Positions 1 to 64,000 of a DNA stretch of 64,000 bases are shown here, piece after piece. Source of the stretch: a virus (Duplodnaviria > Caudoviricetes); the IMG/VR virus record IMGVR_UViG_3300029267_004155. One strand, written 5' to 3'. The notes under the pieces are model-generated. The model did no database searches. It was not told the DNA's origin and saw only the letters and a program-made list of their open reading frames with translations. How positions within the stretch are numbered: position 1 is the first letter of the stretch; each line of letters begins with the position of its first letter. The translations under genes were made by a program, and so were the position numbers.

Positions 1-240
1 GGTCGGGAGGTTCAGTCCCGGGGTGATGGTGCCCGGCGTGGGCCTCGTCGAGGTTCCTGGCTGGATGTGGGTCCTGGCCTTCGCCCTCCGCGGGGTGCCC
101 TGGGCCATGGAGGAGGTCTCCGGCCCGGAGTTCGGGGCCGTGGTCCGGGCCTGGGTCGAGGAGGACGCCAGGCGGAAGGCCTCGGCCGGGATCGACCGGT
201 GTCTCAAGGAGGTGGCCAGGCTGAGGAAGGAGCTGGGGAC

Positions 241-642
241 GTGACCGAGAAGTTCTACAGGGAGCTGTGCGGGTTGCTGAACCGGCTGCTGGAGGCCGAT
301 CCGGCGAAGGCGGAGGCCGTGGCGGAGTCGGGGCTGCTGGAGCTGGCGAACGAGAGGCGCCCGCAGGTCATGGGGCCGCTGGTGGCCCATTGGCACGAGG
401 TCATGGTGGACGAGGTTTCCCAGGGCGGCAGACTGACGGCGTTCGAGCTGTGGCTTGGCGCCCGGGACGCGAAGCCGAAGGAGAAGGTTCATGAGGTCGG
501 CGGTGAGCATGGGGATGAAGCTATGGTGGATGAGGCGGCCGAAGTGCCGCGATTGCCGGAAGGTGCGGCTGCTAGGCGCGGAGGCGAGAAGGACGCGCCG
601 GTGCGCGGCTTGCAGGAGGAAGGCGGATGCTCGAGAGGCTGA
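241..642 (+). CDS. hypothetical protein
   Basis: GTG start overlapping previous stop, phage-like codon usage; 3' part overlaps an alternative Cys-rich frame (491-649). Confidence 0.5.
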   Translation: MTEKFYRELCGLLNRLLEADPAKAEAVAESGLLELANERRPQVMGPLVAHWHEVMVDEVSQGGRLTAFELWLGARDAKPKEKVHEVGGEHGDEAMVDEAAEVPRLPEGAAARRGGEKDAPVRGLQEEGGCSRG

Positions 643-802
643 GATGTAAGATGTTCGGGCATGTCCGGGGCTCGGAGGAGATTGAGGAGTCGGTTGGCCG
701 GCTTCGCGAGCCCGGCGGCCTCATGCGTGAGGGTTCCCGGCCATCTCGGGATGATGGCTTGCTGTGAGGTTGGGATGTTCGGGGTGGGATGAGGAGACGA
801 CC

Positions 803-1117
803 ATGAACGAGGATAGGTGCATGCTGGGGCCGACGAGCTCCGAGGAGATTCCCTGCTACGTGACCGCGGAGGAGAGGCCCGTCGAGCCGACGTGGTTCGG
901 CCGGCTGTGCTGTCTGGTGCTCGGGCACGTGGAGGTGGTGAGGCTGGAAGAGAGCGTCGGCGAGCTCAGGGAGCCTGACGGGGAGCCTCGCGAGGTGGTG
1001 GTTCGCCTGTTGATTACCGAATGTCTGCGCTGCGGGAAGCTGATTGCGCTTCATCCGGCGGGCGTCGCGAGGGACCCGGCTCGGGGAGGTTGGATGGAGA
1101 AGGCGGATGGCGTGTGA
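803..1117 (+). CDS. hypothetical protein with CxxC
   Basis: GAGGAG RBS; GH...CLRCG motif. Confidence 0.6.
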   Translation: MNEDRCMLGPTSSEEIPCYVTAEERPVEPTWFGRLCCLVLGHVEVVRLEESVGELREPDGEPREVVVRLLITECLRCGKLIALHPAGVARDPARGGWMEKADGV

Positions 1118-1156
1118 CTCGGGAGGAAGTTTGTGGAGACGACCATGACGTAGGAA

Positions 1157-1282
1157 CGGGAGGTGCGCGAGAGTTGGTGAAGCGAAGGGCGGCAGCCGAC
1201 TGCCGTGGGGCTCTTTGTTCCCAACCTGCCGAGGGTGCCGCGTGGCAGACGGCACGAGGTTCGATTCCTTCCCTCCCGTCCA
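1157..1282 (+). ncRNA. tRNA-like RNA with branched/expanded anticodon region
   Basis: Acceptor CGGGAGG/CCTCCCG, T+CCA end, D-arm CGC-GAGAGTTGGTGAA-GCG, T-loop GG-TTCGATT-CC; centre made of several hairpins instead of one anticodon arm. Confidence 0.65.
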
Positions 1283-1341
1283 ATCGAGGCCCGCATGCCC
1301 GGAGGTCCGGAGGGCGCGGAGTGCAGGAGAAAGGTGGGCAC

Positions 1342-2577
1342 ATGATCGACTTGACTGACGCGACGTTCATGATCGCGATGAGGGCGGACTCGGAGGAGCG
1401 TGTCCGGATGCTCCGGATGGTGGTCGACTACCTGGGGTCGGTGGTGGACGCCCCGATCCTGATAGGGGAGGAGGGTCCGGAGCCGACGCTGGAGGCCCTT
1501 TTCCCCGGGTGCGAGCACGTCTTCGTGCATTCGGCCGACGAGGTCTTCCGGAGGGCCAGGCTGCTGAACGCGATGTGGGCGCGCGTGCGCACGCGGTACG
1601 CCTTCAACCACGACGGCGACTGCTGGGTGGCCCCGGAGGGCTACCGCCGGGCGGTCGAGATGCTTAGGTGGTCGGACGTGGACGTGGCCTATCCGCACGT
1701 CCGGCTCAGGGACCACGTGGAGCTGCCGGGTCCTGGCGTCGGGTGCTCGGAGCTGGGTTCGGCGCCGTCGGTCTCCACGGCGTGGCGGCAGTACGGAGGC
1801 CTGATCGGCTATCGCCGGGAGGCCTTCGTCCGGGCCGGCATGGAGAACGAGAAGTTCGTCAGCTGGGGCTTCGAGGACGTGTCCAGGCTGGAGCGCCTGG
1901 AGAGGCTCGGGCAGAAGGCCGTGTGCGTCAGGGACTTCAGGCTCAGGCACTTCCTGCATGCCAGGCCGTTGAACAGCGACATGTCCAGCGAGTACGTCTC
2001 GGGGAACGAGGCGGAGCTGTGGCGGATGAGGGGGATGAGCCTGGAGGACCTGGTCTGGTACGTGTCGAGCTGGCCGTGGTCCGCCCACGTCCACGGGGAC
2101 GGCCATCTCCTGTTCGACCGCCACCCGTCGATGGCCAGGGTTCACGGGTGGGCGTCGAACGCGGGGCTTCACGAGGACGGGTTCCTGAGGAAGGAGTGGG
2201 CGTACGGGAGGATGGTTCTCGCGCTGAGGCCCGAGGAGGACGGCCCGGTTGGCGTCGCGCTCCCTTTCCGGCCCGGCGGCTACGCCTTCGATCCACCGGA
2301 CCTGCGGGAGGCCGCGCTCGTGGTCCGGTACGTCGGGTCCGATCCGTTCAGGCTGGCGCTGTTCGACGGGGGAGGGCGGCCCTCGAAGGAGGTCGTGGTC
2401 GAGCCGCGCGACACGTCGGGGTCGTGGTCGGGCGTGGAGTGGCAGGAGGTCTCGGTGCCGATGCTCGGGATGTTCGGGCAGCCGGGGCCAGCAGGCGGCC
2501 TGATGACGCTGGCGTTGAACTTCGCCGGGCTGACCAGGGACTTCGCGATAGGGGAGGCGGGGTTGAGATGGGGCTAG
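1342..2577 (+). CDS. glycosyltransferase (GT-A fold, GT2/GT7-C-like) with extra C-terminal domain
   Basis: DGD (DxD) motif, GMENEKFVSWGFED galactosyltransferase C-terminal signature, RBS upstream. Confidence 0.8.
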   Translation: MIDLTDATFMIAMRADSEERVRMLRMVVDYLGSVVDAPILIGEEGPEPTLEALFPGCEHVFVHSADEVFRRARLLNAMWARVRTRYAFNHDGDCWVAPEGYRRAVEMLRWSDVDVAYPHVRLRDHVELPGPGVGCSELGSAPSVSTAWRQYGGLIGYRREAFVRAGMENEKFVSWGFEDVSRLERLERLGQKAVCVRDFRLRHFLHARPLNSDMSSEYVSGNEAELWRMRGMSLEDLVWYVSSWPWSAHVHGDGHLLFDRHPSMARVHGWASNAGLHEDGFLRKEWAYGRMVLALRPEEDGPVGVALPFRPGGYAFDPPDLREAALVVRYVGSDPFRLALFDGGGRPSKEVVVEPRDTSGSWSGVEWQEVSVPMLGMFGQPGPAGGLMTLALNFAGLTRDFAIGEAGLRWG

Positions 2578-2924
2578 ACAGGGAGACGTGCCGGGGGTGC
2601 GTCTTGACGTACGTGAGAAGAACCTTCGTGCCCGGCGCCTTCGACGACGAGCAGCTCGACCTCTTCGCGAGGGATTGGGAGAGGGGGGAGGTGCGGTGTC
2701 CCGGCGTGTTGCGGCTGCCGGCCACGGAGACGCCGATGAGGGTCGGCGAAAGCGGGCGCTTCATCTTCGAGAGCTTCGTCGGGGTCGGCGGGCCGATTCC
2801 CGGCTGCTGCCTGGAGAAGGAGGGGCAGCTGGGCCCGGAGGCGTGGGGCGCGTACCTGAGGGCCCTGGAGCTGAACGGGGAGCTGTTGCCGGGCGAGGTC
2901 GTGGCGACGGCGGAGGAGAGATGA
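2568..2924 (+). CDS. hypothetical protein
   Basis: ATG coupled to upstream gene, CxxC. Confidence 0.55.
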   Translation: MGLDRETCRGCVLTYVRRTFVPGAFDDEQLDLFARDWERGEVRCPGVLRLPATETPMRVGESGRFIFESFVGVGGPIPGCCLEKEGQLGPEAWGAYLRALELNGELLPGEVVATAEER

Positions 2925-3223
2925 GCATCCTCGACGACATGGACCTGAGCGACCCGGTCGTGGTCCGGATGGAGTGGCAGGACGACAAGTACGATTCGGG
3001 GCGGTGGCTCGGGGAGCACGAGTGGCAGTGCGCGTGCGAAGGGTGGAACGGAAGGCCGGTGGCGCCTCGCAGGGTGCACAGGAGGCTGAACGTTAAGCGT
3101 GGGCAGATTTTGACGGCGGTGACCTGCGACGCCTGCGAGCGTTGCGGGTGCGGCGTCACGGTGATGTTCGTGGCTCACGACGACGGGAGCGTGGAGGCGG
3201 CCGATGAAGACGACCCACGGTAG
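2921..3223 (+). CDS. hypothetical Cys-rich protein
   Basis: GGAGGAG RBS, ATGA overlap. Confidence 0.6.
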   Translation: MSILDDMDLSDPVVVRMEWQDDKYDSGRWLGEHEWQCACEGWNGRPVAPRRVHRRLNVKRGQILTAVTCDACERCGCGVTVMFVAHDDGSVEAADEDDPR

Positions 3224-3443
3224 TTTTGCCGTGACGATTCCGTGGGACGGGACGCACGAGTGTGGCCGGTGCGGGCACCGGTGGCGCGAGGCGGCCGAGA
3301 AGGACGTGGTTCCAGGAGTGGTCGAGCAAGTCGCGGCCTTCGAGGAGTGCCCGTCCTGCGGCGGGAGGTTGTGGACGCTGTTCCGCGGCTACCGCGACGG
3401 GAGCGTCGGGACGGAAGGAGAGACATGGATTGGCAGTGGATGA
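3204..3443 (+). CDS. zinc-ribbon protein
   Basis: CGRC...CPSC. Confidence 0.6.
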   Translation: MKTTHGSFAVTIPWDGTHECGRCGHRWREAAEKDVVPGVVEQVAAFEECPSCGGRLWTLFRGYRDGSVGTEGETWIGSG

Positions 3444-3488
3444 TCTTGTGCGTCTGTGGCTGAGGCGTATAATGGTGGCGGAGGCGAG

Positions 3489-4064
3489 ATGGAAAAGGCC
3501 ACTTTGACCGACATACTGGACATGTGGATGATGCGGACGCCGAGGCTTTTCAAGAGCGACGCGACCGCCTTGAGTTTCCTGGAGGCCTGCGCCGGGGTGG
3601 CGCGGGGAGAGGTTGGGCTCGCGCGACCGCCGGAGCTGCTGGCGGCCGGGGGCTTCTCCTCCTCCGGGGTTGACGCTGAGGAGATGAGGAAGGAGCTGGC
3701 CTTCGTGGCCGGAGAAGGAGCGGACGATGACAGACCAGGCGGACCAGGCGGAGTTGACGGCGAGGGAGTCGGAGGACAGGAGGAAGTGGCCGGAGAAGGA
3801 GGCGGAGGACACGAGAAGGTGGCCGCGGAAGGAGCAGGAGGCGGGAGGCCAGGCGGAGCCGAGGGCGAGGGGGTCGGAGGACAGGAGAAGGGGACCGGAG
3901 GACAGGAGAAGGGGGTCGGAGGACAGAGGAAGGGGGGCGAGGGACCAGGGGCCTCCGGGGAACCCTCACGTCCAGCACATGAGGGGCGTGATCCTGGAGA
4001 CGATCCGGGCCGTGCAGAAGGAGAAGCACGACTGCCTGGACTGCTTCCAGGCTTTCGCCCGTAG
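3489..4064 (+). CDS. hypothetical protein (Gly/Glu-rich tail overlaps next ORF)
   Basis: GGAGG RBS downstream of TATAAT at 3468. Confidence 0.45.
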   Translation: MEKATLTDILDMWMMRTPRLFKSDATALSFLEACAGVARGEVGLARPPELLAAGGFSSSGVDAEEMRKELAFVAGEGADDDRPGGPGGVDGEGVGGQEEVAGEGGGGHEKVAAEGAGGGRPGGAEGEGVGGQEKGTGGQEKGVGGQRKGGEGPGASGEPSRPAHEGRDPGDDPGRAEGEARLPGLLPGFRP

Positions 4065-4143
4065 CGCCCGGGACGAGGAGGAGCTCAAGAACGTGATGAA
4101 CGGCATGATGCTGGTGGGGAGGCTGCACAGCAATGACGCCTGA
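3727..4143 (+). CDS. hypothetical protein with EDRRR repeats
   Basis: AAGGAG RBS; 21-nt tandem repeats ~3870-3932. Confidence 0.55.
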   Translation: MTDQADQAELTARESEDRRKWPEKEAEDTRRWPRKEQEAGGQAEPRARGSEDRRRGPEDRRRGSEDRGRGARDQGPPGNPHVQHMRGVILETIRAVQKEKHDCLDCFQAFARSARDEEELKNVMNGMMLVGRLHSNDA

Positions 4144-4351
4144 CGAACAGCTGATCTGCACCCGGTGCGGCGCCGAGATCGAGAGCATGATGGATGTGGG
4201 CTATCTGGGGCCGAGGGACCGGGGCGACAGGAGCTGCCACCCGTTCATGGAGTTCGAGACGGTCTGCCGGGAGTGCGAGGACAAAGGTGCCGAAGGCACG
4301 TCGGGAAAATCCGGCGACGGGGTTGGCAAGTCGGCGCCCGAGGGTGTATAA
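4133..4351 (+). CDS. small zinc-finger protein
   Basis: CTRC...CREC. Confidence 0.55.
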   Translation: MTPDEQLICTRCGAEIESMMDVGYLGPRDRGDRSCHPFMEFETVCRECEDKGAEGTSGKSGDGVGKSAPEGV

Positions 4352-4352
4352 T
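4323..4352 (+). promoter_or_regulatory. sigma70-like promoter for tRNA block 1
   Basis: TTGGCA-N18-TATAAT. Confidence 0.75.
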
Positions 4353-4420
4353 GGGATTTTGGACGACGGGTGAGGGTCCTGGCCAATTCCAGGGCTGGAC
4401 CCCACAAACCGAGAGAGACG

Positions 4421-4510
4421 ATGGACAAGCAGAGTCGCAACCTGATGTTGGCATGTTGTGGGCGGGGATATTCCTCGTTCCGCCTTACGCCTGCGTCCGG
4501 GCTGCGTTGA
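4421..4510 (+). CDS. leader peptide 1 (MDKQSRNLMLACCGRGYSSFRLTPASGLR), putative attenuator
   Basis: Short ORF between promoter and terminator; contains GCGTCCGGG (4493-4501) complementary to terminator 5' arm; codons match block-1 tRNAs. Confidence 0.75.
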   Translation: MDKQSRNLMLACCGRGYSSFRLTPASGLR

Positions 4511-4529
4511 CGCTCGTCGAAGCCCCTAG

Positions 4530-4568
4530 GCCCCCGGACGCGAAAGCCTCCGGGGGTTTTTCTGTTTC
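4530..4568 (+). terminator. intrinsic terminator (attenuator 1)
   Basis: GCCCCCGGA-CGC-GAAA-GCC-TCCGGGGGT followed by T-tract, directly before the first tRNA. Confidence 0.85.
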
Positions 4569-4569
4569 T

Positions 4570-4660
4570 GGAGGGCGACCGGCTGCACGAGGAGCTCGAT
4601 TTGAAATCGGGTAGGCCCTGGAAACGGGGTCTCGGGGTTGGAGTCCCCGGCCCTCCTCCA
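4570..4660 (+). tRNA. tRNA-Ser(TGA), atypical
   Basis: Cloverleaf, long variable arm, CCA; T-loop TTGGAGT, U73. Confidence 0.75.
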
Positions 4661-4669
4661 GGATTGAAA

Positions 4670-4754
4670 GGCCCAGTGGCGGAATTGGCATACGCGCCCG
4701 ATTCAAAATCGGGTCCCTTCGGGGATGGGAGTTCGACTCTCCCCTGGGCTACCA
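4670..4754 (+). tRNA. tRNA-Leu(CAA)
   Basis: Cloverleaf with CCA. Confidence 0.93.
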
Positions 4755-4816
4755 GCAACAAATGGAACGAGATAGCGAGTCCGGGATCGAGAGAAGGAGA
4801 TGATCGACGACGAGAT

Positions 4817-4902
4817 GCGTCGGCTGAGCATTTGGCGAGCTCCCCGGTCTGTAAAATCGGCGCCTTCGGGCTTTGATGGTTCGACTCCATCTCGGCGCAC
4901 CA
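4817..4902 (+). tRNA. tRNA-Tyr(GTA)
   Basis: Cloverleaf, variable arm, CCA. Confidence 0.88.
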
Positions 4903-4915
4903 ACAACTGAACAGT

Positions 4916-5002
4916 GGTCCCGTGCCGGAATTGGCATACGGCCCCGGTTGAGGGCCGGGGGCCCGAGAGGGCGTGGGAGTTCGAGTCTCCCCGGGGTCAC
5001 CA
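4916..5002 (+). tRNA. tRNA-Leu(GAG)
   Basis: Cloverleaf with CCA. Confidence 0.92.
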
Positions 5003-5010
5003 GGAATCAT

Positions 5011-5101
5011 GGAGAGCATCCGGCCGGATGAGGAGCGCGTTTCGAAAGCGCGTAGGTCCCGGGAACGGGGCTTCGGAGTTCGAGTCTCCGGCTCTCCGCC
5101 A
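5011..5101 (+). tRNA. tRNA-Ser(CGA)
   Basis: Cloverleaf, long variable arm, G73-CCA; atypical D-arm. Confidence 0.85.
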
Positions 5102-5199
5102 AGATGTGGACCGGGGCTTCAAACCTCGGTGCAACCCATTAACGTCTTGTGGGGTATGCAAAGGCGTGACTTCGCCGGGTGGAGAGAACCCGGCAACAA

Positions 5200-5285
5200 G
5201 CCCGGGTGGTGGAATTGGCAGACACGCTGCGCTCAGACCGCAGTGCCGAAAGGCGGTGAGGGTTCGACTCCCTCCTCGGGCACCA
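5200..5285 (+). tRNA. tRNA-Leu(CAG)
   Basis: Cloverleaf with CCA. Confidence 0.93.
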
Positions 5286-5294
5286 GATTTAGAC

Positions 5295-5371
5295 GCAGTG
5301 GTAGCTCAGCCAGGTAGAGCTTCCGCCTTCCAAGCGGAAGGTCGCGCGTTCGATTCGCGTCCACTGCACCA
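5295..5371 (+). tRNA. tRNA-Gly(TCC)
   Basis: Cloverleaf with CCA; A73. Confidence 0.92.
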
Positions 5372-5387
5372 TTGATAGGAGGAAGGA

Positions 5388-5564
5388 GTGAGGGCGCCAA
5401 ACTCGGTGATACGCGAGCGACTTGACCGTTGGTGCAAGCCGTGTCGTAAGATGGACGCCAAGGCGATGGTGTGCTTGGTGGAGAGGTGCAACGTCAGACG
5501 AAAGGCGTCGTTGGCAGAAGAGTCGTGCCCGATGGGTTTCTGGGGGAAGTACGAGGAGATTTGA
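5388..5564 (+). CDS. small Cys-rich protein (R..CxxC..C..C..K..CP..W pattern)
   Basis: GGAGGAAGGA RBS, GTG start, 58 aa; absent from the ORF track. Confidence 0.65.
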   Translation: MRAPNSVIRERLDRWCKPCRKMDAKAMVCLVERCNVRRKASLAEESCPMGFWGKYEEI

Positions 5565-5569
5565 ATAGT

Positions 5570-5660
5570 GGAGAGCGTCCGGATGGACGAGGAGTCGGTT
5601 TGCTAAACCGGTAGGCCCTGGAAACGGGGTTTCGGGGTTCGATTCCCCGGCTCTCCGCCA
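5570..5660 (+). tRNA. tRNA-Ser(GCT)
   Basis: Cloverleaf, long variable arm, CCA. Confidence 0.87.
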
Positions 5661-5738
5661 AAGATTGTGTCCCGACCGGTGCTCGGGCTTGGCAGCCCGA
5701 CGGGTCCAAACGCCCGGCCAGAACTGGAAGGGACTTTC

Positions 5739-5815
5739 GGTGAGGTAGCTCAGTCCGGTAGAGCACTCGGTTGAAGCCCGAGGCGTCGTTGGTTCGATTC
5801 CGACTCTCACCACCA
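5739..5815 (+). tRNA. tRNA-Phe(GAA)
   Basis: Cloverleaf with CCA. Confidence 0.93.
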
Positions 5816-5820
5816 ATTTG

Positions 5821-5904
5821 GCCCGAGTGGCGGAATGGCAGACGCGGCCGGTTTAAGTTCGGCTGTCGAAAGGCGTGCAGGTTCGATCCCTGTCTCGGGC
5901 ACCA
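5821..5904 (+). tRNA. tRNA-Leu(TAA)
   Basis: Cloverleaf with CCA. Confidence 0.92.
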
Positions 5905-5906
5905 AG

Positions 5907-5930
5907 GTGTAGCAGTGTAGCAGTGTAGCA
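5907..5930. repeat. tandem repeat (GTGTAGCA)x3
   Basis: Three exact copies in a tRNA spacer. Confidence 0.9.
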
Positions 5931-5942
5931 AAGGAGATTTTT

Positions 5943-6018
5943 GGCGGGGTGGCTGAGAGGTTTAGGCGCGCGGTTGCAACCCGCGTTCATGAGGGTTCGA
6001 GTCCCTCCCCCGTCTCCA
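5943..6018 (+). tRNA. tRNA-Cys(GCA)
   Basis: Cloverleaf, U73, CCA. Confidence 0.92.
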
Positions 6019-6026
6019 TTTTCGAT

Positions 6027-6196
6027 GAGGCCGTCCACCTAATGGCAAGGGCCGGAGCGGAGCGCCGCATAGCCCGTCGAGGCGCAAGCGCGACGGGTGA
6101 CGCCTGCGAGTCCAAAGGGCTGTGACATGGCCAGCCACGCGGGCTGCGGAATGGGCAGGACGCACCGGGATGCGGGTTCGAGTCCCGTCGGCTTCA
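6027..6196 (+). ncRNA. tRNA-like RNA with ~100-nt structured insert replacing the anticodon loop
   Basis: Acceptor GAGGCCG/CGGCTTC, D-loop TAATGGCAA, T-arm GCGGG-TTCGAGT-CCCGT, CCGG/CCGG stem enclosing the insert. Confidence 0.65.
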
Positions 6197-6204
6197 GACT
6201 TTGA

Positions 6205-6295
6205 GGAGAGCATCCGGCTGCATGAGGAGCGCCGTTGGAAACGGCGTCGGTCCGGGAAACCGGGCTTCGGGGTTGGAGTCCCCGGCTCTCCGCCA
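6205..6295 (+). tRNA. tRNA-Ser(GGA), atypical elbow
   Basis: Cloverleaf, long variable arm, CCA; T-loop TTGGAGT. Confidence 0.82.
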
Positions 6296-6327
6296 GTATG
6301 TTAAGGGCAACCCAAAGGAGGTTGCTG

Positions 6328-6993
6328 ATGAAGATCGAGGGCTGTCGGGTGGCCGCGGCGATGGTCGTCTATCACACCTACGGCCTGATGAGGAAGGCGG
6401 TGGCGTCGGTGAGGAGGTTCTATCCGGACATCGACTTCTTCGTGGTGGACAACACCGAGGGGGTCGCTCCGAGGAACGTCAGGAAATGGGCGAAGAGGAA
6501 CCGGGTGAGGCTTATCCGGGTGGGGTCCAACATCGGCCATGGGCCGGGGATGAACGTGGCGCTGTGGGCGACGGAGGCCGACGTGCTGCTGATGCTGGAC
6601 AGCGATACGGAGATGTACGAGCCGAACTTGCTGGAGGACGCCCTGGCGAAGGTCGGGGGCCGGAAGACCAGGTGGTACGGGATAGGGCCGGTCGCGCCGG
6701 TGAAAAGGCCGGTGGGAGGCGAGAAGGTTTCGTACCTTCATTCGTCGACGTGCCTCTTCCATGTCGGGTACTATCGGCGGTTCGAGCCGTTCACGGACCA
6801 CGGGCTTGCGCTGGTGGCGCCGATGTACGAGCTGAGGGTCAAGAGGATGGAGTCGATGCTGGTGGACTTCCCGGTCCAGGACTACGTGCATCACCTCTGG
6901 AGAGGAACCAGGGACTTTTGCAGGGGCCACCAGCTGGACAGGTCTTACGAAAGCCGGAAGTCGGCCTCCTGGTGGGAGCCTGGGAAGTTTTGA
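6328..6993 (+). CDS. glycosyltransferase family 2
   Basis: VVDN, N.GHG.GMN and LDSD motifs; AAGGAGG RBS. Confidence 0.85.
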   Translation: MKIEGCRVAAAMVVYHTYGLMRKAVASVRRFYPDIDFFVVDNTEGVAPRNVRKWAKRNRVRLIRVGSNIGHGPGMNVALWATEADVLLMLDSDTEMYEPNLLEDALAKVGGRKTRWYGIGPVAPVKRPVGGEKVSYLHSSTCLFHVGYYRRFEPFTDHGLALVAPMYELRVKRMESMLVDFPVQDYVHHLWRGTRDFCRGHQLDRSYESRKSASWWEPGKF

Positions 6994-6999
6994 TAATGA

Positions 7000-7077
7000 G
7001 CGCCCGTAGCTCAGTCTGAATAGAGCGCCCCGCTACGGACGGGGAAGTCGCAGGTTTGAATCCTGCCGGGCGTGCCA
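7000..7077 (+). tRNA. tRNA-Arg(ACG)
   Basis: Cloverleaf with CCA; D-loop GA with T-loop TTTGAAT. Confidence 0.88.
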
Positions 7078-7084
7078 ACTTTGA

Positions 7085-7160
7085 GGACCTGTAGTTCAGT
7101 TGGAAGAACATCGGTCTCCGAAGCCGAAGGTCGCGGGTTCGAGTCCCGCCGGGTCCTCCA
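7085..7160 (+). tRNA. tRNA-Arg(CCG)
   Basis: Cloverleaf with CCA. Confidence 0.92.
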
Positions 7161-7167
7161 GAATTAT

Positions 7168-7244
7168 CCGTCTGTAGCTCAGTTGGTTAGAGCGGTCGTC
7201 TCATACGCGACAGGTTGTAGGTTCGATCCCTACCAGACGGACCA
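7168..7244 (+). tRNA. tRNA-Met(CAT), elongator-type
   Basis: Cloverleaf with CCA, paired 1:72. Confidence 0.88.
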
Positions 7245-7347
7245 TCCTCTTTGAAGACGGGCCTCTGGCGGTGTACAATAGGCCAGGAGGTGCGCCGCGA
7301 GGCTTGAGGCGAGGTGACGATCGACGACTACGAGAAGGAGCGGGGCG

Positions 7348-7971
7348 ATGACGGGAGTGCTTGACAGGCGGGTCCTGGTGCTTGACGGCTCGTGGAGGCC
7401 GGTGGACGTGACGAACGTGGTCGGGGCCCTGTGCAAGGTGTGCGCGGGGAAGGCCGACGTCGTCGACAATGACTACTCCCTCTACGGCTTCGAGGAGTGG
7501 GTCGAGAGCTGGTCCGACGCGGCCAGGGCCGCGGAGATGGCCGAGTCGGGGCGCCCCCTCGTGCGTTCCAGGAGCTTCGCCTTCCCGGCGCCGGAGGTCA
7601 TCCGGCTCGTCCGGAAGGTCCGCTTCTGGCGTCGTCGGGCCAAGCTCTGCCGGAAGGCGATCTTCGCCCGCGACCGGAACGTCTGTCAGTACTGCGGCAA
7701 GAAGCTGCCGGCCTCCAAGCTCAACATCGACCACGTGGTCCCCAAGTCCAGGGGTGGAGGCACGACCTGGGAGAACCTGGTTCTCTCGTGCGTGAGGTGC
7801 AACCACAAGAAGGACAGCCGGACGCCCAGGGAGGCGGGCCTGACGCTCCTGAGGGAGCCGAGGGAGCCGCACTGGGCCGTCGTCAACAGGCGTGGCATCC
7901 TGAGGGACCCTCCCAGGTCGTGGGAGGACTTCCTCGGCGCCATGTACTGGGACGTCGAGCTGGAGGGCTGA
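7348..7971 (+). CDS. HNH endonuclease (McrA-like)
   Basis: RDRNVCQYCG...IDHVVPKSRGG...ENLVLSCVRCNHKK. Confidence 0.95.
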   Translation: MTGVLDRRVLVLDGSWRPVDVTNVVGALCKVCAGKADVVDNDYSLYGFEEWVESWSDAARAAEMAESGRPLVRSRSFAFPAPEVIRLVRKVRFWRRRAKLCRKAIFARDRNVCQYCGKKLPASKLNIDHVVPKSRGGGTTWENLVLSCVRCNHKKDSRTPREAGLTLLREPREPHWAVVNRRGILRDPPRSWEDFLGAMYWDVELEG

Positions 7972-8003
7972 CGGGCCGGTTCTCGGAAAAATCTCCGAGG
8001 GGG

Positions 8004-8033
8004 CTGGTAAGACTGGCGTTGACGGCGTATGAT
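8004..8033 (+). promoter_or_regulatory. sigma70-like promoter for tRNA block 2
   Basis: CTGGTA-N18-TATGAT with the GGCG pre -10 context shared by other promoters here. Confidence 0.65.
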
Positions 8034-8048
8034 AATAGGCAAGGAGCA

Positions 8049-8129
8049 ATGTACTCAATGAACCCGATGGCCAGACACGAAGCGATCGAGCAGCCCGCGA
8101 ACGCGGGTGCCGGGGGTGCTGTGTTCTGA
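8049..8129 (+). CDS. leader peptide 2 (MYSMNPMARHEAIEQPANAGAGGAVF), putative attenuator
   Basis: AAGGAG RBS; GGGTGCCGGGGGT (8105-8117) is the perfect 13-nt complement of terminator arm 8147-8159; codons match block-2 tRNAs. Confidence 0.8.
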   Translation: MYSMNPMARHEAIEQPANAGAGGAVF

Positions 8130-8145
8130 CCCTGATAGGTCCAAG

Positions 8146-8186
8146 GACCCCCGGCACCCCGAAAAGGGCGTCGGGGGTTTTTCTTT
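8146..8186 (+). terminator. intrinsic terminator (attenuator 2)
   Basis: GACCCCCGGCACCCC-GAAAA-GGGCGTCGGGGGTT plus T-tract. Confidence 0.85.
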
Positions 8187-8222
8187 GGAGTCGAGAGAAG
8201 GAGGGCGAGTCACGAGCAGGAC

Positions 8223-8300
8223 GGGCCGGTAGCTCAGTTGGCTAAGAGCACCTGACTTGCAATCAGGATGTCCAGGGTTCGATCCCCTGTCGGTCCACCA
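8223..8300 (+). tRNA. tRNA-Ala(TGC)
   Basis: Cloverleaf, G3:U70, CCA. Confidence 0.94.
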
Positions 8301-8311
8301 ACAATTCAGAT

Positions 8312-8389
8312 GCGCCTCGGAGCTCGGTCAGGAAGAGCGCCCGGTCGTGGCCCGGGAGGCCGCGGGTTCGAGTCCCGTCGGGGCGCCCA
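8312..8389 (+). tRNA. tRNA-His(GTG)
   Basis: G-1:C73, CCA; C33. Confidence 0.85.
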
Positions 8390-8398
8390 GGATCATGC

Positions 8399-8476
8399 GG
8401 TGGCGTAGCTTAGTTGGCCGAAAGCGCTGTCCTGTCACGGCAGAGAACGAGGGTTCAAATCCCTTCGTCACCGCCA
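8399..8476 (+). tRNA. tRNA-Asp(GTC)
   Basis: Cloverleaf, G73-CCA. Confidence 0.92.
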
Positions 8477-8483
8477 ATATCAC

Positions 8484-8559
8484 GGCCACGTAGCTCAGCG
8501 GCAGGAGCGTCCGGTCCACACCCGGATGGTCGAAGGTTCGAGTCCTTCCGTGGTCACCA
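8484..8559 (+). tRNA. tRNA-Val(CAC)
   Basis: Cloverleaf with CCA; C33. Confidence 0.87.
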
Positions 8560-8565
8560 GTTCGA

Positions 8566-8639
8566 TGCCCGGTGGTGTAATGGCAGCACAGCTGGTTCTG
8601 GCCCAGTCGGTCAGGGTTCGAGTCCTTGCCGGGCAGCCA
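8566..8639 (+). tRNA. tRNA-Gln(CTG)
   Basis: U1:A72, cloverleaf, CCA. Confidence 0.93.
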
Positions 8640-8647
8640 GATATCGA

Positions 8648-8724
8648 GCGCCCGTAGCTCAGGGGATACGAGCAGCGCACTTCTAATGCGCGGGTCGAAG
8701 GTTCGAATCCTTCCGGGCGTGCCA
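8648..8724 (+). tRNA. tRNA-Arg(TCT)
   Basis: Cloverleaf with CCA. Confidence 0.93.
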
Positions 8725-8726
8725 AT

Positions 8727-8803
8727 GGGCGGTTAGTTCAGATGGCTAGAACGTCAGCTCGACATGCTGAAGGTTGCGAGTTCGAGTCTCGCACCGCCCA
8801 CCA
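8727..8803 (+). tRNA. tRNA-Val(GAC)
   Basis: Cloverleaf with CCA; C33. Confidence 0.88.
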
Positions 8804-8834
8804 TCAGTCAAGGAGAGAGGCGAGAGCAACATGT

Positions 8835-8911
8835 CGGCCCATAGCTCAGTTGGTAAGAGCGAACGGCTGATAACCGTTAGGTCGGAGGTTCGATTCCTCC
8901 TGGGCCGACCA
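8835..8911 (+). tRNA. tRNA-Ile(GAT)
   Basis: Cloverleaf with CCA. Confidence 0.94.
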
Positions 8912-8925
8912 ACAATTGAATATGT

Positions 8926-9000
8926 GTCCCCATCGTCTAGCGGCCAGGATGCGAGGCCCTCAACCTCGTGACGCCGGTTCGAGTCCGGCTGGGGATGCCA
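8926..9000 (+). tRNA. tRNA-Glu(CTC)
   Basis: Cloverleaf with CCA; C33. Confidence 0.9.
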
Positions 9001-9112
9001 GGATTGAGGGCTGCAATATGGCCGGAAAGCAAGTCGCGGGCTTTGCCGAGTTCCAAGACGCGCAGAAGCGGGTAGACGGCAGTCCTGGGGGAGCGGCAAA
9101 CTCCCCCGAACT

Positions 9113-9189
9113 CGGGATGTGGCTCAGTCTGGTAGAGCGTCCGGCTGGGGGCCGGAAGGTCGCAGGTTCGATTCCTGCCATCCCGACCA
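9113..9189 (+). tRNA. tRNA-Pro(GGG)
   Basis: Cloverleaf with CCA. Confidence 0.94.
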
Positions 9190-9199
9190 TAGACTTGAG

Positions 9200-9278
9200 A
9201 GCGGGGTGAATGTCGATTTGGTAAGACGCCAGGCTCATAACCTGGAGCATGTGGGTTCAACTCCCACCCCCGCCACCA
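9200..9278 (+). tRNA. tRNA-fMet(CAT), initiator-type
   Basis: A1xC72 mismatch, CAT anticodon, CCA. Confidence 0.82.
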
Positions 9279-9343
9279 ATATCGGGACGTGACGAGCGGT
9301 TTGACTCCGTCGCCTGAAGCGTGAATGGGCAAGCGTCCCACTT

Positions 9344-9418
9344 GGCCCCATCGTCTAGTGGCAAGGACGTCGGGTTTTCATCCCGGAGACGGGGGTTCGA
9401 TTCCCCCTGGGGCTACCA
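9344..9418 (+). tRNA. tRNA-Glu(TTC)
   Basis: Cloverleaf with CCA. Confidence 0.93.
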
Positions 9419-9426
9419 GTTTTAGA

Positions 9427-9498
9427 TGGCCCGTAGCTCAGCGGTAGAGCATGCGACTCATAATTGCGGGGTCCTCGGTTCAATCCCGAGCGGGCCAA
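9427..9498 (+). tRNA. tRNA-Ile2/Met(CAT)
   Basis: Cloverleaf; anticodon arm GCGA-CTCATAA-TTGC resembles Ile2; ends CTA rather than CCA. Confidence 0.8.
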
Positions 9499-9667
9499 CT
9501 AGTTTTTTGTTGCGATGATGGCCGGTACCGGCGAGGGAAAGTCATCAGATGGGCGCCAACCGGGTATTGCTCGGAAGAAGGCACTGTCGGAAATCGGTGG
9601 TGGGGTGACGTCCGAAGCCGCCGTTCGCCGACGCCCGTTCCGTCTGGCGGCGGCCGCGACATCTTAT

Positions 9668-9744
9668 CGGGATGTGGCTCAGTCTGGTAGAGCGCCTCGT
9701 TCGGGGCGAGGAAGCCGGAGGTTCAAATCCTCTCATCCCGACCA
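9668..9744 (+). tRNA. tRNA-Pro(CGG)
   Basis: Cloverleaf with CCA. Confidence 0.94.
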
Positions 9745-9749
9745 GTTTT

Positions 9750-9826
9750 CGGGCGGTGGCGCAGTTTGGAAGCGCGCGGCGTTTGGGGCGCTGAGGTCGC
9801 CGGTTCGAGCCCGGCCCGCCCGACCA
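9750..9826 (+). tRNA. tRNA-Pro(TGG)
   Basis: Cloverleaf with CCA. Confidence 0.92.
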
Positions 9827-10006
9827 GTCTCGGGATGTGTCCAGACGTGGAGAAACTGGACCGCAAAAACAAAAAACTCTCGCAGTAACGAGACCCGAAA
9901 GGGATAGGAAGTGAGGAAACTGCGTCAACAACACTCGGCCTCCGTAGCTCTGGGCGCTTACACCTACGGACCTTTTCGCAGGCAGGAAGATGGAGGAAGA
10001 CGATTG

Positions 10007-10894
10007 ATGGACCTGATAGTGGAAACCGACATCGGGCACGATCCCGACGACTACTTCACGCTGTGCCACCTGCACGCCGCGGGTGTCAGGATCAGGGCGA
10101 TCCTCGTCTCTCCCGGACACCGGTACCAGGTCGCCATCGCGAGGGCCTTCTGCGCGGAGGTCGGCCTGGATGTCCCTGTCGGGATCGCGAAGGAGACGAG
10201 CGTCGTCAAGACCGGAGGGACGTCGTTCCACATGGCGCTCCTGAGGAAGATGGGACATCCGACCGAGGCGGACCCCGACGGCTTCGGCCACGAGCTTCTG
10301 GGCGGGGTTCTCGAGGACCATCCGGACAGCGACGTCTTCATCTGCGGGCCGGTGAAGAACGTGGGCCGCTACATGATCGAGCATCCGGAGAGGGAGTTCG
10401 GGCGGGTCACGATGCAGGGTGGCTTTCTGGGATACGACCTTCATGGCCATGACGTCGAGAGGCTTCCCAAGTTCAAGGGCAAGGTGGCCGTGCCTACCTT
10501 CAACTTGAACGGGTCGAAGGACGAGGGCTTGTTCCTGGCGTCGCGGGCGAAGGTCGGGGACCTGAGGTTCGTCGGCAAGAACGTCTGTCACACGATCCTG
10601 TACGACAGGGCGAGGCACGAGTGGATGAGGCGCAGGAAGCCTTCCTGCCGGGCGATGGAGCTGTTCATGGAAGGCATGGACCTCTATCTCTACGGGAAGA
10701 GGCACCGGGAGAAGAAGTTCCACGACCCGACCGCTGCCGTGTGCCATCTGCATCCCGAGATCGGGACCTGGGTTGGCGGAAGGTTGTACCGGGAGGGAGG
10801 CTGGTGGGGGACGAAGGTCGAGGAGGGGACGAACACCAGGGTCTTGGCCGATGTTGACCGGGAGGGGCTTTGGGACTTTATCAGAGGGTGTTAG
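10007..10894 (+). CDS. nucleoside hydrolase-like protein (IU-NH fold)
   Basis: ETDIGHDPDD Asp cluster, GPVKN, MQGG, TFN and HDP motifs. Confidence 0.85.
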   Translation: MDLIVETDIGHDPDDYFTLCHLHAAGVRIRAILVSPGHRYQVAIARAFCAEVGLDVPVGIAKETSVVKTGGTSFHMALLRKMGHPTEADPDGFGHELLGGVLEDHPDSDVFICGPVKNVGRYMIEHPEREFGRVTMQGGFLGYDLHGHDVERLPKFKGKVAVPTFNLNGSKDEGLFLASRAKVGDLRFVGKNVCHTILYDRARHEWMRRRKPSCRAMELFMEGMDLYLYGKRHREKKFHDPTAAVCHLHPEIGTWVGGRLYREGGWWGTKVEEGTNTRVLADVDREGLWDFIRGC

Positions 10895-10913
10895 GGCCCG
10901 TCCGGCCATGGAT

Positions 10914-10987
10914 TGCCCCGTGGTGTAATGGCAGCACAAGTGTCTTTGGAGCACTCGGTTCTGGTTCGAGTCCAGGCGGGGCAGCCA
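10914..10987 (+). tRNA. tRNA-Gln(TTG)
   Basis: Cloverleaf with CCA. Confidence 0.93.
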
Positions 10988-11049
10988 TCTCCTGGGCGCG
11001 GGCAGGCCGGGGCCGGCCTCGATCCCCGTCGGAAAAACCGAGAGGTCGC

Positions 11050-11078
11050 TTGGCAAATTCGGGCGAGCGGCGTATAAT
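11050..11078 (+). promoter_or_regulatory. sigma70-like promoter for tRNA block 3
   Basis: TTGGCA-N17-TATAAT. Confidence 0.8.
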
Positions 11079-11102
11079 AAGGCAACGAAAGGCAACTACG
11101 TC

Positions 11103-11186
11103 ATGCTGACGGGAACCACAACGAAAGACAATACCTGGGGCGGCAAGCCCGCCCACGGGGGTCTTTCGCTTGGAGTTCAAGCGTAG
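11103..11186 (+). CDS. leader peptide 3 (MLTGTTTKDNTWGGKPAHGGLSLGVQA), putative attenuator
   Basis: GAAAGG RBS; CGGGGGTCT (11156-11164) complementary to terminator arm AGACCCCCG (11207-11215); codons match block-3 tRNAs. Confidence 0.78.
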   Translation: MLTGTTTKDNTWGGKPAHGGLSLGVQA

Positions 11187-11206
11187 ACGGTGGCGAGCGC
11201 GCTGTG

Positions 11207-11243
11207 AGACCCCCGGCCCGAAAGGGCGCGGGGGTTTTTCTTT
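11207..11243 (+). terminator. intrinsic terminator (attenuator 3)
   Basis: GACCCCCG-GCCC-GAAA-GGGC-G-CGGGGGTT plus T-tract abutting tRNA-Gly. Confidence 0.85.
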
Positions 11244-11319
11244 GCGGCAGTAGCTCAGTCGGAAGAGCACCTGCTTGCCAAGCAGGAGGCCACGGGTTCG
11301 AGCCCCGTCTGTCGCACCA
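11244..11319 (+). tRNA. tRNA-Gly(GCC)
   Basis: Cloverleaf with CCA; A73. Confidence 0.92.
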
Positions 11320-11330
11320 GGTTTCATGAT

Positions 11331-11407
11331 AGGTCCGTAGCTCAATCGGCTAGAGCACCGGTCTCCAAAACCGGCGGTTCTCGGTTCGACCCCGAGCGGG
11401 CCTGCCA
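11331..11407 (+). tRNA. tRNA-Trp(CCA)
   Basis: Cloverleaf, G73-CCA. Confidence 0.93.
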
Positions 11408-11411
11408 AGAA

Positions 11412-11487
11412 CGGCTCGTAGCTCAGTTGGTAGAGCATCCGCCTTTTAAGCGGAACGCCGAGGGTTCGAGTCCCTCCGAGCCGACCA
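11412..11487 (+). tRNA. tRNA-Lys(TTT)
   Basis: Cloverleaf with CCA. Confidence 0.93.
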
Positions 11488-11501
11488 GAAATTCGGAGCG
11501 A

Positions 11502-11540
11502 GTGGAAAACCTTGCTCGTTCGGCAATGTAGGGTGGAGAC
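11502..11540 (+). promoter_or_regulatory. conserved motif copy 1 (GTGGAAAA-N12-GGCAAT..GGG)
   Basis: One of 9 copies with invariant spacing. Confidence 0.75.
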
Positions 11541-11568
11541 GAGGTTCAACAGAAGGAGATGTGATCGA

Positions 11569-11642
11569 GGTTCCGTAGCTTAGAGGTAGAGCGGGCGGCT
11601 CGGACCGCGTGGCCGCAGGTTCGAGCCCTGCCGGGACCTCCA
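11569..11642 (+). ncRNA. tRNA-like RNA with 6-nt anticodon loop
   Basis: Intact acceptor, D and T arms plus CCA; GCGG-CTCGGA-CCGC. Confidence 0.7.
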
Positions 11643-11663
11643 ACTCGACAGGAGAGTCTATTC

Positions 11664-11740
11664 GCACCCGTAGCTCAGTTGGCTAGAGCGGCTGACTCTT
11701 AATCAGCAGGTTCTCGGTTCGAACCCGAGCGGGTGTGCCA
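11664..11740 (+). tRNA. tRNA-Lys(CTT)
   Basis: Cloverleaf with CCA. Confidence 0.94.
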
Positions 11741-11751
11741 ACAATTCAGAT

Positions 11752-11847
11752 GCCGATGTGGTGTAATGGTAGCACACCGGGTAAACCGGAGGTTTTCCTC
11801 GATCAGCGCGCGTAGTCGAGGCGGTTCAAGTCCAGACATCGGCTCCA
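11752..11847 (+). ncRNA. tRNA-like RNA with shortened anticodon arm and a hairpin inserted at the T-stem
   Basis: GCCGATG/CATCGGC-T-CCA, canonical D-arm, CCGG-GTAAA-CCGG, extra CCTCGAT/GTCGAGG hairpin. Confidence 0.7.
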
Positions 11848-11965
11848 ACAACTTAGGCGACACCTGCCTGTCCGAAGAAGGTCCGGCGACGAGCGGGGAC
11901 GAACCCGTGGACGACCAGGCTGGAGGAGAAGTGGTGTGACTCGGGTGAGAGCAGGCCCGCATTAA

Positions 11966-12042
11966 GCCCGGATAGCTCAGTGGCTAAGAGCAGCCGATTC
12001 GTAATCGGCAGGTCGAGGGTTCGAGTCCCTCTCTGGGCTCCA
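11966..12042 (+). tRNA. tRNA-Thr(CGT)
   Basis: Cloverleaf with CCA. Confidence 0.93.
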
Positions 12043-12045
12043 GAC

Positions 12046-12119
12046 TCCCCCATGGTGTAATGGTAGCACGTAGGACTGTTAATCCTTTGGTCCTGGTTCG
12101 AGTCCAGGTGGGGGAACCA
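12046..12119 (+). tRNA. tRNA-Asn(GTT)
   Basis: Cloverleaf with CCA. Confidence 0.92.
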
Positions 12120-12169
12120 ACTCAAGCCGGGTCGACGAGATCGGCCGTCAGGGAAAAGGAGGCAGGGAC

Positions 12170-13612
12170 ATGAAGAGGGAAGAGACGATTCGGAAGCTGT
12201 ACGAGTGCGTTCAGACGCGTCCGCGTCCGGAGGATGTTGCCGAGGTCGTGCTGGAGGCATTGCTTCCGCGGCTGTCGCTGGCCCAGAGGAACGTCTTGAA
12301 GCAGGCGACCAGGATCTCGACGAGGAGCCACCTCCTGGGCTACTCGTCCATGGCCGCGGACTTCCATCGCCCGACGGGCATGGAGAAGCCGGTCAAGGTG
12401 GCGTCCGAGCTCTTCTCCGTTCCGATGCTGTCGGTGGAGGAGTGCCTCGACCCGGAGAGGGTGGAGGTCTTCGTCCAGGGCGTGTCGTCGGCCATCGGCA
12501 AGAGCTACGGGCAGTCCGACTTCCTGAAGCACCGGATGAACCGGGAGCAGCGGGCGCAGGCGGGCCTCGACATGGGGCACCGCGCCTACAACAAGCGCTT
12601 CAGGCTCCTGGGCCGGATGGAGTCCAAGCTCCTGAGGATGGTCCGCGAGCGGAAGAAGTACGTCCTGACCCGGATCGGCAAGAGCGGCTTCGCCGTGGAG
12701 ATCGACTTCGACGACTTCTCCGCCGACCTGGGCACGGCCTGCTTCGTGGCGTACATGAGCGCGAGGATGAGCCTTCGGAGCACCTTCACGAACGACTCCC
12801 AGGTTCGGGCCTTCGACGTGGTGGCCAAGATGCTGTACGACCGCCTGACCAAGTCCAACACGGCCAGGTGGGACGTCGTGGCCGCCGTCTATCCGGTGGA
12901 CAGGGTCCTGAGGCTCCTGACGGACTACCAGAAGGGCGCCATGCTCGCGAGGGCGTGGGGTCTCCTGGAGGACGCGTGCGACCTTCTCACGGAGGTCTGG
13001 GAGGGTTCCGGCGGCGGCATCGACCTGGAGAGGATGGTGGTGCGGCGCGGGTGCGACTCGTCGACGTGGAACCAGTCGGCCGGCGGGTGGAACAAGGCCC
13101 GGGACCACTGGGTGTCGATGCTTCACGCCATGGGCATGGGCTCCATGCTTGAGGCCCTGTGCCCGGGCAAGGTCATGAGGCTGATGGCGGCGGACGTGGT
13201 CCGTTGGCACCTGGCCTCGGGCGGCGACGTCCATCCGGGGACCAAGGTGTGGGCTGAGCTTCCGTACCCGTGGGACGTCGTCGCGGGCAAGGAGCGGTGC
13301 ACGAAGGAGATGGTGGTGGCCGCGTGCGAGAGGCACGGCGTCGAGCCGGCGTCCTGGGTCGGGCCGAGGAGGCGTGCCCGGGCCGTGGAGTTCACGCCGA
13401 CCCCCGAGCTGGTGCACGGCGTCGCCGTGTCGAGCCCGGGACTGGCTCTCGCCCTGCGGAGGGCCGGGGTCTTCTCGGCCAAGGCCCTCAGGGCCGAGCA
13501 TCTCCCGGCCGGCGGCTTCCATGTCGACAGGGACGGCGACGGCTTCGCGCTCGGGGCGACCGACGCGAATTCTCACGGGTCGGGCCGGAAGGTCCGGGCC
13601 GCGGGCGTATAG
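12170..13612 (+). CDS. hypothetical protein embedded in the tRNA array
   Basis: 480 aa, AGGAGG RBS, typical codon usage; no function recognised. Confidence 0.85.
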   Translation: MKREETIRKLYECVQTRPRPEDVAEVVLEALLPRLSLAQRNVLKQATRISTRSHLLGYSSMAADFHRPTGMEKPVKVASELFSVPMLSVEECLDPERVEVFVQGVSSAIGKSYGQSDFLKHRMNREQRAQAGLDMGHRAYNKRFRLLGRMESKLLRMVRERKKYVLTRIGKSGFAVEIDFDDFSADLGTACFVAYMSARMSLRSTFTNDSQVRAFDVVAKMLYDRLTKSNTARWDVVAAVYPVDRVLRLLTDYQKGAMLARAWGLLEDACDLLTEVWEGSGGGIDLERMVVRRGCDSSTWNQSAGGWNKARDHWVSMLHAMGMGSMLEALCPGKVMRLMAADVVRWHLASGGDVHPGTKVWAELPYPWDVVAGKERCTKEMVVAACERHGVEPASWVGPRRRARAVEFTPTPELVHGVAVSSPGLALALRRAGVFSAKALRAEHLPAGGFHVDRDGDGFALGATDANSHGSGRKVRAAGV

Positions 13613-13625
13613 TAGGAGTGGATGC

Positions 13626-13702
13626 AGGTGTGTAGCTCAGTGGTAGAGCGTCCCGGCTCTTTTTCCGGGAGGACGCAGGTTCGAGCCCTGCCTCACCTGC
13701 CA
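13626..13702 (+). ncRNA. tRNA-like RNA with 6-bp stem and 8-nt anticodon loop (copy A)
   Basis: TCCCGG-CTCTTTTT-CCGGGA, canonical D and T arms, GCCA end. Confidence 0.7.
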
Positions 13703-13709
13703 ATCTTGT

Positions 13710-13787
13710 CTCGACGTAGCTCAGTGGTAGAGCGTCCCGGCTCTTTTTCCGGGAGGACGCAGGTTCGAGCCCTGTCGTTCGAGGCCA
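13710..13787 (+). ncRNA. tRNA-like RNA with 8-nt anticodon loop (copy B, different acceptor stem)
   Basis: 59-nt exact repeat of copy A body (13632-13690 = 13716-13774); bulged acceptor, GCCA end. Confidence 0.65.
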
Positions 13788-13895
13788 TTTGGTTTTCGAC
13801 CCCTGTCGGTTCGACTCCGACGTCCGGCTCCTATACTAGTTGCACGGGAGGCGGCCACACCGGTTGGAAGGGTGGGCCCGGGGGTCTTTCTTGAC

Positions 13896-13965
13896 GTCCC
13901 CGGCTCAATGGAGAGCTGGGCACTTGTGGCGCCCAGACGCCAGTTCGATTCTGGCAGGGGCTCCA
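13896..13965 (+). pseudogene. degenerate compact tRNA-like element
   Basis: T-arm GCCAG-TTCGATT-CTGGC, TCCA end, shortened acceptor/D linker; anticodon ambiguous (TGT or GTG). Confidence 0.55.
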
Positions 13966-14138
13966 TCCTCCGTTCCGCGTCCCTGGTCCGAGCCCGAGGG
14001 CAGGCCGCGTCTTTCTTCTCCTCCTTGGCGGCGTATAATCCCATGACGAATCATGGAGGGCGCTGACGACGTAGAATGGGATGGAGAGCTTTGCGGACTG
14101 GTGGCGGTAGCCAGAGAGCGAGAACAAGGAGATGCGAG

Positions 14139-14354
14139 ATGATCTATCGGGGCAAATGGTTCACGGTGAGGGTCGAGGAGCTGGCGGAGGTTGGCGTCTC
14201 GACGTCGCAGGGGAACAAGGGTGAGGTCGTGCGCGGGCTGCACGTGACGCACAGGTCGGGGACGCAGAACCGGACGTCTTACGCCGACGAGGCGGAGCTC
14301 ATGAGGGACTACGAGGGGCTCGCCGCGGCCATGGAGAAGGTGGACGACAAGTAG
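14139..14354 (+). CDS. hypothetical protein
   Basis: AAGGAG RBS; TATAAT at 14034. Confidence 0.65.
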   Translation: MIYRGKWFTVRVEELAEVGVSTSQGNKGEVVRGLHVTHRSGTQNRTSYADEAELMRDYEGLAAAMEKVDDK

Positions 14355-14366
14355 GAGGGGAGAGCC

Positions 14367-15005
14367 ATGTTCGACGGAGTCAAGCTGTCGAAGAAGTTCC
14401 TGTCCAGGCGAGACACGTTCTTCGTGTCGCCGTCCTGGTTCGGCTGTGGGCACTGGGCGGTCCGGAGGGAGATGCTTCTTTCCCCGGACCTTTCCGGCCT
14501 GGGAGCTGGCGGGGTGGAGCTGACGACGGGCGAGATTGCCACGAAGCTCGGCCTCGAGCCTTACAGGGCGCAGTGGCATTGGAGGGAGGACGACATGTTC
14601 GAGGCCATGCTCTGCCCGGAGCCGGACGGTGCCGAGAGGTTCCGCCGGCAGGAGTGGGTGAAGGTGGGCTGCGACTCGGGTCGGAATGTCGACTCGGTCC
14701 TGTTCCAGGGGGATGACTCGGGGACCCCGTGCTTCATCGACAGGGACTTCGTCCAGACGTTCGACGTCGACGAGCTCGTGATGGGCGCCGGCGGGAAGGT
14801 CGCGATGCACGATCCGGAAAGGCGCGTCGTCATCGCCAGGAGGGTCGGGGACCTTCCGCGCGTGATGGTGACGAAGGATCGGGTCATCCGGGAGGAGGAC
14901 CTGATGGCGGCGGTCCGGGACGCGTGCGCCGAAGCGAAGCTCGATCCGGGTGTCGGTGGCCAGCTCTCGTATGCGATCGGCAGGAGGATAGGGGTGGCGG
15001 TGTGA
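14367..15005 (+). CDS. hypothetical protein
   Basis: 212 aa with RBS. Confidence 0.75.
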   Translation: MFDGVKLSKKFLSRRDTFFVSPSWFGCGHWAVRREMLLSPDLSGLGAGGVELTTGEIATKLGLEPYRAQWHWREDDMFEAMLCPEPDGAERFRRQEWVKVGCDSGRNVDSVLFQGDDSGTPCFIDRDFVQTFDVDELVMGAGGKVAMHDPERRVVIARRVGDLPRVMVTKDRVIREEDLMAAVRDACAEAKLDPGVGGQLSYAIGRRIGVAV

Positions 15006-15083
15006 CATGGCCTGGCTGTGTGTTCGAATATGCAGTCTCGTGCGTGATTTGGACCGCCGTCGGGCGCCGGCTGGCACCGAGGC

Positions 15084-15268
15084 TTGATTTTTCTGTGAGA
15101 TCGAGTATAATATTGACAAGAGAGGCTACCCGCGGGTCCTTAGGGGCCCGGGCTGGGGCAGTTGCCGACGACACCCCGGGATTGTGCGCCGGGATGGCAG
15201 AGGACGCGGTGTCGGTCGGGAAGCCGATCTCCAAGTTGGCCCGCCGAGAGGCGGGCCTTCCTCTTTTT
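15084..15268 (+). ncRNA. candidate stand-alone structured sRNA with own promoter and terminator
   Basis: TTGATT-N16-TATAAT, ~150 nt of hairpins, GGCCCGCC-GAGA-GGCGGGCC plus T-tract, no credible ORF. Confidence 0.5.
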
Positions 15269-15309
15269 GGGGATGGCCCGATGCCGGGGTGGCTCGTCGA
15301 CGCGGGCGC

Positions 15310-16050
15310 TCATCCCCACGGCGGATCGTCGGGATAGCCGAAGGCGTCGAAGTCGGCGGAGAAGATTCTCCTGACGGCCCGCAGGAGCCGGTCGTCGTAG
15401 AAGTGTCGGTACGGGGGCACGCCGGCGCTGGTCGGGTAGAAGCGCGTGTCCGGGTCGCACCTCATCGCCGGGACGACCGTCTGGTGGTGGGAGGGGGTCG
15501 GGAGGCCGTCGAAGGAGTAGTCCGTCCCGTGGAGCCGGTTGAACTCGGAGAGCCCGCTGGCGGCGTCCTCGATCCTGACGACGTGGTAGCGGTTCGGGAA
15601 GGTCCTGTCGTGCAGGCTCAGCTGGGAGCCGACGTGAGGGTTGAAGGTCTCCAGGTCGAGGCGTTCGAGCTCGGAGACGAACTCTCGGAAGGTCATGCCG
15701 GCGAACCTGCGGGGCCATTCGAGGTGAGGCCCCGCGGTCCTGGCCATGACGACGGCGTGGAAGTAGCTGCTGACGGTCCTCGCGTATGGGTTCCTGGACG
15801 TCCGGATGCCTGGGACTGACGGGTCGGAGAGGGCGTCGAGGGTGGCCGGGTGCGCGGCGTGGTGGGGGCCGATCCGGTAGACGTGCACCCACGGGTCGTG
15901 CCGGAGGGCCTCGTCCAGGAGGCCGATCGATCTGAGGACGGCCTGGACCAGCATGGTGCAGCCGGCCTTGTGGTTCAGGCGAGCCAGGACGCCCCGAGAC
16001 GGGTCCAGCATGAGGTAGAACTTGAGATAGTGGTCGAGGTGGTTGTCCAT
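15310..16050 (-). CDS. sulfotransferase family 2-like protein
   Basis: HKAGCT (5'-PSB) and RNPYARTVSSY (3'-PB) motifs; AAGGAG RBS and TTGCAG-N17-TACTAT promoter on the minus strand. Confidence 0.85.
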   Translation of the reverse strand: MDNHLDHYLKFYLMLDPSRGVLARLNHKAGCTMLVQAVLRSIGLLDEALRHDPWVHVYRIGPHHAAHPATLDALSDPSVPGIRTSRNPYARTVSSYFHAVVMARTAGPHLEWPRRFAGMTFREFVSELERLDLETFNPHVGSQLSLHDRTFPNRYHVVRIEDAASGLSEFNRLHGTDYSFDGLPTPSHHQTVVPAMRCDPDTRFYPTSAGVPPYRHFYDDRLLRAVRRIFSADFDAFGYPDDPPWG

Positions 16051-16107
16051 CGGTGCTCCTTTTGACGTATAGTAGGCCGTAAGGAGATTGTCTGCAAGGA
16101 GGTCGCG

Positions 16108-16401
16108 ATGAGAGATGGGCTCGGGGTGCTGCTCGTCGAGGGCGGCGACGGAAAGGTCGCGGTGCAGCTGTTCGAGAGGCCGGAGGTGATGGCCGAGAGC
16201 CTTGGGCATCTGAAGGGGCGCGTGTCCGACGACCCGTCCAGGGTGACGGGCCTGACGGTGAGGTGGCCGGAGGGCGGTGGCGTCTCGGTGGAGGCCGTGG
16301 CGGTCGACTTGCCGGAGCCGCCGGAGACGCCCTGGGGCTGGAGGGTCGGCGAGGGTCCGATGAACGATCCGCAAGAAGGAGGCGACGCCGATGTTTCTTG
16401 A
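16108..16401 (+). CDS. hypothetical protein
   Basis: AAGGAGG RBS. Confidence 0.6.
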   Translation: MRDGLGVLLVEGGDGKVAVQLFERPEVMAESLGHLKGRVSDDPSRVTGLTVRWPEGGGVSVEAVAVDLPEPPETPWGWRVGEGPMNDPQEGGDADVS

Positions 16402-16822
16402 ACTGGAGATATCCGACAAGGTCGACAAGGACTGGGCGATCGGGATGCTGGAGACGCTCGACTTCGTGGCCGGGGCGGCCGAGACGACGGTGAAGGGGGA
16501 GGTCTGCGAGGCCTGGGGGAAGCTCCTGGCCGAGGTGGGCGCGGAGCTCTACCAGCTGGAGGACGGGAGCGATCCCAACTGTCCGCTGAACGCCTTGCGC
16601 GGGGAGATCGAGGACGCGATCGGGACCAGCTGCTCGAAGGGGCACAAGGACTGGTCCCGGGTCATGAGGGTCGGCGCCGTGTCGGCTTCGGTCCCGGCCC
16701 CGGCCCCGGAGCCGAAGGAAGAGGGTCCGGACGTCGGCGTCTGGACCGACGGGAGCGATCCGAAGGGCCTGATTGACCTGATCGGCCATGTTGAGATCGT
16801 GGACAGGGTCGAGGAACTCTGA
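16391..16822 (+). CDS. hypothetical protein
   Basis: AAGGAGG RBS. Confidence 0.7.
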   Translation: MFLELEISDKVDKDWAIGMLETLDFVAGAAETTVKGEVCEAWGKLLAEVGAELYQLEDGSDPNCPLNALRGEIEDAIGTSCSKGHKDWSRVMRVGAVSASVPAPAPEPKEEGPDVGVWTDGSDPKGLIDLIGHVEIVDRVEEL

Positions 16823-16888
16823 CTTTTTTTCAGGAAAACGCACGCGACGCGTGGAAAATCGGCCTCTTTTGGCAATATGGGGGTGGAG
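16820..16888 (+). promoter_or_regulatory. conserved motif copy 2 (~70-bp near-identical to 20288-20355)
   Basis: TGACTTTTTT..CGCGTGGAAAATCGGCCTCTTTTGGCAATATGGGGGTGGAG. Confidence 0.8.
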
Positions 16889-16910
16889 TTCAAGCCAAGG
16901 AGGAACCTAG

Positions 16911-19052
16911 ATGCCAGTTGGATACTACAGCAAGGAACAGGCGCAGGACGCGGTGGTCGCTGCCGGGCTCGGCGCGGCCGGACTTGACGGTGTCAGGGTT
17001 GTTTGGCACGACGAGAAGATCGTTCCCAACGCCGATCCCGACAAGGGCGTCGTCAACCTTCCCCGCCTCGCTTGCGCCGAGGGGTTCACCCAGGAGGAGC
17101 TGACCGTCCTCCGGGGCAACACCGACCACGAGATCGGCCACTGCAAGGAGTCCGTCGGGGTTTCCAGGCGCCAGTGGCCCAAGGGTCCCCTCTTCGGAAT
17201 TTGGAACGCGATCGAGGATCGCCGCATGGAGCGCGCCTTCTCGAAGGAGTGGCCCGGCATCCGGTCCACCTTCCGCGACGCCCTCGGCATCGCCAACAGG
17301 AAGATCGGCGGCAACATCCTCGACGGCAAGGAGTATCCTCCACTGTGGGAGGCGCTCGCGGCCATGAGCTTCCAGTCCGAGGGCGAGGCTCCGACGTGGA
17401 AGCTCACCGACAAGGCCGACCACTACTACCAGGCCGGATATGCCACCTTCTCCGAGTGGCGCGAGTGCGAGACGGCCAGGGACGCCCTGGACCTCGCCAA
17501 GCGCCTCCACGCCGTTCTCAATCAGGCCAACAAGGACTGGCAGGAGAAGCAGGACGACGGTCAGGGCCAGGGCTCTGGCGACGGCGAGGACGAACGGGAC
17601 GGGCAGGACGGGCAGCCGGGCGAGAAGAAGTCCGACGACAGCGACGGCGAGGGCGGCCAGGATGCCGGTGGCCAGGATGCAGGGGAGCCTGCTGGAGAGT
17701 CCGACGAGGAAGGTGACAAGGACGCCGGCGACGGTTCTGGTGCTGGCGGCTCGAAAGAGCTTGATGACGATGGTGACGACTCCGGCGACTCCGAAGACGG
17801 GCAGTCTGGCGGGGGAGGTTCGGACGATGGTGACGACTCCGGCGACTCCGAAGACGGGCAGTCTGGCGGGGGAGGTTCGGACGATGACGGTGACGGACAG
17901 GGCGATGGAGCCTCCGGGGGCGGCGAGCCGGACGAGGGCGGCGAGCCGGACCGGCACGACGGGGCCGAGGGTCATGGTGGCGGCGGCCGGGGGCCCGGTG
18001 GTGGCCACAGGGACGAACTGCCGGACGACGAGGACGTCGACAGGGGCTTGACGCCCGAGGACGTCGAGAGGGCCATTGCCGAGGACATGGACGGGGACAA
18101 CCCCATCGACCTCGTCAAGGGCGAGATCGTCGTGGAGGCGATGGAGCGAGTCGAGAGGGACGCGTGGAGCTCGGGCGCCAGTCCGTACACGGCCCTCAGG
18201 CACACTGATGAGCACACGGTCCCGGCTGGCGACAGGGACGAGTTCATGGCTCTCAGGAAGAGTATCCAGACTTCCGTCTTCGCGCTGACCCGGATGCTGG
18301 AGCAGGCCCTCAGGGCCATGGCCAGCTGTCGCAGGTTGCGAGGCAAGCGGTCGGGCCGGCTGGACGCCACCCGGCTGGTCCACGTGGCCAAGAGCCTCTC
18401 CAGGGACGTCTTCGAGCGCAAGCGCCTCGGGTCCAAGCTGGACACGGCGGTCGTCCTGGTCATCGACGAGAGCGGCTCCATGTGGGCCTGCAGGGAGATA
18501 GGCAAGGTCGTGGCGGCCATGGGCGAGGCCATGTCGGCCTGCAACATCCCCTTCGAGATAGTGGGGGCGACCACCAAGTACAGTGGCGGGGCCAGGAGGT
18601 GTCCGTGCCTGGACGGCTTCACCCGGACCAACCCCGTGGTCTACATGCACTACAAGAGCTTCGGCGAGCGGTGGGCCGGCGTGGCTCACAGGATTGTCGA
18701 GATAGCGGCCCGCAAGCACCACATCGACGGCGAGGTCGTGGAGCACGGGGCTGCCCGGCTGCTGGGGCGCCGGGAGTCCCGCAAGGTCGTCATCAGCCTC
18801 TCGGACGGCGACCCCTGCGGCGGGCAGGGCAACGACCGGGAGCTGGCGAGCAACCTGGTCCGCGTCTGCAAGCGGGCCCGGGAGGCGGGCGTCGAGGTCT
18901 ACAGCCTGAGCATCGACACGACGACTCCGGCTCGCTACTACGGCAAAGAGAACAGCGTGGTCATGAAGAAGGGCGACGACTTCGGCAAGGAGTTCGCCAG
19001 GAACTTCGTCAAGATACTCACCGACGGGCGGTTGAAGGTCGCCGGGGTCTAA
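16911..19052 (+). CDS. CobT-like protein: HExxH domain, acidic linker, C-terminal VWA
   Basis: [18 protein letters not shown]-rich linker, IDESGSM MIDAS and LSDG. Confidence 0.88.
17766..17879. repeat. 57-bp in-frame tandem duplication in the acidic linker
   Basis: Two identical units starting at 17766 and 17823. Confidence 0.9.
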
Positions 19053-19064
19053 GGAGGGACGACG

Positions 19065-19616
19065 ATGCAAAAGAGAGCGATATGGCAGAAGGTCGGGCAC
19101 TGCGTCAAAGGCTCGAGCGACAAGCTGTACGTCGTGGTTGTGATCGAGGGGCCGACGTTGGGCGAGTTCGAGGTCGTGGCCAGGTGGGGCAAGCGGCGGC
19201 TGACCGGTCCCCAGCAGAGCAAGACGTACCACGAGTGTGGCTCTCTCACCGGGGCCTTGTGCGAGGCCGAGAAGCTGTGGAAGAAGAAGGTCGATAAGGG
19301 GTATGTGGACATCGACGCGCCGGGGTACGACGGCCCGATCTACTGGGACTGGCTGCGCGGGACCGACTGGTACACCGCAGGGGCCGAGGGCGCCCGGATC
19401 ATGCGGGGCAGCCAGCCGGCCATGCCGGCCGCCAAGTTGAAGGAGAGGACCTTCGTCGTGGTCTGCGTCAACGCGGGCGGCGTGGAGGACAGGTTCGTCG
19501 AGGGTGAGCAGTACGCGGCCGAGGGGCATTCCGACTCCGAGATGCTGTGGGTCACCGACATGAGGGGCAAGAGGGACGAGTGGTTCATGGAGCGTTTCGA
19601 GCGCCTGTCCGTCTGA
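19065..19616 (+). CDS. WGR-domain-like protein with C-terminal small beta module
   Basis: SDKLY...ARWGKR...KKVDKGY. Confidence 0.7.
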   Translation: MQKRAIWQKVGHCVKGSSDKLYVVVVIEGPTLGEFEVVARWGKRRLTGPQQSKTYHECGSLTGALCEAEKLWKKKVDKGYVDIDAPGYDGPIYWDWLRGTDWYTAGAEGARIMRGSQPAMPAAKLKERTFVVVCVNAGGVEDRFVEGEQYAAEGHSDSEMLWVTDMRGKRDEWFMERFERLSV

Positions 19617-19627
19617 GGAGGTTCGAT

Positions 19628-20290
19628 ATGATGTTCGTCAAGTATGTCGGCTCTGGACGGGAGGGGGCGGTCCTGAGGAAGGGGCGCGTGTACCTGGGGC
19701 GCCCGGCGCTGGAGGACCATGCCGCGGTGGACGTGGACAAGGTGGTGGTCGTCGGCGACGACGGCTCCGAGGTGTCGTTCCGGCCGGCCGACTCGGAGGG
19801 CTCTTTCGAGTTCCTGGACTTCGTCTACGCGGTGGTTCTCCGGGACTGCGGCGTGGGGGCTGCCGGGGACGTCGTGAGGTTGGAGGGGGCGGACGACGAC
19901 GGCTACTACCTGGTGGCGGGGAAGGGGCATCACAACGCGGCCTTCTTCGAGATCATGGACGAGTCGAACCTGGCCCCGGGCTTCTGGGTCCTGGACCTGT
20001 CCGACGGCCGCTGGCGGCAGATCACGCGCGTCGCGGCGTGCGGGTGGGTGGCGATCGAGGGCCTGTCGTCGATGCGGCCGTTGACTGACTTCGCCTTTCC
20101 GGTCGGGGGCGGAGGCGTCCTGGCAGAGCCGGTGGCGCGCTGTGTGGACGTGGCCGGCGAGCCTGGGCTGGAGGAGGGCCGGGTCTACCGGATGACGGGG
20201 TGGGACAGGGTCGGAGGCATCGTGGAGATCGTGGTCGACGATGTCGAGAGGTCCTTCATGGAATCCAGGTTCGAGATAGGGGACGTTTGA
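19628..20290 (+). CDS. hypothetical protein with repeated SH3-like modules
   Basis: GAGGAGG RBS; L..G..Y and RF motifs. Confidence 0.7.
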   Translation: MMFVKYVGSGREGAVLRKGRVYLGRPALEDHAAVDVDKVVVVGDDGSEVSFRPADSEGSFEFLDFVYAVVLRDCGVGAAGDVVRLEGADDDGYYLVAGKGHHNAAFFEIMDESNLAPGFWVLDLSDGRWRQITRVAACGWVAIEGLSSMRPLTDFAFPVGGGGVLAEPVARCVDVAGEPGLEEGRVYRMTGWDRVGGIVEIVVDDVERSFMESRFEIGDV

Positions 20291-20355
20291 CTTTTTTCAG
20301 GAAAACGCGCGCGACGCGTGGAAAATCGGCCTCTTTTGGCAATATGGGGGTGGAG
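20288..20355 (+). promoter_or_regulatory. conserved motif copy 3
   Basis: Near-identical to 16820-16888. Confidence 0.8.
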
Positions 20356-20381
20356 ACACGGCCAACCAAGGAGGAACCGAG

Positions 20382-21596
20382 ATGGCAACGAAGGCGAACG
20401 AGAAGCAAGTGGCGGACAAGGTCGAGCAGCTGCTCGGCACCGAGGTCCGCATCGAGGTCAAGGCGGACGATCCTTCCGTCGTGGACATCGCCAAGGACCT
20501 GCGCCTGGCGCGGGTGCTCCTGGCGTTGACGACCAGGGGCATCGCGATCGAGCGGGCCGGCAACGTCATGACCATCTTCCGCATCGGGGCCGCGCGGCCG
20601 GCCCAGGCGGGGCCGCCCAAGGGTGTCGTGGTGCCCGATCCTGACAGGCCGGAGGCCACCGCCACCCCGAAGGTGGACCGGAGCCGTCACAGCTCCCGCC
20701 CGTACGCCAAGGAGAAGGACGTGCTCGACGTGGTCACGGACGACGCGAGCCACGTCCTCATGTTCGTCGGGCCCGCGGGCTGCGGCAAGACCTTCGAGGC
20801 TCGCCGCATCGCCGAGCTGACGGGACGCAAGTTCTACCGCCTCCAGTGCCATGGCGACATGACCTCCGCCGACCTCTTCGGCGAGAAGACCGTCGAGGTC
20901 GACGAGAAGACCGGCCAGTCGGTCGTCGTCTACAAGCCGGGCACCGTGGTCCAGGCCTGGCAGGAGGGGCTCGACGAGGACGGCAACGAGACCGGCCAGG
21001 CGGCGCTTCTCCTGATCGACGAGTGGGCGGCCATGCCGACCCACCTGTTCATCGCTCTCAACGCCTCCCTGGAGTCGGACGACCCCCGGCGCAGGCTGGT
21101 GGTCGAGGCTGACGGCGGCAGGCTCATCCGGAGCCACAGCGGCCTCCGCATCATCCTCACGAGCAACCTGGCGGGGCGCGGGGCCTCGACCATGGGCGAG
21201 GCCCTTCACACGGCCCAGGCGGACGCTCAGGACATCTCGGGCATCAACCGGGTGGCTGCCACTTTCCGCTTCGGCTATGACAGGAAGCTGGAGAAGGGCA
21301 TTCTCATGGAGAAGGTGGGCGACGACAGGGTGGTCCGGGACATCCTGCGCCTCCGCGACCAGATCAGGGCCCAAATCAAGACCGAGCGCCTGCGGGAGCC
21401 TTTCGGCACCCGGCACTTGATCGCCATAGCGAACCTCTATCGCATCTGGGGCGACCTCGGGAAGGCGCTCTACCTGTCCATCATGACGGGCATGGCGCCC
21501 GATGAGCGGGCGGTCGTCAACGAGACCGCCAAGAACGTCCTCGACCGCGACCTCATGAAGGAGATCGAGGACGACGAGGACATCGACTACATGTGA
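20382..21596 (+). CDS. MoxR/CobS-like AAA+ ATPase
   Basis: Walker A GPAGCGKT, Walker B LLIDE, TSN sensor, GTRHL. Confidence 0.9.
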   Translation: MATKANEKQVADKVEQLLGTEVRIEVKADDPSVVDIAKDLRLARVLLALTTRGIAIERAGNVMTIFRIGAARPAQAGPPKGVVVPDPDRPEATATPKVDRSRHSSRPYAKEKDVLDVVTDDASHVLMFVGPAGCGKTFEARRIAELTGRKFYRLQCHGDMTSADLFGEKTVEVDEKTGQSVVVYKPGTVVQAWQEGLDEDGNETGQAALLLIDEWAAMPTHLFIALNASLESDDPRRRLVVEADGGRLIRSHSGLRIILTSNLAGRGASTMGEALHTAQADAQDISGINRVAATFRFGYDRKLEKGILMEKVGDDRVVRDILRLRDQIRAQIKTERLREPFGTRHLIAIANLYRIWGDLGKALYLSIMTGMAPDERAVVNETAKNVLDRDLMKEIEDDEDIDYM

Positions 21597-21621
21597 CCTC
21601 GGCGGCTGGCCGTGCCGCTCC

Positions 21622-21656
21622 GGGCCGGGACATCAAGGTCCCGGCCCTTTTTCTTT
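21622..21656 (+). terminator. intrinsic terminator
   Basis: GGGCCGGGAC-ATCAAG-GTCCCGGCCC-TTTTT. Confidence 0.9.
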
Positions 21657-21721
21657 GTCCGGATCGCTTGCTTTCGGGGTTGTCCTGCGCTATTTGTTAG
21701 TCAACCGGAGGTGGCCCGCGT

Positions 21722-22129
21722 ATGGATGGAAACGACAGGTACCTGATCTACCGGATGCTCGGTCGGCGAGTCGACATGACCCCGCCGAGAAGAAGCCGTC
21801 GCGCGTGCCACGTGGTGGGCGTCGTGGAGAAGGTGGTCCGGAACATCTTCGACAACGTCGTGGAGCTGACGGTGGCCGGCCGGATGTTCTCCTTCGACGA
21901 GCCGAGCGCGATATTGGCGCAGGAGGATGACGTCGTCTTCGTCTACGGCGGCAGGATCGCCGCGGCCGACGACGAGGTCTTCCGGCAGGTTGGTGAGAAG
22001 GCCCACTCCGGCGAGAACATCTATGACGTGATGAGGCGCACCGAGGGCCGCTCGGAGAGGCTGCTCCGTTTCCGCCTGGGGCCTTCTGAGAAGGTCCGGC
22101 GCGTCCGGCGACGCCCGGCCATGGTCTGA
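21722..22129 (+). CDS. hypothetical protein
   Basis: GGAGG RBS. Confidence 0.7.
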   Translation: MDGNDRYLIYRMLGRRVDMTPPRRSRRACHVVGVVEKVVRNIFDNVVELTVAGRMFSFDEPSAILAQEDDVVFVYGGRIAAADDEVFRQVGEKAHSGENIYDVMRRTEGRSERLLRFRLGPSEKVRRVRRRPAMV

Positions 22130-22170
22130 TCCTTTCTTTTGATCTTTCCTGACTTTTTTTGCTCCTCCGC

Positions 22171-22208
22171 GTGGAAAACCTGCCTCTTTTGGCAATATGG
22201 GGGTAGAG
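22171..22208 (+). promoter_or_regulatory. conserved motif copy 4
   Basis: GTGGAAAA-CCTGCCTCTTTT-GGCAATATGGGGGTAGAG. Confidence 0.78.
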
Positions 22209-22246
22209 CGTGCGATGAGAACGGCCAACCAAGGAGGACCGACAAG

Positions 22247-23383
22247 ATGACAGAGACCATCAACGAAGGCACGGGCGCGGGGCTGGGGGTCAACGTCTGG
22301 TACACGGTGCCGCAGGGCATCGTCATTCCGGCGGAGGATGCCCAGGCTGCCGCGGTGAGAAACGGCTTCCAGGAATGCGACTTCCCGGTGCCGAGCCCGC
22401 GGACCGAGGTGTCCCGCGCGGCGCACTCCCTGCAGGATCGCCGGCACAAGAGCAACCGGCGCGTGACCGAGAAGACCAAGGACAACGACCGCTACGTGGT
22501 CTATGGCATCCTCGACCAGACCCGCAAGGGCGACGAGGAGGTCGCGTTCGAGCAGGGCACGACGGTCCGCTTCGACAAGGAGACCGGACGGGTGGACGCG
22601 GAAGGCCCGCTTGCCGAGGACTTCCAGAAGCGCTACAACAAGGTCAAGGGCGCGGTCACGGATGACGACGTCCGCATCTTCCTGCGCCGGGTGGTCGGCA
22701 TGTGCTTCGGGGTTCCGAAGCGCCCGACGGGCGGCATCTGGTTCGTCCCCGGCCACGTGGCGACCATCGTCGAGAACGCGCAGGCCGTACTGGACGAGCT
22801 GAAGACTGGGGCCAAGCTCTACCTCGAAGGCGTCGTGAACGGCGTCAGGGAGCGGGAGAACGTCTGGGAGTCGGTCGAGGGCGAGATCGAGAAGAGGATC
22901 GAGGAGACCCTCCGGGCGGTCGAGCGCATCGGCAAGCGGGCGGCCGGCCTCGTTGACCACGAGGCGACGATCGCCGGGCTTGACGAGCTCATGAAGGTGT
23001 ACTCCAACATCCTGGGCGAGGAGGCCCGGCACGAGGCGCTCGCGGAGAAGCTGTCGGACGCGGCGCAGACGGTCGCGGCCAAGATGGCTGCCATGCAGGC
23101 CACTCGGATGGTCCGCAAGGCCAAGGGTCGCAAGAAGGGCGGTTCGACCGCGTCGGGCGGATACGGGACTCAGGTCGTCGAGGCCGTCAAGGGGGTCCTG
23201 GGGGCGGCTGGCGTCCCGCTCCACTATCGGGACATCGCCGACAAGGCGTTCGAGGCGGGCCTGGCCAAGCGTGGCCGCGACCCCCACAAGACCGTGGCGT
23301 CGTGGATCGCCGAGGCTGGCCGGGACGGGGCCGACAGCCCCTTCGTCCGGGCGGGGCGCGGGACCTACACCCTCGCCTCCTGA
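22247..23383 (+). CDS. hypothetical protein with C-terminal winged HTH (HARE-HTH-like)
   Basis: AAGGAGG RBS; PLHYRDIA...GL...P..TV...F.R.GRG.Y.L. Confidence 0.75.
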   Translation: MTETINEGTGAGLGVNVWYTVPQGIVIPAEDAQAAAVRNGFQECDFPVPSPRTEVSRAAHSLQDRRHKSNRRVTEKTKDNDRYVVYGILDQTRKGDEEVAFEQGTTVRFDKETGRVDAEGPLAEDFQKRYNKVKGAVTDDDVRIFLRRVVGMCFGVPKRPTGGIWFVPGHVATIVENAQAVLDELKTGAKLYLEGVVNGVRERENVWESVEGEIEKRIEETLRAVERIGKRAAGLVDHEATIAGLDELMKVYSNILGEEARHEALAEKLSDAAQTVAAKMAAMQATRMVRKAKGRKKGGSTASGGYGTQVVEAVKGVLGAAGVPLHYRDIADKAFEAGLAKRGRDPHKTVASWIAEAGRDGADSPFVRAGRGTYTLAS

Positions 23384-23395
23384 AGGTGTCACGGG

Positions 23396-23424
23396 AAAGC
23401 CGGAGGGTGTCCTCCGGCTTTTCT
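23396..23424 (+). terminator. intrinsic terminator
   Basis: AAAGCCGGAGG-GTGT-CCTCCGGCTTTT. Confidence 0.85.
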
Positions 23425-23463
23425 GTTCAAGGCGTATAATGGGAAAAGAAGGAGGATCATGAC

Positions 23464-25383
23464 ATGGGCGTCAACGAACGGATAAGAGAGCTCGAAGGGC
23501 TCGTGCGGTACCACTCCGACATCTACTTCAACGAGGCGAAGCAGGAGATCACGGACGCCGAGTACGACGAGCTGGTGGCCGAGCTGACGGAGCTCGACCC
23601 GGAGTCCCCGGCGCTGGTGGAGGTCGGCTCGGTGCCGTCCTACGGGCGCAAGGTGAAGCACAGCTCGACCATGGGCTCGCTGAAGAAGGCGACGACCGTG
23701 GACGAGGTGATGGCGTGGCACGAGGCCTGCGGGGGTGGCGACATCGTCCTGATGCCGAAGATGGACGGCCTGGCCATAAGGCTGAACTACAGGAGCGGGC
23801 GGTTCGTCCAGGCCGCGACACGGGGCGACGGGGAGATCGGCCAGGACGTGACCGACAACGCCAGGGGCGTCGACGGGGTGCGCGAGGAGATCGAGGACAA
23901 GGGGCCCGTCGAGATGCGGGGCGAGGTCTACATGCCGAAGGACGTCTTCCGGGGTTTCCAGGAGACCGGCTCCATCGACTTCGCCAACCCGAGGAACGCG
24001 GCGGCCGGCAGCCTGTGCGCCAAGGACCCGAAGGTGACGGCGAGCCGCGGGCTCTGCTTCCGGTGCTACGAGATCACGGGAGTCCACGGCCTGGAGTCGG
24101 AGACGGCCCGGCACGTCTACGCGAAGAACGAGCTCGGCGTGCCGTACGTGTCCATGAAGAGGTTCCATGACGGGCCGAACCTGAGGGCCGAGCTGGAGGC
24201 CGAGCTTCACGACTGCGAGTTCTCCAAGCGCCAGAAGATGAACTTCGAGATCGACGGCATGGTGCTGGCGATCGGAGACCTGGAGACGCAGGAGGAGCTC
24301 GGGTGGTCGGGGCGGCGCCCCAATGGGAAGATAGCCTACAAGTTCCGCCCCGAGCAGAAGGTCGCCGTCGTGCGCAGCGTGGATTGGCAGGTGGGCAGGA
24401 CCGGGCGCATGACGCCCATGGCGAGGATCGAGCCCACGGCCCTGTCCGGGAGCGTGGTCAAGAACGTGACGCTCCACAACCAGAAGTTCCTGGAGGAGCT
24501 GGGGCTCTGCGCCGGCTGCCGGGTGCTGGTCCAGAAGGCCGGCGACATCATCCCGCAGGTGGTGCGGAAGACGGACGGGCCGGAGGGCGCCGCGATTCCG
24601 AGGCCGGGGGTCTGCCCGTCCTGCGGGAGCAAGCTGAGGTTCGACGACGTGAACCTCTGGTGCGACTCCGTCTCGTGCCCGGCGAAGCTGGAGGAGAGGG
24701 TGCTCCACTACCTGAGGCGCATGGACGTCCTCGGGGTGGGGCCGGCGCTCGTCTCGGCTCTCTGTCGGAAAGGCCTCGTCAAGAGGCTGCCGGACTTGTA
24801 CTCCATCCCCTTCTCGGGGCTTCAGGAGGCGGCCGGGGGGACGCAGGCGGCGAGGAACGCCATGGAGGCGATCCTGGGCCGGAACGAGGTCCCGCTGCAC
24901 CAGTTCCTTTCCGCTCTCGGGGTTGGCGGGCTCGGGCGCACGACGTCCAGGGCGGTGGCGAAGGAGTACCGGTCCCTCTCCAAGATCGTGGCGTGTCCGG
25001 ACCTTCCCCTCATGGTTGGCCGGCTGGTCGGGCTGGACGGGATCGGGGAGACGACGGCCGGCTCCATCGCGCTCGGGCTGGCGGAGATCGCGAAGGAGGT
25101 CGAGGAGCTGGCCGGGATCATAGAGGTGCAGGACGTGGCCGAGGCCGAGGGGCCTCTGGTCGGACGGAGCTTCTGTCTGACCGGCGCCATGAGTCGGCCG
25201 AGGAAGGCGATAGCCGCGGACATCGAGGCCGCGGGCGGCGAGGTGAGGTCGAGTGTCGGGAAGGGATTGGACTTCCTGGTTCAGGCTGACGCGTCCAGCA
25301 CGTCAGGCAAGACGAAGAAGGCAGTGGCCAACGGGACCGCCATCATCGGCGAGGACGAGCTGGTCGAGATGATGCGGGGCTGA
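23464..25383 (+). CDS. ligA: NAD-dependent DNA ligase
   Basis: KMDG adenylation motif, TRGDG, RGEV, NPRNAAAGSL, OB fold, Zn finger, HhH, BRCT. Confidence 0.97.
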   Translation: MGVNERIRELEGLVRYHSDIYFNEAKQEITDAEYDELVAELTELDPESPALVEVGSVPSYGRKVKHSSTMGSLKKATTVDEVMAWHEACGGGDIVLMPKMDGLAIRLNYRSGRFVQAATRGDGEIGQDVTDNARGVDGVREEIEDKGPVEMRGEVYMPKDVFRGFQETGSIDFANPRNAAAGSLCAKDPKVTASRGLCFRCYEITGVHGLESETARHVYAKNELGVPYVSMKRFHDGPNLRAELEAELHDCEFSKRQKMNFEIDGMVLAIGDLETQEELGWSGRRPNGKIAYKFRPEQKVAVVRSVDWQVGRTGRMTPMARIEPTALSGSVVKNVTLHNQKFLEELGLCAGCRVLVQKAGDIIPQVVRKTDGPEGAAIPRPGVCPSCGSKLRFDDVNLWCDSVSCPAKLEERVLHYLRRMDVLGVGPALVSALCRKGLVKRLPDLYSIPFSGLQEAAGGTQAARNAMEAILGRNEVPLHQFLSALGVGGLGRTTSRAVAKEYRSLSKIVACPDLPLMVGRLVGLDGIGETTAGSIALGLAEIAKEVEELAGIIEVQDVAEAEGPLVGRSFCLTGAMSRPRKAIAADIEAAGGEVRSSVGKGLDFLVQADASSTSGKTKKAVANGTAIIGEDELVEMMRG

Positions 25384-25479
25384 GAGACGGCCCATGGAAG
25401 CGGAGATGTGGAAAGGGCCTTGGCGGGTCGGCCATGACCGAGCGGGCCGAACGGATCGAGGCCGAGCTGAAAGTGATAG

Positions 25480-25758
25480 GTGGTGGATGACATGGATGTG
25501 CCGAGCATGCCGGGGGAGAGGGCGCACGGCTTGTTCGTCGCCGCGGAGAGGATGGGGCTGGACGGCCCCACCCACGACATGATCTCGATGGCGATTCAGG
25601 ATGCCGAGTTCGACACCTTGAACTTCCCCGACGTGATCGCGCAGAGGCATGGGCACGGGTGGGACGGCAAGGGCATGATGGTGCGCGTGGACAATCCGGA
25701 GTCCGATGCCGACATGATCGCGGACGAGGTGATAGCGGAGCTGGAGTACATGGAATGA
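25480..25758 (+). CDS. hypothetical protein
   Basis: ORF with typical codon usage. Confidence 0.55.
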   Translation: MVDDMDVPSMPGERAHGLFVAAERMGLDGPTHDMISMAIQDAEFDTLNFPDVIAQRHGHGWDGKGMMVRVDNPESDADMIADEVIAELEYME

Positions 25759-26300
25759 GCGAGATGCACTTGGCCCAGGTGACGGTGGTCTTCTACGATG
25801 TCGGCGACGCCGTTCCGTGGGACGACGAGTTCGCCGTCATGCGGAAGCGGGCCGACGAGACGTCCGAGGAGCGGACCGGGAAGACGGCCCTCGGCCAGGA
25901 GCTCGAGCCGTGGCACGTCTTCACGGAGCCGAACGCCGGCATGAACGTGACCTTCGTCGGCTCGTGGAGCGACGGGTCTGCCGGTTGCCTGCTGGAGCAC
26001 GAGGTCCAGGAGATGGGCCTCTCCCACGTCATCGAGGGTTTGGAGGAGGCCTTGTTCGCCATTGCCGAGAGGAGGATGGCTGCCGAGCAGAGGAGGATGG
26101 ACGGGTTGCCGTTGCCTCCAGCGTGCCTGATGTCGTATGACGTCACGCATCCGAAGTTGCGGGCCATTTCGTTCGTGGCGGCTTTCGAGGCCAAGACGTG
26201 GAGGCGCGCGGACGACGATTGGGGCGTGGACGCGGTGTTGCTCGGCGTGGTGGACCTGGACAGGATCAAGGAGGTAGTCGAGCATGAGGACGCCGAGTGA
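25755..26300 (+). CDS. hypothetical protein
   Basis: ATGA-coupled. Confidence 0.65.
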   Translation: MSEMHLAQVTVVFYDVGDAVPWDDEFAVMRKRADETSEERTGKTALGQELEPWHVFTEPNAGMNVTFVGSWSDGSAGCLLEHEVQEMGLSHVIEGLEEALFAIAERRMAAEQRRMDGLPLPPACLMSYDVTHPKLRAISFVAAFEAKTWRRADDDWGVDAVLLGVVDLDRIKEVVEHEDAE

Positions 26301-26481
26301 GCTTTATCTCGCCCTGGGGCGCTATCTGGTGGTGAAAAGGGCGGAAGGTGGAGAAGTCCGGACTTTCAAGCGCCCCGACGGGCGTATAATGGCAGTGAGG
26401 TGGTGTCCGGACCCGAAGGCGGGCGACCGACCCACCCTGGGGCAGTTTTGCCAGGCCTACGGGCTGGAGCGGGAGAGGTGA
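26284..26481 (+). CDS. hypothetical protein
   Basis: AAGGAGG RBS. Confidence 0.5.
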   Translation: MRTPSELYLALGRYLVVKRAEGGEVRTFKRPDGRIMAVRWCPDPKAGDRPTLGQFCQAYGLERER

Positions 26482-26951
26482 TGGTGGACAGGCAGCGACA
26501 GATGGAGGATGCGATGGGGCGCTGGTGCCAGGAGGGCTACCAGTGCATGGTCGCCGTCATGGACGACGGTGACGACAGGGCCCTGACCCGGTGCCTGTCC
26601 ACGCTGCCGCAGCCGATCGTCGTGGACCTCTGCCTCAGGCTCTCCAGGGTCATGGCCGCGATGCCGCCCTGGTGGGCCGGCGCGAAAGGGGGCGCTCTCG
26701 CCGTCAAGGGCGGCGGGGGGACCGACGAGATGGCGAGGGAGGTGGGCGAGGCTCTGGGCGGCGACGTCGTCATGGCGGTCGGCGTGGCCACGGGCCACCA
26801 GTCGGTCTACATCCGGGGGTCCGTCATGGAGGTGGTCTACCTGGCAATGCGGACGGTTATCTCGATGGAGCGCAGCATGGCCGAGGCGAGGAGGGGCGGG
26901 GAAGGCCCGCCGACGGGCCCGGGGCCGATAGGCCACTACAGCTTGAACTGA
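26481..26951 (+). CDS. hypothetical protein
   Basis: Coupled start, GAGG RBS. Confidence 0.6.
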   Translation: MVDRQRQMEDAMGRWCQEGYQCMVAVMDDGDDRALTRCLSTLPQPIVVDLCLRLSRVMAAMPPWWAGAKGGALAVKGGGGTDEMAREVGEALGGDVVMAVGVATGHQSVYIRGSVMEVVYLAMRTVISMERSMAEARRGGEGPPTGPGPIGHYSLN

Positions 26952-26961
26952 GGAGTCGACC

Positions 26962-27591
26962 ATGGACGTGGAAAGCGAGACGGCGAGGCGGAGGGCGGAC
27001 CTGGACCGGAGGCTGGCTGAGAACGCGTTGCTGGAGCGCCAGGCCAGCGAGGCCGATGACAGGATGATCGAGGTCGTCTCCAGCCTGGAGGTGGGGCAGC
27101 AGGCCCTGGTCTTCCTGGAGCGTGTGGCCAACGCCAGGCGCGGGGCCATGAAGGGCAAGATCGAGACGGTCGTGACGGAGGCGCTGAGGCTCATCTACGG
27201 GCCGGACTACTCCGTCGAGCTGACCTACTGCATGAAGAACAATCGTTCCAACCTGGACGTGGAGCTCGTCAGGAAGACCGCGGTCGGCGAGGTCAGGCGC
27301 GGCCTTGGCGGCTTCGGGGGAGGCGTGGCTGACACGATCAGCGTCCCCATGCGCCTCATGGTCCTGATCGGCTCCAGGCAGACGGACCGGGTGTGCGCGC
27401 TGGACGAGTGCTGGAAGCACATAGACCCCGACAGGGTCGAGCTCGTGGCCCAGTTCCTGAGGGCGCTGTCGGACAGGCTCGGGGTGCAGCTCCTCATTAG
27501 CTCGCATCACGAGAGGATGGTGGACGTGGCCGACCGGGCCTACCACGTGACGGAGGAAGATGGTCGTTCGATAGTTGGCAGGGTAACGTGA
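26962..27591 (+). CDS. SbcC/Rad50-like ABC-ATPase C-terminal half
   Basis: Coiled coil, FGGG signature, ALDE Walker B, D-loop, SSH H-loop; no Walker A. Confidence 0.8.
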   Translation: MDVESETARRRADLDRRLAENALLERQASEADDRMIEVVSSLEVGQQALVFLERVANARRGAMKGKIETVVTEALRLIYGPDYSVELTYCMKNNRSNLDVELVRKTAVGEVRRGLGGFGGGVADTISVPMRLMVLIGSRQTDRVCALDECWKHIDPDRVELVAQFLRALSDRLGVQLLISSHHERMVDVADRAYHVTEEDGRSIVGRVT

Positions 27592-27606
27592 GAAGGAGAC
27601 GGGAAG

Positions 27607-28128
27607 ATGGCTAGGCAGATAGAGGCGTCGGAGGCGCTCGTGGCGGTCGCGGACGAGGCTGCGCGGGTGAACAACAGGCTGACCGAGCTGACGGCCCAGG
27701 ACAAGGGCTACAAGCTCAAGATCGTCGAGGGCGTCAAGGGGATGTTCGAGAAGGGGGAGAAGTCCGTCGTCGTCCGGGGGACGGAGGCCGACGTGATGGT
27801 GACCGCCTCCGACAAGGTGACGATCCTGGTCGGCGAGCCGGTCTTCGAGGAGCTTGTCAGGCCGGCCATCGACTCGGGCCTCCTGGACCTGGTCGACGCG
27901 AAGAGGAGGCTCGTCGTGGCCCCGGGGGACGTGCAGAGGGCCGCGGACGCCCTGGAGGCTGCCGGCATCGGGGCGAGCATCGAGGTGGCCTACTCCGCCA
28001 AGGCGGCGGACCTGGACGGCCCGGGGTCCAGGACCGGCGAGGTGGAGCATGACAAGGCTGCCGAGGCGCTGGACAGGGTGGTGAGGACGAGCCGGGACTA
28101 CAGGGTCTCGTTCAAGTGGAGGGGCTGA
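27607..28128 (+). CDS. hypothetical protein
   Basis: AAGGAG RBS. Confidence 0.7.
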   Translation: MARQIEASEALVAVADEAARVNNRLTELTAQDKGYKLKIVEGVKGMFEKGEKSVVVRGTEADVMVTASDKVTILVGEPVFEELVRPAIDSGLLDLVDAKRRLVVAPGDVQRAADALEAAGIGASIEVAYSAKAADLDGPGSRTGEVEHDKAAEALDRVVRTSRDYRVSFKWRG

Positions 28129-28129
28129 C

Positions 28130-30706
28130 ATGGGGAAAGACAAAGATCAAGAGCAGGACCTCTCGTACGAGGGCTGCTACGGGCCGAAGCTGAGCTACTC
28201 CGAGCTCGACGACTTCCTGGCCGAGTCGTTCAGCCTGAACTACGAGATCAAGAACGATCGGGACCGGTTCTCCACCTGCGTGTGGGGTCATTCCGGTGTC
28301 GGAAAGTGCATTGCTGGGGAGTCTCTCGTCGTGACTGACGACGGGATGGTGGAGATAGCCGAGTGCTGTGACGGCCTGGGGGACGACTCCACAAGGGGGG
28401 TTGTCGACCTTAGGGTTCACACTCCGAACCGAAGCGACCCGATGCAGCAGGTAGCTTTTGTGTATCATGCCGGTTTGAAGGATGCCATCGGGATCAGGAC
28501 GAGCAATGGGAGGGAGATCGTTGGCAGCCTGGAGCATCCGGTGAAGGTGCTGACGGAATCGGGGTTCAAATGGAAGAACCTGCCCGAACTGGAGATCGGC
28601 GATTTTGTCGTTGTCGATTTTGTCAGGGTCGATGCGCCCGACATGGGGCTTCCTTCCCTTGGCGACCTCGGGAGATATTGCATCCGTGATTTTGTGGTGC
28701 CATCGAGGATGACGCCCGACTTGGCCTTCGTGCTCGGGGCTCTCGTTGGGGAGGGGGCACAGGGCTCTCGTTATGTGGTCAAGTTCTCGCAGCATGAGTC
28801 TCGTCCGCTCGGGGACGCCTACTGTCTGAGATTTGAAAAAGTGTTTGGGCTCCGGCCTGTTCGATCTTCCCACAAGGGGGATGGCAATTTCGACTACTCT
28901 GTGAACAGGACGGCGATCAGGAGGTGGCTGGCCGAGATAGGTCTTGACTATGCGGGAAGCGACGATGTGCGCGTTCCCTATTCCGTCATGCGGTCCTCGA
29001 AACGTAGCCAGTTGGGGTTTCTGAAGGCGCTCGTGGAGGCCGGGGGCTCCAACGAGTTGCATGGAATCTCGATAGGGTCGAACTCGAAGAGGATGCTGGA
29101 GCAGGTGCAGTTCATGCTTCTGCGTTTCGGCGTGATGGCCTCTCTCAGAAGGAAGACGAAGAAGGCGTGGAGGCTGAACGTTACCGGAGAGGACGCGAGG
29201 GCCTTCAATGAGGTTGTCGGCTTCTCCAGGGCCGCGGGTGAATGGCTTGATCGTTCATCCAATCCGAACAAGGATGGTGTCCCCTCCTGTTGGGCGTGGG
29301 GGTTCCTTCGGGCCATGAAGGATTCGCACCTGGCGAATGGTGGCCATGTCGGGAAGAAGGCCGTCCACTCCTGTCCGCTGAACAGCATCTATGGCGAGGG
29401 CCTCAAGAAGAGGCGAAAGGTGTGGAGCAGGGAGAAGGTTGAGAGGATTGCTGCCGTCCTGGATGCCGCCGACGAGTCGTACAGGACGCTTCTGGACTAT
29501 GTGATGGCTTATAGGTACGAGACAGTGGAGGAGACCTGGGATGCTGGTCGCATTCCCCTCTTCGATCTGTGCGTGCCGAATGGTCATGAGTTCGTGGCTA
29601 ATGGGATCGTGGTTCACAATTCTGGTAAGATCGACCAGTTCCGGAAGGTGCCGGTCAAGTGGGAGGGCGACGACTACGAGGGCTACGACGTCAGGCATGT
29701 CCCCATCGCGCAGTTCGAGGAGATGGGCGACCTGCACGGGCTCCCCGACAAGCACGTCCTGATTCGCAGGAATCACGGCAGGAACGATGAGCTGTGGGTG
29801 CCGATGGAAGTGGCCAAGGGCTACGTCAACGACGGGTGGGACGTCGATCACACGGCGGGCGTCAGGACAATGTACGCGCCTCCGGACTGGGTGCCTCACC
29901 GGCCGGGGCCGTCGATCCTCCACCTGGAGGACTGGAACCGGGCGAGCGGCCGCATCGTCAAGGGGATCATGCAGCTGATGCAGACCTACGGGATGATGAG
30001 CTGGAGGCTGCCGCCTGGCTGCAACATAGTGATGTCGGCCAACCCGGACGAGCAGGAGTACCTCGTGACGACCATCGACAAGGCGATCCTGACCAGGTTC
30101 CGCAGCGCGACCCTGAGGCACGACGCCAAGGAGTGGGCGGTCTGGGCCGACGCCCAGGGGCTCGACCCACGGGGGATCAACTACGTCCTGTCCTACCCCG
30201 AGATGATGGTCGGGGGCGAGAGGACGATGCCGCGGACGCTGTCGGACTTCTTCCGGTACTCAAAGAGGGTGCCGAGCCTGAAGGGCAAGGAGTCGGTCGC
30301 GCGTCTCAGGAGGATGGCCCAGGCGCTCCTGGACGACGTCACGGTCCATTCCATCCTGACCTTCTTCCAGAGGGACGTGGAGATGGCCGTCGAGCCGGAG
30401 CGGATACTGCTCGGGGACGAGTCGGCCTTCAAGCACGTCAAGGACCTCATGACCAGGAGGGAGAAGAGGATCGACGTGGTCGGGGTCATCTCCAGCCGGC
30501 TCTTCGCCAGGCTGGCCAACCCCGAGTGCGAGCAGACGGCGTCGGCAGTTGCCAACGTCCAGCGCTTCCTGACGCTGCCGTGCCTGGAGGAGGACATGAG
30601 GCATGCCCTCTGCCTCCGCATCAACAGGGTCCGTGACGAGGGGCGCATGGTGCAGTGGATACTCGGGAACGACGAGCTCAAGGACCTCATCATGAAGGTG
30701 GTGTGA
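28130..30706 (+). CDS. AAA+ ATPase interrupted by an intein
   Basis: GHSGVGK|intein|S Walker A; PPDW, LEDWNRA, SANP, DKAILTRF. Confidence 0.9.
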   Translation: MGKDKDQEQDLSYEGCYGPKLSYSELDDFLAESFSLNYEIKNDRDRFSTCVWGHSGVGKCIAGESLVVTDDGMVEIAECCDGLGDDSTRGVVDLRVHTPNRSDPMQQVAFVYHAGLKDAIGIRTSNGREIVGSLEHPVKVLTESGFKWKNLPELEIGDFVVVDFVRVDAPDMGLPSLGDLGRYCIRDFVVPSRMTPDLAFVLGALVGEGAQGSRYVVKFSQHESRPLGDAYCLRFEKVFGLRPVRSSHKGDGNFDYSVNRTAIRRWLAEIGLDYAGSDDVRVPYSVMRSSKRSQLGFLKALVEAGGSNELHGISIGSNSKRMLEQVQFMLLRFGVMASLRRKTKKAWRLNVTGEDARAFNEVVGFSRAAGEWLDRSSNPNKDGVPSCWAWGFLRAMKDSHLANGGHVGKKAVHSCPLNSIYGEGLKKRRKVWSREKVERIAAVLDAADESYRTLLDYVMAYRYETVEETWDAGRIPLFDLCVPNGHEFVANGIVVHNSGKIDQFRKVPVKWEGDDYEGYDVRHVPIAQFEEMGDLHGLPDKHVLIRRNHGRNDELWVPMEVAKGYVNDGWDVDHTAGVRTMYAPPDWVPHRPGPSILHLEDWNRASGRIVKGIMQLMQTYGMMSWRLPPGCNIVMSANPDEQEYLVTTIDKAILTRFRSATLRHDAKEWAVWADAQGLDPRGINYVLSYPEMMVGGERTMPRTLSDFFRYSKRVPSLKGKESVARLRRMAQALLDDVTVHSILTFFQRDVEMAVEPERILLGDESAFKHVKDLMTRREKRIDVVGVISSRLFARLANPECEQTASAVANVQRFLTLPCLEEDMRHALCLRINRVRDEGRMVQWILGNDELKDLIMKVV
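28307..29620 (+). mobile_element. intein (438 aa) with LAGLIDADG-type homing endonuclease domain
   Basis: Starts CIAGES, block-B EHP, ends FDLCVP..HEFVANGIVVHN/S; LGALVGEG and FLKALVEAGG motifs; lower GC. Confidence 0.93.
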
Positions 30707-31047
30707 TGGCTAGGCTTGTGGTCATGGCTCAGAGGATGCCCGGGGTCGGGCGCATGTTCGTGCGCGGGACCTTCACCCAGAAGAAGAACGCGTGGGACTC
30801 CATGGTCGGCCTCGTGCCGGACCTGGAGTCCTCCATGGTGGCCTACGACGACGTCGTGGCGACCGAGTCGCCGCTCACCTACCGAAGGGTCTGCGACTTG
30901 CTGCGGAGGAACGGGAGGGCCGTCGTCGGGCGACCGGGGGGCGACAAGGAGTTCCTGCTGCTGGAGGGCGAGGCGAACGAGGTGAGGTCCTGGGACGTGA
31001 GCGACGGAGGGGCTCCTGTGCCGAACCCGGCGAGGGGGTCGGGGTGA
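30706..31047 (+). CDS. hypothetical protein
   Basis: TGATG-coupled. Confidence 0.65.
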   Translation: MARLVVMAQRMPGVGRMFVRGTFTQKKNAWDSMVGLVPDLESSMVAYDDVVATESPLTYRRVCDLLRRNGRAVVGRPGGDKEFLLLEGEANEVRSWDVSDGGAPVPNPARGSG

Positions 31048-31433
31048 GACGGGGCGGCCGCAAGTTGAAGAGGGCCTACGACTACGAGACGGGAGAGCTC
31101 CTGAGGGATGGCGACAGCTCGTGGCCCGGACGCATCATGTCGATGCGGAGGCATCCGGATCGGCCCATGGTCTACTTCCTTTGCAGGAACGACCGCGACG
31201 AGTGGACCATGATGGTCTCTCTCGCCGACGCGGTCTGCGAGCCGTGGCTGGCTCGCCAGGTTCCCGCTTCCGTCATGGAGGAGATGCTGTACGACGCCTT
31301 CGTCGGCTATGTCCTTCCCACGCCGGTGACGCCCGAGCGGTTCGCCAGGCGGTCGTCCGCGAGGCCGCAGGTGAAGCCGCAGGCGGTCGCCGTCTCCGAG
31401 TCCCTCTGGCTGCCGGCCGTTGACCTCCCTTGA
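31044..31433 (+). CDS. hypothetical protein
   Basis: GTGA-coupled. Confidence 0.55.
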   Translation: MRRGGRKLKRAYDYETGELLRDGDSSWPGRIMSMRRHPDRPMVYFLCRNDRDEWTMMVSLADAVCEPWLARQVPASVMEEMLYDAFVGYVLPTPVTPERFARRSSARPQVKPQAVAVSESLWLPAVDLP

Positions 31434-31450
31434 CTTTTTTCGCTGTCCGC

Positions 31451-31487
31451 GTGGAAAATCGCCCTCTTTCGGCAATATGGGGTGGAG
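31451..31487 (+). promoter_or_regulatory. conserved motif copy 5
   Basis: GTGGAAAA-TCGCCCTCTTTC-GGCAATATGGGGTGGAG. Confidence 0.78.
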
Positions 31488-31522
31488 CGTGTGACGAGAA
31501 CGGCCAACACAAGGAGGACGAC

Positions 31523-31987
31523 ATGAGCGACCTGACGCTTGAGGACCTGATCCCCGGGACCATGGCGGCGAGGCTCGATGGCAAGCTGGCGATCGTGCTG
31601 GAGCAGAAGCCTGGCAATCCGAGCAACCCCGTCATTTTCCAGATGGCCGGCAAGGCGCTCGGCGCCCGGTACAAGGGGCCGGTGGCGGACTTCACGGCCG
31701 TCGTGGGGCTCGTCGACATGGATGCGCTGAGGGAGGCCGCGACGACGATGCCGGGTGGCCCTCCGCGGTCCGGCCATGCCGGGGTCGACGACGACTTCCT
31801 GGTTCCCGACAGCCTCAAGGGCATCAAGGTCGGGGACCAGATCAGGATCAGGGGGCGACGCGGGGACGAGGTCGTCACGTACGAAGGGTACAACCACCGG
31901 CGTCCGAGGTACCCGGTCAGCTTCACGACGGTGTCGGGCCGTCAGATGAAGGGCGGCGTGAGCATCGTTCTCGGGAAGGCGGGCTGA
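31523..31987 (+). CDS. hypothetical protein
   Basis: AAGGAGG RBS. Confidence 0.7.
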   Translation: MSDLTLEDLIPGTMAARLDGKLAIVLEQKPGNPSNPVIFQMAGKALGARYKGPVADFTAVVGLVDMDALREAATTMPGGPPRSGHAGVDDDFLVPDSLKGIKVGDQIRIRGRRGDEVVTYEGYNHRRPRYPVSFTTVSGRQMKGGVSIVLGKAG

Positions 31988-32391
31988 TGGACGTCATGTC
32001 CATGGAGAAGCGGAGCGCGCTCATGTCCCGCATCAAGGGGGTGGACACCAAGCCGGAGAAGGCGGTCCGCTCCCTCCTTCACTCCCTCGGGTACAGGTTC
32101 CGGCTGCATCGCAGGGACCTTCCGGGGACGCCGGACGTGGTGCTTCCGAGGCATCGGGCGGTGGTGATGGTGAACGGGTGCTTCTGGCACCGGCACGAGT
32201 GCGGGGCGGGCTCCAGGACGCCCAGGTCCAATGTCGAGTTCTGGGAGTCCAAGTTCGAGCGGAACGTGGAGCGCGACGCCAGGGTGGCGGCCGAGCTCCG
32301 GGGGCTCGGGTGGAAGGTGGTGACGGTCTGGGAGTGCGAGTGCCGGGACGTAGAGGCGCTCGCGGCGAGGCTGGAGGGCGAGATCGGATGA
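31987..32391 (+). CDS. vsr: very short patch repair endonuclease
   Basis: RSALMSRIKGVDTKPE, LPGTPD, GCFWH.H, WECE. Confidence 0.95.
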   Translation: MDVMSMEKRSALMSRIKGVDTKPEKAVRSLLHSLGYRFRLHRRDLPGTPDVVLPRHRAVVMVNGCFWHRHECGAGSRTPRSNVEFWESKFERNVERDARVAAELRGLGWKVVTVWECECRDVEALAARLEGEIG

Positions 32392-33350
32392 TAGGCGGCA
32401 GCTCCTACGAGATGGACCTGAGGCGCATGGCGGCCATGCACATGGCGCCGTTGCCCGACATGGTCTTCTTCGAGCCCTCGGGGGTGTTCGTCGACTGGCT
32501 CGTGAGGCTGGCCGGGCGCCGGGAGGTCGTCGACTGCGGCTGCGGCACGGGCGAGCTCGTGAGGCGCGTGGTCGAGGCTGGCGGGAAGGCCATCGGCCTG
32601 GACGTAGCCGACAGGGAGGGTCAGGTGGTGGACGTCGTGCCGATCGACGCGACGGCCTTCCCCTTCACGAGCCGGCACGTGGCCGTGTTGGCGAGGCCAT
32701 CCCGCGGGGAGTGGATCAGGGAGGTGATCGAGAAGGCGCACGAGGCGGGGGCCGACGTGGTCTACGTCGGGTTGCCGAAGCACCATGCCGAGGATGTCGG
32801 CGACCTTGAAGGCGTAGAGTGTGTGATGACGGACGCGGGCCGCGACGGCGAGAGCGTCTACCTGCTGAGAGGAGGTCGGGAGATGGGCAAGACAAGGTTC
32901 GTGCTTCTGAAGTGGATGAAGGGCTTCTGCGGTCCGGGCACCTTCATGGGGCCCTGCTGGTTCGAGGACGGCGTTTCTCGGTGGGTCAACCATTCGGGGG
33001 GTGGCTTCGAGAAGAGTCCGGACAAGGAGGAGATTGTTGACGAGTGCCATGCTGAGGACATCTTTGAGCTCGACTGGACCAGGACGACCTACAACCGGCC
33101 GGACTCCGAGATCGGCTGGCTCGCCCCGGACGGCAGGTGGCACGGCTGCGGCAGCCAGGACCACGACTTCGTGGCGGAGATGATCCTCAAGATGCCGACG
33201 CGGGAGGCCGAGAAGACCCATGTCCGTGTCGACGGGCCGCGTTGTGTGGAGATGGGCGGGCCTGGCTGGAGGTTCCAGGGCCGTCGGCTGACGGCCGAGC
33301 AGAGGAACTGGCTCTCCCTCAGGGGCTACAAGGTGGAGGACTTCGACTGA
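32388..33350 (+). CDS. SAM-dependent methyltransferase-like domain fused to an unknown domain
   Basis: VVDCGCGTG motif I; C-terminal GWLAPDG..H. Confidence 0.65.
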   Translation: MIGGSSYEMDLRRMAAMHMAPLPDMVFFEPSGVFVDWLVRLAGRREVVDCGCGTGELVRRVVEAGGKAIGLDVADREGQVVDVVPIDATAFPFTSRHVAVLARPSRGEWIREVIEKAHEAGADVVYVGLPKHHAEDVGDLEGVECVMTDAGRDGESVYLLRGGREMGKTRFVLLKWMKGFCGPGTFMGPCWFEDGVSRWVNHSGGGFEKSPDKEEIVDECHAEDIFELDWTRTTYNRPDSEIGWLAPDGRWHGCGSQDHDFVAEMILKMPTREAEKTHVRVDGPRCVEMGGPGWRFQGRRLTAEQRNWLSLRGYKVEDFD

Positions 33351-33535
33351 TGGAGAGGGAACGGATAGAGGCTCAGGTGCGGGAGTTCCTGAATGGCCAC
33401 TACAACGATGCCACGGCTCCGGCACAGGATGCGTTCGAGGACGAGCTGCTCGATATCGCTGACGAGGCGGAAGAGCTAGGTTCGTTTGAGGCGTGGAGGC
33501 AGAAGTATGGTCAACAGCAGGCGGTGAGGCTATGA
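33350..33535 (+). CDS. hypothetical protein
   Basis: Coupled ORF. Confidence 0.55.
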   Translation: MERERIEAQVREFLNGHYNDATAPAQDAFEDELLDIADEAEELGSFEAWRQKYGQQQAVRL

Positions 33536-34035
33536 CGAGGCGCAGTCCGACGCTGGGGTTCGGAAGGTATGGCAGCCAGACCTGGGGTTGCGTGCCGGTG
33601 AGCTACCTTCGGTGGATGGTGTCGGTGGGCCACGAGAAGGCCGAGCACGCCAAGGAGGAGCTGGACAGGCGAGGCACGGTGATCCCGGAGGTGGAGGTGT
33701 CGGGCCATGCGATCGACAGGGCCTCGCAGAGGTGTCTGGACGTGTGGCGCGGCGACTTGGCCAACCCGAACGAGGGGTTGCACGCGTGGCTCTCCAGGGT
33801 TGCCAAGGAGGCCCTGGACAGGAACCAGGTCGACGCGAAGGGCCGCTTCTACCACAAGGGCTGCTGGTGGGCGATCGACACGGGCTTGGCGATCCCGGTG
33901 CTCAAGAGCGTCGTGAGGCGGTCGAAGGGCCAGGGCCCGGGCTGCGCCGGCGCCCGGTCGCCGGCGTCCTGCCGGCACGACCGGCGCGAGGGGCATGTGA
34001 CCGAGGCTGATCGACAGACATGGATGAGGTTGTGA
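33532..34035 (+). CDS. protein with N-terminal DUF3820-like (FG.Y...VP..YL.W) domain
   Basis: LGFGRYGSQTWGCVPVSYLRWM. Confidence 0.65.
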   Translation: MTRRSPTLGFGRYGSQTWGCVPVSYLRWMVSVGHEKAEHAKEELDRRGTVIPEVEVSGHAIDRASQRCLDVWRGDLANPNEGLHAWLSRVAKEALDRNQVDAKGRFYHKGCWWAIDTGLAIPVLKSVVRRSKGQGPGCAGARSPASCRHDRREGHVTEADRQTWMRL

Positions 34036-34036
34036 C

Positions 34037-34324
34037 ATGAAGTTCAAGGTGGGCGACAAGGTGAGGCTGCGGAGACCAATGAGGCCGTACTACTCCGGCT
34101 ATTCCGGCAACCCGGACGTGACGGTCGAAGTCGAGCGGGTCGGCGTCGTGGCCTCCGTCGACGTGCCGGCGGTCCATCCGACGAGAGATGGCAGGACGAG
34201 GATGTTCAACTGCGTCGACTTCAGGATTCCCGGGGTCTTCCAGGGGGACCCGCGCCATGGCCATTGCGTCTGGCGCGTCGCGGCTGGGAACGGGGACCTG
34301 TGTCTGGTCCCTGGGGGAGGGTGA
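34037..34324 (+). CDS. hypothetical protein (MKFKVGDKV, SH3/KOW-like)
   Basis: Typical phage N-terminus. Confidence 0.65.
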   Translation: MKFKVGDKVRLRRPMRPYYSGYSGNPDVTVEVERVGVVASVDVPAVHPTRDGRTRMFNCVDFRIPGVFQGDPRHGHCVWRVAAGNGDLCLVPGGG

Positions 34325-34325
34325 C

Positions 34326-34787
34326 ATGCTTGCCATCGTGGAGTTTGGCGATTTCGGGGACGTGAAGAGGAGCAACCGCGTCCTCTTCCGGGATGTGGTT
34401 AACGACGCCGTCGTTGGGCCGTGGGTGATCGACTGGGTGCCCGATGCAGACCCTCCGCTCCGGGAGCACAGCATCACGGGGCTGCGGGAGTGGATGGCCT
34501 GCGTGGGCGACTACGACTCGGAGAAGCTGGAGGGGCCGCTGCTGCCATTCGACGAGCACCTGTGGAACTACGGGCTCCGGATGCAGTTCTGGGTCCCGTC
34601 GCTGGCCGACCTGGAACTGCCGGCGAATGAGGGACGGGTGACTGCGACCTGCCTTGACGCGACTGGCCGGGACTGGCTGGAGGAGGGCAAGGAGTATCTC
34701 GTCCGGGGGATGAGGGACGGCATGGTGACGGTCCTGGTATCCGGGGATGAGCGCGAGTGCATGGCGGATAGGTTTCGGATAGCGTGA
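34326..34787 (+). CDS. hypothetical protein with C-terminal shared beta module
   Basis: GGAGG RBS. Confidence 0.65.
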   Translation: MLAIVEFGDFGDVKRSNRVLFRDVVNDAVVGPWVIDWVPDADPPLREHSITGLREWMACVGDYDSEKLEGPLLPFDEHLWNYGLRMQFWVPSLADLELPANEGRVTATCLDATGRDWLEEGKEYLVRGMRDGMVTVLVSGDERECMADRFRIA

Positions 34788-34824
34788 GTGGAAAACGTCG
34801 CTCGTTTGGCAATATGGGGGTGGA
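34788..34824 (+). promoter_or_regulatory. conserved motif copy 6
   Basis: GTGGAAAA-CGTCGCTCGTTT-GGCAATATGGGGGTGGA. Confidence 0.78.
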
Positions 34825-34842
34825 CGAGCAAGGAGATGGACG

Positions 34843-37800
34843 ATGAGCAAGTGGTGGGACAGTAGCGAGGGCCCGACGGACAAGGGCAACCGCGTGGGGC
34901 GCTGGCCCGGCGGCTGGCTCAGGGGCGAGTGGAAGTGCCCGAGGTGCGGGACGATGATCGGGCGCAACCTTCGCGGGCAGGTGCCGTGGCTCCTGGTGGC
35001 GGAGCACGAGAAGGGGTGCAAGTGAGGACTCGGACGAGGAAGGCAGTGATGATGACGGGCATTTTGTGGCTCGTCGGCGTGGTCTTCTACCTGACGATTG
35101 GGGTGGCAGTGAGTCTGTTCCTGCATCACGTCTTCGGAATAGGTGGCTTGGCCCAGTTCGCGGAGCTCGCCGAGATATACCTTCGATCATGGACGAACTT
35201 CTGCGCGGGGTTCTTGTTCTGTCTGGTGTGGAGGTCCTGGTGAAGAGGCTGACGAAACTTCAGGAGATGGCTGCCGAGGTTCTCTGGCAGGGGACTGGCT
35301 GGGGGCGCTACCATTTCAGCCTCTCCACCTACAAGCTCACCGAGTGCCTCTACGGGGAGGGGCGATCCCAGAGGGACGCTCCCAACCGATGGGACAAGAA
35401 CCCCAGGGGGCGCGCCTTCCTGATGGGCAACGTCCAGCGGAGCATGGCCAGGCGCCCGGACGTGTTCGTGGTCTTCGTGGCGCATGGAAGCGGAAGCACG
35501 ATGGCCTCTCTGACGAAAGAGGCGGTGGCGACGAGGAAGGGGGTTTGACCATGGCGAGGATGCGGATAGTCAGGTTCAGCGAGCTCAACGCGAACGGGAG
35601 CTTTCGCGCCAGGGACTACACGGGTCCGAGCGCTCAGGACGTGGAGCGGCAGGAGGCCGTTGTTCGCGGGCGTGAGGGCAGGCTGGCGGCGGCCAGGCGC
35701 AAGCTGGACGACATCAAGGCCGAGCGGGACCGTTTCGCCGGCATGGCCAGGGAGATTTGACATGGACGCGCAGGAGATCGTGGACAGGTTGGAGGCCGAG
35801 CCGGAGAGGACCATCGGGGAGATGCTGACCGCCGACGAGATCAGGCTGCTCCGGACGACGGTCGGGGTTCCGTGGGTCAGCGTGGCCATGGAGCGTCCGA
35901 GCAACGTCGGGCGGGGCATGGTCCGGACGGACCTCGAGGACGTGAGCCGGGAGCGCATGCGCCTGAAGGTGGCGCGGCTCCGCATGGAGGGATGGAGGGT
36001 GGCATGACGGAGATCAGGTCAGGCATGGTGAGGTGCGTGGACGCCACGGGGCGGCCGGGGCTCCGGGAGGGGTCCTTCTACCAGCTCGTCGAGGTGGGCG
36101 GCAAGCGCGGCGAGTTGATCGTCGTCATGGTCGACGGGAAGGGGGAGGGCTTCATGACGGAGCGGTTCGGGGTTCCGTCCATGGCGCAGCTGCGGGCCGT
36201 CGAGCTTCTCCATGGCGGATACTACCAGACGAGCAACAAGTTCAGGAGCGTGGCGTGCCTTCCGAGGGGCGCCGACCCCGTCGAGCTGCTGGGGAGCGTC
36301 TCCGGCCGGCCGGAGTGGGCCGAGTTGCTCGGGCCGGCGTCGTGCACGGACCAGTATCTCCGGAGATATGGGACGGCCGCGTGCCCGGCGTGGGCGACGC
36401 TCGACCCGCCGGGGGCGAACCCGAGGAAGTTCGCCGTGGTGCCCGACGACGTCTTCAGGGAGTTCAGGAAGATGGGTGGCGGCCCGGTGGCCGGCTTCCT
36501 GAGAGGGGACAAGTGGGTGATGGAGACAACGCCATGACTGACGAGGACAGGGACATCCTGGAGAGGCACGGGTGGACGGTCGAGTGCGAGTCGCCCTGCG
36601 AGGTCTCGCACGAGGACGGATCGTTCGCGAGAGGCAGGCGGCCCGTCGACGCCCTGGTCTGGTTCCTGAAGGACGAGGAGAAGGACGAGAGCGACTACGA
36701 CCGGGGCTATCACGACGGGGAGCAGGGAAATTATGGAGGACGACGATGACGACGACGGTTGGCCAGGTGGAGACGCCCGAGCTTGACAAGATGCTGAAGG
36801 TCAAGGACAGGAGCCGGGCCATCGGCGAGTTCCTGGAGTGGCTCCGGGAGGAGAAGGGCTACTCCGTCATGCGGTGGTCGAAGAGGCGGGACTGGGCCGA
36901 GTTCGACGAGGACGACCCCAAGGGGGACGAGCTGAGCGACTTGGGCGGCGTGCATGTTCGGGAGTCGACGGAGAAGCTGCTGGCCGAGTTCTTCGACATC
37001 GACCTGGGTAGGGTGGAGCAGGAGCGCCGGGCGCTTCTGGAGGCGATAAGGAGTAAAGGATGAGCGAGCATCTGACAAGGATGATTGCCGAGGACGCGAT
37101 TCTCACATTCGCCGAGCCGCATCCGACCGGTGGCGACGCGGTCGTCACCATCACGGCCAGGAAGGCTGTTGCCTTCCAGATGAGGGGGCGCGACTACGAG
37201 TCGGACGAGGCGGCCCTGGACGACTTCATGGTCGTCAACTGGGCGACGGAGGCGCCGGCGAAGAGGCGCTTGGAGAGTTCTGGTGTCTACGTGCCGCCCA
37301 CGCTCTCCCAGGTGGCCGCGGAGTATGTCGAGAAGGAGCCGGAGGAGCCAGAGGAGTCGCATTGCGACCAGTGCGACATGCAGGCTCATTGCCAGGCCGT
37401 GTTCGAGAACGGGAAGACCTGTCCGGTGTTTGGGAAAGGCCTCGTTTACAAGCGCAATGTGAAGGAGTAGGCGACATGACCATGAACCAGGCGATCGTGT
37501 TGTTTGACGTGCGACGTGGCTTCAATAAGAGCCGTCACGCGGGGACGGTGAAGGACGACCTGAGGGTCTTGGAGGAGGCCGGGTTCATCAAGAGGGGGAA
37601 AGCGCTCGGGGTGAGCTTCGAGTGGGTGCTTACTCAGGACGGTGAGAACCTGTGCAAGGACACCTTGGCCGATCTGGACTACGCCTTGAGGGAGGCCCAG
37701 GAATGACTTGGGCGAAACGTATGAAGCTGAGGCTGGCCATCTGGCTCCTGGGGCCGTCGGAGGACCTGGAGAAGCTCGTGGGCGAGACCTATGAGGCGAT

Positions 37801-38274
37801 CTGGCCTAAGCATCACTTCTACAAGGACGCCACGATGGAGATGCTCGGAAAGGCTCTGCATCTGGCGAGGGCGATAGGGGGGCATGCCGGCATCCTTGTC
37901 GCGGTCGGTTTCGGGTGCGCCCTGATGGGGGTGGCGACTGGGAGCTTCAGATGACCAAGCCAGAGATCATGCAGTTCGGGAACGGCTACCGCTGCTACCG
38001 GTTCGTCTTCCACCTGGGTCGCGACTACCGCATTCCCAGATGGAGGGGAGGCGAGAAGACCTGGAGGGTCGTCAGGTTCGTCAAGGTGACCAGGAAGGGC
38101 TTCAACCTCCTGGACCTGGAGACGAGCAAGTGCCTGTTCCCGCGGACCAAGCTGTACGACCGGAAGTGGTCTGGGAAGGACATCCCGCCGGAGCAGAAGC
38201 GGTTCGAGGTCCAGATGCCCGCGTACTTCCCGGTGCCCGAGCCGGTGGCCTCGGAGGAGGAGAAGTCGTCGTGA
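34843..38274 (+). other. run of 12 small coupled orphan ORFs (34843-35025, 35022-35243, 35240-35548, 35551-35760, 35762-36007, 36004-36537, 36534-36749, 36746-37063, 37060-37470, 37476-37706, 37703-37954, 37951-38274)
   Basis: ATGA/GTGA overlaps and RBSs; typical phage early/accessory region. Confidence 0.7.
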
Positions 38275-38277
38275 CGG

Positions 38278-38315
38278 GTGGAAAACCTTGCTTGTTCGGC
38301 AATGTAGGGGTGGAG
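38278..38315 (+). promoter_or_regulatory. conserved motif copy 7
   Basis: GTGGAAAA-CCTTGCTTGTTC-GGCAATGTAGGGGTGGAG. Confidence 0.75.
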
Positions 38316-38336
38316 GCTGAACGAAAGGAGACAGCG

Positions 38337-38558
38337 ATGACGGCACTTGAGGCACTTGAGAGGGCGAGGCAGCTGGCGAGGCGGGACATCCAGCTGCTCG
38401 ACGAGGTGATCGAGAGGAAGCAGGGCGACGGTTCCGTGGAGCCGCGGCACTATGCCGACCTGGCGTGCCTGGTCTCGGAGCGTCGCGGGCTTGTCCGTGG
38501 CATGAGCAGCATAGGCATCGTGGCGGAGGTCGTGAATAGCCAGGAGGGAAAGTCATGA
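38337..38558 (+). CDS. hypothetical protein
   Basis: AAGGAG RBS. Confidence 0.6.
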   Translation: MTALEALERARQLARRDIQLLDEVIERKQGDGSVEPRHYADLACLVSERRGLVRGMSSIGIVAEVVNSQEGKS

Positions 38559-38875
38559 TCGTGAATGGAACGACCTACAACAGCGAGACGCCGCAGAAGG
38601 TGGTCGACGTCCTGGAGCGGGCACGGGCCCGGGGGACGCGGCTGCGCCTGGTGCTGGGCGACGCGGAGACGGGCGAGTCGTGGCATGCCACGCACATGGT
38701 CACGGGGACGGTCGGGCGCTCTATGGGGCCGATGAAGGTCCCGCTGATGATCGCGAGCCCCCGCAGCCTGGGCGGCCCGGCGATCCTCGACCACTGCGTG
38801 ATCGGGGTCCGTCATGCGAACCGGAAGAACGGGGGCTGGCTCTACCGGCATCCGAAGTACAAGGGGAACGAGTGA
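38555..38875 (+). CDS. hypothetical protein
   Basis: Coupled ORF; G.VGRS.G..K.PL...GG.AILD.C pattern. Confidence 0.75.
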   Translation: MIVNGTTYNSETPQKVVDVLERARARGTRLRLVLGDAETGESWHATHMVTGTVGRSMGPMKVPLMIASPRSLGGPAILDHCVIGVRHANRKNGGWLYRHPKYKGNE

Positions 38876-39138
38876 TACAATTCTTTGATAACCGGGCCAA
38901 GGTAGGAACGTCCTTAGTCCGGCGTGTGTCTTCCGGTTTTGGGTGTCGGGACGCGACACCGGATGAAAGGAGGAGGCGATGAAGAGGCTCTTGGAGTTCT
39001 TCAGGTATGTTTTTGGCTTTCCGCGTCTGTGTGACGCGCCGCCGGATGTCAGGGAGCGTGGTCGGCGCCACACCCTGCCAGCTGTCGCGGGCGTCAGCGG
39101 ACGCAGGGAGCCGCAGCCGAAAGAGCGTGAGGTGAAAG

Positions 39139-39741
39139 ATGATTAGGATGCGTTTCGTCTTGTCGTGGGATGGTCGAGAGGCTGTTATTCGTCCATGGTC
39201 GTTCTGGCGCGGGCGCGTCGCCGCCGGGGGTGAGGATTTCAACATCTCGCCAGGGGCCATGATCGTCCTGTCGACCGACGTCAACGCCGAGAGGGAAAAG
39301 GGATGGAAGGGCAAGCTGTCCAGCATCATCAAGACGCTCTACAACCGCATGATGAAGAGCTGGCTGACGAAGGACGTCATGGACCCGATGTTCGAGAAGC
39401 GAGGGATGGACTCTGGATGGTCGATCGGGAACCTGTTCCGTGGTCGGTACTTCGACCAGAAGACGGGCAAGGTGTACAATGAGAAGTCGTTCGCCATTGA
39501 CGTGCGGGGCGTCGAGCTTGACTTCATGGAGGACGTGGCCGGGCAGCTGGGGAAGAAGTTCAAGCAGAGGTCGGTGCTGCTGATCGACAACTCGACCGGT
39601 CGCGGGAAGTTCGTCGAAACCGGCTACGGGGGCAAGGAGGAGAAGAGCGTCAGCGCGGCGTTGGCCGACGAGGACATGTCCGGCGTGGGGATGGCGAGGG
39701 AGCTGCTCGTGCTGGCGCGGGAACTGGTTGGGACGATCTGA
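39139..39741 (+). CDS. hypothetical protein with C-terminal ARELLVLAREL motif
   Basis: GAGG RBS. Confidence 0.75.
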   Translation: MIRMRFVLSWDGREAVIRPWSFWRGRVAAGGEDFNISPGAMIVLSTDVNAEREKGWKGKLSSIIKTLYNRMMKSWLTKDVMDPMFEKRGMDSGWSIGNLFRGRYFDQKTGKVYNEKSFAIDVRGVELDFMEDVAGQLGKKFKQRSVLLIDNSTGRGKFVETGYGGKEEKSVSAALADEDMSGVGMARELLVLARELVGTI

Positions 39742-39767
39742 CGACGGATGCTACAGGAGTTGACGAC

Positions 39768-40292
39768 ATGAGAGAAGGCTACTGGATAAACTATCGGACC
39801 GGGAAGGAGTTCCTGGTAGACGAGCACGAGCGCTGGCTCCGGGAGCCGGACAACGCCAGGAGGCTCGGGCTGTCGAGCAAGGTGGCTGACGCCATTCCCG
39901 GCTTCGAGCCTGTCGAGGACAGGGAGAAGATGATCCTGTTCGTCATGCAGCACGCTCCGGTCATGCGGGTTCGCGGGCATGGGAACTACGCCACCTTCGA
40001 GTACGCGTCCAGGGCCAGGCGCGACCCCATCGAGGCGATCTGGATGTGGGGCCTGCGCAAGGCCGGCGACTACACCGGGATGTACATCGTCAACTTCGCC
40101 ACGGGCGAGAAGACGAGCACCTACTGGAAGGACTTCAAGCAGGCCATGGAGATCGGTGGCGCATCCGAGGTGATGAGGGTGGCGACCTCCGAGCCGGCGC
40201 CTCTCCGGGAGATCGTGGCCAAGGAGCTCCTGGACCTGTCCAGGGAACTGATCGGCGAGCCGTCGGTGCCTCGCTGGGATGTCGTCGAGTAG
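39768..40292 (+). CDS. hypothetical protein with C-terminal AKELLDLSREL motif
   Basis: AGGAG RBS. Confidence 0.75.
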   Translation: MREGYWINYRTGKEFLVDEHERWLREPDNARRLGLSSKVADAIPGFEPVEDREKMILFVMQHAPVMRVRGHGNYATFEYASRARRDPIEAIWMWGLRKAGDYTGMYIVNFATGEKTSTYWKDFKQAMEIGGASEVMRVATSEPAPLREIVAKELLDLSRELIGEPSVPRWDVVE

Positions 40293-40314
40293 GGTTGCCG
40301 ACGAGGGAAGACCA

Positions 40315-40345
40315 GGGCGGGACTTCAGGGTCCCGCTCTTTTTTT
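40315..40345 (+). terminator. intrinsic terminator
   Basis: GGGCGGGAC-TTCAGG-GTCCCGCTC-TTTTTTT. Confidence 0.85.
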
Positions 40346-40354
40346 GCCCTCCGC

Positions 40355-40390
40355 GTGGAAAACCTTGCTTGTTCGGAAATATGGGGGGTG
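40355..40390 (+). promoter_or_regulatory. conserved motif copy 8 (followed by GGCGTATAAT at 40421)
   Basis: GTGGAAAA-CCTTGCTTGTTC-GGAAATATGGGGGGTG. Confidence 0.72.
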
Positions 40391-40442
40391 ACGACGGCAA
40401 GAGTGAAGGAGAATGATGGCGGCGTATAATTAGGAGATTGCC

Positions 40443-42005
40443 ATGAAAGAGACGCTGGAGCAATTCACCGAGCGGATGGGCGCTGTCGAGAAGGAGGAGG
40501 AGTTCTGGGTCAACGAGCGCCGGGGCCACTCTCGGGCGGTTTTCAAGTTCGAGGGTATGTACTGTTGTCTGGAATCCACGGGCTACGTGACACCTCCGAG
40601 CGGGATGTCCCCGGGCGCCAGGCTCTCCCTGATCCTGCGTCACGAGCCCACGGACTACTGGTGGACGGACTTCGAGGAGTTCGGAGAGTCACGCTCCCGG
40701 CGTATCGCCAGGCACTACGGGGGTCGGGCCGAGGAGACTCCGTATGGCGAGGACGGGTGGTACTACTTTCATTTCGACGAGTTCGAGAACCTGTGCAAGC
40801 TGCTCTACGATAGGAAAACTGGGGTGTTCGACGAGATGTGGAAGGAGGCGGTGGCATGAAGAGGAAGCCGGACATCGGGGAGCTGATGGCGATGACGGGC
40901 TGCAAGAGCGGCTCCGTCGTCTCGCGGACGTTTGCGATGATGGAGATCGCGGAGGAGGAGATCGACAAGGCGGAGAGGGCCGATCCGGAGAACGCCGAGG
41001 CCATCCACGACGTCTTCCGGCTCTGCTGTCCGACGGCCGTCCTCCGGGACGCGCCGGACAACTGCTACCGGGCGCACGTCCGGAACATTTGCGAGCGTGC
41101 GGCGAAGGGTGAGGACATGAGGCCGGCGACCGACGGCGAGCTGATGGCGTGTCTCTGCTTCACGAGCATGGGCGCGCCGTTGGACCGCGTTCACTCGCTG
41201 CTCTACTACCGGCTGGCCAAGGCCAACCTTGACTTCGACATGCCGGAGTGGGACGACGGCCTGTGGCAGGAGTCGTGGCCGGGCGAGTGCGACGAGGTCG
41301 AGAAGGACATGCGGAGGCGGCTCCGGGACGACGGGAGGAAGGCGGCGTGAAAGTCAAGGTCGACGGAAAGAACGTGGACGTGTGCCACAAGGACTGCCCG
41401 AGCCAGGAGTGCTTCCATCTCGGGCAGGACAAGGGGACGTTCGTCCAGGGGCGCGGCTACACGTCCTACCACGACAAGCCACGGTGGGTTTGCTGGACGA
41501 GGCATCTTCACGGGTGCCCGGATGGATGGCTCTGTCCCGCGCCTTGCAACACGGTCATGGCGCCTCCGGTCGAGAAGTGCCGGTGGTGCGGGAAGACCCG
41601 GGAGGAGGCTGGGGCATGACCTGGTACGACTGCTTGAGGGAGAGTGGCTGCGCGTGCGCGATGGTGAGGGCGAAGGGCTACTTCTTTCACCAGGGGCGAC
41701 TCTGGGAGGTCGTGGCGGACGCCGGGACGCCGTACCACGTGACGGACGCGCTCAGGAACAGGGACAGGGCCAGGTTCGAGGACTTGGACTGGGGCGACAT
41801 CGAATGGGAGTCCATGAAGGGTGTCAAGACGAAGCCCCGTTCCGAGATCATGAGGTTGGCGGCGCTCGACCGTCAAAGGACGGGGCCGTCCTCGTTGTAC
41901 GACCTGGGGAGGCTGAAGCGGAAGCTGATCGCCGACAGGCGGTACGAGGACGCGGCCATGGTGGTCGCCGTCGAGATGATGGCCGAACAGGAGGGGATGC
42001 TATGA
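40443..42005 (+). other. four coupled orphan ORFs (40443-40859, 40856-41350, 41347-41619, 41616-42005)
   Basis: RBSs and ATGA/GTGA overlaps. Confidence 0.7.
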
Positions 42006-42436
42006 ACTGGGTGCTATTCCTTGCCGCATTGATCCTGGCCGAGAGTGACGGCGACCCGAACGCGGTCGGCGACACGCATCTCCGGAACCGGGCGTACGGC
42101 CTGTGCCAGATCAGGCAGCCGTACCTGGACGACGTCAACCGGATCGCGGGGACGAGCCACTCCATGGCCGACGTCCGGGCGTCCGCGACGCTGTCCCGGT
42201 GGTGCGTGGTGACCTACGTCCGGCACTACGGCGCCAGGTACGAGAGAGAGACCGGGAACGCCTTGGGCATGGAGGTCGCGTACCGCATCCACAACGGCGG
42301 GCCGGACGGTTGGAGAAGGCGGTCGACGGTGCCCGCGCTCATGCGTTTCCTGAGAAGGCGCGACCTCCTGGTGGAAAACTCTGCTTCTTTGGCAATATGG
42401 GGGTGGAGACGAAACCGGACAGGAGGATCGAGATGA
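42002..42436 (+). CDS. lysozyme-like protein (i-type/destabilase or SLT-like)
   Basis: AES.G...AVGD...YGLCQI...Y.D and RIHNGGP.G motifs. Confidence 0.8.
   Translation: MNWVLFLAALILAESDGDPNAVGDTHLRNRAYGLCQIRQPYLDDVNRIAGTSHSMADVRASATLSRWCVVTYVRHYGARYERETGNALGMEVAYRIHNGGPDGWRRRSTVPALMRFLRRRDLLVENSASLAIWGWRRNRTGGSR
42371..42408 (+). promoter_or_regulatory. conserved motif copy 9 (inside the 3' end of the lysozyme ORF)
   Basis: GTGGAAAA-CTCTGCTTCTTT-GGCAATATGGGGGTGGAG. Confidence 0.75.
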
Positions 42437-42633
42437 GTCTGACCGAGAAAGCTTGCGAGATCGGTGGCGAGGCCGTGGCGGCGGCCCGGGAGTCCGGGGC
42501 CCGCCGCGGTCGCGCGGTCAACGTGGACCAGTATGCCATCGGGTGGCTGTCGTCCCGGTGCGCGCGGCTGGAGCGGGAGCTCGCCGCGTCCAGGGCCTAC
42601 GCCCGAGGCTTGGCGAAGGAGGTGTCGGCATGA
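42433..42633 (+). CDS. hypothetical protein
   Basis: AGGAGG RBS. Confidence 0.6.
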   Translation: MSLTEKACEIGGEAVAAARESGARRGRAVNVDQYAIGWLSSRCARLERELAASRAYARGLAKEVSA

Positions 42634-43163
42634 GCGGCAAGACGTGTCATGATTGCGGGGCGAAGCCGGGAGAGATGCACGAGCGGGGATGCGACGTGGA
42701 GAGGTGTCCCCTCTGTGGCGGCCAGGCCATCGGGTGCGATTGCATTTACGAGGAGCTGGCGGAGGAGTACGGCTGGGAGCACAAGCCGATGCTGTATGTG
42801 AGGACCGGCGACCCGGTTCCGGACGGCTATGTCTTGGAGGCGGCGTGCAGGGACGGGAGGTCCGTGTGCTGCTTTCCAAACAATGGACTTCCGGAGGACA
42901 TCTACTGTGGCGGTCCGACCGAGGAGATGCGGGAGAAGTTCGAGGAGATCGTCGAGGCGGCCGGTGGCCGCTTGCCGTGGACGGGAGACTGGCCCGGGGT
43001 TGCGGAATGCGAGAAGTTCGGCTTCTACTGCCACATGACTCCGAAGGGGCGGGTTTCCTGTGACAAGGATCGTTCGGGTGCGAGCCACGACCTGAACCGG
43101 ATTTACAAGGATTGCGTCTGGGACCGGCAGAAGAGAGAGTTCGTTCTCAAGGAGAAGACATGA
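42630..43163 (+). CDS. Cys-rich zinc-binding protein
   Basis: CHDCG..PG..H..GCDVERCP.CGGQ..GCDC. Confidence 0.75.
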   Translation: MSGKTCHDCGAKPGEMHERGCDVERCPLCGGQAIGCDCIYEELAEEYGWEHKPMLYVRTGDPVPDGYVLEAACRDGRSVCCFPNNGLPEDIYCGGPTEEMREKFEEIVEAAGGRLPWTGDWPGVAECEKFGFYCHMTPKGRVSCDKDRSGASHDLNRIYKDCVWDRQKREFVLKEKT

Positions 43164-43564
43164 GGCCGCTCATCATAGACGGGGAAGCCTTGGTCGCCAT
43201 CGCGAAGGTGATCGAGCACGCCGAGGCCAACGTGGTCACGAGGCGCAGGCTCCTGGCGGCCGTCGAGGGTCTGGGGTCTCCTGTTGGCGACGAGGAAGGG
43301 CATGTCTGTTACCTCCGGGACGGCTACCGGGTGGCTTTCTCCGTCGAGGATCAGATCGTCGGTATGGCCCGACACATCTCAGTGTCGGTCCCGGAAGGGA
43401 AGGACTATCCCAATCCAAGGGCGGTCTCCTTCATCATGCAGCAGTTTGGCTTCAGGGAAACGGACTTGACGAGGAAGCTGAGTGGCCTCATCACGGTCTG
43501 GTTGGAGGAAGAGGTGCGAGCTGTCAATGTGGTTGAGCTCATAAGCAAGGAGGCCGGGAAATGA
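43160..43564 (+). CDS. hypothetical protein
   Basis: AAGGAG RBS; RHISVS motif. Confidence 0.7.
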   Translation: MRPLIIDGEALVAIAKVIEHAEANVVTRRRLLAAVEGLGSPVGDEEGHVCYLRDGYRVAFSVEDQIVGMARHISVSVPEGKDYPNPRAVSFIMQQFGFRETDLTRKLSGLITVWLEEEVRAVNVVELISKEAGK

Positions 43565-44958
43565 GGACGAGATGGTTGGTGGCACTGATGATGATGGTTC
43601 TCGGGGTCGCGGCGACGGCGCAGATGAGGCCCAGGAAGCACGACGCGAAACGTCCGGGAGTCGATCGCCATGGCTTCCTGCCGGTCAGGAGGGATCATTT
43701 CAAGCGCGACGGGAGGCTGATCTTCGTGGAGAACGACAAGGCACGGGAGGTGAGGAAGGAATGGCTGAAGAAGCCCCATGAAGAGAGGGCCCAGATTCTC
43801 ATCGACGCCGGCATGGTGAGGGTGCAGCCTCTCGCTCTCGACGGCATCAAGGGCGCGCAGCGCCTGGGGATGAAACGCCGCCAAGGCCACTTTTATCAGT
43901 TCTTTGAGGTCGAGGGCGTGACCTGGCACGAGGCCAAGGCGAAGTGCGAGGAGATGGGCGGCCACCTCGCCACGATTGACAGCAGGGAGGAGAACAGGGC
44001 CATCAGCGGCACCTTGTCTCAGATGACCAACCGTGCCTGGATCGGCGCCTCCAACACCAAGAGCACGGGCAGGTGGGCATGGGTCAAGAGCAGCGAGATG
44101 TGGCGCTACCGGTATTGGGTCAGCGGCAGGAAGATCGGCAAGAACGACGTCAAGCGCATCCTCAGGGCCAGGGCGGTGAGGAGGAAGCTGCTTGGGAGGG
44201 CGGCGGAGAAGCGCGCCGAGCTTGTCGTCGAGGCCGAGGGGAAGGCGGCGAAATACCTGGCTGGGGCCAAGAAGTCCAATAACGTCACCAGGAACGTCAT
44301 GAAGGCCGTGGTGATGGGCGCCAAGCTGATCGACAAGGCGAACGAGAGGGCAGACCTCATCGAGCTCGACGCCCGCGAGCATGGGGCGCGAGTGCTGATC
44401 GAGGCTCACAAGCTGAAGTACCGGGAGGCTCTGAACCAGAAGCGGGAGGACAAGGTCGCGGCGATGGAGGCCTTGATTGCCACGAGCGACAAGGCCTATC
44501 TGAACAACAGGGTCGGCAACTACATGTACATGATCCGAGGCGGCCGCTGGAACGCCAGGTTCGCGGACGGCGGCTGGCTTGAGAAGGGCGACACGGACGG
44601 CAATTCCATCAACGGCTTCGTGTGCGAGTGGGACGACGAGAAGGACATCAGGTGGGCGCATGGCGAAAGGGTGGGAGAGAAGGCCGGTCCCGAGGTCAGA
44701 GTCTATGTCGAGGGTGCGCGGGGGAGGTCGGCGAGGCGCAAGTTCCGTATCGAGGTCGTGCGGGATAAGACGGCCAACGGTGTTCCGATCAAGAACGCCA
44801 AGGCAACGAGGCGGGCGAGTGGGACGAAGAGAAGGACGTCAGGTGGGCGGCCGGCGAAAGGCCGGCCGAGAGGGTCGCGGTCCACATCGAGGTCGTGCGG
44901 AAGAGGTCGGCGAGGCGCGAGGCCTGGAGGGTCGAGCGGGACAAGAGGGCCCAGGTGA
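43561..44958 (+). CDS. secreted C-type lectin-domain protein
   Basis: Signal-peptide-like N-terminus; GHFY..TWHEAK..CEEMGGHLATIDSREEN, WIG, FVCEWD. Confidence 0.8.
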   Translation: MRTRWLVALMMMVLGVAATAQMRPRKHDAKRPGVDRHGFLPVRRDHFKRDGRLIFVENDKAREVRKEWLKKPHEERAQILIDAGMVRVQPLALDGIKGAQRLGMKRRQGHFYQFFEVEGVTWHEAKAKCEEMGGHLATIDSREENRAISGTLSQMTNRAWIGASNTKSTGRWAWVKSSEMWRYRYWVSGRKIGKNDVKRILRARAVRRKLLGRAAEKRAELVVEAEGKAAKYLAGAKKSNNVTRNVMKAVVMGAKLIDKANERADLIELDAREHGARVLIEAHKLKYREALNQKREDKVAAMEALIATSDKAYLNNRVGNYMYMIRGGRWNARFADGGWLEKGDTDGNSINGFVCEWDDEKDIRWAHGERVGEKAGPEVRVYVEGARGRSARRKFRIEVVRDKTANGVPIKNAKATRRASGTKRRTSGGRPAKGRPRGSRSTSRSCGRGRRGARPGGSSGTRGPR

Positions 44959-45061
44959 GTTCGAGTGCTTTTGCCGAGTGATTCCGGGCGCCCTCTGGAA
45001 ACCGGCCGGTCGGGGCGTATAATGGGGGGAGGTCGAATAACGGCCTCCTCCGATTTGCGTC

Positions 45062-46510
45062 ATGAAGAGAGTAGGCATATCCATACTGACGAACGGTGAG
45101 CGGCTAGACTACCTGAGAAGGTGCGTCGAGTCGCTTCTTGCTCGCACCTCCTATCGTCCGCTCGTCGTCGCGATCTACGACAACGCCTCGACTGACGGGA
45201 CGGCCATCTACATTGACAGGCTGAAGGAGTCCAGGGAGCTCGGTGTGGAGTGGCGCTCCGGGAGGGCGGTCGTCGACCAGGGGGTCAGCGTCGGCATCAA
45301 CAGGGCCATGGCCATGGTGGCCGACTGCGAGTGGGCCATCCACGTCGAGTCCGACTTCGAGCTGATCGACCCGGATGCCTCCGGCCATGGGCGCGACTGG
45401 CTCGAGAAGGCTGTCGAGTGGGCCGAGGGGGCCGGGTGCGACTACCTCTACTTGCGCCGCATCCTGGACGAGCGGGAGGTGATGGCGCACTGGTGGTGGA
45501 GGTGGCCCGGGAGGATCGCTCCGTCGGCCGAGCCTTTCCAGATGCTGCCGGGGTTCTGGTGGAGCAACAACCCGGCGCTCAGGAGGAACCCGGCTCTGGC
45601 GGCCGCGGGGGTCCTTCCGCTGCCGGAGAGGCCGAGGGAGAGCAAGGACCGCCCCTACTGGTCCAAGTCCGAGATGGAGGCCGTTCGTCCGCCGAACGCT
45701 GCGATAATGCCCCATGGGGTGTTCGCCCACGAGTGGAGCGAGCCCAGGCTGCTCGGCTGCGACCGCTTCGAGCGCCACGGGATGAGCACCTGCAAGTACG
45801 GCTTCTTTCAGGACCCAGGGTCCATGTGGTGCAGGGTGTGCGACCCGATGGCGCCGTGGAACTGCCTGGCGGAGCATTACGACGCCTACCAGGCCCTCCT
45901 GAAGGGCGACGTTGACGCGTCGGTCGCGACGGTGTGGGTCCGTGCCGGCGTGCTTCACGACATACTTGCCAGGAGCCTGAGCGGCTGCCGGGTCGAGAGG
46001 CTGCTGACGAGGGGCCGTCCGGAGACGTGCCTGGCGACCGAGTACAACAGGATGCTTGGCGACGCGACGTCGGACGTCGTGGTTTTCTGCGAGCCGGACG
46101 CCGAGTTCTCCCACGACGGCCTCCAGAACGTCGTGGAGGCCGTCCAGAGGCCCGACGTCGGCGCGGCTGGGCTTGTGGGCGCCCGGAGGCCGGATGGCGA
46201 GATATGGTCCCGGGACGCGTCCGTGGAGCAGGACGTCGAGACGCTCGACGCCTGCGTGATGGGGGTTGACCGGACGAAGGGGTTCAAGTTCGACGACGGG
46301 ACGTTCACCGGGCTGCACCTGCACGTGGAGGACTACTGCTGCCAGGTGAGGGCGGCCGGGCTGAGGTGTCTCGTCGTTCCGTCCAGGAGGTTCGAGCACC
46401 ACTCGACGACCTGGAGCGAGCGGGGTCCGGACTGGGGCGACTACGGGAAGTGGAAGAGGACGCTGCTCGACAAGTGGCGGGGCCGGCTCGGGGAGGTGAG
46501 GACGACATGA
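45062..46510 (+). CDS. two-domain glycosyltransferase (GT2-like)
   Basis: IYDNASTDGT, ESD; second GT-A domain with EPD and EDYC; CTGGAA-N17-TATAAT promoter upstream. Confidence 0.85.
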   Translation: MKRVGISILTNGERLDYLRRCVESLLARTSYRPLVVAIYDNASTDGTAIYIDRLKESRELGVEWRSGRAVVDQGVSVGINRAMAMVADCEWAIHVESDFELIDPDASGHGRDWLEKAVEWAEGAGCDYLYLRRILDEREVMAHWWWRWPGRIAPSAEPFQMLPGFWWSNNPALRRNPALAAAGVLPLPERPRESKDRPYWSKSEMEAVRPPNAAIMPHGVFAHEWSEPRLLGCDRFERHGMSTCKYGFFQDPGSMWCRVCDPMAPWNCLAEHYDAYQALLKGDVDASVATVWVRAGVLHDILARSLSGCRVERLLTRGRPETCLATEYNRMLGDATSDVVVFCEPDAEFSHDGLQNVVEAVQRPDVGAAGLVGARRPDGEIWSRDASVEQDVETLDACVMGVDRTKGFKFDDGTFTGLHLHVEDYCCQVRAAGLRCLVVPSRRFEHHSTTWSERGPDWGDYGKWKRTLLDKWRGRLGEVRTT

Positions 46511-48327
46511 GGGTCAAGGCGGTCATCCTGCATCACAACAATCCCCGAGGGGCCGAGATGCTCTGGTGCGGGCTCGATACGGTCTTCGACGACGTGGAGG
46601 TCTATGACAGCGGGTCCGACGACGGCAAGCATCCTCGCTGCCAGAGCACGACGTTGCCTAACATCTACTGGACGGGCGCCTGGAACAAGATCATGGCGGA
46701 GGCGTCCGACTACGACGCCGTCTGGATGCCGGGCGCGGACATCGAGCTTCTTTGCCATGTCGAGGACTACCGGGAGGCCATCGAGGCGTCGTTGCCGTTC
46801 GGGTGTTGGAGCCCTGCCATTCATGGGCGCGCCCATCCCTTCATGCAGAAGGTGAACTATGCGCACGGGATGGCGATGTCGGTGAGGAACGTCGAGGGCA
46901 TGGCCATGGCTTGCTCGGGCGAGCTGATGAGGGAGGTTGGGGAGCTGGTCCCTGGAAGCCCCATGGGTTTCGGACAGGACTTCTGGCTCTGCCACCGGGC
47001 GAGACAGATGGGTCTGAGGAACGTGATCGACGGGAGGGTGGATGTCTATCATCCTCCGGGGACGGGATATGACGAGAAGCTGGCCCATTCTCAGATGGAG
47101 GATGCTTTTGCGGGCCTTTGCGGGCCGGATTTCCGGCGAAGGGTGTTCGAGTACAGCGAGTCATACGAGGGGAACCTCGTAGAGGAGATCAGCAAGGAGG
47201 ACGGGAGCATGTTCAAGATCGTCACCATCGACAACGGGTGGGGCGTGCCGGAGTTCTGTCGGATCGTCAGGCAGATCGAGGGTGCCACGAGCAAGGTGGT
47301 CATGAGGATCGGCATCAGCCGGCTGGAGGTGGAGCCGGGGGTGGAGATTGTCGACTTCGACGACACGCTGGCGGCGGTGCTGGATGCCGACGCGGCCCTC
47401 TTCACGAGGGTCGGGGCTGCCAACCGGGACTATTTCAAGAGGGTTCTGGATGCCGGCGTGCCGTGCGTGGTCAACTCGGCCTTTCACCAGGGCGCCATCA
47501 GGCATGAGGAGAACGGCTTCATCTACGGCGTCGACAACTGGGCCGTTCATTGGCTCAGCGCCCTGGAGGGTTCCAATGAGCTGAGGCGCAAGGTGTCGAA
47601 CGCGGCCAAGGGAGTGGGTGGCGCGGCCGAGGTCCCGATCGAGATGAAGGCCGAGCTGCCGAAGGCCCCGATTCGGGCGTCGGTCCCGGCTCCGGCCCGG
47701 GGTCCGTCCAGGCGGCCGGGGGCTCCGACTGTCACGGTCGTGACCCCGACCTGGAAGCGGCATCCGGACGTCGTGAGGCGCAGCATCGACTGCCTGACGC
47801 TCCAGACGTTCAAGGACTGGCGCCAGCTCGTCTGCTCGGACGGCCCGGAGGAGCCGGTGGTGCGGGAGCTCGTGGAGGCGATGGGCGATCCCAGGGTGGA
47901 GTACCACTGCACCGGGGAGAGGACGGCCCCGGGCGACTTCGGGAACAGCGTCAGGAAGTCGATGCTCGAAAGGGCCACCGGGGACTACGTCCTGTTCTAC
48001 GACGACGACAACGTGATTCTGCCGCGGTACCTGGAGGTCATGATCGACGCCGTGCGCGGGTCGGGCCGGGAATTCGCCGTCTGCAAGATCATGCACTTCG
48101 GGCCGCTCAACGAGGCGATACTGGGAAGGCCGCCGGTCGTCCTGGACGGCGATCCGGTGAAGCTCTACCATGTCGACCCGCTCCAGGTGCTCGTGAAGAG
48201 GGAGGCCATGCAGGCCATCGGGTGGGACGTCCGGCACGGGTACGTGGCAGACGGCCACACGCTGGAGGCCCTAGGCGCAAGGTTCGAGCATGTCCGTGTC
48301 GACGAGGTGCTCGGGGTTCACATGTGA
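46507..48327 (+). CDS. multi-domain glycosyltransferase (C-terminal GT2)
   Basis: DSGS N-terminal domain; TVVTPTWKR, SDG, YDDDN. Confidence 0.85.
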   Translation: MRVKAVILHHNNPRGAEMLWCGLDTVFDDVEVYDSGSDDGKHPRCQSTTLPNIYWTGAWNKIMAEASDYDAVWMPGADIELLCHVEDYREAIEASLPFGCWSPAIHGRAHPFMQKVNYAHGMAMSVRNVEGMAMACSGELMREVGELVPGSPMGFGQDFWLCHRARQMGLRNVIDGRVDVYHPPGTGYDEKLAHSQMEDAFAGLCGPDFRRRVFEYSESYEGNLVEEISKEDGSMFKIVTIDNGWGVPEFCRIVRQIEGATSKVVMRIGISRLEVEPGVEIVDFDDTLAAVLDADAALFTRVGAANRDYFKRVLDAGVPCVVNSAFHQGAIRHEENGFIYGVDNWAVHWLSALEGSNELRRKVSNAAKGVGGAAEVPIEMKAELPKAPIRASVPAPARGPSRRPGAPTVTVVTPTWKRHPDVVRRSIDCLTLQTFKDWRQLVCSDGPEEPVVRELVEAMGDPRVEYHCTGERTAPGDFGNSVRKSMLERATGDYVLFYDDDNVILPRYLEVMIDAVRGSGREFAVCKIMHFGPLNEAILGRPPVVLDGDPVKLYHVDPLQVLVKREAMQAIGWDVRHGYVADGHTLEALGARFEHVRVDEVLGVHM

Positions 48328-48755
48328 TGGCTGTCTACGTCGATCAGCTCCGGGACGCCATGTGGAGGTACGGCAGGGCGTGCCACTTGTACGCCGATAC
48401 GCTGGAGGAGCTTCATGTCTTCGCCGACCGGATCGGCATGAAGAGGACATGGTTCCAGGACAGGCCGGGCTTTCCTCACTACGATTTGACGGAGGGGCGT
48501 CGCCGGGCGGCGGTCCTCTGGGGCGTGACGGAGCACGGCATGTGCCAGATGGTTGAGTTCGCAAGGAAACGAAGGGAGAAGGGAAACGATGAAACGGACA
48601 TTGAAGCTGGGGACGTATCCCGACACGAGCGGGAAGGTCAGATGGCGCGTGGTGGCCGGCAACGGCAAGGTGCTGGCGAAGTCTCCGGGGGGCTATCCCG
48701 AGGGCGACGCCCGGCTGGCCAGCGACATCGGGTTCATTACGGGTTCCGAGCATGA
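48327..48755 (+). CDS. DUF4031-family protein
   Basis: MAVYVD...CHLYAD..EELH.FA..IG.KR.WFQ...HYDL; 3' extension overlaps next gene. Confidence 0.8.
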   Translation: MAVYVDQLRDAMWRYGRACHLYADTLEELHVFADRIGMKRTWFQDRPGFPHYDLTEGRRRAAVLWGVTEHGMCQMVEFARKRREKGNDETDIEAGDVSRHEREGQMARGGRQRQGAGEVSGGLSRGRRPAGQRHRVHYGFRA

Positions 48756-48906
48756 CGCCGAGCTTTACAGGGACAGGCGCGGGGAATGGCGCTGGCGTCT
48801 CAGGCGCGACGGCAAGAGGATCGTGGCCGTCAGCTCCGAGGGCTACGTGAACCGCGGAGACTGCGAGAGGGCGTCCGACCTCTTCCTCGACGCGACGCCG
48901 GCCTGA
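48589..48906 (+). CDS. YegP/DUF1508-like tandem-domain protein
   Basis: Two repeats of Y.D..G..RWR...NG..LA.S.GY. Confidence 0.8.
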   Translation: MKRTLKLGTYPDTSGKVRWRVVAGNGKVLAKSPGGYPEGDARLASDIGFITGSEHDAELYRDRRGEWRWRLRRDGKRIVAVSSEGYVNRGDCERASDLFLDATPA

Positions 48907-49499
48907 TGCGTATCATGAAGAAGCTGCTGATTGTCGGGTGCGGGAGGTCTGGGACTCGCTACGCCTCCAAGGTCCTGGGGCTGGCCGGCCTGGATGTCGG
49001 GCACGAGAAGGATGGGAGACATGGGCGCGTTGACTGGAGATGCGTTCATGACCCCTCGGCGCGTGGCCGTTATGACGTCGTTCTTCACCAGGTCCGTCAT
49101 CCGCTCCGGGTCATTGAGTCGTTCCATACCGCGGGCAAGGTTTCGTGGCGTCTGGTCTCGAAGGCCGATCCGGCCATCGTGGGAGGTCCGCTCCTGCGAG
49201 ATTGCGCGCGGTACTGGGTCCGCTGGAACCTGGCTGCCGAGGAGATGGCTTCCATGACGTACCGGGTCGAGGACATGGGGTTCGTTCTCCCGTCGATCTT
49301 CGAGTCCTGCGGGATCGACCTGCGAGCCGACTGGCGAAGCTCTCTTGCCGTCGGGACGGCCGACCACACCAGGAGGGGGTCTCGCAGGCACGGGAGGAAG
49401 ATTCCGTCCCTCACCATGGCCGTCTTGCGAGAGAGCTTCCCGAGCGAGGCGCAGGAGGTTTCCGAGCTTGCTTCTCGCTACGGCTACGACCTTTCATAA
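48906..49499 (+). CDS. sulfotransferase-like P-loop protein
   Basis: IVGCGRSGT, GHE, VRHP...S. Confidence 0.75.
   Translation: MRIMKKLLIVGCGRSGTRYASKVLGLAGLDVGHEKDGRHGRVDWRCVHDPSARGRYDVVLHQVRHPLRVIESFHTAGKVSWRLVSKADPAIVGGPLLRDCARYWVRWNLAAEEMASMTYRVEDMGFVLPSIFESCGIDLRADWRSSLAVGTADHTRRGSRRHGRKIPSLTMAVLRESFPSEAQEVSELASRYGYDLS
49159..49185. repeat. 27-bp direct repeat, copy 1 (copy 2 at 55074-55100)
   Basis: CGAAGGCCGATCCGGCCATCGTGGGAG identical at both sites. Confidence 0.85.
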
Positions 49500-49562
49500 T
49501 CTCTTTATATCTTGTCTTCATGTGAAGTCCCTTTACGTCAAGGAACACCGAGGGGTCCGCGC

Positions 49563-52500
49563 ATGAAGGCTTATGTTGCCCTGAAACGACAGTTTGCTTC
49601 GCCCTTGAGGCGGTATATTCCGGTCGGCGCCCATGTCTGCCGTTGGGAGAACCTGGCCAAGATTGTCGTGAACGACGCTCCCGAGTCGGAGGACTTGCTC
49701 GTCGTCCTCGTGAACGGGGAGGAGATAGACAATCCGGAGCAGGTGACCTGGTTCTGGGGTGTCGAGCCGGTGGCGCCCGCCACCGAGAACGAGTGGTTCC
49801 GCCTTATCGGGGAGCTGCCGGAGGACCGTTGTGGCAACGTCGGGATCGGAACCCAGGGCATGCAGGGATACATGGGAGGCCAGGGGCCGCTGGGAAGCGG
49901 TGGCATTACGGGTCCCCAGGGCAACGAGGGCGTTCAGGGACCTCCGGGTGGTCCGCAGGGATGGCAGGGTCCGGTGGGCCATCAGGGAGCTCAGGGCGTT
50001 CAGGGAGCACAGGGGGCGGATGGGGCCCAGGGGGACGTCGGGCCCCAGGGCCATCAGGGAACGGGCGTTCAGGGCTCTCGGGGTCCGTCCGGTTGGCAGG
50101 GCTGGCAGGGAGCGGGAGTTCAGGGCGCTCAGGGAGTGGAAGGCGTCCAGGGCGTTCAGGGAACGGGTCCACAGGGTGCCTTGGGAGCACAGGGCCCGCT
50201 TGGCCCTCGGGGGCTGGTCGGCGCTCAGGGTGCGCAGGGATTGGCGGGGCCGCAGGGTCTTCGGGGATTCCAGGGCTGGCGGGGCTGGCAGGGAGTTAGA
50301 GGTTTTCAGGGCTTTCGGGGCAACCAGGGCAACCAGGGTCTCCGTGGTTTCCAGGGCAGCCAGGGCAATCAGGGATGGCAGGGCGATGATGGCACGCAGG
50401 GCTTCCAGGGCTGGCAGGGGGAGGTGGGCCCGCTTGGAGGTTTCGGTCCGCAGGGCGTTCAGGGCTGGCAGGGCGACGACGGCACGCAGGGTCCGGGTGG
50501 TCAAGGAACGCAGGGCTCTCAGGGTGGCGAAGGTCCGCAGGGCAACCAGGGTTCGGGTGGTCAGGGGGCACAGGGTCCGCAGGGTTTCGACGGCGCAGGT
50601 TTCCAGGGCGTTCAGGGGGACGCGGGCGTTCAGGGGGCTCAGGGCGAGGATGGTTCTCAGGGGTCGGTTGGTTTTCAGGGGCCGGTTGGTTCCGGGACGC
50701 AGGGCGTTCAGGGAGTTCAGGGGTCGGATGGCGGCGCTGGGGCTCAGGGTGCTGCTGGAAGCGACGGGCCACAGGGTTCGCAGGGTCTTGTCGGTTTCCA
50801 GGGTTCCCTCGGCCAGCAGGGGGTTCAGGGGTCGGATGGGGGAGTTGGAGCTCAGGGCTCGCAGGGAGACGTGGGTGGTCAGGGTGTTCAGGGTTCCCAG
50901 GGCTCTGTCGGTTCCCAGGGCGCAGTTGGTTACCAGGGGTCTGTCGGCTCTCAGGGCGTAGTTGGTTCTCAGGGGTTGGTCGGTTTCCAGGGCGCAGTTG
51001 GTTTCCAGGGCGCAGTTGGTTTCCAGGGCCCGCAGGGGGCTGATGGTCAGGATGGAGCTCAGGGATCGGTTGGCTTTCAGGGAGTTGCCGGGCTCGGCGC
51101 CCAAGGTTCCCAAGGTGTCCAGGGAGACGTGGGCGGCCAGGGTGTCCAGGGCGCGGCTGGCCAGGATGGCACTCAGGGACCGCAGGGGGCCGCAGGAGAC
51201 GCAGGGGCGACCGGGGCTGGGTTCCAGGGTCCGCAGGGTTCCGAGGGCCAGGATGGCGTCCAGGGGGTGCCTGGGACGCAGGGCGCCGTCGGTGCGGGCG
51301 TTCAGGGCCTCCAGGGCGACGAGGGTCCGCAGGGGCCTGGCGGCGCCGGTGCCCAGGGTCCGCAGGGGTTGCAGGGGTTGGGCGCGGCTGGCGCTCAGGG
51401 TCCGCAGGGCTTCCAGGGCAACCAGGGCTTCCAGGGCAACCAGGGAGTCCGTGGTTTTCAGGGCTTTCAGGGAGCCCAAGGATTCCAGGGTTTTCAGGGT
51501 AATCAGGGTTTCCAGGGCAACCAGGGAGTCCGTGGTTTTCAGGGCTTCCAGGGAGCCCAAGGCTTCCAGGGTTTCCAGGGTAATCAGGGTTTCCAGGGCA
51601 ACCAGGGAGTCCGTGGTTGGCAGGGTTTTCAGGGTCCTCGGGGCGTCCAGGGCTGGCAGGGAGTTCAGGGTCCGCAGGGCCTTCGGGGCTTCCAGGGCTT
51701 TCAGGGCCTTCGGGGCTTCCAGGGCTGGCAGGGTCCTCAGGGTTCCCAGGGCAACCAAGGTGCCATTGGCATTACGGGGGTGACAAGATTCTACGGTCTT
51801 CCTGAGACTGTGTTGCTGCTCCATATGGATGGGATAGACGAATCAACAGACTTCCCTGACTCTGCCCTCGGGGGGAATGCGCCTCACACGGTGACCGCAG
51901 TGGGGGATGCCCAGGTAGATACCGCCTTGAAGGAGTATGGGTCGGGATCGGCACTGTTTGATGGCAATGACTATTTGTCCGTGCCGGATAGTGACGACTG
52001 GGACTTTGGCACAGGCGACCTGACGATGGAGGCTTGGGTCTACCTGGAGGATGACATTGCCAATAACAATGAACAGCCTGTTCTGGGCATATACGTAGAC
52101 AGCAGCAACTATTGGGGCCTTTGGCACGATGGCACCACCAATGGGTGGATCTTCAAGATAAAAGTGGAGGGTGCGTACCTACTGAATGAGCTCCTCAAGC
52201 AGGGAGGGTCAACCATAACCAAGCAAACCTGGACCCACGTAGCTGTTGTTCGAGATGGCAATGATTGGTATATCTATGAAGATGGCACCCAGGTTGCCTC
52301 CACCACTGGCGACATAACTTTTCCAGATTTCTCCACGACCGACCTGTACATAGGAAGGTTTGATCGGAATAACAACACCCATATCAAGGGCAACATCGAT
52401 GAGCTGAGAGTCACGAAGGGTGTTGCTGAGTACACCGGAGCTTTTACACCTGTCGGGCCATTCTCTCCATACCTCCAGGGCACGCAGGGTTTTCAGGGCT

Positions 52501-53669
52501 TCCAGGGCAGCCAGGGCTTCCAGGGTTGGCAGGGAGCCCAAGGCTTCCAGGGTTGGCAGGGTCCTCAGGGCTTTCGTGGCTTCCAGGGTGTTCAGGGCAA
52601 CCAGGGCGTCCAGGGTCCTCAGGGCTTCCGTGGCTTCCAGGGTGTTCAGGGAAACCAGGGCAACCAGGGCTGGCAGGGTCCGCAAGGCCTCCGTGGCTTC
52701 CAGGGTGTCCAGGGAAACCAGGGCTGGCAGGGCTTCCAGGGTTCGCAAGGCCTCCGTGGTTTCCAGGGCGTTCAGGGTAATCAGGGTTGGCAGGGGAATC
52801 AGGGCAACCAGGGTGTCCGAGGCTTCCAGGGTCCTCAAGGCTGGCAGGGCTTCCAGGGCTTTCAGGGCGTCCAGGGTCCGCAAGGCCTCCGAGGTTTCCA
52901 GGGAGTTCAGGGCAACCAGGGCAACCAGGGTGTTCAGGGTCCGCAAGGCCTCCGTGGCTTCCAGGGAGTTCAGGGCTTCCAGGGTGTCCAGGGCTGGCAG
53001 GGTCTTCAGGGTCCGCAAGGTCTTCGAGGTTTCCAGGGTGTCCAGGGCAACCAGGGCTTTCAGGGTCTTCAGGGTCCGCAAGGTCTTCGAGGTTTCCAGG
53101 GTGTCCAGGGAGTCCGTGGCTTCCAGGGCTGGCAGGGCGTCCAGGGTCCGCAAGGCCTCCGTGGTCTTCAGGGATTCCAGGGCAACCAGGGATTCCAGGG
53201 TTTCCAGGGTTTCCAGGGCAACCAGGGCTGGCAGGGCTGGCAGGGCACGAATCCGGGTGTCCAGGGCCCTCAGGGTTTCCAGGGCGTAGTGACATGGTCT
53301 TGGGGCATGGCGCTGTACCAGTCGGATACTGCTTGTGCCGTTGCTGATGGCAAGATAGGATTTGTTGTCCCGGCAAGCATGAACGGGATGGATTTGTCGG
53401 CTCTTGTCGCGAGCTGCACGGGCGCGGTGGGGACAACTGGGACCATGGATGTGCAGGTGCGTCGGCTACGTGCCGGCGCGGAAGTCAATATGTTGAGTGT
53501 GGCCTTGACCATCGATAGTGGAGAGTGGACGAATTTGACCGCTGAAACTGGATATACCATCGATACTGACAATGACGACCTTGCAACTGGAGACGTGATC
53601 TTCTTCGACGTCGATGGTGTGCATACTACTCCGGCTGAGGGTTTGACCATTACTGCGACCGCAGCGTAA
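49563..53669 (+). CDS. collagen-like (Gly-X-Gln) fibre protein with internal LamG/ConA-like domain
   Basis: Two very long G-X-Q tracts; [33 protein letters not shown]. Confidence 0.9.
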
Positions 53670-53727
53670 GGGCCGGGGGAGTTCGGGATGCGGTTGGCGT
53701 AATTAGACCAACTTTGATTTGGGTGTT

Positions 53728-55044
53728 ATGATGATAGAGCCACTAACCAGATTGAGCCATCGGGACGGCCAGCATGTTATATGCCGGTCGGGAGGGAATT
53801 TCAAGTTTTACCAGGATTCCACCGGCGCGTTCCATGACGTGGATATCGGGCATGTCGCAGAAGAGTCGCTTCTAAGCCTGCGCGCTGTGGACATGCGTCG
53901 CCGGAATGTCGTGTCGGTGGGGCTGGATGGTGAGTTTTCCGCGGAGAAGTTCGTGGGGTTTCGGCCTGACAACTGTCAGGACGGGACTGTGCAGCTCGAG
54001 CTGGATGCGACAAGGTTCGAGCTGGATGGGCATCAACAACCTTTGGTGTTGGGGAAAAGCGTCAAGATCGACGACGTGACGCGACGGATGGGCAATTTGT
54101 ATGTTCAAAGCACGAGGCAGCGAACGAGGCTTCTGGTTCCGATAGCGAAATCGTGCAGCGAGTTCGTCATCCAGTTCCGAGTGCGGCGCACCGGATGGGA
54201 CATGGTGCGTAAATTGGGGGAGTTTTGGATGATGCGGCAGGATGGAGGGGGTCTGTTGGGACGGTTTGTCCAGCCGCATCTGTTTCCCGCGGGAGACCTC
54301 CATTCGCCGCTCTATAGCGCAGGGTCTCCGTACGTTGAGCATGTGGCCGTTGAGGAGAGCGATGACACGTGGATTTACGAGAAGAGGTCAACCGAGGCGT
54401 TCGCCAAGGCGGTGACGGATGGCGCGCTCAAATTCCCGCTGTGGGTGGACGGGGACATCTACTACTCGTCGACCAATGACGGTCGGATATTTAAGACCGG
54501 CGCGGTCGGCGGAAATTGGGCAGACGCGTGGTCGGCAACAAGCGGGACTTTGCGACCGAGTGACACCAGAACGAACGGGGGTCTCTCTGGCTATTACTAT
54601 TCGCCTACGGATCAATTCGGCGTCCAGCGGACCGTATGGTTCCCGGACACGACCGCCGTCGTGAGCCCGGTGAGCGCAACGCACCATGTGCATGGGTATG
54701 GCGACAACGAGCTCAGTTATTGCGTGTTATGTGCGTTCACGGGATCAAACCCGTTTATCGCAAACGACTTCAACAACTGGGGATCAGCCAGTTATGGACT
54801 CACGACGGCAGTGTGGGACAAAGACGGCTGGAACGTGTTCGTGATGAATCAGGATGGGTTGGCGTACATAAACAGAGATGGCACGACTCAGTTGGGCGCC
54901 CGCGAGTACGAGCACGATTTTCTCAATGTTGAGCCGGATGGATTGAGCACCCACGGGCAGTATTTCACTGAATGGACAGGTACTGACCATGATCCGTATC
55001 TCGACGTCGTCGAGTACGTCCCGCAGATTTTCGTTGTCTGTTGA
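53728..55044 (+). CDS. hypothetical protein, possibly virion-associated/beta-rich
   Basis: Long ORF, lower GC, follows the fibre gene. Confidence 0.7.
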   Translation: MMIEPLTRLSHRDGQHVICRSGGNFKFYQDSTGAFHDVDIGHVAEESLLSLRAVDMRRRNVVSVGLDGEFSAEKFVGFRPDNCQDGTVQLELDATRFELDGHQQPLVLGKSVKIDDVTRRMGNLYVQSTRQRTRLLVPIAKSCSEFVIQFRVRRTGWDMVRKLGEFWMMRQDGGGLLGRFVQPHLFPAGDLHSPLYSAGSPYVEHVAVEESDDTWIYEKRSTEAFAKAVTDGALKFPLWVDGDIYYSSTNDGRIFKTGAVGGNWADAWSATSGTLRPSDTRTNGGLSGYYYSPTDQFGVQRTVWFPDTTAVVSPVSATHHVHGYGDNELSYCVLCAFTGSNPFIANDFNNWGSASYGLTTAVWDKDGWNVFVMNQDGLAYINRDGTTQLGAREYEHDFLNVEPDGLSTHGQYFTEWTGTDHDPYLDVVEYVPQIFVVC

Positions 55045-55073
55045 GGACAAGGGGTCAAAAAGATCTGATGCCG

Positions 55074-55100
55074 CGAAGGCCGATCCGGCCATCGTGGGAG
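55074..55100. repeat. 27-bp direct repeat, copy 2
   Basis: Intergenic copy of 49159-49185. Confidence 0.85.
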
Positions 55101-55151
55101 TAGATGGGCGAACCGCCGTTATGAGGCGGGCAATATGAGAAGGAGAGCGAG

Positions 55152-56222
55152 ATGATCGTGGTGACAGGATGTCCGAGGTCCGGGACGAGTCTGATGATGT
55201 TCACCCTCCGAGGGGCGTTGGGGGAGGACCGCATCATGGGGGCGGAGTTCCCCCAGGACGAGGGGCTCAAGCGCTTCTTGGAGAAGCATGAGGACGAGAC
55301 CGACAGCGAGTACGACGCCAGAATGTACGTCCGGGAGCAGAGGGTGGACCTGGGGCGGGAGGAGGAGGACAGGAGGCTCATCCGGGAGATGAACCCGAAC
55401 GGCTTCTGGGAATGCCGGTATTCCGTCCAGGGGGTCGACTGGCATCTCGGGATCGAGGAGGAGTGTCTGCCTGACAAGGTGTGCAAGATCGTGAGTCAGG
55501 GTCTCGCCAGGACCGATCCGCAGTTCGTTGACAAGGTGATCTTCATGGCGAGGAGCCCGAGGCAGGTGGCCAAGTCGCAGGAGAACCTGAGGCACATGCC
55601 GGTCGGGACGATTCAGGAGCAGAGGGACATGAAGATCCACACTCCGCTGATGTTCTGCAACGTGACGGCGGCCGTGGCCATGTGGCTGAAGGCCTATCCG
55701 GACGTCCCGGTCCACATGGTCGTGTTCGACGATTTCATAGAGAGGCCGGACGAGGTCCTGGAAGGGGTTCGCGAGTTTCTCGGCGAGGGTGACTTCTCGG
55801 GCCATCCGGTCAATCCGAAGCTGAGGCGCAGCTACCCCGAGGACATCGAGCACTACCTCTGGCCCTACGCCGACCACATGTACGAGTTGCTTCTCCGCAA
55901 GGACTGGGCGGCCATTGTCGAGTATTTCCAGGAGAACGCGCGCGACATTCATAAGAAGGAGACGTCGGTCTATTGCGCCAGGAGGGCCACGCCGGCGCCC
56001 TATGGGGAGTGCGTGCTCTGCCGCGGCGACAAGCTGACCAGGGACAACTTCCGCCGGCAGGCGGAGTCGTCCGGGATCGACTGGCGCACGGAGCCCTGCA
56101 TGTTCGAGTGTTTGAGCCCTTCCTGCGAGGGGCACGTCTCGATGGCCGAGAGCGTCGAGAGGAACTTCTGGGTCGAGGAGGTTCCGGCCAGGGCCGAGGG
56201 CGACAAGGCTCTGTTGGTTTGA
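55152..56222 (+). CDS. sulfotransferase-like P-loop protein with Cys-rich C-terminus
   Basis: VVTGCPRSGTSLMM, NPNGFWE, MARSP. Confidence 0.8.
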   Translation: MIVVTGCPRSGTSLMMFTLRGALGEDRIMGAEFPQDEGLKRFLEKHEDETDSEYDARMYVREQRVDLGREEEDRRLIREMNPNGFWECRYSVQGVDWHLGIEEECLPDKVCKIVSQGLARTDPQFVDKVIFMARSPRQVAKSQENLRHMPVGTIQEQRDMKIHTPLMFCNVTAAVAMWLKAYPDVPVHMVVFDDFIERPDEVLEGVREFLGEGDFSGHPVNPKLRRSYPEDIEHYLWPYADHMYELLLRKDWAAIVEYFQENARDIHKKETSVYCARRATPAPYGECVLCRGDKLTRDNFRRQAESSGIDWRTEPCMFECLSPSCEGHVSMAESVERNFWVEEVPARAEGDKALLV

Positions 56223-56327
56223 GGTTCGGGTGTTGCCCCGCGACCATCTGAGCGGGGAGCAGGAACGCGAACAGGCCGCTGCCGGACGATGGTCTGGCGA
56301 GGCCGTGCGGGAACTAGGAGGTCGATT

Positions 56328-56525
56328 ATGCTGGCGTGGTTCTACGACGTGGCGAAGAGGCAGAAGGTGCAGCGGCCGGTGATCGGCAAGCTGGTTGTGA
56401 TGGGCAAGGACAAGAATCCCAGGTTCTCGATGGTCGGCAAGACCGTGGACGGCCGGCGCCTGGTTCTCATGGTGAGCAAGAAGGCCTACAAGCAGTCCGA
56501 TGTCCCGAGGCTGAAGAGGAGGTGA
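56328..56525 (+). CDS. small basic protein
   Basis: AGGAGG RBS, followed by a terminator. Confidence 0.7.
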   Translation: MLAWFYDVAKRQKVQRPVIGKLVVMGKDKNPRFSMVGKTVDGRRLVLMVSKKAYKQSDVPRLKRR

Positions 56526-56543
56526 CTTCCGGCTCCCCTTTCG

Positions 56544-56574
56544 GGCCCGCTCGAACGACGAGCGGGCCTTTTTT
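56544..56574 (+). terminator. intrinsic terminator
   Basis: GGCCCGCTCG-AACGA-CGAGCGGGCC-TTTTTT. Confidence 0.9.
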
Positions 56575-56628
56575 GTCGAAAGTCCGACCTGGAGGTGTAT
56601 AATAGGGCGTGACAGGCAGGAGGTGGAT

Positions 56629-57837
56629 ATGGCGGACATGAGGAATGTGCTTATTCGCGGCGTGGTCGAGCTGACGCGCAGCAAGGAGTTCTACGGCCAT
56701 GTCGTCCAGCAGTTTGAGAAGGTTTACCTGGAGGGGGACTCCGGAATGGCCAGGAAGGTGCAGACGGCCGCTGTCGGCCGCGTTCCGGGCGACCGCTTCG
56801 TCAAGCTGTACCTGAACAAGGACTACTTCGGGTCGATCTACGACGACCATGGCGCCGACAAGGGGTGGGAGTACGTCCTCGGGGCCATGGAGCACGAGAC
56901 GTTGCACGTGGTCCTGGACCATCTCTTCCTGGAGTTCGAGGACGAGGTGAGGGGAGGGGTCGCCGTCGACTGCGTGGTCAACCAGCTGATTCCGAAAAGC
57001 AGGGTCATGGACGCGTGGGCGCACCCCATCAAGTACGGCCTGCCGGAAGGCAAGTCGTCGATCTGGTACTACAAGAACCTGGCCGGCAATTCCGAGTTCC
57101 AGAAGCAGCTGGCGTCGGGGGCGTTCGGGCCCGGAGGCGTCATGGAGTGGCTGAGGAGCTCGCATGGCCTGTGGGGCGACGTGGGGAAGGACGAGCTGGC
57201 CCACGAGATCATGAAGGACATAATCCGGAAGGCGAGGGACATGTGCGACGGGAACTACGGGGACATCCCCGGGTGCGTCGCCGAGAGTATCGAGGAGCTC
57301 CTGAGGCGAAAACCTCCGAGGATTTGCTGGGGGAGGGTCCTGAGGATGTTCTGCGCTTCCGCGATAGAGAGCGTCCTGGACTACACGATGAAGAGGGTCA
57401 GCAGGAGGTTCGGCACCCGGCCGGGGACGGTCCACGGCGACGTCCTGGACGTGGCGGTCATCGTTGACACGTCGATGTCGATCGACAAGTGGCAGGTGGC
57501 GGCCTTCTTCAACGAGATCGAGTGGATACGCCGGAACGGGGCGGTCGTGACCGTCTACGAGGCGGACGCGAGCCTGAAGAGGACCTACCGCTACACCGGC
57601 AGGTTCGACGGCGAGGTTCATGGGCGTGGCGGGACGTGCCTGGACCCGGCCCTGGAGGAGGCGGAGAGGAGGCGCCACGACGCGGCGATCTACTTCACCG
57701 ACTTCGAGGCGCCGGCGCTGAAGAGGAGATACGGGCTCCCCGTGCTGTGGGTCCTGACGAGGGACATGGCCAAGGAGGAGCGGCCCTGTGACTGGGGCAC
57801 GGTTATCGTGCTGGACGAGCCGAGAAGGGTGGCGTGA
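56629..57837 (+). CDS. DUF2201-like metallopeptidase (HExxH) + VWA protein
   Basis: HETLHVVLDH, A.D..VN, VDTSMS, GRGGT, YFTD. Confidence 0.9.
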   Translation: MADMRNVLIRGVVELTRSKEFYGHVVQQFEKVYLEGDSGMARKVQTAAVGRVPGDRFVKLYLNKDYFGSIYDDHGADKGWEYVLGAMEHETLHVVLDHLFLEFEDEVRGGVAVDCVVNQLIPKSRVMDAWAHPIKYGLPEGKSSIWYYKNLAGNSEFQKQLASGAFGPGGVMEWLRSSHGLWGDVGKDELAHEIMKDIIRKARDMCDGNYGDIPGCVAESIEELLRRKPPRICWGRVLRMFCASAIESVLDYTMKRVSRRFGTRPGTVHGDVLDVAVIVDTSMSIDKWQVAAFFNEIEWIRRNGAVVTVYEADASLKRTYRYTGRFDGEVHGRGGTCLDPALEEAERRRHDAAIYFTDFEAPALKRRYGLPVLWVLTRDMAKEERPCDWGTVIVLDEPRRVA

Positions 57838-58235
57838 GGCATTGGGAGCATGACATGAAGACTTTGTTCGTGTGCGCGACGAGGAACATCGACAGGCACG
57901 TCGGCGAGGAGTACGACGACATCCTGGAGGTGGAGGACCAGCCGACGACCGAGACGATCAAGCTGTGGGCCGACCGCGTGATGGACCACATCAGGAAGGT
58001 GCACGCCATGGACGCGGGGTCCGACGACCGCGGCGTCTCCGTCCATCTGGACGCGGCGAGCCCTTTCAACGCGATGCTCGTCAACCTGCAGATCAGGATG
58101 GGCCAGGACGAGGGTGTCAAGATTGACCTGCCGTACCTTGACTCCGCGATCCGGACGACGAGCGATCCGGAGGCGTTGGCGGCGATAGGGAAGCTGGAGG
58201 CAAGGGAAAGGAGAAAGCGAGATGGCGAGGAATAG
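57834..58235 (+). CDS. hypothetical protein
   Basis: Coupled ORF. Confidence 0.65.
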   Translation: MRHWEHDMKTLFVCATRNIDRHVGEEYDDILEVEDQPTTETIKLWADRVMDHIRKVHAMDAGSDDRGVSVHLDAASPFNAMLVNLQIRMGQDEGVKIDLPYLDSAIRTTSDPEALAAIGKLEARERRKRDGEE

Positions 58236-58827
58236 CGACTGGACTCAGAGCGTCGAGGTCCAGAACATCATGGAGGAGTTCGTTGACAAGTTCCCCCAGG
58301 TGTTCGAGACCTTCGATCCGCAGGGCCTTCATGTGATCCACACCCAGAAGAAGAAGAGGGGGCCGGTCGTCACGCTGCGCAGCGTGACCTATCCGAACGA
58401 GGTCTTCGTTGGGAAGCCGTACATCGTCGAGGTGCTGGAGGAGAGGTGGAAGGGTCTCGACAAGAAGAGGAAGCGCCTGTGGGTCTTTCGGACCATGTGC
58501 TCGATCCCGCTCGGCGGCTTCGACCAGGAGAGCAAGTTCTACGCCAAGAAGTGCAAGCCGGACATCCAGATGTTCAGCCTGGAGTTCGCCGCGTGCGGAG
58601 GGGTTCCGAACTGGATGGAGAATCCCGCGGCGACCGATCCGCTGGAGGTGTCGCAGGAGGAGATGACGGAGCGGGCGAAGGCGCTGGCTGCCGGCGCGGA
58701 GGCCATTCCGCCGCTGGAGGACGCGGGGGACGACGTTGTCCCGGAAGAGGGTTCCGACGGCGTCACTAGGGTTCCGATGACCGTGGGTGACATCGTCGAC
58801 GAGCCGCGGCAGAGGAAGACGGGGTGA
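58222..58827 (+). CDS. phage metallopeptidase-like protein lacking HExxH
   Basis: YIVEV..E.W..LD..RK.L.VF pattern followed by PD.Q.F. Confidence 0.55.
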   Translation: MARNSDWTQSVEVQNIMEEFVDKFPQVFETFDPQGLHVIHTQKKKRGPVVTLRSVTYPNEVFVGKPYIVEVLEERWKGLDKKRKRLWVFRTMCSIPLGGFDQESKFYAKKCKPDIQMFSLEFAACGGVPNWMENPAATDPLEVSQEEMTERAKALAAGAEAIPPLEDAGDDVVPEEGSDGVTRVPMTVGDIVDEPRQRKTG

Positions 58828-59453
58828 GCAGCAAGCGAGACCTGAAGCTGGACGACCTTCGGCGCATGTCCGACATGGAGGTTCGGAACTTGAACCTCGG
58901 GCGTCGCAGGCGTCGTCGCGGGCGCTACAAGAGGCATCCGCGGGAGAAGATGTCCAGGAAGGAGCTGATTGCCTATCTCCGGAAGACGGGGATCACGACC
59001 CAGAGCGGTCTCCGGGCCAGTCGCGGGGAGGGTGATCCGACGGACTACGACTACCAGGTCGAGTTCGGGAGCTGGACGAGGGCCCGGGAGATCGCTTTCG
59101 GGATTGACCTGAGGCTGCCGGTGGACCAGGTCGACGTTGCCGAGAGCATTGTCCGCTTCAAGCTCTGGAGCAGGGAGGGGTATCTGCGCTTCAGGAATGC
59201 CCACATGTCGCTTCCGTCGTATCACGCGATCCGGAAGAAGTGGGGTTCCTGGAGCAATCTGGTGCACGTGGCCAGGAGGGTGGCCGTGTCGGCGGCGCTT
59301 GAGAAGTACATGAGCCTGATGAGGCGTTTCGGCCGGCTGCCGACGGAGGAGGAGTGCAGGGATGCCGGGCTCTCCATGGCAGATGCCGTTGAGTTTTTCG
59401 GAAGCAAGGCCGAGATGGACGAGTACGTCTCCGGCCTCAAGGGGGTCGTATGA
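58824..59453 (+). CDS. repeat-containing DNA-binding protein (homing-endonuclease-associated repeat-like)
   Basis: Repeated P...Y...FGSW units. Confidence 0.6.
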   Translation: MSSKRDLKLDDLRRMSDMEVRNLNLGRRRRRRGRYKRHPREKMSRKELIAYLRKTGITTQSGLRASRGEGDPTDYDYQVEFGSWTRAREIAFGIDLRLPVDQVDVAESIVRFKLWSREGYLRFRNAHMSLPSYHAIRKKWGSWSNLVHVARRVAVSAALEKYMSLMRRFGRLPTEEECRDAGLSMADAVEFFGSKAEMDEYVSGLKGVV

Positions 59454-59899
59454 GAACGGAAGAGGAAGTCCTGGCGCGGTTCGACGACCTGCGGTCCAGG
59501 AGGCTCAAGGCCAGGAAGGCCAGGTACCTCTCGAGAGAGCCTATCAACTGCCGGTGGAACAGGCGCCTGCGGGTGAAGGGTGACGGGAAGGTGGGCTTCT
59601 GCGCGCATCCCATCGTCATGTCCAGGGCTGGGGACAAGGGCATCTCCGTCTGCAACGAGGACCGCGTCGCCAAGAAATGCAGGCTGTTCGACTGCGCCCA
59701 TGTGCCGGAGTCCGTCGAGAATAGTTTCGAGGAGGTGTTGCGGTCACCTTCGAGGTGCGGCAACGAATATCCGAAGCTGGCGATCCTGATTTGGTTCCTC
59801 CAGAACCAGAGGCGCCCGTCGAGAGGCGCTCGTCTGAAGGGGGCGGTGATGGACGTTGGGAGATCGCTGTGGCGCGCGGTCACGTTTGGATGGTGGTGA
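59450..59899 (+). CDS. Cys-rich hypothetical protein
   Basis: ATGA-coupled. Confidence 0.65.
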   Translation: MRTEEEVLARFDDLRSRRLKARKARYLSREPINCRWNRRLRVKGDGKVGFCAHPIVMSRAGDKGISVCNEDRVAKKCRLFDCAHVPESVENSFEEVLRSPSRCGNEYPKLAILIWFLQNQRRPSRGARLKGAVMDVGRSLWRAVTFGWW

Positions 59900-59900
59900 C

Positions 59901-60509
59901 GTGGATGGGTGGGTCTGTCTGGTCGTAGGCGGCAGTGACCATGACAGGATGGTTGCCGAGGTCACGAGGATTTTTGGCGACGACCTGGTCGAGGTCAGGG
60001 TTGTTACGCCCCTGGACGATTCCTCCGAGTCGTATTGCCTTGTTAGGTGCCGGGACTACCTTCCGCATGTCGGCGAGCTTATGTCGTCGTCGGTGGTCCG
60101 AGCCGCGCTTCCCTCCTATGAGCGCCCCCAGCCCCTGACCGACGAAGAGGTGGAGGAGTTCTGTCTGTCGATGGAGCCGAAGGCGTCGAAGCGTCCTTGC
60201 AGGGGGGACCTCGTGAGGGTGCTGGACGGCTACCTCTCCGGCCTTTTCGGGATCGTCGCGGGGCCGGGGAAGGGGGATGGCTGGAGGGTCTTGTTCAGGT
60301 TCCACGTCAAGGATTTCGAGGAGGAGCTGATGCCGCTCCAGCTGGAAATCCTGGACAATGTGTTTCGGAGCTTGAAAATGCCCGTAACGTCTGATACGGT
60401 AGATGAAAGAGGGATGAGGGTGATGGCGCAGGCGATGGGGGAAAAGCTCTTCATGGAATACATGGTGGAGCGTCGTGGCATCAATAAAGTACGTGGGAAG
60501 GAAAGTTGA
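59901..60509 (+). CDS. NusG/RfaH-like protein (NGN + KOW)
   Basis: Y.LV, PLTDEEV, GDLVRVLDGYLSGLFGIV KOW motif. Confidence 0.75.
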   Translation: MDGWVCLVVGGSDHDRMVAEVTRIFGDDLVEVRVVTPLDDSSESYCLVRCRDYLPHVGELMSSSVVRAALPSYERPQPLTDEEVEEFCLSMEPKASKRPCRGDLVRVLDGYLSGLFGIVAGPGKGDGWRVLFRFHVKDFEEELMPLQLEILDNVFRSLKMPVTSDTVDERGMRVMAQAMGEKLFMEYMVERRGINKVRGKES

Positions 60510-61068
60510 GGAGCTCGGGGCAGGCGTCCGCTTCGAGGGTGCCGTAGCCGCGCCGGGGTTCTCCGTTGAGCAGGTCCGGACGTTCAGGCCGATCATGAGC
60601 TTCCTGAACGAGAAGGACCGCGACATCCTGCATCTGATCTTCGTCGCCGGCAAGAAGCAGAAGGAGGTGCAGCGCATCCTCGGGCGCTCTCAGCCGTCGC
60701 TCTGCTACGACATCAAGCGCATCCGGCGCAGGCTCAAGTTCGTCTTCTACCTCCATTCCGTCTTCGACATCTTCGTCGAGTTCCTGACCAGGTCCAGGGA
60801 GGACGACTCCTTCGAGCTGGAGGAGCTTGACGTTCTCACCATGATGTTCTACACGACCTCGTTCACCCTGGCGGCCAGGGTGCTTGGAATGTCCCAGGTC
60901 CGCGTCCGTTATCTCTACGACAGGTGCCTCCGGCGCATGCGGGAGGAGGAGCTCTGGGACGTCTATGAGATATTCGTGGTGGTGAGGTCGAACCTGAACA
61001 TCGTCCGAAGGCTCTATTGCCACGAGGAGCCCGGCGTCGACCTTCGGCACGCGTTTATCCCTTATTAG
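60475..61068 (+). CDS. sigma-70 region-4-like HTH protein
   Basis: LNEKDRDILHL..VAGKKQKEVQRILGRSQ plus a second HTH. Confidence 0.65.
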   Translation: MASIKYVGRKVEELGAGVRFEGAVAAPGFSVEQVRTFRPIMSFLNEKDRDILHLIFVAGKKQKEVQRILGRSQPSLCYDIKRIRRRLKFVFYLHSVFDIFVEFLTRSREDDSFELEELDVLTMMFYTTSFTLAARVLGMSQVRVRYLYDRCLRRMREEELWDVYEIFVVVRSNLNIVRRLYCHEEPGVDLRHAFIPY

Positions 61069-61123
61069 GGCGCATGTGCTCATTTCCTTTTATATTCGCG
61101 GCCTTGATAGGAGGACGTGTGCA

Positions 61124-61387
61124 ATGAATGACATCTTCAAAGATTTCGTCTGGCATAGCGCCATCGGCATCGACATGGACCTCGACGGGAACAAGAAGTT
61201 CGTCACCAGGGTGGCGAACACCAAGGAGGCAAGGAGGATGTTCGTCGCTTCCGGCGACAGTCTGCTGATCCACAAGACGACCAAGGCCCTCTGGAAGTTC
61301 TCGGAGGACAACAAGTGCATAGAGCCCGTGTTCAGCGCCGACGTCCTGACGGAGGACGAGGTGCGGGAGGCCATGGAGGAGAGTTGA
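61124..61387 (+). CDS. hypothetical protein
   Basis: AGGAGG RBS. Confidence 0.7.
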   Translation: MNDIFKDFVWHSAIGIDMDLDGNKKFVTRVANTKEARRMFVASGDSLLIHKTTKALWKFSEDNKCIEPVFSADVLTEDEVREAMEES

Positions 61388-61388
61388 G

Positions 61389-62492
61389 ATGAACCTGACT
61401 GAGATCTTGAAGGACGCCTCGCTCCAGAATCACTCGTGGATGGCCGACGGCCTCACGAGGCCCGGCGAGTTCACGTTCGACCCGGAGGCGCATGACGTCA
61501 AGAACCCCAACAACACCAAGCCCGAGCTGGAGATGGAATGGGGGTATGGCGGCATGGAGCCGATATTCATGGAGGACCCGTCCGCCGGAGAGGTGCGGAG
61601 AAACCTGCCGCCCGACGCCGTCGAGGATGCCGGGGAGGTCATCCGCTTCGCCCGTGACATGATGAATCGCGGACACTCCAGGGAGTTCGTGGCGAAGGCG
61701 ATCACGTCCTCGTTCCCGATGAGGACCCTGGCGCGGGCGACTGACGAGCTCAGAAGCCTTTTCTCGCTTGACGGCATCGTGGGAAGGATCGCCGTGGACG
61801 CCCGAGGCTACGACAGCTGCAAGGACGCCCTGAAGGCGGCGGCCAGGTCGCCCTACAAGCGCTTCATCAAGTACGTGATCGGCTGCGACTGCGGCGACCC
61901 CCAGATGATCCACGACCATCGCGACGGAGGCCTGGTGGCCTCGGATGATGTGGGGTTTGACGGTTTTCTGAAGGAGGACGAGAGGCGTCCGTACGAGGCG
62001 AGTCTCCGGCCGCATTGCCGGTCGACCATGCTCCCGATCCTGGCCGGGATGGGGGACCTTGACGAGTCCGAGATGGACAGCACGCTCATTGATCTCATGA
62101 ACCTGACGAACCTTCCGGAGTCGATCGTGGAGGAGGATGCCGGGAGGACGCCGCTGGCGAGGGTCCGTGACGCCTTCAGGGCCATCGACAGGATGGCGGC
62201 GAAGGCGCGGGCTGCCGCCTACGACGAGCAGCCGGACGCGTCGGAGTTCGTGGTCCGGATGGCTGACAACGAGGTCGAGATCGACGCGCCGGCGCGGCCC
62301 CCCATCGAGCTGGATGACACGAGGGCGGCGAAGGTGGAGCTGGACGTGATCGAGTTCGAGGGCATCGACGTCGACATGGCGCAGGGGATGCCCGGCATCT
62401 TCGCCGGCGTGGACGAGATCAGCCTTGATGACGTCGTGGAGCCGGTTTCGGCGCTCGACGTCGACACGAGGTACCAGATGGTGGTGGAATGA
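61389..62492 (+). CDS. hypothetical protein
   Basis: 367-aa ORF with RBS. Confidence 0.8.
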   Translation: MNLTEILKDASLQNHSWMADGLTRPGEFTFDPEAHDVKNPNNTKPELEMEWGYGGMEPIFMEDPSAGEVRRNLPPDAVEDAGEVIRFARDMMNRGHSREFVAKAITSSFPMRTLARATDELRSLFSLDGIVGRIAVDARGYDSCKDALKAAARSPYKRFIKYVIGCDCGDPQMIHDHRDGGLVASDDVGFDGFLKEDERRPYEASLRPHCRSTMLPILAGMGDLDESEMDSTLIDLMNLTNLPESIVEEDAGRTPLARVRDAFRAIDRMAAKARAAAYDEQPDASEFVVRMADNEVEIDAPARPPIELDDTRAAKVELDVIEFEGIDVDMAQGMPGIFAGVDEISLDDVVEPVSALDVDTRYQMVVE

Positions 62493-63067
62493 GCGACTTC
62501 GACGACATGGACGCCCAGGCAGCCGTCATGACGTCTCCAGCGCGCCAGCCGGGGACGTCGGTGCAGGGTGGCGTGAGCGAGTTCCGGGCCGATCTGGTCA
62601 GGAGCTACCACGGCGGCCAGCCGTCGCTCGTCGGGCGCCTGGAGAAGGATGGCCGGAACGACGTGATGTCCATGGCGGTGGAGCTCCTGAGGGAGATGGT
62701 CCAGGAGACGGACCACCTTCTGGGCAACGAGCTGGTGGCGACGCAGAACGGCGACCTGCGGGACTCGTCGGTCATCTCCTACAAGAGGGCCGAGGTCCTG
62801 GAGAAGGCCATCAAGGCGGCGCACGCCAGGATGAGGTTCGAGAGGGAGACCAGCGGCTTCGACCTGGACTCCCCGGCGATGATAGTGGTCTTCAGGTTCT
62901 TCATGGGCAAGGTCCGGGACGTCTTCGAGCGCATAGGCGTGGACGCGGAGATGTCCGACATCTTCTTCCGGCAGCTGGGGGAGGAGATGGAGAACTGGAA
63001 GAAGGAGCTGCGAGAGCAGGTCGAGGCGGCCGGCGGCGCTACCGTGGCGCCCGCGAGAGGGGCCTAG
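62489..63067 (+). CDS. hypothetical helical protein (terminase small subunit candidate by position)
   Basis: Immediately upstream of the terminase large subunit. Confidence 0.6.
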   Translation: MSDFDDMDAQAAVMTSPARQPGTSVQGGVSEFRADLVRSYHGGQPSLVGRLEKDGRNDVMSMAVELLREMVQETDHLLGNELVATQNGDLRDSSVISYKRAEVLEKAIKAAHARMRFERETSGFDLDSPAMIVVFRFFMGKVRDVFERIGVDAEMSDIFFRQLGEEMENWKKELREQVEAAGGATVAPARGA

Positions 63068-64000
63068 ATGCCGAACAACCTCATAGCCCAGATCGCCAAC
63101 GAGTTCGTCTCGGGGCCGACCGAGGATGTCGTCGACATCGTCACCTTCGCGGAGGCGCCCTGGGGGCTGGGGCTCTCCCTGTACCCGGTTCAGAAGTTCA
63201 TCTTGCGGTGCCTGTACGGGATGGCGCTGGATGGAAGCTCCAAGACTATCAAGATCAACGACGTGGTCAACGAGCACCTTCTCTACACCTTCACCGAGAA
63301 GCAGTTCCTGAAGTGGCTCTACGAGGAGGGGCGCTGCAACACGGACGAGGTCGAGGGCAAGATATTCCAGGAGCTCGTGCTGGTGCTCGGGCGCCGCGGG
63401 ACAAAATCCAGCCTGGCCTCGGTCCTCTCCAACTACGAGCTCTACAAGCTGGTTCGGAGGGGTGACCCGTCCGAGTTTTATGGCTTCCCGCGTCAGACGG
63501 AGATCGCGATCTTGAACGTCGCGCCGACCGACGAGCAGTCCGGGATCGTCTTCAACATGATCCAGGCGATGGCGATGCAGTGCCCCTACCTGAGGGACCG
63601 CTCGCTCAACCAGACGATGACCTACTTCAACCTTCAGACCGACGCCGACATGAAGGCGCACGGCAAGCCGAAGGCGAGCCTGGTCTCCATCGCGGGCGGC
63701 TGCTCGTCGAATTCCCTCCGCGGCAGGAACGGGCTGACGGTCATCATGGACGAGATGGCGTTCTTCATCGACAACGGGGGACGCTTCTCCGGCGACGAGG
63801 TGTACAAGGCCCTGACGCCGTCCATCGCCGACTTCAGGCGCGACGGGAAGGTCCTCTGCCTGTCGAGTCCGTATGCCAAGTTCGGAAGGTTCTACGAGCG
63901 CTTCGACGAGTCCTTCCAGGAGCCGGACTACACGCTGATGTTCAAGATGTGGAGCTCGATGGTCAACCCGTCGATCCCGTCTGAGATTCTGAAGGCCGCG
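63068..64000 (+). CDS. terL: terminase large subunit (5' partial, runs off the window)
   Basis: LYPVQ Q-motif, VLGRRGTKS Walker A, VIMDEMAFF Walker B, LSSP motif III. Confidence 0.88.
   Translation, partial: MPNNLIAQIANEFVSGPTEDVVDIVTFAEAPWGLGLSLYPVQKFILRCLYGMALDGSSKTIKINDVVNEHLLYTFTEKQFLKWLYEEGRCNTDEVEGKIFQELVLVLGRRGTKSSLASVLSNYELYKLVRRGDPSEFYGFPRQTEIAILNVAPTDEQSGIVFNMIQAMAMQCPYLRDRSLNQTMTYFNLQTDADMKAHGKPKASLVSIAGGCSSNSLRGRNGLTVIMDEMAFFIDNGGRFSGDEVYKALTPSIADFRRDGKVLCLSSPYAKFGRFYERFDESFQEPDYTLMFKMWSSMVNPSIPSEILKAA

Follow-up and report, generated by a model that had tools for sequence, protein, structure and literature searches.

Three tRNA blocks, each preceded by its own cassette

In the genome of an uncultured phage of ~298 kb, the 64-kb stretch analysed here (the window) holds three tRNA blocks, each with its own upstream cassette (Table 1). 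The order of elements is as originally predicted in all three cases, with a promoter, an ATG ORF of 26-29 codons, a strong intrinsic terminator and then the tRNA genes. ARAGORN identified 36 tRNA genes from 4670 to 12119, to which Rfam added Ser-TGA (4569-4657) and a CAT tRNA (9203-9275). The tRNA lists of the original prediction were incomplete, leaving out Asp and two Val tRNAs from block 2 and, from block 3, Ser-GGA and an odd tRNA whose anticodon loop has 6 nt; block 1 contains three Ser tRNAs, not four.

Table 1. Positions in the window of the cassette elements and of the tRNA blocks downstream.
Feature	Position	Strand	Description
Cassette 1 promoter	4323-4352	+	TTGGCA-N18-TATAAT; 11/12 matches to sigma-70 consensus; inferred transcription start ~4360
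Leader ORF 1 (L1)	4421-4510	+	29 aa; block-1 tRNAs decode most of codons 5-22 (S R N L M L A C C G R G Y S S F R L); segment 1 ~4436-4452
Cassette 1 segment 2 (antiterminator strand)	4493-4501	+	9-bp perfect complement to 4533-4541; shuffle p 0.007
Intrinsic terminator 1	4531-4563	+	8-bp G+C stem 4531-4538/4549-4556, then TTTTTCT
tRNA block 1	4569-7244	+	Ser-TGA, Leu-CAA, Tyr, Leu-GAG, Ser-CGA, Leu-CAG, Gly-TCC, Ser-GCT, Phe, Leu-TAA, Cys; glycosyltransferase-like gene; Arg-ACG, Arg-CCG, Met-CAT
Cassette 2 promoter	8004-8033	+	CTGGTA-N18-TATGAT, weaker; aligned with cassette 1 and 3 promoters; inferred start ~8040
Leader ORF 2 (L2)	8049-8129	+	26 aa; alternative start 8058; run P M A R H E A I E Q P A, 12/12 amino acids carried by block-2 tRNAs
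Cassette 2 segment 2 (antiterminator strand)	8105-8117	+	13-bp complement to 8147-8159; shuffle p <2e-4
Intrinsic terminator 2	8143-8186	+	Shared terminator motif at 8172
tRNA block 2	8223-10987	+	Ala, His, Asp, Val, Gln-CTG, Arg-TCT, Val, Ile, Glu-CTC, Pro-GGG, CAT, Glu-TTC, Met, Pro-CGG, Pro-TGG; nucleoside-hydrolase-like gene (9911-10894); Gln-TTG
Cassette 3 promoter	11050-11078	+	TTGGCA-N17-TATAAT; 11/12 consensus matches; inferred start ~11085
Leader ORF 3 (L3)	11103-11186	+	27 aa; run T G T T T K D N T W G G K, 12/13 amino acids carried by block-3 tRNAs; contains segment 1 (11122-11143)
Cassette 3 segment 2	11149-11168	+	Pairs with segment 1 or, via 11156-11164, with terminator arm 11207-11215 (9 bp); shuffle p 0.011
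Intrinsic terminator 3	11206-11243	+	T-run adjoins tRNA-Gly
tRNA block 3	11244-12119	+	Gly-GCC, Trp, Lys-TTT, odd tRNA with 6-nt anticodon loop, Lys-CTT, doubtful Ser-GGA, Thr-CGT, Asn

The three promoters are of the host type. The GGCGTATAAT-type -10 box occurs 11 times in the window (0.4 expected), a recurrence that makes the cassette promoters look like ordinary promoters of this phage, and elsewhere in the window the same promoter type has ordinary genes directly downstream. All three terminators share a common 3' end, CGGGGGTTTTTCT (4551, 8172 and 11229). The window contains 7 matches to this motif versus 1.0 expected, and its exact copies there lie only ahead of tRNA blocks. No strong promoter was found between terminator and first tRNA in any of the three cassettes, and the T-run directly adjoins the first tRNA in cassettes 1 and 3. 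The interior of block 3 contains a weak promoter-like motif (~11500-11530), which could drive part of the block independently.

From the inferred transcription start to the terminator, each leader is the sole ATG ORF, and the three peptides are alike in length and design, without shared sequence. L1 and L3 have weak Shine-Dalgarno signals (GAGAG and GAAAGG, respectively) as compared with the AAGGAGG of phage genes; that of L2 is AAGGAG, but its spacing to the ATG is 2 nt (or 11 nt), and the inferred start of this transcript implies a 5' UTR of just ~8 nt.

Leader codons match the tRNAs of the block downstream

All 20 amino acids are partitioned among the three leaders, and 41 of the 79 leader codons are decoded by tRNAs of the leader's own block. 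This compares with 27.5±3.8 expected when tRNAs are shuffled (41 is reached in 16 of 100,000 trials), 24.7±4.2 when they are shuffled as amino-acid groups (0 of 100,000) and 25.1±4.0 when codons are re-dealt among leaders (7 of 100,000). The true pairing of leaders with blocks scores highest among all six (41 versus 17-28); for L1, block 1 decodes 18 of 28 codons, and blocks 2 and 3 decode 6 and 5. The signal is present only in the ORF frame, with none in the +1 and +2 frames, and it withstands a change of wobble rules, restriction to a conservative tRNA set and use of the L2 start at 8058 (p 5e-5 to 2e-3). Seen from the tRNAs, 34 of 37 are matched by at least one codon of their own leader (22.7±2.5 expected; 0 of 100,000 shuffles), the exceptions being Asp-GTC, Val-GAC and Ser-GGA; for block 1 the count, read by hand from the codon table, is 14 of 14.

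Synonymous codons are spread across isoacceptors (TTG/CTG/CTT for Leu, CCG/CCC for Pro, GAA/GAG for Glu, AAA/AAG for Lys), and many leader codons are rare in phage genes (AGT 2%, AGA 4%, AAA 4%, GAA 7%, TTG 7%, GGA 8%). The remaining 38 of the 79 leader codons are outside the reach of the own-block tRNAs, and for most tRNAs the leader offers just one codon, where classical leaders have runs, so that sensitivity per tRNA may be low.

The match had originally been proposed from codon strings and tRNA lists that turn out to be selective. The L1 string skips AAC, GCA and CGC, that of L3 skips GAC, ACC and others, and the ATG CCG AGA quoted for L2 is actually CCG ATG GCC AGA, with GCC given as CCG. 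The match itself stands in the unbiased counts above, and permutations of own-block against other-block tRNAs, proposed together with it, place it beyond the shuffles at p ~1e-4 to <1e-5.

Alternative RNA structures in the leaders

Near its 3' end, each ORF contains an antiterminator segment complementary to the 5' arm of the terminator, and the 9-, 13- and 9-bp complements that had been predicted were recovered exactly. In dinucleotide shuffles of the ORF (5000 trials each, from which the p values in Table 1 derive), they were equalled or beaten 37, 0 and 55 times, and they are cassette-specific (9/13/9 bp within cassettes versus 5-9 bp between them). Each leader folds into a trp-like set of 1:2, 2:3 and 3:4 helices; the matched codons fall within segment 1 or precede it, and an upstream 1:2 helix sequesters segment 2 and overlaps the codon-matched zone. 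Every part needed for leader-peptide attenuation (promoter-proximal ATG ORF, intrinsic terminator, antiterminator and upstream 1:2 helix) is thus found in all three cassettes, and folding of the whole leader is better than that of shuffles (z -3.1, -2.6 and -4.6 for cassettes 1-3).

In favour of the proposed switch, the terminator 5' arm pairs upstream before segment 4 is made at modelled stalls at codons 2-24 of L1, 2-18 of L2 and 3-17 of L3, and is free of upstream pairing with the modelled ribosome at the last codons of L1 and L2. For stalls at codons 2-11 of cassette 2, the antiterminator duplex (-36.5 kcal/mol, versus -28.5 for the terminator) prevails at equilibrium as well. Against it, the full-length RNA at equilibrium always prefers the terminator in cassette 1, and does so at most stall positions in cassette 3, where only stalls at codons 7, 9-11 and 13 favour the antiterminator; in these two cassettes the switch would therefore have to be kinetic.

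The design recurs in unrelated phages

The same codon-matched design recurs in unrelated phages. In Caulobacter phage phiCbK, two leader ORFs lie upstream of annotated terminators and tRNA blocks, and 34 of their 75 codons are read by own-block tRNAs versus 19.4±4.5 expected (24 of 100,000 shuffles; p 2.4e-4); a leader of matching composition is kept in CcrRogue, CcrBL10 and CcrColossus. phiCbK leader C is apparently leaderless. A 330-kb IMG/VR phage of 36% G+C carries a leader with nine consecutive Arg/Pro/Gln codons ahead of a Pro/Gln/Arg array, and has a neighbouring 480-aa gene in common with the phage studied here. Layout and own-array codon match are the same as here, whereas the leaders have no detectable sequence relationship to ours, and both tRNA sets and G+C content (66% in the phiCbK-like phages) differ. 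A search for a diverged relative with readable tRNA arrays found none.

A model for tRNA block control and its alternatives

Leader-peptide attenuation is a known control of amino-acid genes. The features described here make it likely that the cassettes are three paralogous ribosome-mediated transcription attenuators of this kind, tying transcription of each tRNA block to the decoding speed of the codons matched to it. As the leaders are largely written in the codons of their own block and carry a stop/anti-stop RNA switch, each tRNA set is probably made only when those codons are read slowly. This interpretation, the one originally put forward, draws on the architecture, the permutation and frame controls and the recurrence in unrelated phages, and does so without the initial selection of codons. 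We found no description in the literature of leader-peptide attenuation of tRNA genes, in line with the original proposal, which knew of no isoacceptor-matched attenuators described for phage tRNA arrays.

In the proposed mechanism, RNA polymerase would initiate and a ribosome would load on the leader. If all sampled codons were decoded promptly, the ribosome would follow closely and cover segment 2 or let helix 1:2 re-form, upon which the terminator would form and the tRNA block would not be transcribed. Slow decoding of any sampled codon, whether the matching charged tRNA is scarce, host-rare, decayed during infection or cleaved, would stall the ribosome in or before segment 1, leaving segment 2 to pair with the terminator 5' arm and polymerase to read into the tRNA genes. 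The new tRNAs would relieve the stall, so that the circuit may act as negative feedback and as an OR-gate with about 7-16 isoacceptors of each block as inputs. Candidates for the natural trigger are poor host supply of rare codons, host tRNA loss, starvation and anticodon nucleases; simple feedback on tRNA supply is a more economical trigger than anticodon-nuclease attack by the host.

An unlikely alternative is that the terminators yield to protein or RNA antitermination (on the model of lambda Q at PR'-tR' or of HK022 put RNA) or to some other timed factor, with the tRNAs coming on at a fixed stage of infection and the ORFs incidental. Lambdoid late operons do share the layout of a constitutive promoter, a strong terminator ~150-200 nt on and regulated genes, and both the weak Shine-Dalgarno signals of L1 and L3 and the equilibrium preference for the terminator in cassette 1, and at most stall positions in cassette 3, fit such a scheme. 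It leaves unexplained, however, the frame- and block-specific codon match, the location of segment 2 inside the ORF with cassette-specific complementarity, and the matched leaders of unrelated phages, and Rfam gives no match in the region to any known antitermination RNA family.

More doubtful is that the short terminated transcripts are themselves the products (small RNAs or micropeptide mRNAs), with unregulated tRNA expression, either through a leaky terminator or from promoters elsewhere. Each unit does run in full from promoter to terminator, giving a significantly structured transcript of ~150-200 nt, and the motif within block 3 could be one such promoter; yet this account is at odds with the missing strong promoter ahead of the first tRNAs and the T-runs adjoining them in cassettes 1 and 3, with three peptides alike only in length and design, and with the absence of Rfam small-RNA families at threshold, and does not explain the codon match and the built-in antiterminator. 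That match and complementarities arose by chance in G+C-rich sequence beside ordinary terminators could be argued from the selective first reading and from the 48% of leader codons that do not match their own block, but this is already disfavoured by the statistics (codon match p ~1e-4 to <1e-5; complements p 0.007, <2e-4 and 0.011), the signal being frame-specific and independently reproduced in phiCbK (p 2.4e-4), and we regard it as very unlikely.

Comparison with known systems

Among systems that resemble the proposed attenuators, lambda PR'-tR' with Q and HK022 put likewise have a phage promoter followed by a close terminator that must be overcome for downstream expression, but there RNA polymerase is modified by a protein or the nascent RNA, without a translated, codon-matched leader. 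T-box riboswitches also convert tRNA status into a terminator/antiterminator choice upstream of translation-related genes; unlike the present leaders, they need no ribosome, and their specifier codon and conserved T-box sequence bind one uncharged tRNA directly. Rfam detected no T-box here, and a T-box would not fit in leaders of this length. The pheST attenuator of E. coli (pheM leader) acts on a translation component and responds to decoding of cognate codons, but is chromosomal, controls a synthetase and senses one amino acid via a run of Phe codons.

The enterobacterial trpL, hisL, leuL, thrL, ilvL and pheL attenuators have the architecture proposed here, with a short leader ORF, mutually exclusive 1:2, 2:3 (antiterminator) and 3:4 (terminator) helices, regulatory codons in or before segment 1, and a stall that selects the antiterminator. 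Multivalent leaders (ilv, thr) sample several amino acids. The leaders studied here have no sequence homology to known leaders and match no Rfam leader family. In contrast with amino-acid leaders, which have runs of one codon, they sample 7-16 isoacceptors, mostly once each and with synonymous codons spread, and three paralogous cassettes in a phage genome partition the 20 amino acids. Finally, where amino-acid operon attenuators regulate enzymes, the genes regulated here would be tRNAs, so that the product itself would directly relieve the stall.

Three tRNA blocks are each headed by a promoter, a leader ORF and a terminator

ARAGORN called 36 tRNA genes at 4670-12119, to which Rfam added a Ser-TGA and a third CAT tRNA. 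They form three blocks, each with one cassette ahead of it, i.e., a promoter, a leader ORF (L1, L2 and L3 for blocks 1, 2 and 3) and an intrinsic terminator, and their positions bear out the arrangement described in the original prediction. The promoters of cassettes 1 and 3 agree with the sigma-70 consensus at 11 of 12 positions; that of cassette 2 is weaker and was placed by alignment to the other two. The GGCGTATAAT-type -10 box, with 11 occurrences in the window vs 0.4 expected, lies mostly just 5' of ordinary genes, and the cassette promoters are therefore normal promoters of this phage. The terminators have G+C-rich stems followed by TTTTTCT and an identical 3' end, CGGGGGTTTTTCT (7 matches in the window vs 1.0 expected), exact copies of which occur within the window in these three terminators only. 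The distance from T-run to first tRNA is 5, 36 and 2 nt in cassettes 1, 2 and 3, and the terminators lie 2-37 nt ahead of it.

In each cassette, the leader is the sole ATG-initiated ORF between the inferred transcription start and the terminator. Phage genes in the window carry AAGGAGG about 6-8 nt from the start codon; L2 has AAGGAG, 2 nt from the ATG at 8049 or 11 nt from that at 8058, and the signals of L1 (GAGAG) and L3 (GAAAGG) are weak relative to those of the phage genes. No Rfam family was found above threshold in the leaders (cmscan of 3500-14500, E<=1), and two sub-threshold matches, NsiR1 (E 0.47) and isrK (E 0.42), were taken as chance.

Coordinates of the cassettes, tRNA blocks and neighbouring features (segment 1:2, sequestering helix)
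Feature	Coordinates	Details
Cassette 1 promoter	4323-4352	TTGGCA-N18-TATAAT
Cassette 1 leader ORF (L1)	4421-4510	29 aa
Cassette 1 predicted 1:2 helix	4436-4452 with 4489-4506	
Cassette 1 leader/terminator-arm complement	4493-4501/4533-4541	9 bp
Cassette 1 terminator	4531-4563	
isrK match	4298-4360	sub-threshold
tRNA block 1	4569-7244	+ strand
Ser-TGA tRNA	4569-4657	Rfam
tRNA-like scaffold	6019-6240	block 1
Promoter-like site of HNH gene	7251-7279	
HNH endonuclease gene	7348-7971	
Cassette 2 promoter	8004-8033	CTGGTA-N18-TATGAT
Cassette 2 leader ORF (L2)	8049-8129	26 aa
Cassette 2 predicted segment-2 sequestration, 5' end	8043-8056/8114-8127	
Cassette 2 predicted segment-2 sequestration, hairpin	8090-8098/8103-8110	
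Cassette 2 leader/terminator-arm complement	8105-8117/8147-8159	13 bp
Cassette 2 terminator	8143-8186	
NsiR1 match	8127-8184	sub-threshold
tRNA block 2	8223-10987	+ strand
Third CAT tRNA	9203-9275	Rfam
Nucleoside-hydrolase-like gene	9911-10894	block 2
Cassette 3 promoter	11050-11078	TTGGCA-N17-TATAAT
Cassette 3 leader ORF (L3)	11103-11186	27 aa
Cassette 3 predicted 1:2 helix	11122-11143 with 11149-11168	
Cassette 3 leader/terminator-arm complement	11156-11164/11207-11215	9 bp
Cassette 3 terminator	11206-11243	
tRNA block 3	11244-12119	+ strand
Weak promoter-like motif	11488-11568	block 3
tRNA-like gene, 6-nt anticodon loop	11569-11642	block 3
'Ser-GGA'	11752-11847	block 3, 96 nt
480-aa protein gene	12170-13612	
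tRNA-like genes, 8-nt anticodon loop	13626-13702; 13709-13787	

The blocks also hold unusual elements. Between tRNA-Cys and a glycosyltransferase-like gene lies a tRNA-like scaffold with a structured insert of about 100 nt, which has the T-arm GGTTCGAGTCC and a matching acceptor end and is called by neither ARAGORN nor Rfam. Block 1 is separated from cassette 2 by the HNH endonuclease gene, which has a promoter-like site of its own and may have entered the tRNA island as a mobile element. A nucleoside-hydrolase-like gene, whose weak IU_nuc_hydro match is below the Pfam cut-off, is embedded in block 2 between Pro-TGG and Gln-TTG; none of its homologues in IMG/VR and JGI metagenomes adjoins tRNAs. 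Block 3 includes a tRNA-like gene with a 6-nt anticodon loop, to which ARAGORN gives the 2-base anticodon 'cg', and a 'Ser-GGA' with an abnormal anticodon loop that scores 30.8 bits as Rfam tRNA (threshold 29). Upstream of the former is a weak promoter-like motif (GGAAAACC, TTGCTC, then TAGGGT); were it active, some of the block would be outside the control of attenuator 3.

Leader codons match the tRNAs of their own block

Every leader codon, start and stop left out, was scored against every tRNA under standard wobble rules, and each leader is best decoded by its own block. The own-block sum is 41 of 79 codons, against 27.5±3.8 expected when tRNAs are shuffled among blocks (41 reached in 16/100,000), 24.7±4.2 when isoacceptor families are shuffled as units (0/100,000) and 25.1±4.0 when codons are re-dealt among leaders (7/100,000). 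The actual leader-to-block assignment tops all six possible ones (41 vs 17-28), and the own-block preference is absent from the +1 and +2 frames of the leader DNA. Conversely, for 34 of the 37 tRNAs the leader of the same block contains a cognate codon (22.7±2.5 expected; 0/100,000), including 14/14 block 1 tRNAs by hand reading of the codon table; cognate codons for Asp-GTC, Val-GAC and Ser-GGA are absent from their own leaders. The match is robust (p 5e-5 to 2e-3) to changes in wobble rules (strict Watson-Crick or extended), in the L2 start (8058) and in the tRNA set, the conservative version of which leaves out Rfam-only calls, the doubtful Ser-GGA, the odd block 3 tRNA and tRNAs behind intervening genes.

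Leader codons decodable by each tRNA block, matched runs and approximate duplex energies (segment 1:2, sequestering helix; 2:3, antiterminator; 3:4, terminator)
Leader	Decodable by block 1/2/3	Amino-acid level, block 1/2/3	Matched run	1:2/2:3/3:4 (kcal/mol)
L1	18/6/5	20/10/10	S R N L M L A C C G R G Y S S F R L	-21/-23/-24
L2	6/14/4	9/17/6	P M A R H E A I E Q P A	-18/-37/-29
L3	7/6/9	10/7/16	T G T T T K D N T W G G K	-31/-23/-28

The claim that leader codons match the tRNAs of the same block thus stands under unbiased permutation, far above shuffled blocks; the codon strings first offered for it do not, being selections from which non-matching codons had been dropped rather than contiguous sequence, with an L2 codon GCC given as CCG. 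The accompanying tRNA lists also needed correction: three Ser tRNAs instead of four were counted in block 1, and Asp and two Val (block 2) as well as Ser-GGA and the odd tRNA (block 3) had been omitted.

Within each ORF, the matched codons are concentrated in the 5' two-thirds, and the unmatched ones, about half of the total, chiefly in the helix-forming 3' tails. Most tRNAs have one sampling codon each, and where an amino acid recurs, differing synonymous codons address differing isoacceptors (TTG/CTG/CTT, CCG/CCC, GAA/GAG, AAA/AAG). Phage genes make little use of many of them (AGT 2%, AGA 4%, AAA 4%, GAA 7%, TTG 7%, GGA 8%), and GC3 is 0.62-0.76 in the leaders vs 0.89 in genes. Jointly, the three blocks cover all 20 amino acids.

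Predicted folds follow the logic of classical attenuation

The three complementarities between leader and terminator 5' arm are perfect, exactly as originally reported, significant and cassette-specific. Dinucleotide shuffles of the ORF reached the same length in 37, 0 and 55 of 5000 cases (cassettes 1, 2 and 3), and the longest complement to the own arm (9, 13 and 9 bp) is at least as long as that to the other two arms (5-9), indicating that this segment followed the cassette-specific part of its own terminator. The leaders fold more stably than shuffled sequences (z -3.1, -2.6 and -4.6), and all three minimum-energy folds include the terminator. Further upstream, the predicted 1:2 helices overlap the regulatory codons and sequester segment 2, the antiterminator strand inside the leader ORF; in cassette 3, segment 1 reads ACG AAA GAC AAT ACC TGG GGC GGC, and in cassette 2 the sequestration is split between two helices.

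With a stalled ribosome modelled as a 30-nt unpaired mask, the terminator 5' arm is predicted to pair upstream, in RNA not yet extended to segment 4, for stalls at codons 2-24 (L1), 2-18 (L2) and 3-17 (L3); a modelled ribosome on the last codons of L1 or L2 abolishes this pairing. In full-length RNA, the model favours the antiterminator of cassette 2 for stalls at codons 2-11, the terminator of cassette 1 at every stall position at equilibrium, and the terminator of cassette 3 at most positions, with the antiterminator at codons 7, 9-11 and 13. The choice in cassettes 1 and 3 would therefore mostly have to be kinetic, as it is in the trp attenuator. As modelled, the cassettes operate with four segments in the manner of classical attenuators, and the matched codons sit at positions where a stall would free segment 2.

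The source phage and similar leaders in other phages

The window has a G+C content of 60-69% and a strongly positive GC skew, and its real genes, all on the + strand with GC3 of about 0.8-0.95, include phage-type genes for an NAD-dependent DNA ligase, CobT/CobS-like proteins and an HNH endonuclease. One window-encoded protein was found letter-identical on contigs from ENA, JGI and Logan, the longest of them 298,395 bp, and sediment and seawater metagenome DNA runs contain the stretch; the window, 64 kb, therefore comes from an uncultured phage with a genome of roughly 298 kb. No RNA run is listed among those containing the stretch, a blank that weighs neither way. Contigs with the identical 480-aa protein are 100% identical to the window over 4200-12200, i.e., without microdiversity. 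Three DNA runs cover a small share of the stretch: among the pieces listed, those of two match the window without difference, and the third run, from sediment, contains a strain that differs from the window at 5 of 145 nt across leader 1, a divergence of about 3%.

No near relative was found among 50,697 deposited phage genomes (megablast, tblastn), and distant blastn against deposited phages returned generic tRNA similarity only. Protein- and pattern-based searches of IMG/VR and JGI yielded no diverged relative with tRNA arrays in reach: the search used for the 404-aa ATPase returned no IMG/VR relative, CobT-like relatives (41-54% identity), where contig DNA was available, lie on contigs without tRNAs in reach, and a terminator-pattern scan of IMG/VR gave generic terminators only, none with a tRNA array directly downstream. 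Two candidate analogues were set aside, namely Stenotrophomonas phage RAS14, whose tRNAs are interleaved with genes and which lacks comparable cassettes, and L139, a contig of 254 kb carrying a 480-aa gene of 51% identity, whose tRNAs are scattered and where a quick look gave no convincing matched leader.

Similar leaders were found further afield. In the Caulobacter phage phiCbK (JX100813), the record's annotation puts terminators directly ahead of tRNA groups; gp083, a 45-aa ORF rich in S, L, A, P and K, precedes a Pro/Lys/Leu/Ala/Ser array, and a 32-aa ORF with Q F V R Q I Q V V R N I precedes a Phe/Val/Ile/Gln/Gly array. Own-block decodable codons number 34/75 vs 19.4±4.5 expected (24/100,000). 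CcrRogue and CcrBL10 keep the leader, and the Thr and His codons left unmatched in phiCbK have cognate tRNAs, missing from phiCbK itself, in the arrays of CcrRogue and CcrBL10. In CcrColossus, a far more distant phage, the leader ahead of Pro/Lys/Leu/His/Ala/Ser is 39 aa long and differs in sequence, with the same composition. L152, an IMG/VR contig of 329.8 kb and 36% G+C with the 480-aa gene at 45% identity, has a leader with nine consecutive codons, CGC CGA CCC CAG CCG CAA CAA CCA CGG, followed by a terminator and an array of Pro, Gln and Arg tRNAs only, every isoacceptor being sampled. In its second leader (D M R Q V T C A A T T I R N G A T), 12/17 codons are read by the Met/Thr/Ile/Ala/Asp/Arg/Val array that follows. 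Matched leaders thus recur in phiCbK and L152; strict short-range co-variation was not seen in the phiCbK group, CcrRogue having kept the Ser codons of its leader yet having no Ser tRNAs.

The 480-aa protein itself has no sequence match in Pfam, PHROG or PDB, and its confident, mostly helical AlphaFold model (pLDDT 87, pTM 0.84) resembles no known structure clearly (best Z 6.6). At almost all homologous loci retrieved (window 12170-13787, L139, L141, L143, L019, L152-L158, L160 and L164-L166), its gene directly adjoins a conserved tRNA-like gene that has an anticodon loop of 8 nt (consensus GGCTCT-NNNN-CCG), conserved D and T arms and variable acceptor stems. Protein and odd tRNA are a conserved pair. 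The two window copies of the tRNA-like gene have their own GGCGTATAGT box upstream, without a leader.

Mechanism and alternatives

Ribosome-mediated attenuation of the tRNA blocks is the best-supported reading, and we consider it probable. Slow decoding at any sampled codon would stall the leader ribosome; with segment 2 then available for base-pairing to the terminator arm, transcription would continue into the block, whereas fast decoding would let the terminator form. Because the products are the very tRNAs that relieve the stall, such a circuit would be a negative feedback with an OR-gate over the isoacceptors of the block. Sequence and computation show the cassette anatomy, the statistics and the predicted folds; we infer that the leaders are translated, that translation is coupled to RNA polymerase and that a physiological trigger slows decoding. 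Attack by anticodon nucleases (PrrC, VapC, PARIS), as originally proposed, is a putative trigger compatible with the data; poor host supply for rare codons or host tRNA decay during infection would work equally well.

Antitermination of the Q or put type might overcome the terminators with the ORFs incidental, which seems improbable; known antitermination RNA families have no Rfam match in the cassette region (3500-14500, E<=1), and the frame-specific and block-specific codon match is left unexplained. It is equally unexplained if the ORFs are independent small-RNA or micropeptide genes, which we regard as slightly more improbable still, or if the match arose by chance, which is hard to credit at all. 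The recurrence of the design in phages of very different composition and ancestry moreover argues for function and against chance.

A tentative possibility, which we hold to be somewhat doubtful, is that phage tRNA arrays are generally governed by multi-codon leader attenuators, with expression on demand via the isoacceptor OR-gate. In this phage, the three sensors would jointly follow the decoding of all 20 amino acids and so let the phage replace host tRNAs that are lost, also through cleavage by host anticodon nucleases; if so, the leaders would be a built-in alarm against tRNA-targeting defence. The purpose and expression of tRNA arrays in large phages are still debated; the arrays have been proposed to compensate for codon usage, to replace host tRNAs that are degraded or to evade anticodon nucleases. 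The finding bears directly on why phages carry these arrays and how they use them, and would surprise specialists: a translated sensor ahead of each array would mean that the phage gauges decoding speed directly and makes tRNAs on demand, so that a control known classically from bacterial amino-acid genes would become a feedback loop acting on translation itself. The finding also offers an annotation signature—a small ORF with codons mirroring the downstream anticodons, then a terminator with a built-in antiterminator—by which the leader predicts the co-transcribed tRNAs, and phiCbK on Caulobacter provides a cultured system for a direct test.

Comparison with known attenuators

Full-text searches, which reached only a minority of subscription journals, turned up no account of leader peptides attenuating tRNA genes or the tRNA arrays of phages; the phiCbK genome paper is silent on attenuation and reports that Rfam gave no RNA element besides tRNAs (PMC3556154). 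T-box riboswitches, defined by a stem I specifier loop and a conserved T-box, were rejected as the identity of the cassettes, cmscan of 3500-14500 at E<=1 giving no T-box match but only tRNAs and sub-threshold chance matches. The closest likeness is to the trp, his, leu, thr, ilv and pheA leaders, like which the cassettes would work and which they resemble in every structural feature tested other than the ribosome-binding signal, which is weak in L1 and L3. They differ from these known attenuators in that they regulate tRNA genes, in that their leaders sample many isoacceptors, mostly once each, and in that they are phage-borne, as paralogous sets that partition the genetic code.

Follow-up and report, generated by a model that had tools for sequence, protein, structure and literature searches.

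The window analysed here, a 64,000-nt stretch of DNA from a virus (Duplodnaviria; Caudoviricetes; IMG/VR record IMGVR_UViG_3300029267_004155), carries a short ORF (leader 1) ahead of its first block of tRNA genes. Leader 1 is probably part of a ribosome-stalling, codon-specific transcription attenuator that would make tRNA block 1 on demand. An attenuator had been proposed in the original prediction, and this reading gains support from a well-placed antiterminator, a modelled switch at codons 20-22, three leaders each matched to its own block, and conservation with co-variation in related phages. The features are listed in Table 1.

Table 1. Features of the leader regions and tRNA blocks in the window
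Feature	Positions	Strand	Evidence or remark
Sigma-70-type promoter: TTGGCA, 18 nt, TATAAT	4323-4352	+	11/12 consensus matches
5' untranslated hairpin	4370-4405	+	predicted fold
Weak ribosome-binding site	4411-4417	+	-3.9 kcal/mol vs anti-SD
Leader ORF 1, 29 sense codons, TGA stop	4421-4510	+	homologous ORFs in L179, L181, L030
Predicted sensing zone, codons 5-22	4433-4486	+	16/18 codons read by block-1 tRNAs
Internal hairpin, candidate RNA-polymerase pause signal	~4458-4484	+	-14.1 kcal/mol; 64/2000 shuffles as good
Predicted antiterminator strand, codons 25-27	4493-4501	+	9 Watson-Crick pairs with 4533-4541 (terminator 5' arm)
Intrinsic terminator, G+C hairpin and U tract	4529-4561	+	-23.4 kcal/mol; conserved in relatives
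tRNA block 1, 15 tRNA genes	4570-7244	+	plus a small ORF and a family-2 glycosyltransferase gene
Leader 2 and terminator	8058-8185	+	ahead of tRNA block 2 (8223-10987)
Promoter, leader 3 (11103-11186), terminator	11050-11242	+	ahead of tRNA block 3 (11244-12119)

Organization of the tRNA array

The window is apparently part of a large phage genome encoding a NAD-dependent ligase, a CobS/CobT-like pair, an intein-bearing ATPase and a collagen-repeat fibre; its HNH protein is also found on a 298-kb metagenome contig. An independent assembly is identical to the array region over 9,745 bases, which excludes misassembly there; the genome is represented in SRR6963311 and ERZ27256773. The + strand between 4570 and 13964 carries about 40 tRNA genes in three blocks. 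In front of each block come a promoter-like site and a short ORF, followed by a G+C hairpin plus U tract. The leader ORFs escape gene callers (uncalled in L188). The sigma-70-type promoters point to the host polymerase, and the name Planctomycetota, carried by several cellular HNH relatives, gives a weak lead to the host. We located relatives via the HNH gene between blocks 1 and 2 together with the terminator pattern, and found homologous arrays in L179 (HNH 78% identical), L181 (HNH 56%), L030 (41% G+C, 181-kb contig) and L067.

Leader ORF 1 starts 70 nt past the promoter with no gene between them, and similar promoters lie ahead of leader 1 in L179, L181 and L030. In the window and in these three relatives, the tRNA genes are preceded by a promoter, a short ORF and an intrinsic terminator, in that order; no 5' hairpin was seen upstream of leader 1 of L181. 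The ribosome-binding site is weak, as had been claimed: at -3.9 kcal/mol it is among the weakest of 24 phage gene starts (median near -9 kcal/mol). This is no argument against translation of leader 1 because E. coli thrL scores even weaker (-2.4 kcal/mol) in the same calculation. An in-frame GTG at 4370, which lies inside the 5' hairpin and would have a leader of ~11 nt, was judged an unlikely start.

Leader 1 codons match the tRNAs of block 1

The first half of block 1 encodes Ser(TGA), Leu(CAA), Tyr, Leu(GAG), Ser(CGA), Leu(CAG), Gly(TCC) and Ser(GCT), the second half Phe, Leu(TAA), Cys, Ser(GGA), Arg(ACG), Arg(CCG) and an elongator-type Met. The original prediction that these tRNAs can decode codons 5-22 with two exceptions proved correct: under standard wobble rules, with CGC read via inosine at Arg(ACG) and GGG via Gly(TCC) wobble, 16/18 codons are readable by tRNAs encoded at 4570-7244, and only AAC (codon 7) and GCA (codon 11) are not. 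The count requires Arg(ACG), Arg(CCG) and Met(CAT) at 7000-7244 and falls to 12/18 without them. These three genes are located beyond the glycosyltransferase gene and a weak hairpin, and the same three genes directly follow the block in L179. ARAGORN detects Ser(TGA) at 4570 and Ser(GGA) at 6201 only below its default score. The synonymous codons noted at the outset are all present (Ser AGT/TCC/TCG, Leu CTG/TTG/CTT, Arg CGC/CGG), and those singled out as unusual are indeed minor members of their families among 11,461 phage codons (AGT 3%, TGT 20%, TAT 21%, CTT 11%, GGA 11%).

Comparison with phage-wide codon usage, a check proposed with the original prediction, places the match beyond background. 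Block 1 can read 33% of the 11,461 phage coding codons, and 16 matches never occur among 10,883 coding windows of 18 codons. When the best 18-codon window is chosen afterwards, 16 is reached in 0/10,543 coding stretches of 28 codons and in 2.7e-4 of base-shuffled leaders; codons 2-22 taken as a whole give 16/21 matches against a background of 0.33 (p = 7e-5). All 15 block-1 tRNA genes have a cognate codon among codons 2-22; those of Ser(TGA) and Leu(TAA), TCG and TTG, require wobble. Full coverage of the 15 tRNAs occurs in 0 of ~10,800 coding windows of 21 codons, and at a frequency of 1.7e-5 when the array tRNAs are dealt randomly among the blocks. The control codons are related to the function of the downstream genes, as in an attenuator (16/21 codons; 15/15 tRNAs). 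Leader 1 lacks the tandem or repeated control codons for one amino acid that attenuators have: its only amino-acid tandems are TGT TGT and TCC TCG, and most tRNAs are represented by one codon.

Each leader matches its own block. Leader 1 matches blocks 1, 2 and 3 at 16/21, 3/21 and 2/21 codons; leader 2 at 1/13, 10/13 and 1/13; leader 3 at 2/14, 1/14 and 8/14, with 6/6 tRNAs covered. A joint permutation over the three leaders gave 0/300,000.

A predicted antiterminator is modelled as free at the control codons and covered at the stop

The terminator begins 20 nt past the stop codon of leader 1. To model the switch, we folded the nascent RNA ahead of a ribosome positioned at each codon. In this model, pairing between the terminator arm and the ORF is ~0.9 with the ribosome at codons 3-21 and ≤0.2 from codon 22 onward, and the last permissive codon is 20-22 across four footprint sizes (6-12 nt); thus, the run of matched codons ends where the modelled switch ends. 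The antiterminator is, in the model, exclusive with the terminator, free at the control codons and covered at the stop, as an attenuator demands. E. coli thrL, modelled as a control, has the same profile: it switches at the last of its Thr codons, and 18 nt separate its stop from the terminator. With no ribosome, the modelled terminator arm is 0.59 paired to the ORF, a mixed default state. In full-length equilibrium folds the terminator always wins, for leader 1 and thrL alike; the switch must therefore be kinetic, and we rejected full-transcript equilibrium folding as a test, the thrL control also giving a terminator probability of 1.0.

A 9-bp match in the last 27 nt is found in 0.2% of shuffled leaders. 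The pairing energy is within chance, as 196/2000 shuffled leaders pair as well (269 for L179, 112 for L181). It is only the place and the conservation of the leader 1 antiterminator that stand out. The hairpin claimed inside the leader is real, in a predicted register slightly different from that first given, and has counterparts at the same place in L179 (10/2000 shuffles) and L181 (2/2000). It ends 8 nt before the antiterminator strand, a spot at which pausing would be of use, and is no classic 1:2 protector, since the two do not overlap. A pause role for this candidate signal, to synchronise polymerase and ribosome, is plausible.

The leader design is conserved and tends to co-vary with tRNA content

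Homologues of leader ORF 1 lie at 8132-8221 in L179, 4431-4535 in L181 and 5650-5733 in L030. All three relatives have a promoter, an ORF of 27-34 codons, an antiterminator around a common CCGG core and a terminator. Counted against each phage's own codons, zone matches are 17/23 in L179, 13/27 in L181 and 14/16 in L030 (binomial p = 2e-4, 0.013 and 4e-7), and leader 1 covers 16/16, 13/14 and 10/11 block-1 tRNAs, respectively. The U-ending codons AGT, TGT, TAT and CTT are present in 4/4 leaders 1. Between the window and L179, codons are identical at 9/11 conserved Leu/Ser/Arg/Gly sites, compared with 23/48 in the neighbouring HNH gene; part of this identity may stem from RNA structure. Two pairs of the L181 antiterminator are changed on both sides with pairing kept. 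Leader 2, whose antiterminator spans 13 bp, has homologues in L067, L179 and L181, and leader 3 has one in L181.

Where tRNA content differs, codon content tends to differ with it. In L030, a Trp gene in block 1 is accompanied by TGG in the zone, and Arg, Gly and Met are missing from both. Four L181 tRNAs belong to a different block from their window counterparts, and the leader of the L181 block holds a cognate codon each time: Arg(ACG) is in block 2, where leader 2 has CGC at the place of AGA in the window, and block 3 contains Arg(TCT), Val(GAC) and Gly(TCC), with AGA, GTC and GGG in leader 3. L181 also has Arg(CCT) in block 1 and AGG in leader 1. The co-variation is incomplete: L181 leader 1 retains CGC and GGG though those tRNAs moved, leader 3 of the window also has GGA, and L179 has AGG without a called Arg(CCT). 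Across four phages, compared without a tree, these patterns are suggestive of leader codons that largely follow tRNAs moved between blocks.

The attenuator design is not universal: no matched leader was seen for the arrays of L033 and L017 or for a second array in the L030 phage (G001). DNA patterns for leader 1, leader 2 and the terminator plus Ser gene had no match in viral contigs, a pattern search of genome contigs returned no attenuated arrays, and cultured phage records matched single tRNAs only. Searches with the 480-aa protein and with the protein upstream of the promoter found no relatives, and the HNH relatives P0006, P0007, P0014, P0016 and P0022 yielded no homologous array.

Alternative explanations

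Leader 1 might instead sense translation speed or coupling in general, or allow a fixed level of read-through, with single tRNA types irrelevant in vivo. One codon per tRNA may indeed stall a ribosome too briefly, the ribosome-free default state is mixed, and an antiterminator of just 9 bp is no stronger than in shuffled leaders. A general sensor needs no block-specific codons, however, yet each of the three leaders matches its own block only and leader codons follow relocated tRNAs, which makes this explanation unlikely. The weak ribosome-binding site and the degenerate look of some array genes (6027-6199, 11569, 11752) would also fit a decaying or inactive remnant of an ancestral attenuator whose terminator is leaky or constitutively bypassed in this phage. 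We think this very unlikely, given that ORF, promoter, antiterminator and terminator are all intact, that 15/15 tRNAs are still covered and that its codons agree with those of L179 more often than do codons of the neighbouring gene.

T-box riboswitches likewise sense tRNA status in a codon-specific way through a choice between terminator and antiterminator, and differ in being ribosome-independent with one specifier codon. The codon-specific leader and the antiterminator of leader 1, features shared with T-boxes, could thus be taken for direct RNA sensing without a ribosome, in which tRNAs pair with leader codons and stabilise the antiterminator. This is hardly credible: no stem I with a specifier loop and no antiterminator bulge was recognised in leader 1, which had no Rfam T-box match at the gathering or E-value thresholds; the matched codons of four phages are all in one frame between start and stop; and 15 specifier loops would not nearly fit into a leader of 200 nt. 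Finally, an ordinary terminator of an upstream unit could have met an accidental short ORF. Block 1 reads 24/61 codons and the 18-codon window was picked afterwards, but the nulls corrected for this (0/10,543 and 2.7e-4), the repetition of the pattern in three blocks and four phages, and a promoter 70 nt before the ORF with no other gene between leave chance with practically no weight.

Proposed mechanism and trigger

In the codon-specific attenuator that we favour, host RNA polymerase would start at the sigma-70-type promoter and probably pause past the internal hairpin while a ribosome loads on the leader. With all 15 tRNA types working, the ribosome would reach the stop codon and cover 4493-4501, and the terminator would form before the first tRNA gene. 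If any one tRNA were missing or uncharged, the ribosome would stall at its codon within positions 5-22; 4493-4501 would then pair with 4533-4541, blocking the terminator, and block 1 would be transcribed. The new tRNAs would relieve the stall, closing a negative feedback loop. Such a loop would be self-limiting, because its output is the sensed tRNA set itself. We infer that leader 1 is translated, that polymerase pauses on it and that termination is regulated. Attenuation of this kind presupposes coupling of transcription to translation, with a pausing polymerase and no phage nucleus. The Cys-rich small ORF (5388-5564) and the glycosyltransferase gene (6328-6993) that lie among the tRNA genes would be co-regulated with block 1.

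The signal is most likely functional tRNA loss, because the leader has mostly one codon per tRNA type and extra tRNA is no cure for amino-acid starvation. One codon per type would suit severe loss of a single isoacceptor better than mild starvation. That the trigger is such a loss, for example through cleavage by a host defence nuclease or tRNA decay in infection, has in our view about an even chance of being right; among possible triggers, we infer tRNA cleavage by host defences to be the likeliest. Phage T5 tRNAs counter AriB of PARIS, a tRNA-cleaving defence (PMC12409363), and replacing damaged host tRNAs is a likely purpose here too; attenuation is not mentioned for the T5 tRNAs (PMC12409363). 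More tentatively, giant phages may use a multiplexed isoacceptor alarm, each leader testing the tRNA types of its own block once, so that a stall caused by host cleavage brings replacement tRNAs. If this were true, the host tRNAs whose loss the phage anticipates would be spelled out by its leader codons.

It has long been asked why phages have large tRNA arrays and at what point they draw on them. If the switch works as modelled, these arrays would be an inducible response to tRNA failure and not a constitutive codon-bias supplement. Attenuation would be extended from enzyme operons, where one to three amino acids are sensed, to a sensor with 15 inputs that puts out the very molecule it senses, and such a leader could serve as a biosensor for tRNA-targeting toxins and defences.

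Comparison with known systems

Leader-peptide attenuators are found in enterobacterial amino-acid operons, ilvGMEDA among them. E. coli pheM-pheST has another such attenuator, which, like leader 1, controls the translation machinery by charged tRNA supply; it differs in that its output is a synthetase and in that it senses a single amino acid, with several Phe codons. With pheL-pheA (PMC3082878) and thrL, leader 1 shares a promoter, a short ORF, an antiterminator from the ORF end and a terminator ~20 nt past the stop; its internal hairpin is a candidate counterpart of their pause hairpin, and its modelled switch behaves like that of thrL. It also has the polarity of pheL, in which full translation leads to termination and stalling to read-through (PMC3082878). 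The pheL 1:2 stem includes the antiterminator strand, whereas the internal hairpin of leader 1 excludes it. The enterobacterial attenuators control biosynthetic enzymes and contain runs of codons for one to three amino acids; leader 1 precedes tRNA genes, samples eight amino acids and 15 tRNA types, mostly once, and resides in a phage. By sequence and modelling, leader 1 appears to have the sequence-testable structural features of a ribosome-mediated leader-peptide attenuator, except tandem control codons. What would be new is the target (tRNA genes), the breadth (8 amino acids, 15 tRNA types) and the setting (phage).

The Anabaena trn operon is also a large, stress-induced tRNA array, silent until translation stress, and is controlled by the TrcR protein repressor at its promoter (PMC10272220). 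Unlike the control proposed for block 1, repression there is not codon-specific, and neither a leader nor attenuation is mentioned (PMC10272220). We found no published description of attenuation of tRNA genes in the literature searched, most subscription papers being outside its reach.

Additional elements of the arrays

The tRNA blocks are roughly sorted by the first letter of the codon, with many UNN readers and all long-arm tRNAs in block 1 and ANN readers in block 3. From known tRNA features, we take the three CAT genes of the array to be elongator Met-like (7168), initiator-like (9201) and Ile2-like (9427). The array contains two protein genes besides those of block 1. One, located between blocks 1 and 2, encodes an HNH nuclease (7348-7971) and has a promoter-like site to itself (7251-7279); the other is nucleoside-hydrolase-like (9995-10894).

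A tRNA-like element at 6027-6199 has a G3-U70 pair and A73 (alanine identity), a T arm and a D-loop-like stretch; ~95 nt replace the anticodon arm, CCA is not encoded, and no Rfam or tmRNA match was obtained. The unmatched leader codon GCA specifies Ala and is GCG at the same place in L179, where positions 9706-9782 hold an Ala-like gene whose anticodon loop is deformed. In L067 (422-720), a leader-2 homologue lies before an Ala tRNA whose anticodon, AGC, is rare in bacteria; this leader 2 has GCC where the window, with Ala(TGC), has GCG. An isolated hairpin at 5109-5131 has a 7-nt loop with a TCA triplet and resembles a Sec/opal-suppressor anticodon arm, the rest of the tRNA being missing.

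Among the tRNAs of block 3 (11244-12119) are those for Lys, Thr and Asn, the same three types that T5 requires against PARIS (PMC12409363). Deformed tRNA-like genes lie at 11569 and 11752, and two similar ones, with 8-nt loops, at 13626 and 13709. A low-scoring Thr(TGT) is at 13895 and leader 3 has ACC and ACA; block 3 of L181 has intact Thr(GGT) and Thr(TGT).

L179 (8118-8126) and L181 (4423-4434) each have a start-codon mini-ORF, two or three codons long, immediately ahead of leader 1 or overlapping its start; the window has none. L017 has a short ORF and a terminator of similar shape before its tRNA array (1600-1740), with codons that have no obvious tRNA match, and a second promoter-like site past the terminator. 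Within block 1 of L181, adjoining a TROVE (Ro60) gene, are circularly permuted tRNA-like modules (T arm before D arm) and a repeated motif (4720-4860, 6676-6760, 7460-7780, 7759-9591), which presumably resemble YrlA-type Y RNAs.

Follow-up and report, generated by a model that had tools for sequence, protein, structure and literature searches.

The explanations offered for why phages carry arrays of tRNA genes are codon-usage compensation and escape from tRNA-targeting defences. The locus described here raises the question of how transcription of such an array is controlled, and in particular of what is achieved by a short open reading frame and an intrinsic terminator standing between a phage promoter and a block of 15 tRNA genes. 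The window (the whole stretch of DNA that was analysed, 64,000 nucleotides in length) comes from a huge phage that is uncultured and has a GC content of 63%. Its long genes, which include those for a CobT-like protein, an NAD ligase, an intein-bearing protein and tail-fibre-like repeats, all lie on the + strand, and the same DNA is present on public contigs of up to 298 kb. Between 4670 and 13787 there are 38 tRNA genes recognized by ARAGORN, plus one recognized by Rfam at 9203-9275. The public copies of the phage that were retrieved are identical over the tRNA region (13 contigs with the flanking gene). The sole difference over 19 kb in copies from other samples is a 57-nt indel at a tandem repeat in the CobT-like gene (16911-19052, near 17830). 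Neither a megablast search of window positions 3900-12200 nor a tblastn search with a 480-aa protein encoded at 12170-13612 returned a match among cultured phages. Elsewhere in the window, an 858-aa protein (28130-30706) is split by an intein whose homing endonuclease domain is of the LAGLIDADG type.

The unit of interest, U2, has the order promoter, Shine-Dalgarno sequence, open reading frame, terminator, tRNA genes. Its features and those of the tRNA genes behind it are as follows.

8004 to 8186, + strand: the whole unit (phage promoter, 23-codon open reading frame and intrinsic terminator)
7985 to 7992, + strand: A-tract GGAAAAAT 5' of the -35 element (promoter alignment by eye, n = 11 sites)
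8004 to 8009, + strand: -35-like hexamer CTGGTA, followed by an 18-nt spacer; the equivalent in U1 and U3 is TTGGCA
8024 to 8033, + strand: extended -10 element GGCGTATGAT, which includes TATGAT; the phage promoter motif
8041 to 8046, + strand: Shine-Dalgarno sequence AAGGAG, 11 nt from the ATG at 8058 and 2 nt from the ATG at 8049
8058 to 8129, + strand: leader open reading frame of 23 codons plus TGA (8127-8129); an in-frame alternative start at 8049 adds Met-Tyr-Ser
8061 to 8105, + strand: sensor zone, the 15 codons after the start, 5' of the antiterminator arm
8090 to 8110, + strand: small hairpin (region 1:2, -13.2 kcal/mol) overlapping the beginning of the antiterminator arm
8105 to 8117, + strand: antiterminator 5' arm (region 2) within the 3' part of the open reading frame, GGGTGCCGGGGGT
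8147 to 8159, + strand: region 3, the antiterminator 3' arm ACCCCCGGCACCC, of which 8148-8159 doubles as the terminator 5' arm
8148 to 8186, + strand: intrinsic terminator, -22.8 kcal/mol (arms 8148-8159 and 8166-8177, loop 8160-8165)
8223 to 9826, + strand: tRNA block 2, 15 genes (ARAGORN and Rfam), in the order Ala TGC, His GTG, Asp GTC, Val CAC, Gln CTG, Arg TCT, Val GAC, Ile GAT, Glu CTC, Pro GGG, Met CAT (9203-9275, Rfam only), Glu TTC, Met CAT, Pro CGG, Pro TGG
8648 to 8724, + strand: tRNA-Arg(TCT), within block 2
10914 to 10987, + strand: tRNA-Gln(TTG), 3' of a nucleoside hydrolase gene (10007-10894)

Because no promoter motif lies in between, tRNA-Gln(TTG) possibly belongs to the same transcription unit as block 2.

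The promoter assignment draws on a motif, GGCGTATAAT, that with at most one mismatch has 11 sites on the + strand of the window against 0.46 expected. The A-tract found 5' of the U2 promoter is also present upstream of the promoters of two sister units, U1 and U3, and among the 11 aligned sites it is common only to these three. The sites fall into two promoter classes with a shared extended -10 element: a tRNA-leader class at 4343, 8024 and 11069, and another at 3464, 13604, 14030, 23431, 26381, 40421, 45014 and 56594. A TTGGCA-type -35 element together with an upstream GGAAAAA tract occurs only in the three tRNA-leader promoters. The U2 transcript is predicted to start near 8040, which would place the AAGGAG at its extreme 5' end. 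A preliminary description of the locus had called this a strong ribosome-binding site; the motif is indeed there, but its position and a spacing that is awkward for either ATG make the word strong doubtful. The leader may start at either 8058 or 8049, and translation of the open reading frame is putative.

The terminator consists of a GC-rich hairpin (8148-8177) followed by the T tract TTTTTCTTT (8178-8186), and a gap of 36 nt separates it from the first tRNA gene, that of tRNA-Ala. The possibility that it marks the end of the upstream HNH gene was considered and rejected, as a promoter intervenes between that gene and the terminator. A strict terminator scan of the window gave nine on the + strand and none on the - strand. 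Where other terminators adjoin promoters they precede them (terminator/promoter at 23399/23431, 40315/40421 and 56544/56594), and the three tRNA units reverse this order. Two of the elements of a leader-peptide attenuator are thus in place: between the promoter and the first controlled gene lies a short open reading frame with a start codon and a ribosome-binding site (with the reservation as to its spacing of 11 or 2 nt), and between that frame and the controlled genes lies an intrinsic terminator.

A third element is an alternative helix that uses the 5' arm of the terminator. The preliminary description had proposed a 13-bp antiterminator encoded by Gly-Ala-Gly-Gly codons, and this pairing is exact: positions 8105-8117, the last base of a GCG codon and the four codons that follow it, form 13 perfect pairs with 8147-8159. 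As 12 bases of the latter arm also constitute the 5' arm of the terminator, the antiterminator and terminator helices are mutually exclusive. When the 101 nt upstream were shuffled 5000 times with dinucleotides preserved, no 13-nt complement arose, the longest being 11. The antiterminator hairpin (8105-8160) has a calculated stability of -38.8 kcal/mol, compared with -22.8 for the terminator, and the U2 transcript takes the antiterminator form when folded to either 8160 or 8178. It follows that, with no ribosome on the RNA, U2 should read through by default. The hydrolase (10007-10894), the HNH protein and the 480-aa protein led to no alignable close relatives in which covariation of the helix could be followed; the closest relatives of the flanking proteins, at 65-72% protein identity, do not keep tRNA arrays beside those genes.

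The effect of a ribosome on this competition was modelled by folding the RNA at equilibrium with the positions from -15 to +12 of the A site kept single-stranded. With the A site at codons 1-15 (8058-8100) the antiterminator mostly holds and read-through is predicted, whereas at every A-site position from 8103 (codon 16) to the stop codon the complete terminator forms and termination is predicted. At two codons, 8073 and 8085, the prediction is noisy. The switch point of the model coincides with the end of the stretch of codons that the preliminary description had named as the sensor. In U2, then, ribosome position selects the helix in the model, and the same geometry is found in 10 of 12 units compared (see below). 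The hairpin at 8090-8110 may serve as a pause hairpin. The same folding applied to the sister units gave no switch for U1 and only a partial one for U3, in both of which the terminator is thermodynamically favoured; their 9-bp antiterminators are taken to act kinetically and are not counted as support.

The remaining element of an attenuator is a correspondence between the regulatory codons and what the operon supplies. The peptide stretch M-N-P-M-A-R-H-E-A-I-E-Q-P-A, to which attention had been drawn earlier, represents codons 1-14 of the 8058 frame, and it does use both GAA and GAG, both CCG and CCC, and AGA, a codon that, as had been said, is rare (4% of the Arg codons in the long open reading frames of the window, in which GAA makes up 15% of the Glu codons); the tRNA-Arg(TCT) that had been placed in the block behind the leader is present there. 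AGG and AGA together account for 34% of the Arg codons of the phage. With standard wobble rules, 12 of the 15 codons in the sensor zone (CCG ATG AGA CAC GAA GCG ATC GAG CAG CCC GCG GCG) are read by block-2 tRNAs (p = 0.007), as against only one of the seven after it. In this way the leader samples ten tRNA species unambiguously, and 12 of 15 with wobble, nearly all by one codon. Over the whole frame, block-2 tRNAs read 13 of the 22 codons that follow the start, compared with 3 and 4 for those of blocks 1 and 3; own-block matches number 6 and 7 when the DNA is read in its other two frames.

The match has gaps. No codon for Asp(GTC) or Val(GAC) appears in the sensor, as already recognized in the preliminary description, there being no Asp codon and neither GTC nor GTT in the leader; the codon for Val CAC occurs only past the switch point; and two Asn codons, read by a block-3 tRNA, lie inside the sensor zone. 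The earlier statement that the leader is without Leu, Cys, Lys, Thr and Trp, residues assigned to other blocks, is correct as far as it goes, but two Asn, four Gly and a Phe are present and their tRNAs also belong to other blocks. The statistics of the whole frame are modest: for the 13 of 22 matches, p = 0.04 against shuffles of the leader's own bases and 0.14 against coding codon usage. Resampling of synonymous codons gave a weak result for U2 (p = 0.08-0.09) and a null result for U3; in this high-GC phage the match signal lies mainly at the amino-acid level. Regulatory codons and operon supply do correspond in U2, although the whole-frame signal of U2 alone is weak, and taken alone the codon match is suggestive, modest and not proven.

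U2 is one of three paralogous units in the window. The other two are arranged as follows.

4323 to 4563, + strand: U1 (promoter 4323-4352, open reading frame 4421-4510, terminator 4531-4556 plus T tract)
4493 to 4501 paired with 4533 to 4541, + strand: U1 antiterminator, 9 bp
4670 to 7244, + strand: tRNA genes of U1
11050 to 11243, + strand: U3 (promoter 11050-11078, open reading frame 11103-11186, terminator 11210-11234 plus T tract)
11156 to 11164 paired with 11206 to 11214, + strand: U3 antiterminator, 9 bp
11244 to 12119, + strand: tRNA genes of U3

The motif GGGGGTTTTTCT has three exact copies in the 64 kb (at 4552, 8173 and 11230; 0.2 expected), found only at the three tRNA units and in each case between promoter and tRNA block.

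Some further features of the tRNA region were observed in passing. Two class-II tRNA-like sequences at about 4565-4665 and 6203-6297 are called by neither ARAGORN nor Rfam; by eye, each shows a long arm of the Ser type, the anticodons are TGA and GGA, and the T-loop reads, oddly, TTGGAGT instead of TTCGAGT. If they are functional, two TCC codons of leader 1 would be cognate to block 1. Between tRNA-Gly and tRNA-Ser of the same block, at about 5388-5564, there is by eye a Cys-rich open reading frame of 58 codons with two CxxC-like pairs, preceded by a strong GGAGGAAGGAG ribosome site. The tRNA gene at 11569-11642 scores 49.8 bits in Rfam yet has a 6-nt anticodon loop, which is why ARAGORN gives it a 2-base anticodon. 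The 480-aa protein belongs to no known family and has more than 1000 homologues, Myxococcota genomes included. In three unrelated contigs (the window, L043 7291-8805 and L044 10001-11743) tRNA-like genes whose anticodon loops have 8 nt come after its gene (ARAGORN anticodons 'cttt', 'cgat', 'cttc' and 'cttg'), and those of the window, at 13626-13787, have their own promoter at 13604.

What turns a suggestive match into a convincing one is its recurrence. The loci used for comparison were tRNA blocks of unrelated huge phages, to which either flanking proteins or a tRNA 19-mer in common had led. A set of 12 units was assembled, comprising U1-U3 and nine units in three distant huge phages (L041, G001 and G002) of 35-40% GC, as against 63% here. 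L041 (35% GC) has two. In the open reading frame at L041:4490-4570 there are codons for Ile, Asp, Met, His and Trp as well as three for Arg (AGA, CGC and AGG), and the tRNAs behind it are Arg CCT, Arg TCT, Arg ACG, Trp, Ile, Asp, Asp, Met, His and His; that at L041:15019-15093 has the stretch EPEPEEPP and is followed by Pro, Glu, Glu, Pro and Glu tRNAs. G001 (572 kb, 40% GC) contributes three (L037:5191-5262:-, L038:11054-11143:- and L039:2382-2447:-), which by eye contain a his-like relay of three hairpins. The last of these has five different Leu codons and then tRNAs Leu TAA, CAA, TAG and GAG. The first corresponds to U2; Ala, Val, Glu, Met, Gly and Pro abound in its leader, and the tRNAs behind it are those for exactly the same amino acids. 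Its block is without His, Gln, Ile and Arg(TCT) and has Gly and more Val, and the leader shifts likewise, which is covariation at the functional level. In G002 (330 kb, 37% GC) a matched open reading frame is found at all four of the strict terminators that precede tRNAs, as illustrated by L062:7884-7946, where RRPQPQQPRR is followed by Pro, Gln and Arg tRNAs. In the same phage, at L061 (about 7440-7520 and 15400), ARAGORN reads tRNAs with anticodons CTA (amber, 'Pyl') and TTA (ochre suppressor), a hint of stop-codon recoding there. A sample of 40 loci added one unit each in L101:3749-3835:-, L111:4129-4200 and L086:14053-14112.

A Fisher combination of the shuffle p values for the first eight units gives 6e-14. 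Across the 12 units, the true pairing of leaders with blocks beats 200,000 of 200,000 permutations (p at most 5e-6) and scores highest among the 1728 pairings possible within genomes; the U2 leader ranks its own block first of 12 at both the codon and the amino-acid level. In 10 of the 12, the best partner of the terminator 5' arm lies between -49 and +11 nt from the end of the open reading frame, a position that in modelling terms would be under or beside a terminating ribosome, and the other two use a relay hairpin. The U2 antiterminator is the longest and the strongest of the 12. A blastn search with the three leader regions of the window against the 40 viral loci that share a tRNA 19-mer found nothing, and units and phages resemble one another in neither nucleotide nor peptide sequence: conservation is confined to the layout and the codon-to-tRNA relation. 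Since the codon match repeats in the three units of the window and in compositionally distant phages, we take it to be real. U2 is accordingly a member of a group of codon-matched leader attenuators of phage tRNA blocks, sharing its layout with U1, U3 and the units of L041, G001, G002 and the Caulobacter phage phiCbK. No such units were found in the high-GC huge phages G003, G004 and G006, Streptomyces phage CeilingFan or Stenotrophomonas phage RAS14; the codon-matched leader device is common, not universal, among tRNA-rich phages.

PhiCbK (JX100813) provides an example from a phage in culture. Its GenBank record annotates rho-independent terminators directly before three tRNA blocks (48120-48166, 49745-49769 and 51465-51502), and three units have the leader-terminator-tRNA layout, one of them with its open reading frame at L119:1282-1344. 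One leader is gp083 (L119:2741-2878), a 45-residue 'hypothetical protein' that precedes Pro, Pro, Lys, Lys, three Leu, Ala and two Ser tRNAs; 31 of 44 residues are shared with its own block and one with each of the two others. The open reading frame at L119:4542-4640 precedes Phe, Val, Ile and Gln tRNAs, with 10 of 31 matched as against 3-5 for the other blocks. Attenuation and leaders go unmentioned in the genome paper, where Rfam gave no RNA elements besides tRNAs (PMC3556154). The presence of the same layout in a phage of a genetic model host makes the attenuator reading directly testable, the host of phiCbK being Caulobacter vibrioides, which is such a model.

Taken together, the anatomy of the unit, the switch point in the footprint model and the recurrence of the codon-to-tRNA match in other phages support the attenuator interpretation put forward in the preliminary description. 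We consider it probable, on the strength of the sequence and of folding models, that U2 is a ribosome-mediated leader-peptide transcription attenuator that couples transcription of the block-2 tRNAs to decoding speed. In essence, the strong U2 promoter would start an RNA near 8040, and a ribosome would load at its 5' end and read the 23-codon frame while RNA polymerase makes 8105-8186. A fast ribosome would cover 8105-8117 (standing on codons 16-20, or at the stop) as region 3 emerges, region 3 would then pair with region 4 to give the terminator, and the RNA would end at the T tract, short of the first tRNA by 36 nt. Were the ribosome delayed 5' of the antiterminator arm (A-site codons 8058-8100 in the model), or never loaded, 8105-8117 would pair with 8147-8159, and with this 13-bp helix, far more stable than the terminator, in place the polymerase would continue into the 15 tRNA genes. 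Dwell times would add over about a dozen codons, such that the delay reports the summed supply of block-2 aminoacyl-tRNAs. Because the product of the operon is the very set of tRNAs that is sensed, the tRNAs made would damp their own synthesis, a negative feedback on decoding capacity. Kinetic coupling and a response to tRNA supply are model-based predictions for U2, and candidates for the trigger are the codon demand of the phage itself, shut-off of the host and defences that cleave tRNA.

The hardware of such a device would be classical. The enterobacterial leaders include multivalent ones, thrL with Thr and Ile codons and ilvL of the ilvGMEDA operon with Leu, Val and Ile codons. Like these, and like trpL and hisL, U2 has a promoter-proximal short open reading frame on which the position of the ribosome would decide the competition between terminator and antiterminator, and it shares with thrL and ilvL the sensing of several amino acids by one leader. 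It differs from them in controlling tRNA genes and not biosynthetic enzymes, the sensed molecule being the product; in having its codons about once each, as a census of about ten tRNAs, where classical leaders use runs; and in that the untranslated state of U2 is predicted to be read-through. There is no homology of sequence or structure to the Rfam leader families: a search of 4200-14300 at E up to 1 gave no covariance match to the Trp, His, Leu, Thr and other leaders, only tRNA-related and chance matches. Another parallel is the pheST (phenylalanyl-tRNA synthetase) operon of E. coli, which has an attenuator with a Phe-rich leader. Here too, part of the translation machinery is governed by a leader-peptide attenuator that responds to how much charged tRNA is available; unlike U2, pheST is cellular and not viral, senses one amino acid, and controls the charging enzyme and not a tRNA gene. 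The units of L041, G001, G002, L101, L111 and phiCbK resemble U2 in layout, in the relation of leader to block and in the placement of the antiterminator arm at the end of the open reading frame, although some have a relay hairpin or a leaderless open reading frame, and none has sequence similarity to it. No published description of leader-peptide attenuation of tRNA genes was found in the full-text literature, older subscription papers being outside its coverage. On sequence evidence, U2 would represent classical attenuator hardware with a new target and logic, namely tRNA genes and a census-type leader in a virus.

Other readings of the locus must be weighed. The one that survives best keeps the same attenuator hardware and changes the signal, which would be general translation capacity or amino-acid supply (through ribosome availability, infection stage or starvation), with the codon match a by-product of tuning. 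Leader-peptide attenuators answer to charged tRNA, as is established for trp and his, so amino-acid starvation would open the switch too, and because the untranslated U2 RNA folds as the antiterminator, loss of initiation would turn the block on. We nevertheless regard this as unlikely, as it leaves unexplained why the composition of the leader tracks the tRNAs of each block in every unit-bearing phage examined, and why the variety of Arg and Leu codons mirrors the isoacceptors present.

Less probable again is that promoter and terminator define a trans-acting small RNA of about 145 nt, or a micropeptide of 23 residues, with read-through into the tRNA genes incidental. A unit running from promoter to terminator resembles a small RNA gene, and there is a precedent in Sinorhizobium, where the terminated attenuator RNA rnTrpL and its leader peptide peTrpL reportedly can act in trans (PMC6614838, PMC7298713). 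Against this, neither RNA nor peptide sequence is conserved between units or phages whereas the layout and the codon-to-tRNA relation are kept, and the units always stand directly before tRNA blocks. Such an activity would in any case be compatible with attenuation and does not exclude it.

That a chance open reading frame lies beside a leaky or insulating terminator, with no regulation and a coincidental codon match, might be argued from U2 in isolation, given that short open reading frames are common in DNA of 63% GC and that the statistics for this unit alone are modest. It sits badly with a 13-bp complement absent from all 5000 shuffles, with an order of promoter, open reading frame and terminator opposite to that at the other promoter-adjoining terminators of the window, and with the far poorer match of the other reading frames. 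With 12 to 18 replicates in unrelated phages and a permutation p of at most 5e-6, it is very unlikely on the comparative data.

Direct sensing of uncharged tRNA without a ribosome is scarcely credible: T-boxes also couple tRNA status to read-through by a choice between terminator and antiterminator and read a codon-like specifier, but they bind one uncharged tRNA directly and need neither ribosome nor open reading frame, whereas the U2 leader RNA (about 145 nt) contains an open reading frame, is far too short for a stem I, and samples about a dozen different codons in a single frame with an ATG and a Shine-Dalgarno sequence. The T-box family RF00230 (stem I, specifier loop and T-box antiterminator motif) gave no match at E up to 1, and membership of any other riboswitch or known RNA family was rejected on the same search of 4200-14300.

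If U2 is the leader-peptide attenuator that we propose, the phage would measure decoding speed and supply tRNAs on demand, block by block, and a classical bacterial mechanism would be extended to non-coding RNA products, to viruses and to a closed loop that senses its own product. It would also bear on annotation: where a short open reading frame and a terminator stand before tRNA genes of a phage, the label hypothetical protein, as given to gp083 of phiCbK, should be avoided. The unit, at 240 nt, is portable in front of a reporter. More tentatively, and with rather less than even confidence, the three attenuators may be separate demand sensors by which the phage detects which subset of host tRNAs is limiting, be it through its own codon usage, host shut-off or host anticodon-nuclease defences, and transcribes the matching block only. 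If so, they would amount to a self-regulating circuit of tRNA repair and counter-defence that is widespread in huge phages, phiCbK included.

Follow-up and report, generated by a model that had tools for sequence, protein, structure and literature searches.

Introduction

Phage tRNA arrays are usually seen as constitutive helpers of codon usage or as decoys against tRNA-targeting defences, and to our knowledge next to nothing has been described of how such arrays are regulated. The DNA lying directly before the third tRNA block of the giant phage sequence analysed here (a stretch of 64,000 nucleotides, referred to as the window) raises the question of whether the tRNA genes of a block can be transcribed on demand. 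The segment 11050-11243 is interpreted as a probable ribosome-mediated (leader-peptide) transcription attenuator, which would sense the demand for particular tRNAs and gate block 3 accordingly; this assignment is drawn from sequence analysis and from comparison with other phages.

The tRNA array and its third block

The window has a G+C content of 65%, a GC skew that is positive throughout and its genes on the + strand. Between 4670 and 13787, 38 tRNA genes were called by ARAGORN and confirmed by Rfam; among them lie genes for a glycosyltransferase, an HNH endonuclease, a nucleoside-hydrolase-like protein and a 480-aa protein of unknown family. Copies of the region in metagenome contigs from ENA, JGI and Logan (up to 298 kb) are 100% identical, and thus offer no variation to use. 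The genes under consideration are arranged as follows.

11244..12119, + strand: tRNA block 3 (ARAGORN; Rfam tRNA model), in the order Gly-gcc (start 11244), Trp-cca (11331), Lys-ttt (11412), an odd tRNA with a 6-nt loop (11569), Lys-ctt (11664), Ser-gga (11752-11847), Thr-cgt (11966) and Asn-gtt (12046), with starts as given by ARAGORN

The Ser-gga gene is a long tRNA called by ARAGORN, with an Rfam score of just 30.8 bits, and the anticodon loop of the tRNA at 11569 has 6 nt according to the same program. Thr-cgt is the sole Thr tRNA that ARAGORN found in the window. Upstream of block 3, no terminator is evident after the tRNA-Gln gene of block 2 (10914-10987), and read-through from block 2 is possible.

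Promoter, start region and leader ORF

The following elements were located between block 2 and the predicted RNA structures.

11050..11078, + strand: promoter P3 (TTGGCA, 17-nt spacer, TATAAT), an 11/12 match to the sigma-70 consensus
11069..11078, + strand: GGCGTATAAT, a phage-wide extended motif carried by the P3 -10 element (11073-11078)
11087..11092, + strand: weak Shine-Dalgarno-like GAAAGG, 10 nt 5' of the ATG, read from the sequence
11103..11186, + strand: leader ORF 3, 27 codons followed by TAG (11184-11186)

P3 is one of the two best promoter matches within 3500-15000, and the motif GGCGTATAAT (allowing at most one mismatch) occurs 11 times in the window, exclusively on the + strand, against an expectation of 0.46. 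The ATG at 11103 is the earliest start codon 3' of the predicted transcription start near 11085, and the translation that it opens begins M-L-T-G-T-T-T-K-D-N-T-W-G-G-K. As in known attenuators, a short ORF is located near the transcription start and upstream of the genes that would be regulated.

Alternative RNA structures

Downstream of the start codon, the transcript can be divided into four regions.

11122..11137, + strand: region 1, the anti-antiterminator strand, lying within codons 7-12; the full-length minimum-free-energy fold pairs it with 11156-11168
11138..11154, + strand: apical hairpin GGGCGG/CCGCCC within the 1:2 structure, codons 12-17; -10.7 kcal/mol
11156..11168, + strand: region 2, containing the antiterminator strand CGGGGGUCU (11156-11164)
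11206..11243, + strand: intrinsic terminator (regions 3 and 4), with a GC-rich stem at 11206-11238, a GAAA loop and a U-tract at 11235-11243

Folded in isolation, the 1:2 hairpin has an energy of -27.9 kcal/mol (z = -4.7), the 2:3 structure including its two inner hairpins -32.5 kcal/mol (z = -3.0) and the 3:4 terminator -27.2 kcal/mol (z = -4.4). The core of 2:3 is a perfect 9-bp helix between CGGGGGUCU (11156-11164) and AGACCCCCG (11207-11215), and this structure is the best fold of a transcript lacking the terminator's 3' arm. The predicted helices 1:2, 2:3 and 3:4 are mutually exclusive, an arrangement by which trp-type attenuators are defined: a 2:3 helix that precludes the terminator is accompanied by a 1:2 helix overlapping the regulatory codons. 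The terminator itself separates the leader ORF from the structural genes, its U-tract ending at 11243, one base before tRNA-Gly (11244).

Two properties of the folds bear on how such a switch would operate. When the transcript is truncated before region 4, 2:3 is preferred at equilibrium even without a ribosome, and default termination would therefore hinge on co-transcriptional kinetics. Furthermore, the stop codon of leader 3 lies 20 nt past region 2, unlike in most of the other leaders, so that a terminating ribosome would be positioned between regions 2 and 3 instead of on region 2.

With the ribosome assumed to cover -15 to +11 nt relative to the A site, region 1 is predicted to be unpaired and region 2 to stay accessible when the stall falls at one of codons 6-15, which define the sensing window of the leader. 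Codons read by block-3 tRNAs make up 7/10 of the positions inside this sensing window versus 2/16 outside it (hypergeometric P ~0.005). The coincidence of stall window and matched codons is also found in leaders 1 and 2 of the same array (described below) and in several foreign leaders, with a pooled odds ratio of 2.7 (P = 7e-4).

Codon census of leader 3

The codons of the leader were compared with the tRNAs that follow it.

11109..11147, + strand: codon census, codons 3-15 (T-G-T-T-T-K-D-N-T-W-G-G-K), compared with the block-3 tRNAs

Each of the six standard-length tRNAs of block 3 has a cognate codon among the first 15 codons of the leader, namely ACG (positions 3 and 7), AAA (8), AAT (10), TGG (12), GGC (13 and 14) and AAG (15). 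This correspondence had been put forward by an earlier sequence-only reading of the locus, and its codon list proved exact when checked against the ORF and the ARAGORN calls. Ser-gga and the 6-nt-loop tRNA at 11569 have no cognate codon within codons 3-15, which gives a coverage of 6/7 when Ser-gga is counted. Overall, 8/13 census codons are read by block-3 tRNAs and 12/13 encode amino acids of those tRNAs, while five of the 13 (GGA, ACC twice, ACA and GAC) are left unread under strict wobble rules.

The likelihood of such a match arising by chance was estimated against the codon usage of the phage (built from 48 long + strand ORFs), in which the 10 codons read by block 3 account for 18% of all codons; the leader contains AAA, AAT and ACA, which rank among the rarest codons in the genome (0.2%, 0.44% and 0.17%, respectively). 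Fourteen random codons drawn from this usage would cover all six tRNAs with P = 0.0017. For the 8 matches in the best 13-codon window, P is 0.0036 when codons are drawn from phage usage and 0.0015 when the nucleotides are shuffled. When the tRNAs of the array are randomly re-partitioned, leader 3 alone gives P = 0.035, and the chance estimates for this leader lie between about 0.002 and 0.035 across the four null models. The ORF ranks in the top 3 among 206 short ATG ORFs in the six frames of the window, and the remaining two frames of the same DNA yield 2/13 matches. Leader 3 is enriched beyond chance in regulatory codons cognate to the genes that it would control, as is characteristic of attenuator leaders.

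The earlier reading had further proposed that the additional ACC and ACA codons hint at lost Thr genes, and that a degenerate element at 13896 could be read with a TGT anticodon. The two ACC codons and the ACA codon do lack a tRNA in the window, where Thr-cgt stands alone; the step from there to lost Thr genes found no backing. A TGT can likewise be read in the 9-nt loop of the element at 13896, which is only a partial tRNA-like match (30 bits). This element resembles Thr tRNAs no more than it does other tRNAs, and was rejected as a Thr tRNA remnant. The odd tRNA at 11569 was similarly rejected as a Thr relic, since it resembles the 8-nt-loop tRNAs at 13626 and 13709, and not Thr tRNAs.

Sister units and block specificity within the array

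Two further units of the same architecture were recognised ahead of the two larger tRNA blocks of the window.

4323..4568, + strand: sister unit 1, with promoter, 29-codon leader (4421-4510) and terminator; precedes the Leu/Tyr/Ser/Gly/Phe/Cys/Arg/Met block
8024..8190, + strand: sister unit 2, with promoter -10 element, 26-codon leader (8049-8129) and terminator; precedes the Ala/His/Asp/Val/Gln/Arg/Ile/Glu/Pro/Met block

The terminators of all three units have a common core, CCCCCGG...GAAA...CGGGGGTTTTTCT, and equivalent antiterminator pairings are found in unit 1 (9 bp, 4493-4501 with 4533-4541) and unit 2 (13 bp, 8105-8117 with 8147-8159). The specificity of each leader for its own block is pronounced in the first two units: 18/28 codons of leader 1 are read by its own block (versus 6 by block 2 and 5 by block 3), and 14/25 codons of leader 2 by its own (versus 5 by block 1 and 4 by block 3). 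For leader 3, the corresponding count is 9/26, against 7 for block 1 and 6 for block 2; block 3 reads 10 codons, while blocks 1 and 2, which are much larger, read 21 and 22. After allowing for block size, the 3x3 matrix of leaders and blocks has the own block as the best match of every leader. Its diagonal sums to 41, versus 26.2 +/- 3.8 when the 35 tRNAs were re-partitioned at random with block sizes unchanged, and the observed sum was reached in 1 of 20,000 re-partitions (P ~5e-5 for the three units together). Attenuator 3 is a clear instance of the design, though not its strongest.

These observations bear on the view that leader and hairpins serve mainly in RNA processing or stability, with a 5' leader removed by RNase P or RNase E, a hairpin that protects the tRNA precursor or times its maturation, and an incidental ORF. 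The terminator hairpin does lie immediately 5' of the RNase P site of tRNA-Gly, and structured leaders are frequent on tRNA precursors. Nevertheless, the U-tract, the exclusive helices, the codon census and the block specificity would all be left unexplained by processing, and this account is regarded as highly improbable.

The same design in other phages

An orthologue of leader 3 or block 3 was not found in the collections searched. Array megablast against cultured phages, as well as tblastn of the 480-aa protein and the nucleoside hydrolase against the same set, gave no matches; protein-based searches for the locus in IMG/VR returned one distant contig only, without tRNAs. The exact junction pattern and the promoter-to-terminator pattern had no match in IMG/VR, and a metagenome pattern scan returned four unrelated matches, one of which is an ordinary tRNA-Met gene. 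The identical copies and these searches yielded no sequence covariation for leader 3 itself. With no orthologue found, the wider search for the design was routed through homologues of the genes neighbouring the array, and although those on contigs L006, L008, L033 and L034 have no tRNA arrays beside them, others led to comparable units.

Alignment of the 480-aa family led to the IMG/VR contig 3300028840_008160 (analysed as L010 and L025; 330 kb, GC 38%, 58 tRNAs), in which a Shine-Dalgarno sequence, a short ORF and a terminator precede each of four tRNA blocks, every block being different.

L025:1556-1639: leader ...CNSNYFTSSFSN..., followed by Phe, Phe, Asn, Ser, Cys and Asn tRNAs
L025:11962-12090: leader with 14 own-block codons in succession, followed by a 22-tRNA block
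L010:1539-1655: leader ...DMDMRQVTCAATTIR..., followed by Met, Thr, Thr, Ile, Ile, Ala (three), Asp, Arg, Met, Arg and Val tRNAs
L010:7369-7431: leader ...RRPQPQQPRR..., followed by Pro, Gln, Pro, Gln, Gln, Arg, Pro, Arg and Pro tRNAs

The last of these leaders uses a separate synonymous codon for each isoacceptor (CGC/CGA/CGG, CCC/CCG/CCA and CAG/CAA). The diagonal of the 4x4 matrix for this phage is maximal, with 64/123 matches as against 42.6 +/- 5.2, a value reached in 1 of 50,000 re-partitions (P ~2e-5). In a second phage (L013/L026), two of the leaders have counterparts that are homologous in frame and similar in length. All three Thr isoacceptors are present in the L010 phage, whose leader uses ACG, ACA and ACC; it illustrates a complete Thr set, and a loss in the present phage is not proven thereby.

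The nucleoside hydrolase homologue led to an ENA scaffold (L035), a 17-kb contig with two leaders.

L035: leader ...IIDMHIRRWDR..., followed by Arg (three), Trp, Ile, Asp (two), Met and His (two) tRNAs; AGA, CGC and AGG serve the three Arg isoacceptors
L035: leader ...EPEPEEPP..., followed by Pro and Glu tRNAs

Comparable leaders are also carried by cultured phages. In Bacillus phage G, gp86 (58381-58515 of the record) is annotated as a hypothetical protein and is followed by a terminator and then by tRNAs, with tRNA-Cys at 58584; nearly all of its codons specify Cys, Ser, Trp, Phe, Glu, Asp, Thr or Tyr, and exactly those tRNAs lie downstream (25/43 codons matched, shuffle P = 2e-5). An ungapped search revealed no convincing antiterminator in this leader, and its likeness is thus one of leader composition only. 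Agrobacterium phage Atu_ph07 has the same pattern in AUZ95228 (339118-339246 of the record) for Ala, Arg, Phe, Pro, Ile, Tyr, Trp, Met and Glu. The design is not universal among phages: a crude scan of mycobacteriophage Bxz1 detected no terminator-linked leader, and the small ORFs in the tRNA region of T5 contain neither a codon census nor a codon-matched leader. A candidate leader in KVP40 was set aside, its match being uninformative because its block reads almost all codons.

The structural part of the design recurs along with the codons. Complementarity between the 3' end of the ORF and the 5' arm of the terminator is present in leaders of the window, L010/L025, L013/L026 and L035, extending over 9-15 bp in most leaders examined (6 to 15 bp by ungapped search). 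In Atu_ph07, an equivalent 10-bp pairing reaches just upstream of the arm, with 6 bp only within the arm (ungapped search). The design is conserved in analogous units, and not in orthologues of leader 3, and the codons of these leaders change together with the tRNA genes that follow them.

This recurrence has to be set against the simplest alternative, in which no regulation takes place: the ORF would be either a frame open by chance or a separate gene for a small protein, having a promoter of its own and a terminator that acts constitutively, and the tRNAs would be transcribed by upstream read-through or from an unseen promoter. The shortness of the ORF and its weak Shine-Dalgarno element are compatible with this view, as are the annotation of such ORFs as hypothetical proteins by gene callers (phage G gp86, Atu_ph07 AUZ95228) and the possible read-through of block 2 past tRNA-Gln 10914-10987, where a terminator is not evident. 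On the other hand, leader codons match their own block significantly both in the window and in an unrelated phage, the match is frame-specific, the matched codons fall where the structures place the sensing window, and the complementarity of ORF end and terminator arm recurs in most leaders examined. Moreover, the U-tract abuts the first tRNA and leaves no room for a further promoter. An unregulated arrangement is hence judged very unlikely. The earlier proposal of an attenuator at this locus is supported by the promoter, the first ATG, the abutting terminator, the perfect 9-bp antiterminator, the anti-antiterminator, the block-specific codons and their recurrence.

Proposed mechanism and nature of the signal

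The sequence parts, the alternative helices with their energies, the block-specific codon match and the recurrence in unrelated phages are results of the sequence analysis; they suggest a mechanism in which the leader would be translated, ribosome stalling would drive the structural switch, and the signal would be the supply of tRNA rather than that of amino acids. RNA polymerase would start at P3, and a ribosome would begin the 27-codon leader. Should codons ~6-15 (ACA ACG AAA GAC AAT ACC TGG GGC GGC AAG) be decoded fast, the ribosome would run over region 2 towards the stop; with region 2 covered, or re-paired with region 1, the 3:4 helix would form and transcription would cease in the U-tract before tRNA-Gly. 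Conversely, scarcity of a charged tRNA for any of these codons would stall the ribosome on region 1, and region 2, left free, could pair with the 5' arm of the terminator (2:3). Once 2:3 has formed, the polymerase would enter the Gly, Trp, Lys, Lys, Ser, Thr and Asn tRNA genes, and the new phage tRNAs would relieve the stall, closing a negative feedback loop.

The same device could instead sense amino-acid starvation or general translation stress, and thus act as a stress or timing switch without tRNA-specific feedback. A stalled ribosome cannot distinguish a missing tRNA from an uncharged one, and classical attenuators sense charging; the census of leader 3 moreover contains five Thr codons, a Thr content reminiscent of thrL, and three of the five (ACC twice and ACA) are not read by the block. 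However, an output consisting of tRNA would be unable to relieve amino-acid starvation, and the codons of at least nine leaders in five phages track the isoacceptors encoded downstream. Separate synonymous codons for individual isoacceptors (AAA and AAG in leader 3, and those of the L035 and L010 leaders) fit a census of tRNAs and not the sensing of amino acids. A starvation or stress switch is considered unlikely on these grounds. Tuning to tRNA supply is the favoured signal, because the output of the unit is tRNA and because the codons follow isoacceptors, and not just amino acids.

Relation to known systems

Multivalent leader attenuators are well known from enterobacteria, where thrL contains Thr and Ile codons and ilvL of the ilvGMEDA operon Leu, Val and Ile codons; trpL, hisL, leuL and pheL are further examples. 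The phage units share with thrL/ilvL-type leaders a promoter-proximal short ORF rich in regulatory codons and three exclusive helices with an intrinsic terminator; as in those leaders, more than one amino acid would be sensed, and a stall on region 1 would release the antiterminator. They differ in that thrL/ilvL-type leaders control biosynthetic enzymes and use runs of one or a few codons, whereas the phage leaders would control tRNA genes and sample up to six or more tRNA species, often with one synonymous codon per isoacceptor; the unit described here is, in addition, phage-encoded, with one such unit per tRNA block.

The pheM leader of the pheST operon, which attenuates an aminoacyl-tRNA synthetase gene, is similar in placing a translation component under leader-peptide attenuation, with feedback via the decoding speed of its own codons. 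It differs in controlling a synthetase and not tRNA genes, in responding to a single amino acid (Phe) and in being located on a bacterial chromosome. T-box elements (RF00230) resemble the phage units in that a terminator/antiterminator decision reports the state of a specific tRNA; however, they bind uncharged tRNA directly, without translation, and control synthetase or amino-acid genes, while sensing by the phage units is proposed to occur via the translating ribosome. No Rfam leader or T-box (RF00230) family was matched in 4300-14200 at E <= 1, with matches beyond the tRNAs being at chance level only.

The literature consulted yielded no description of leader-peptide control of tRNA genes. 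The units differ from known attenuators in their target (tRNA genes), in the design of a census over many codons, and in their owner, a phage with separate units for individual blocks.

tRNA-Lys is a target of PrrC. The sequence-only reading had named PARIS as well, correctly so: host tRNA-Lys is cleaved by PARIS, and the tRNA-Lys of T5 rescues infection (PMC11464382). There, as in block 3 with its two tRNA-Lys genes, the phage supplies its own tRNA-Lys; the T5 work concerns the tRNA itself and not the regulation of the tRNA (PMC11464382). The counter-defence of T5 against PARIS offers a reason for a phage to turn its tRNAs on once those of the host are destroyed. A link of leader 3 to anticodon nucleases, including any relevance of PARIS, is purely conjectural.

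Implications

On a broader and more tentative reading, the leaders (the three described here together with their counterparts in further giant phages, among them the cultured G and Atu_ph07) could possibly constitute a per-block "codon census", in which each leader senses the loss of particular host tRNAs and switches on only the matching replacement set, thereby forming an inducible circuit for counter-defence and homeostasis. Such loss may arise, for example, when anticodon nucleases cleave tRNA-Lys or tRNA-Thr, or when host tRNAs are degraded in the course of infection.

The occurrence of the design in the cultured phage Atu_ph07, and of a leader of matching composition in phage G, makes the idea directly testable. 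The leaders provide a sequence signature for annotating many of the small "hypothetical proteins" encoded beside tRNA arrays, and could serve as natural, compact sensors of individual tRNA pools. If the proposed attenuation is true, leader-peptide control would extend from amino-acid metabolism to tRNA genes, and phages would gauge decoding speed codon by codon and make their tRNAs on demand.

A conserved gene-tRNA module in giant phages

The 3' part of the tRNA array contains a 480-aa protein gene, tRNA-like genes whose anticodon loop is 8 nt long and, in block 3 (the tRNA genes behind leader 3), a tRNA whose anticodon loop has 6 nt.

11569-11642, tRNA with a 6-nt anticodon loop, within block 3
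12170-13612, 480-aa protein gene
13626-13787, 8-nt-loop tRNA-like genes, adjoining the 480-aa gene

The 480-aa protein matches no Pfam family, and its homologues number more than 1000, with Myxococcota, Ktedonobacter and numerous giant-phage contigs among the carriers. In 16 of 20 distinct relatives among the phage contigs examined, the gene adjoins 8-nt-loop tRNA-like genes; the pairing is present in the window and in L006, L007, L009-L017, L019 and L022-L024 (loci from other phages or contigs). The four-base 'anticodons' of these neighbouring genes are cttt, cttg, cttc, ctca, ctgg, ggga and cgat. The 480-aa gene together with its 8-nt-loop tRNA-like genes is a conserved gene-tRNA module. Further, the 6-nt-loop tRNA of block 3 is nearest, in its T-arm as well as its whole sequence, to the 8-nt-loop tRNAs at 13626 and 13709 and to L010:11380 (IMG/VR contig 3300028840_008160). 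Other protein genes lying inside the array are:

6329-6993, GT2 glycosyltransferase gene
7348-7971, HNH endonuclease gene
9911-10894, inosine-uridine nucleoside-hydrolase-like protein gene (score under the Pfam cut-off)

Additional elements of the proposed attenuator-tRNA region

Two long tRNA-like elements are absent from the ARAGORN calls:

4569-4657, tRNA-like element beginning directly after the U-tract of terminator 1 (30.6 bits against the tRNA-Sec model)
about 6200-6296, tRNA-like element

Each carries a long arm of class II type, their anticodon loops are readable as TGA and GGA, and they may explain the TCC codons of leader 1. At window 13880-13966, CCCGGGGGTCTTTCTT is similar to the 3' arm and U-tract of all three terminators, and directly beside it lies a degenerate tRNA-like element, which matches the Rfam tRNA model in part (13902-13955, 30 bits); a fourth attenuator-tRNA unit may have left this stretch as its remnant. 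Furthermore, GGCGTATAAT (at most one mismatch) occurs 11 times in the window, on the + strand only, against 0.46 copies expected; it probably forms the extended -10 element in the phage's host-type promoters.

3464, 4343, 8024, 11069, 13604, 14030, 23431, 26381, 40421, 45014 and 56594, +, copies of GGCGTATAAT

Suppressor-type tRNAs and candidate leaders in other phages

Suppressor-type tRNAs with the anticodon cta (amber) or tta (ochre) are found inside the arrays of several examined giant phages, along with phage G and mycobacteriophage Bxz1 (L025:7941, L025:15386, L026:3490, L014:12973, L041:2633 and L044:2137). Two genes annotated 'hypothetical protein' in cultured giant phages are candidate codon-census leaders, that is, ORFs written largely in the codons of the tRNAs behind them:

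L046:482-616, gp86 of Bacillus phage G
L047:1519-1647, minus, AUZ95228 of Agrobacterium phage Atu_ph07

Both gp86 and AUZ95228 look like such leaders for the tRNA blocks downstream of them.
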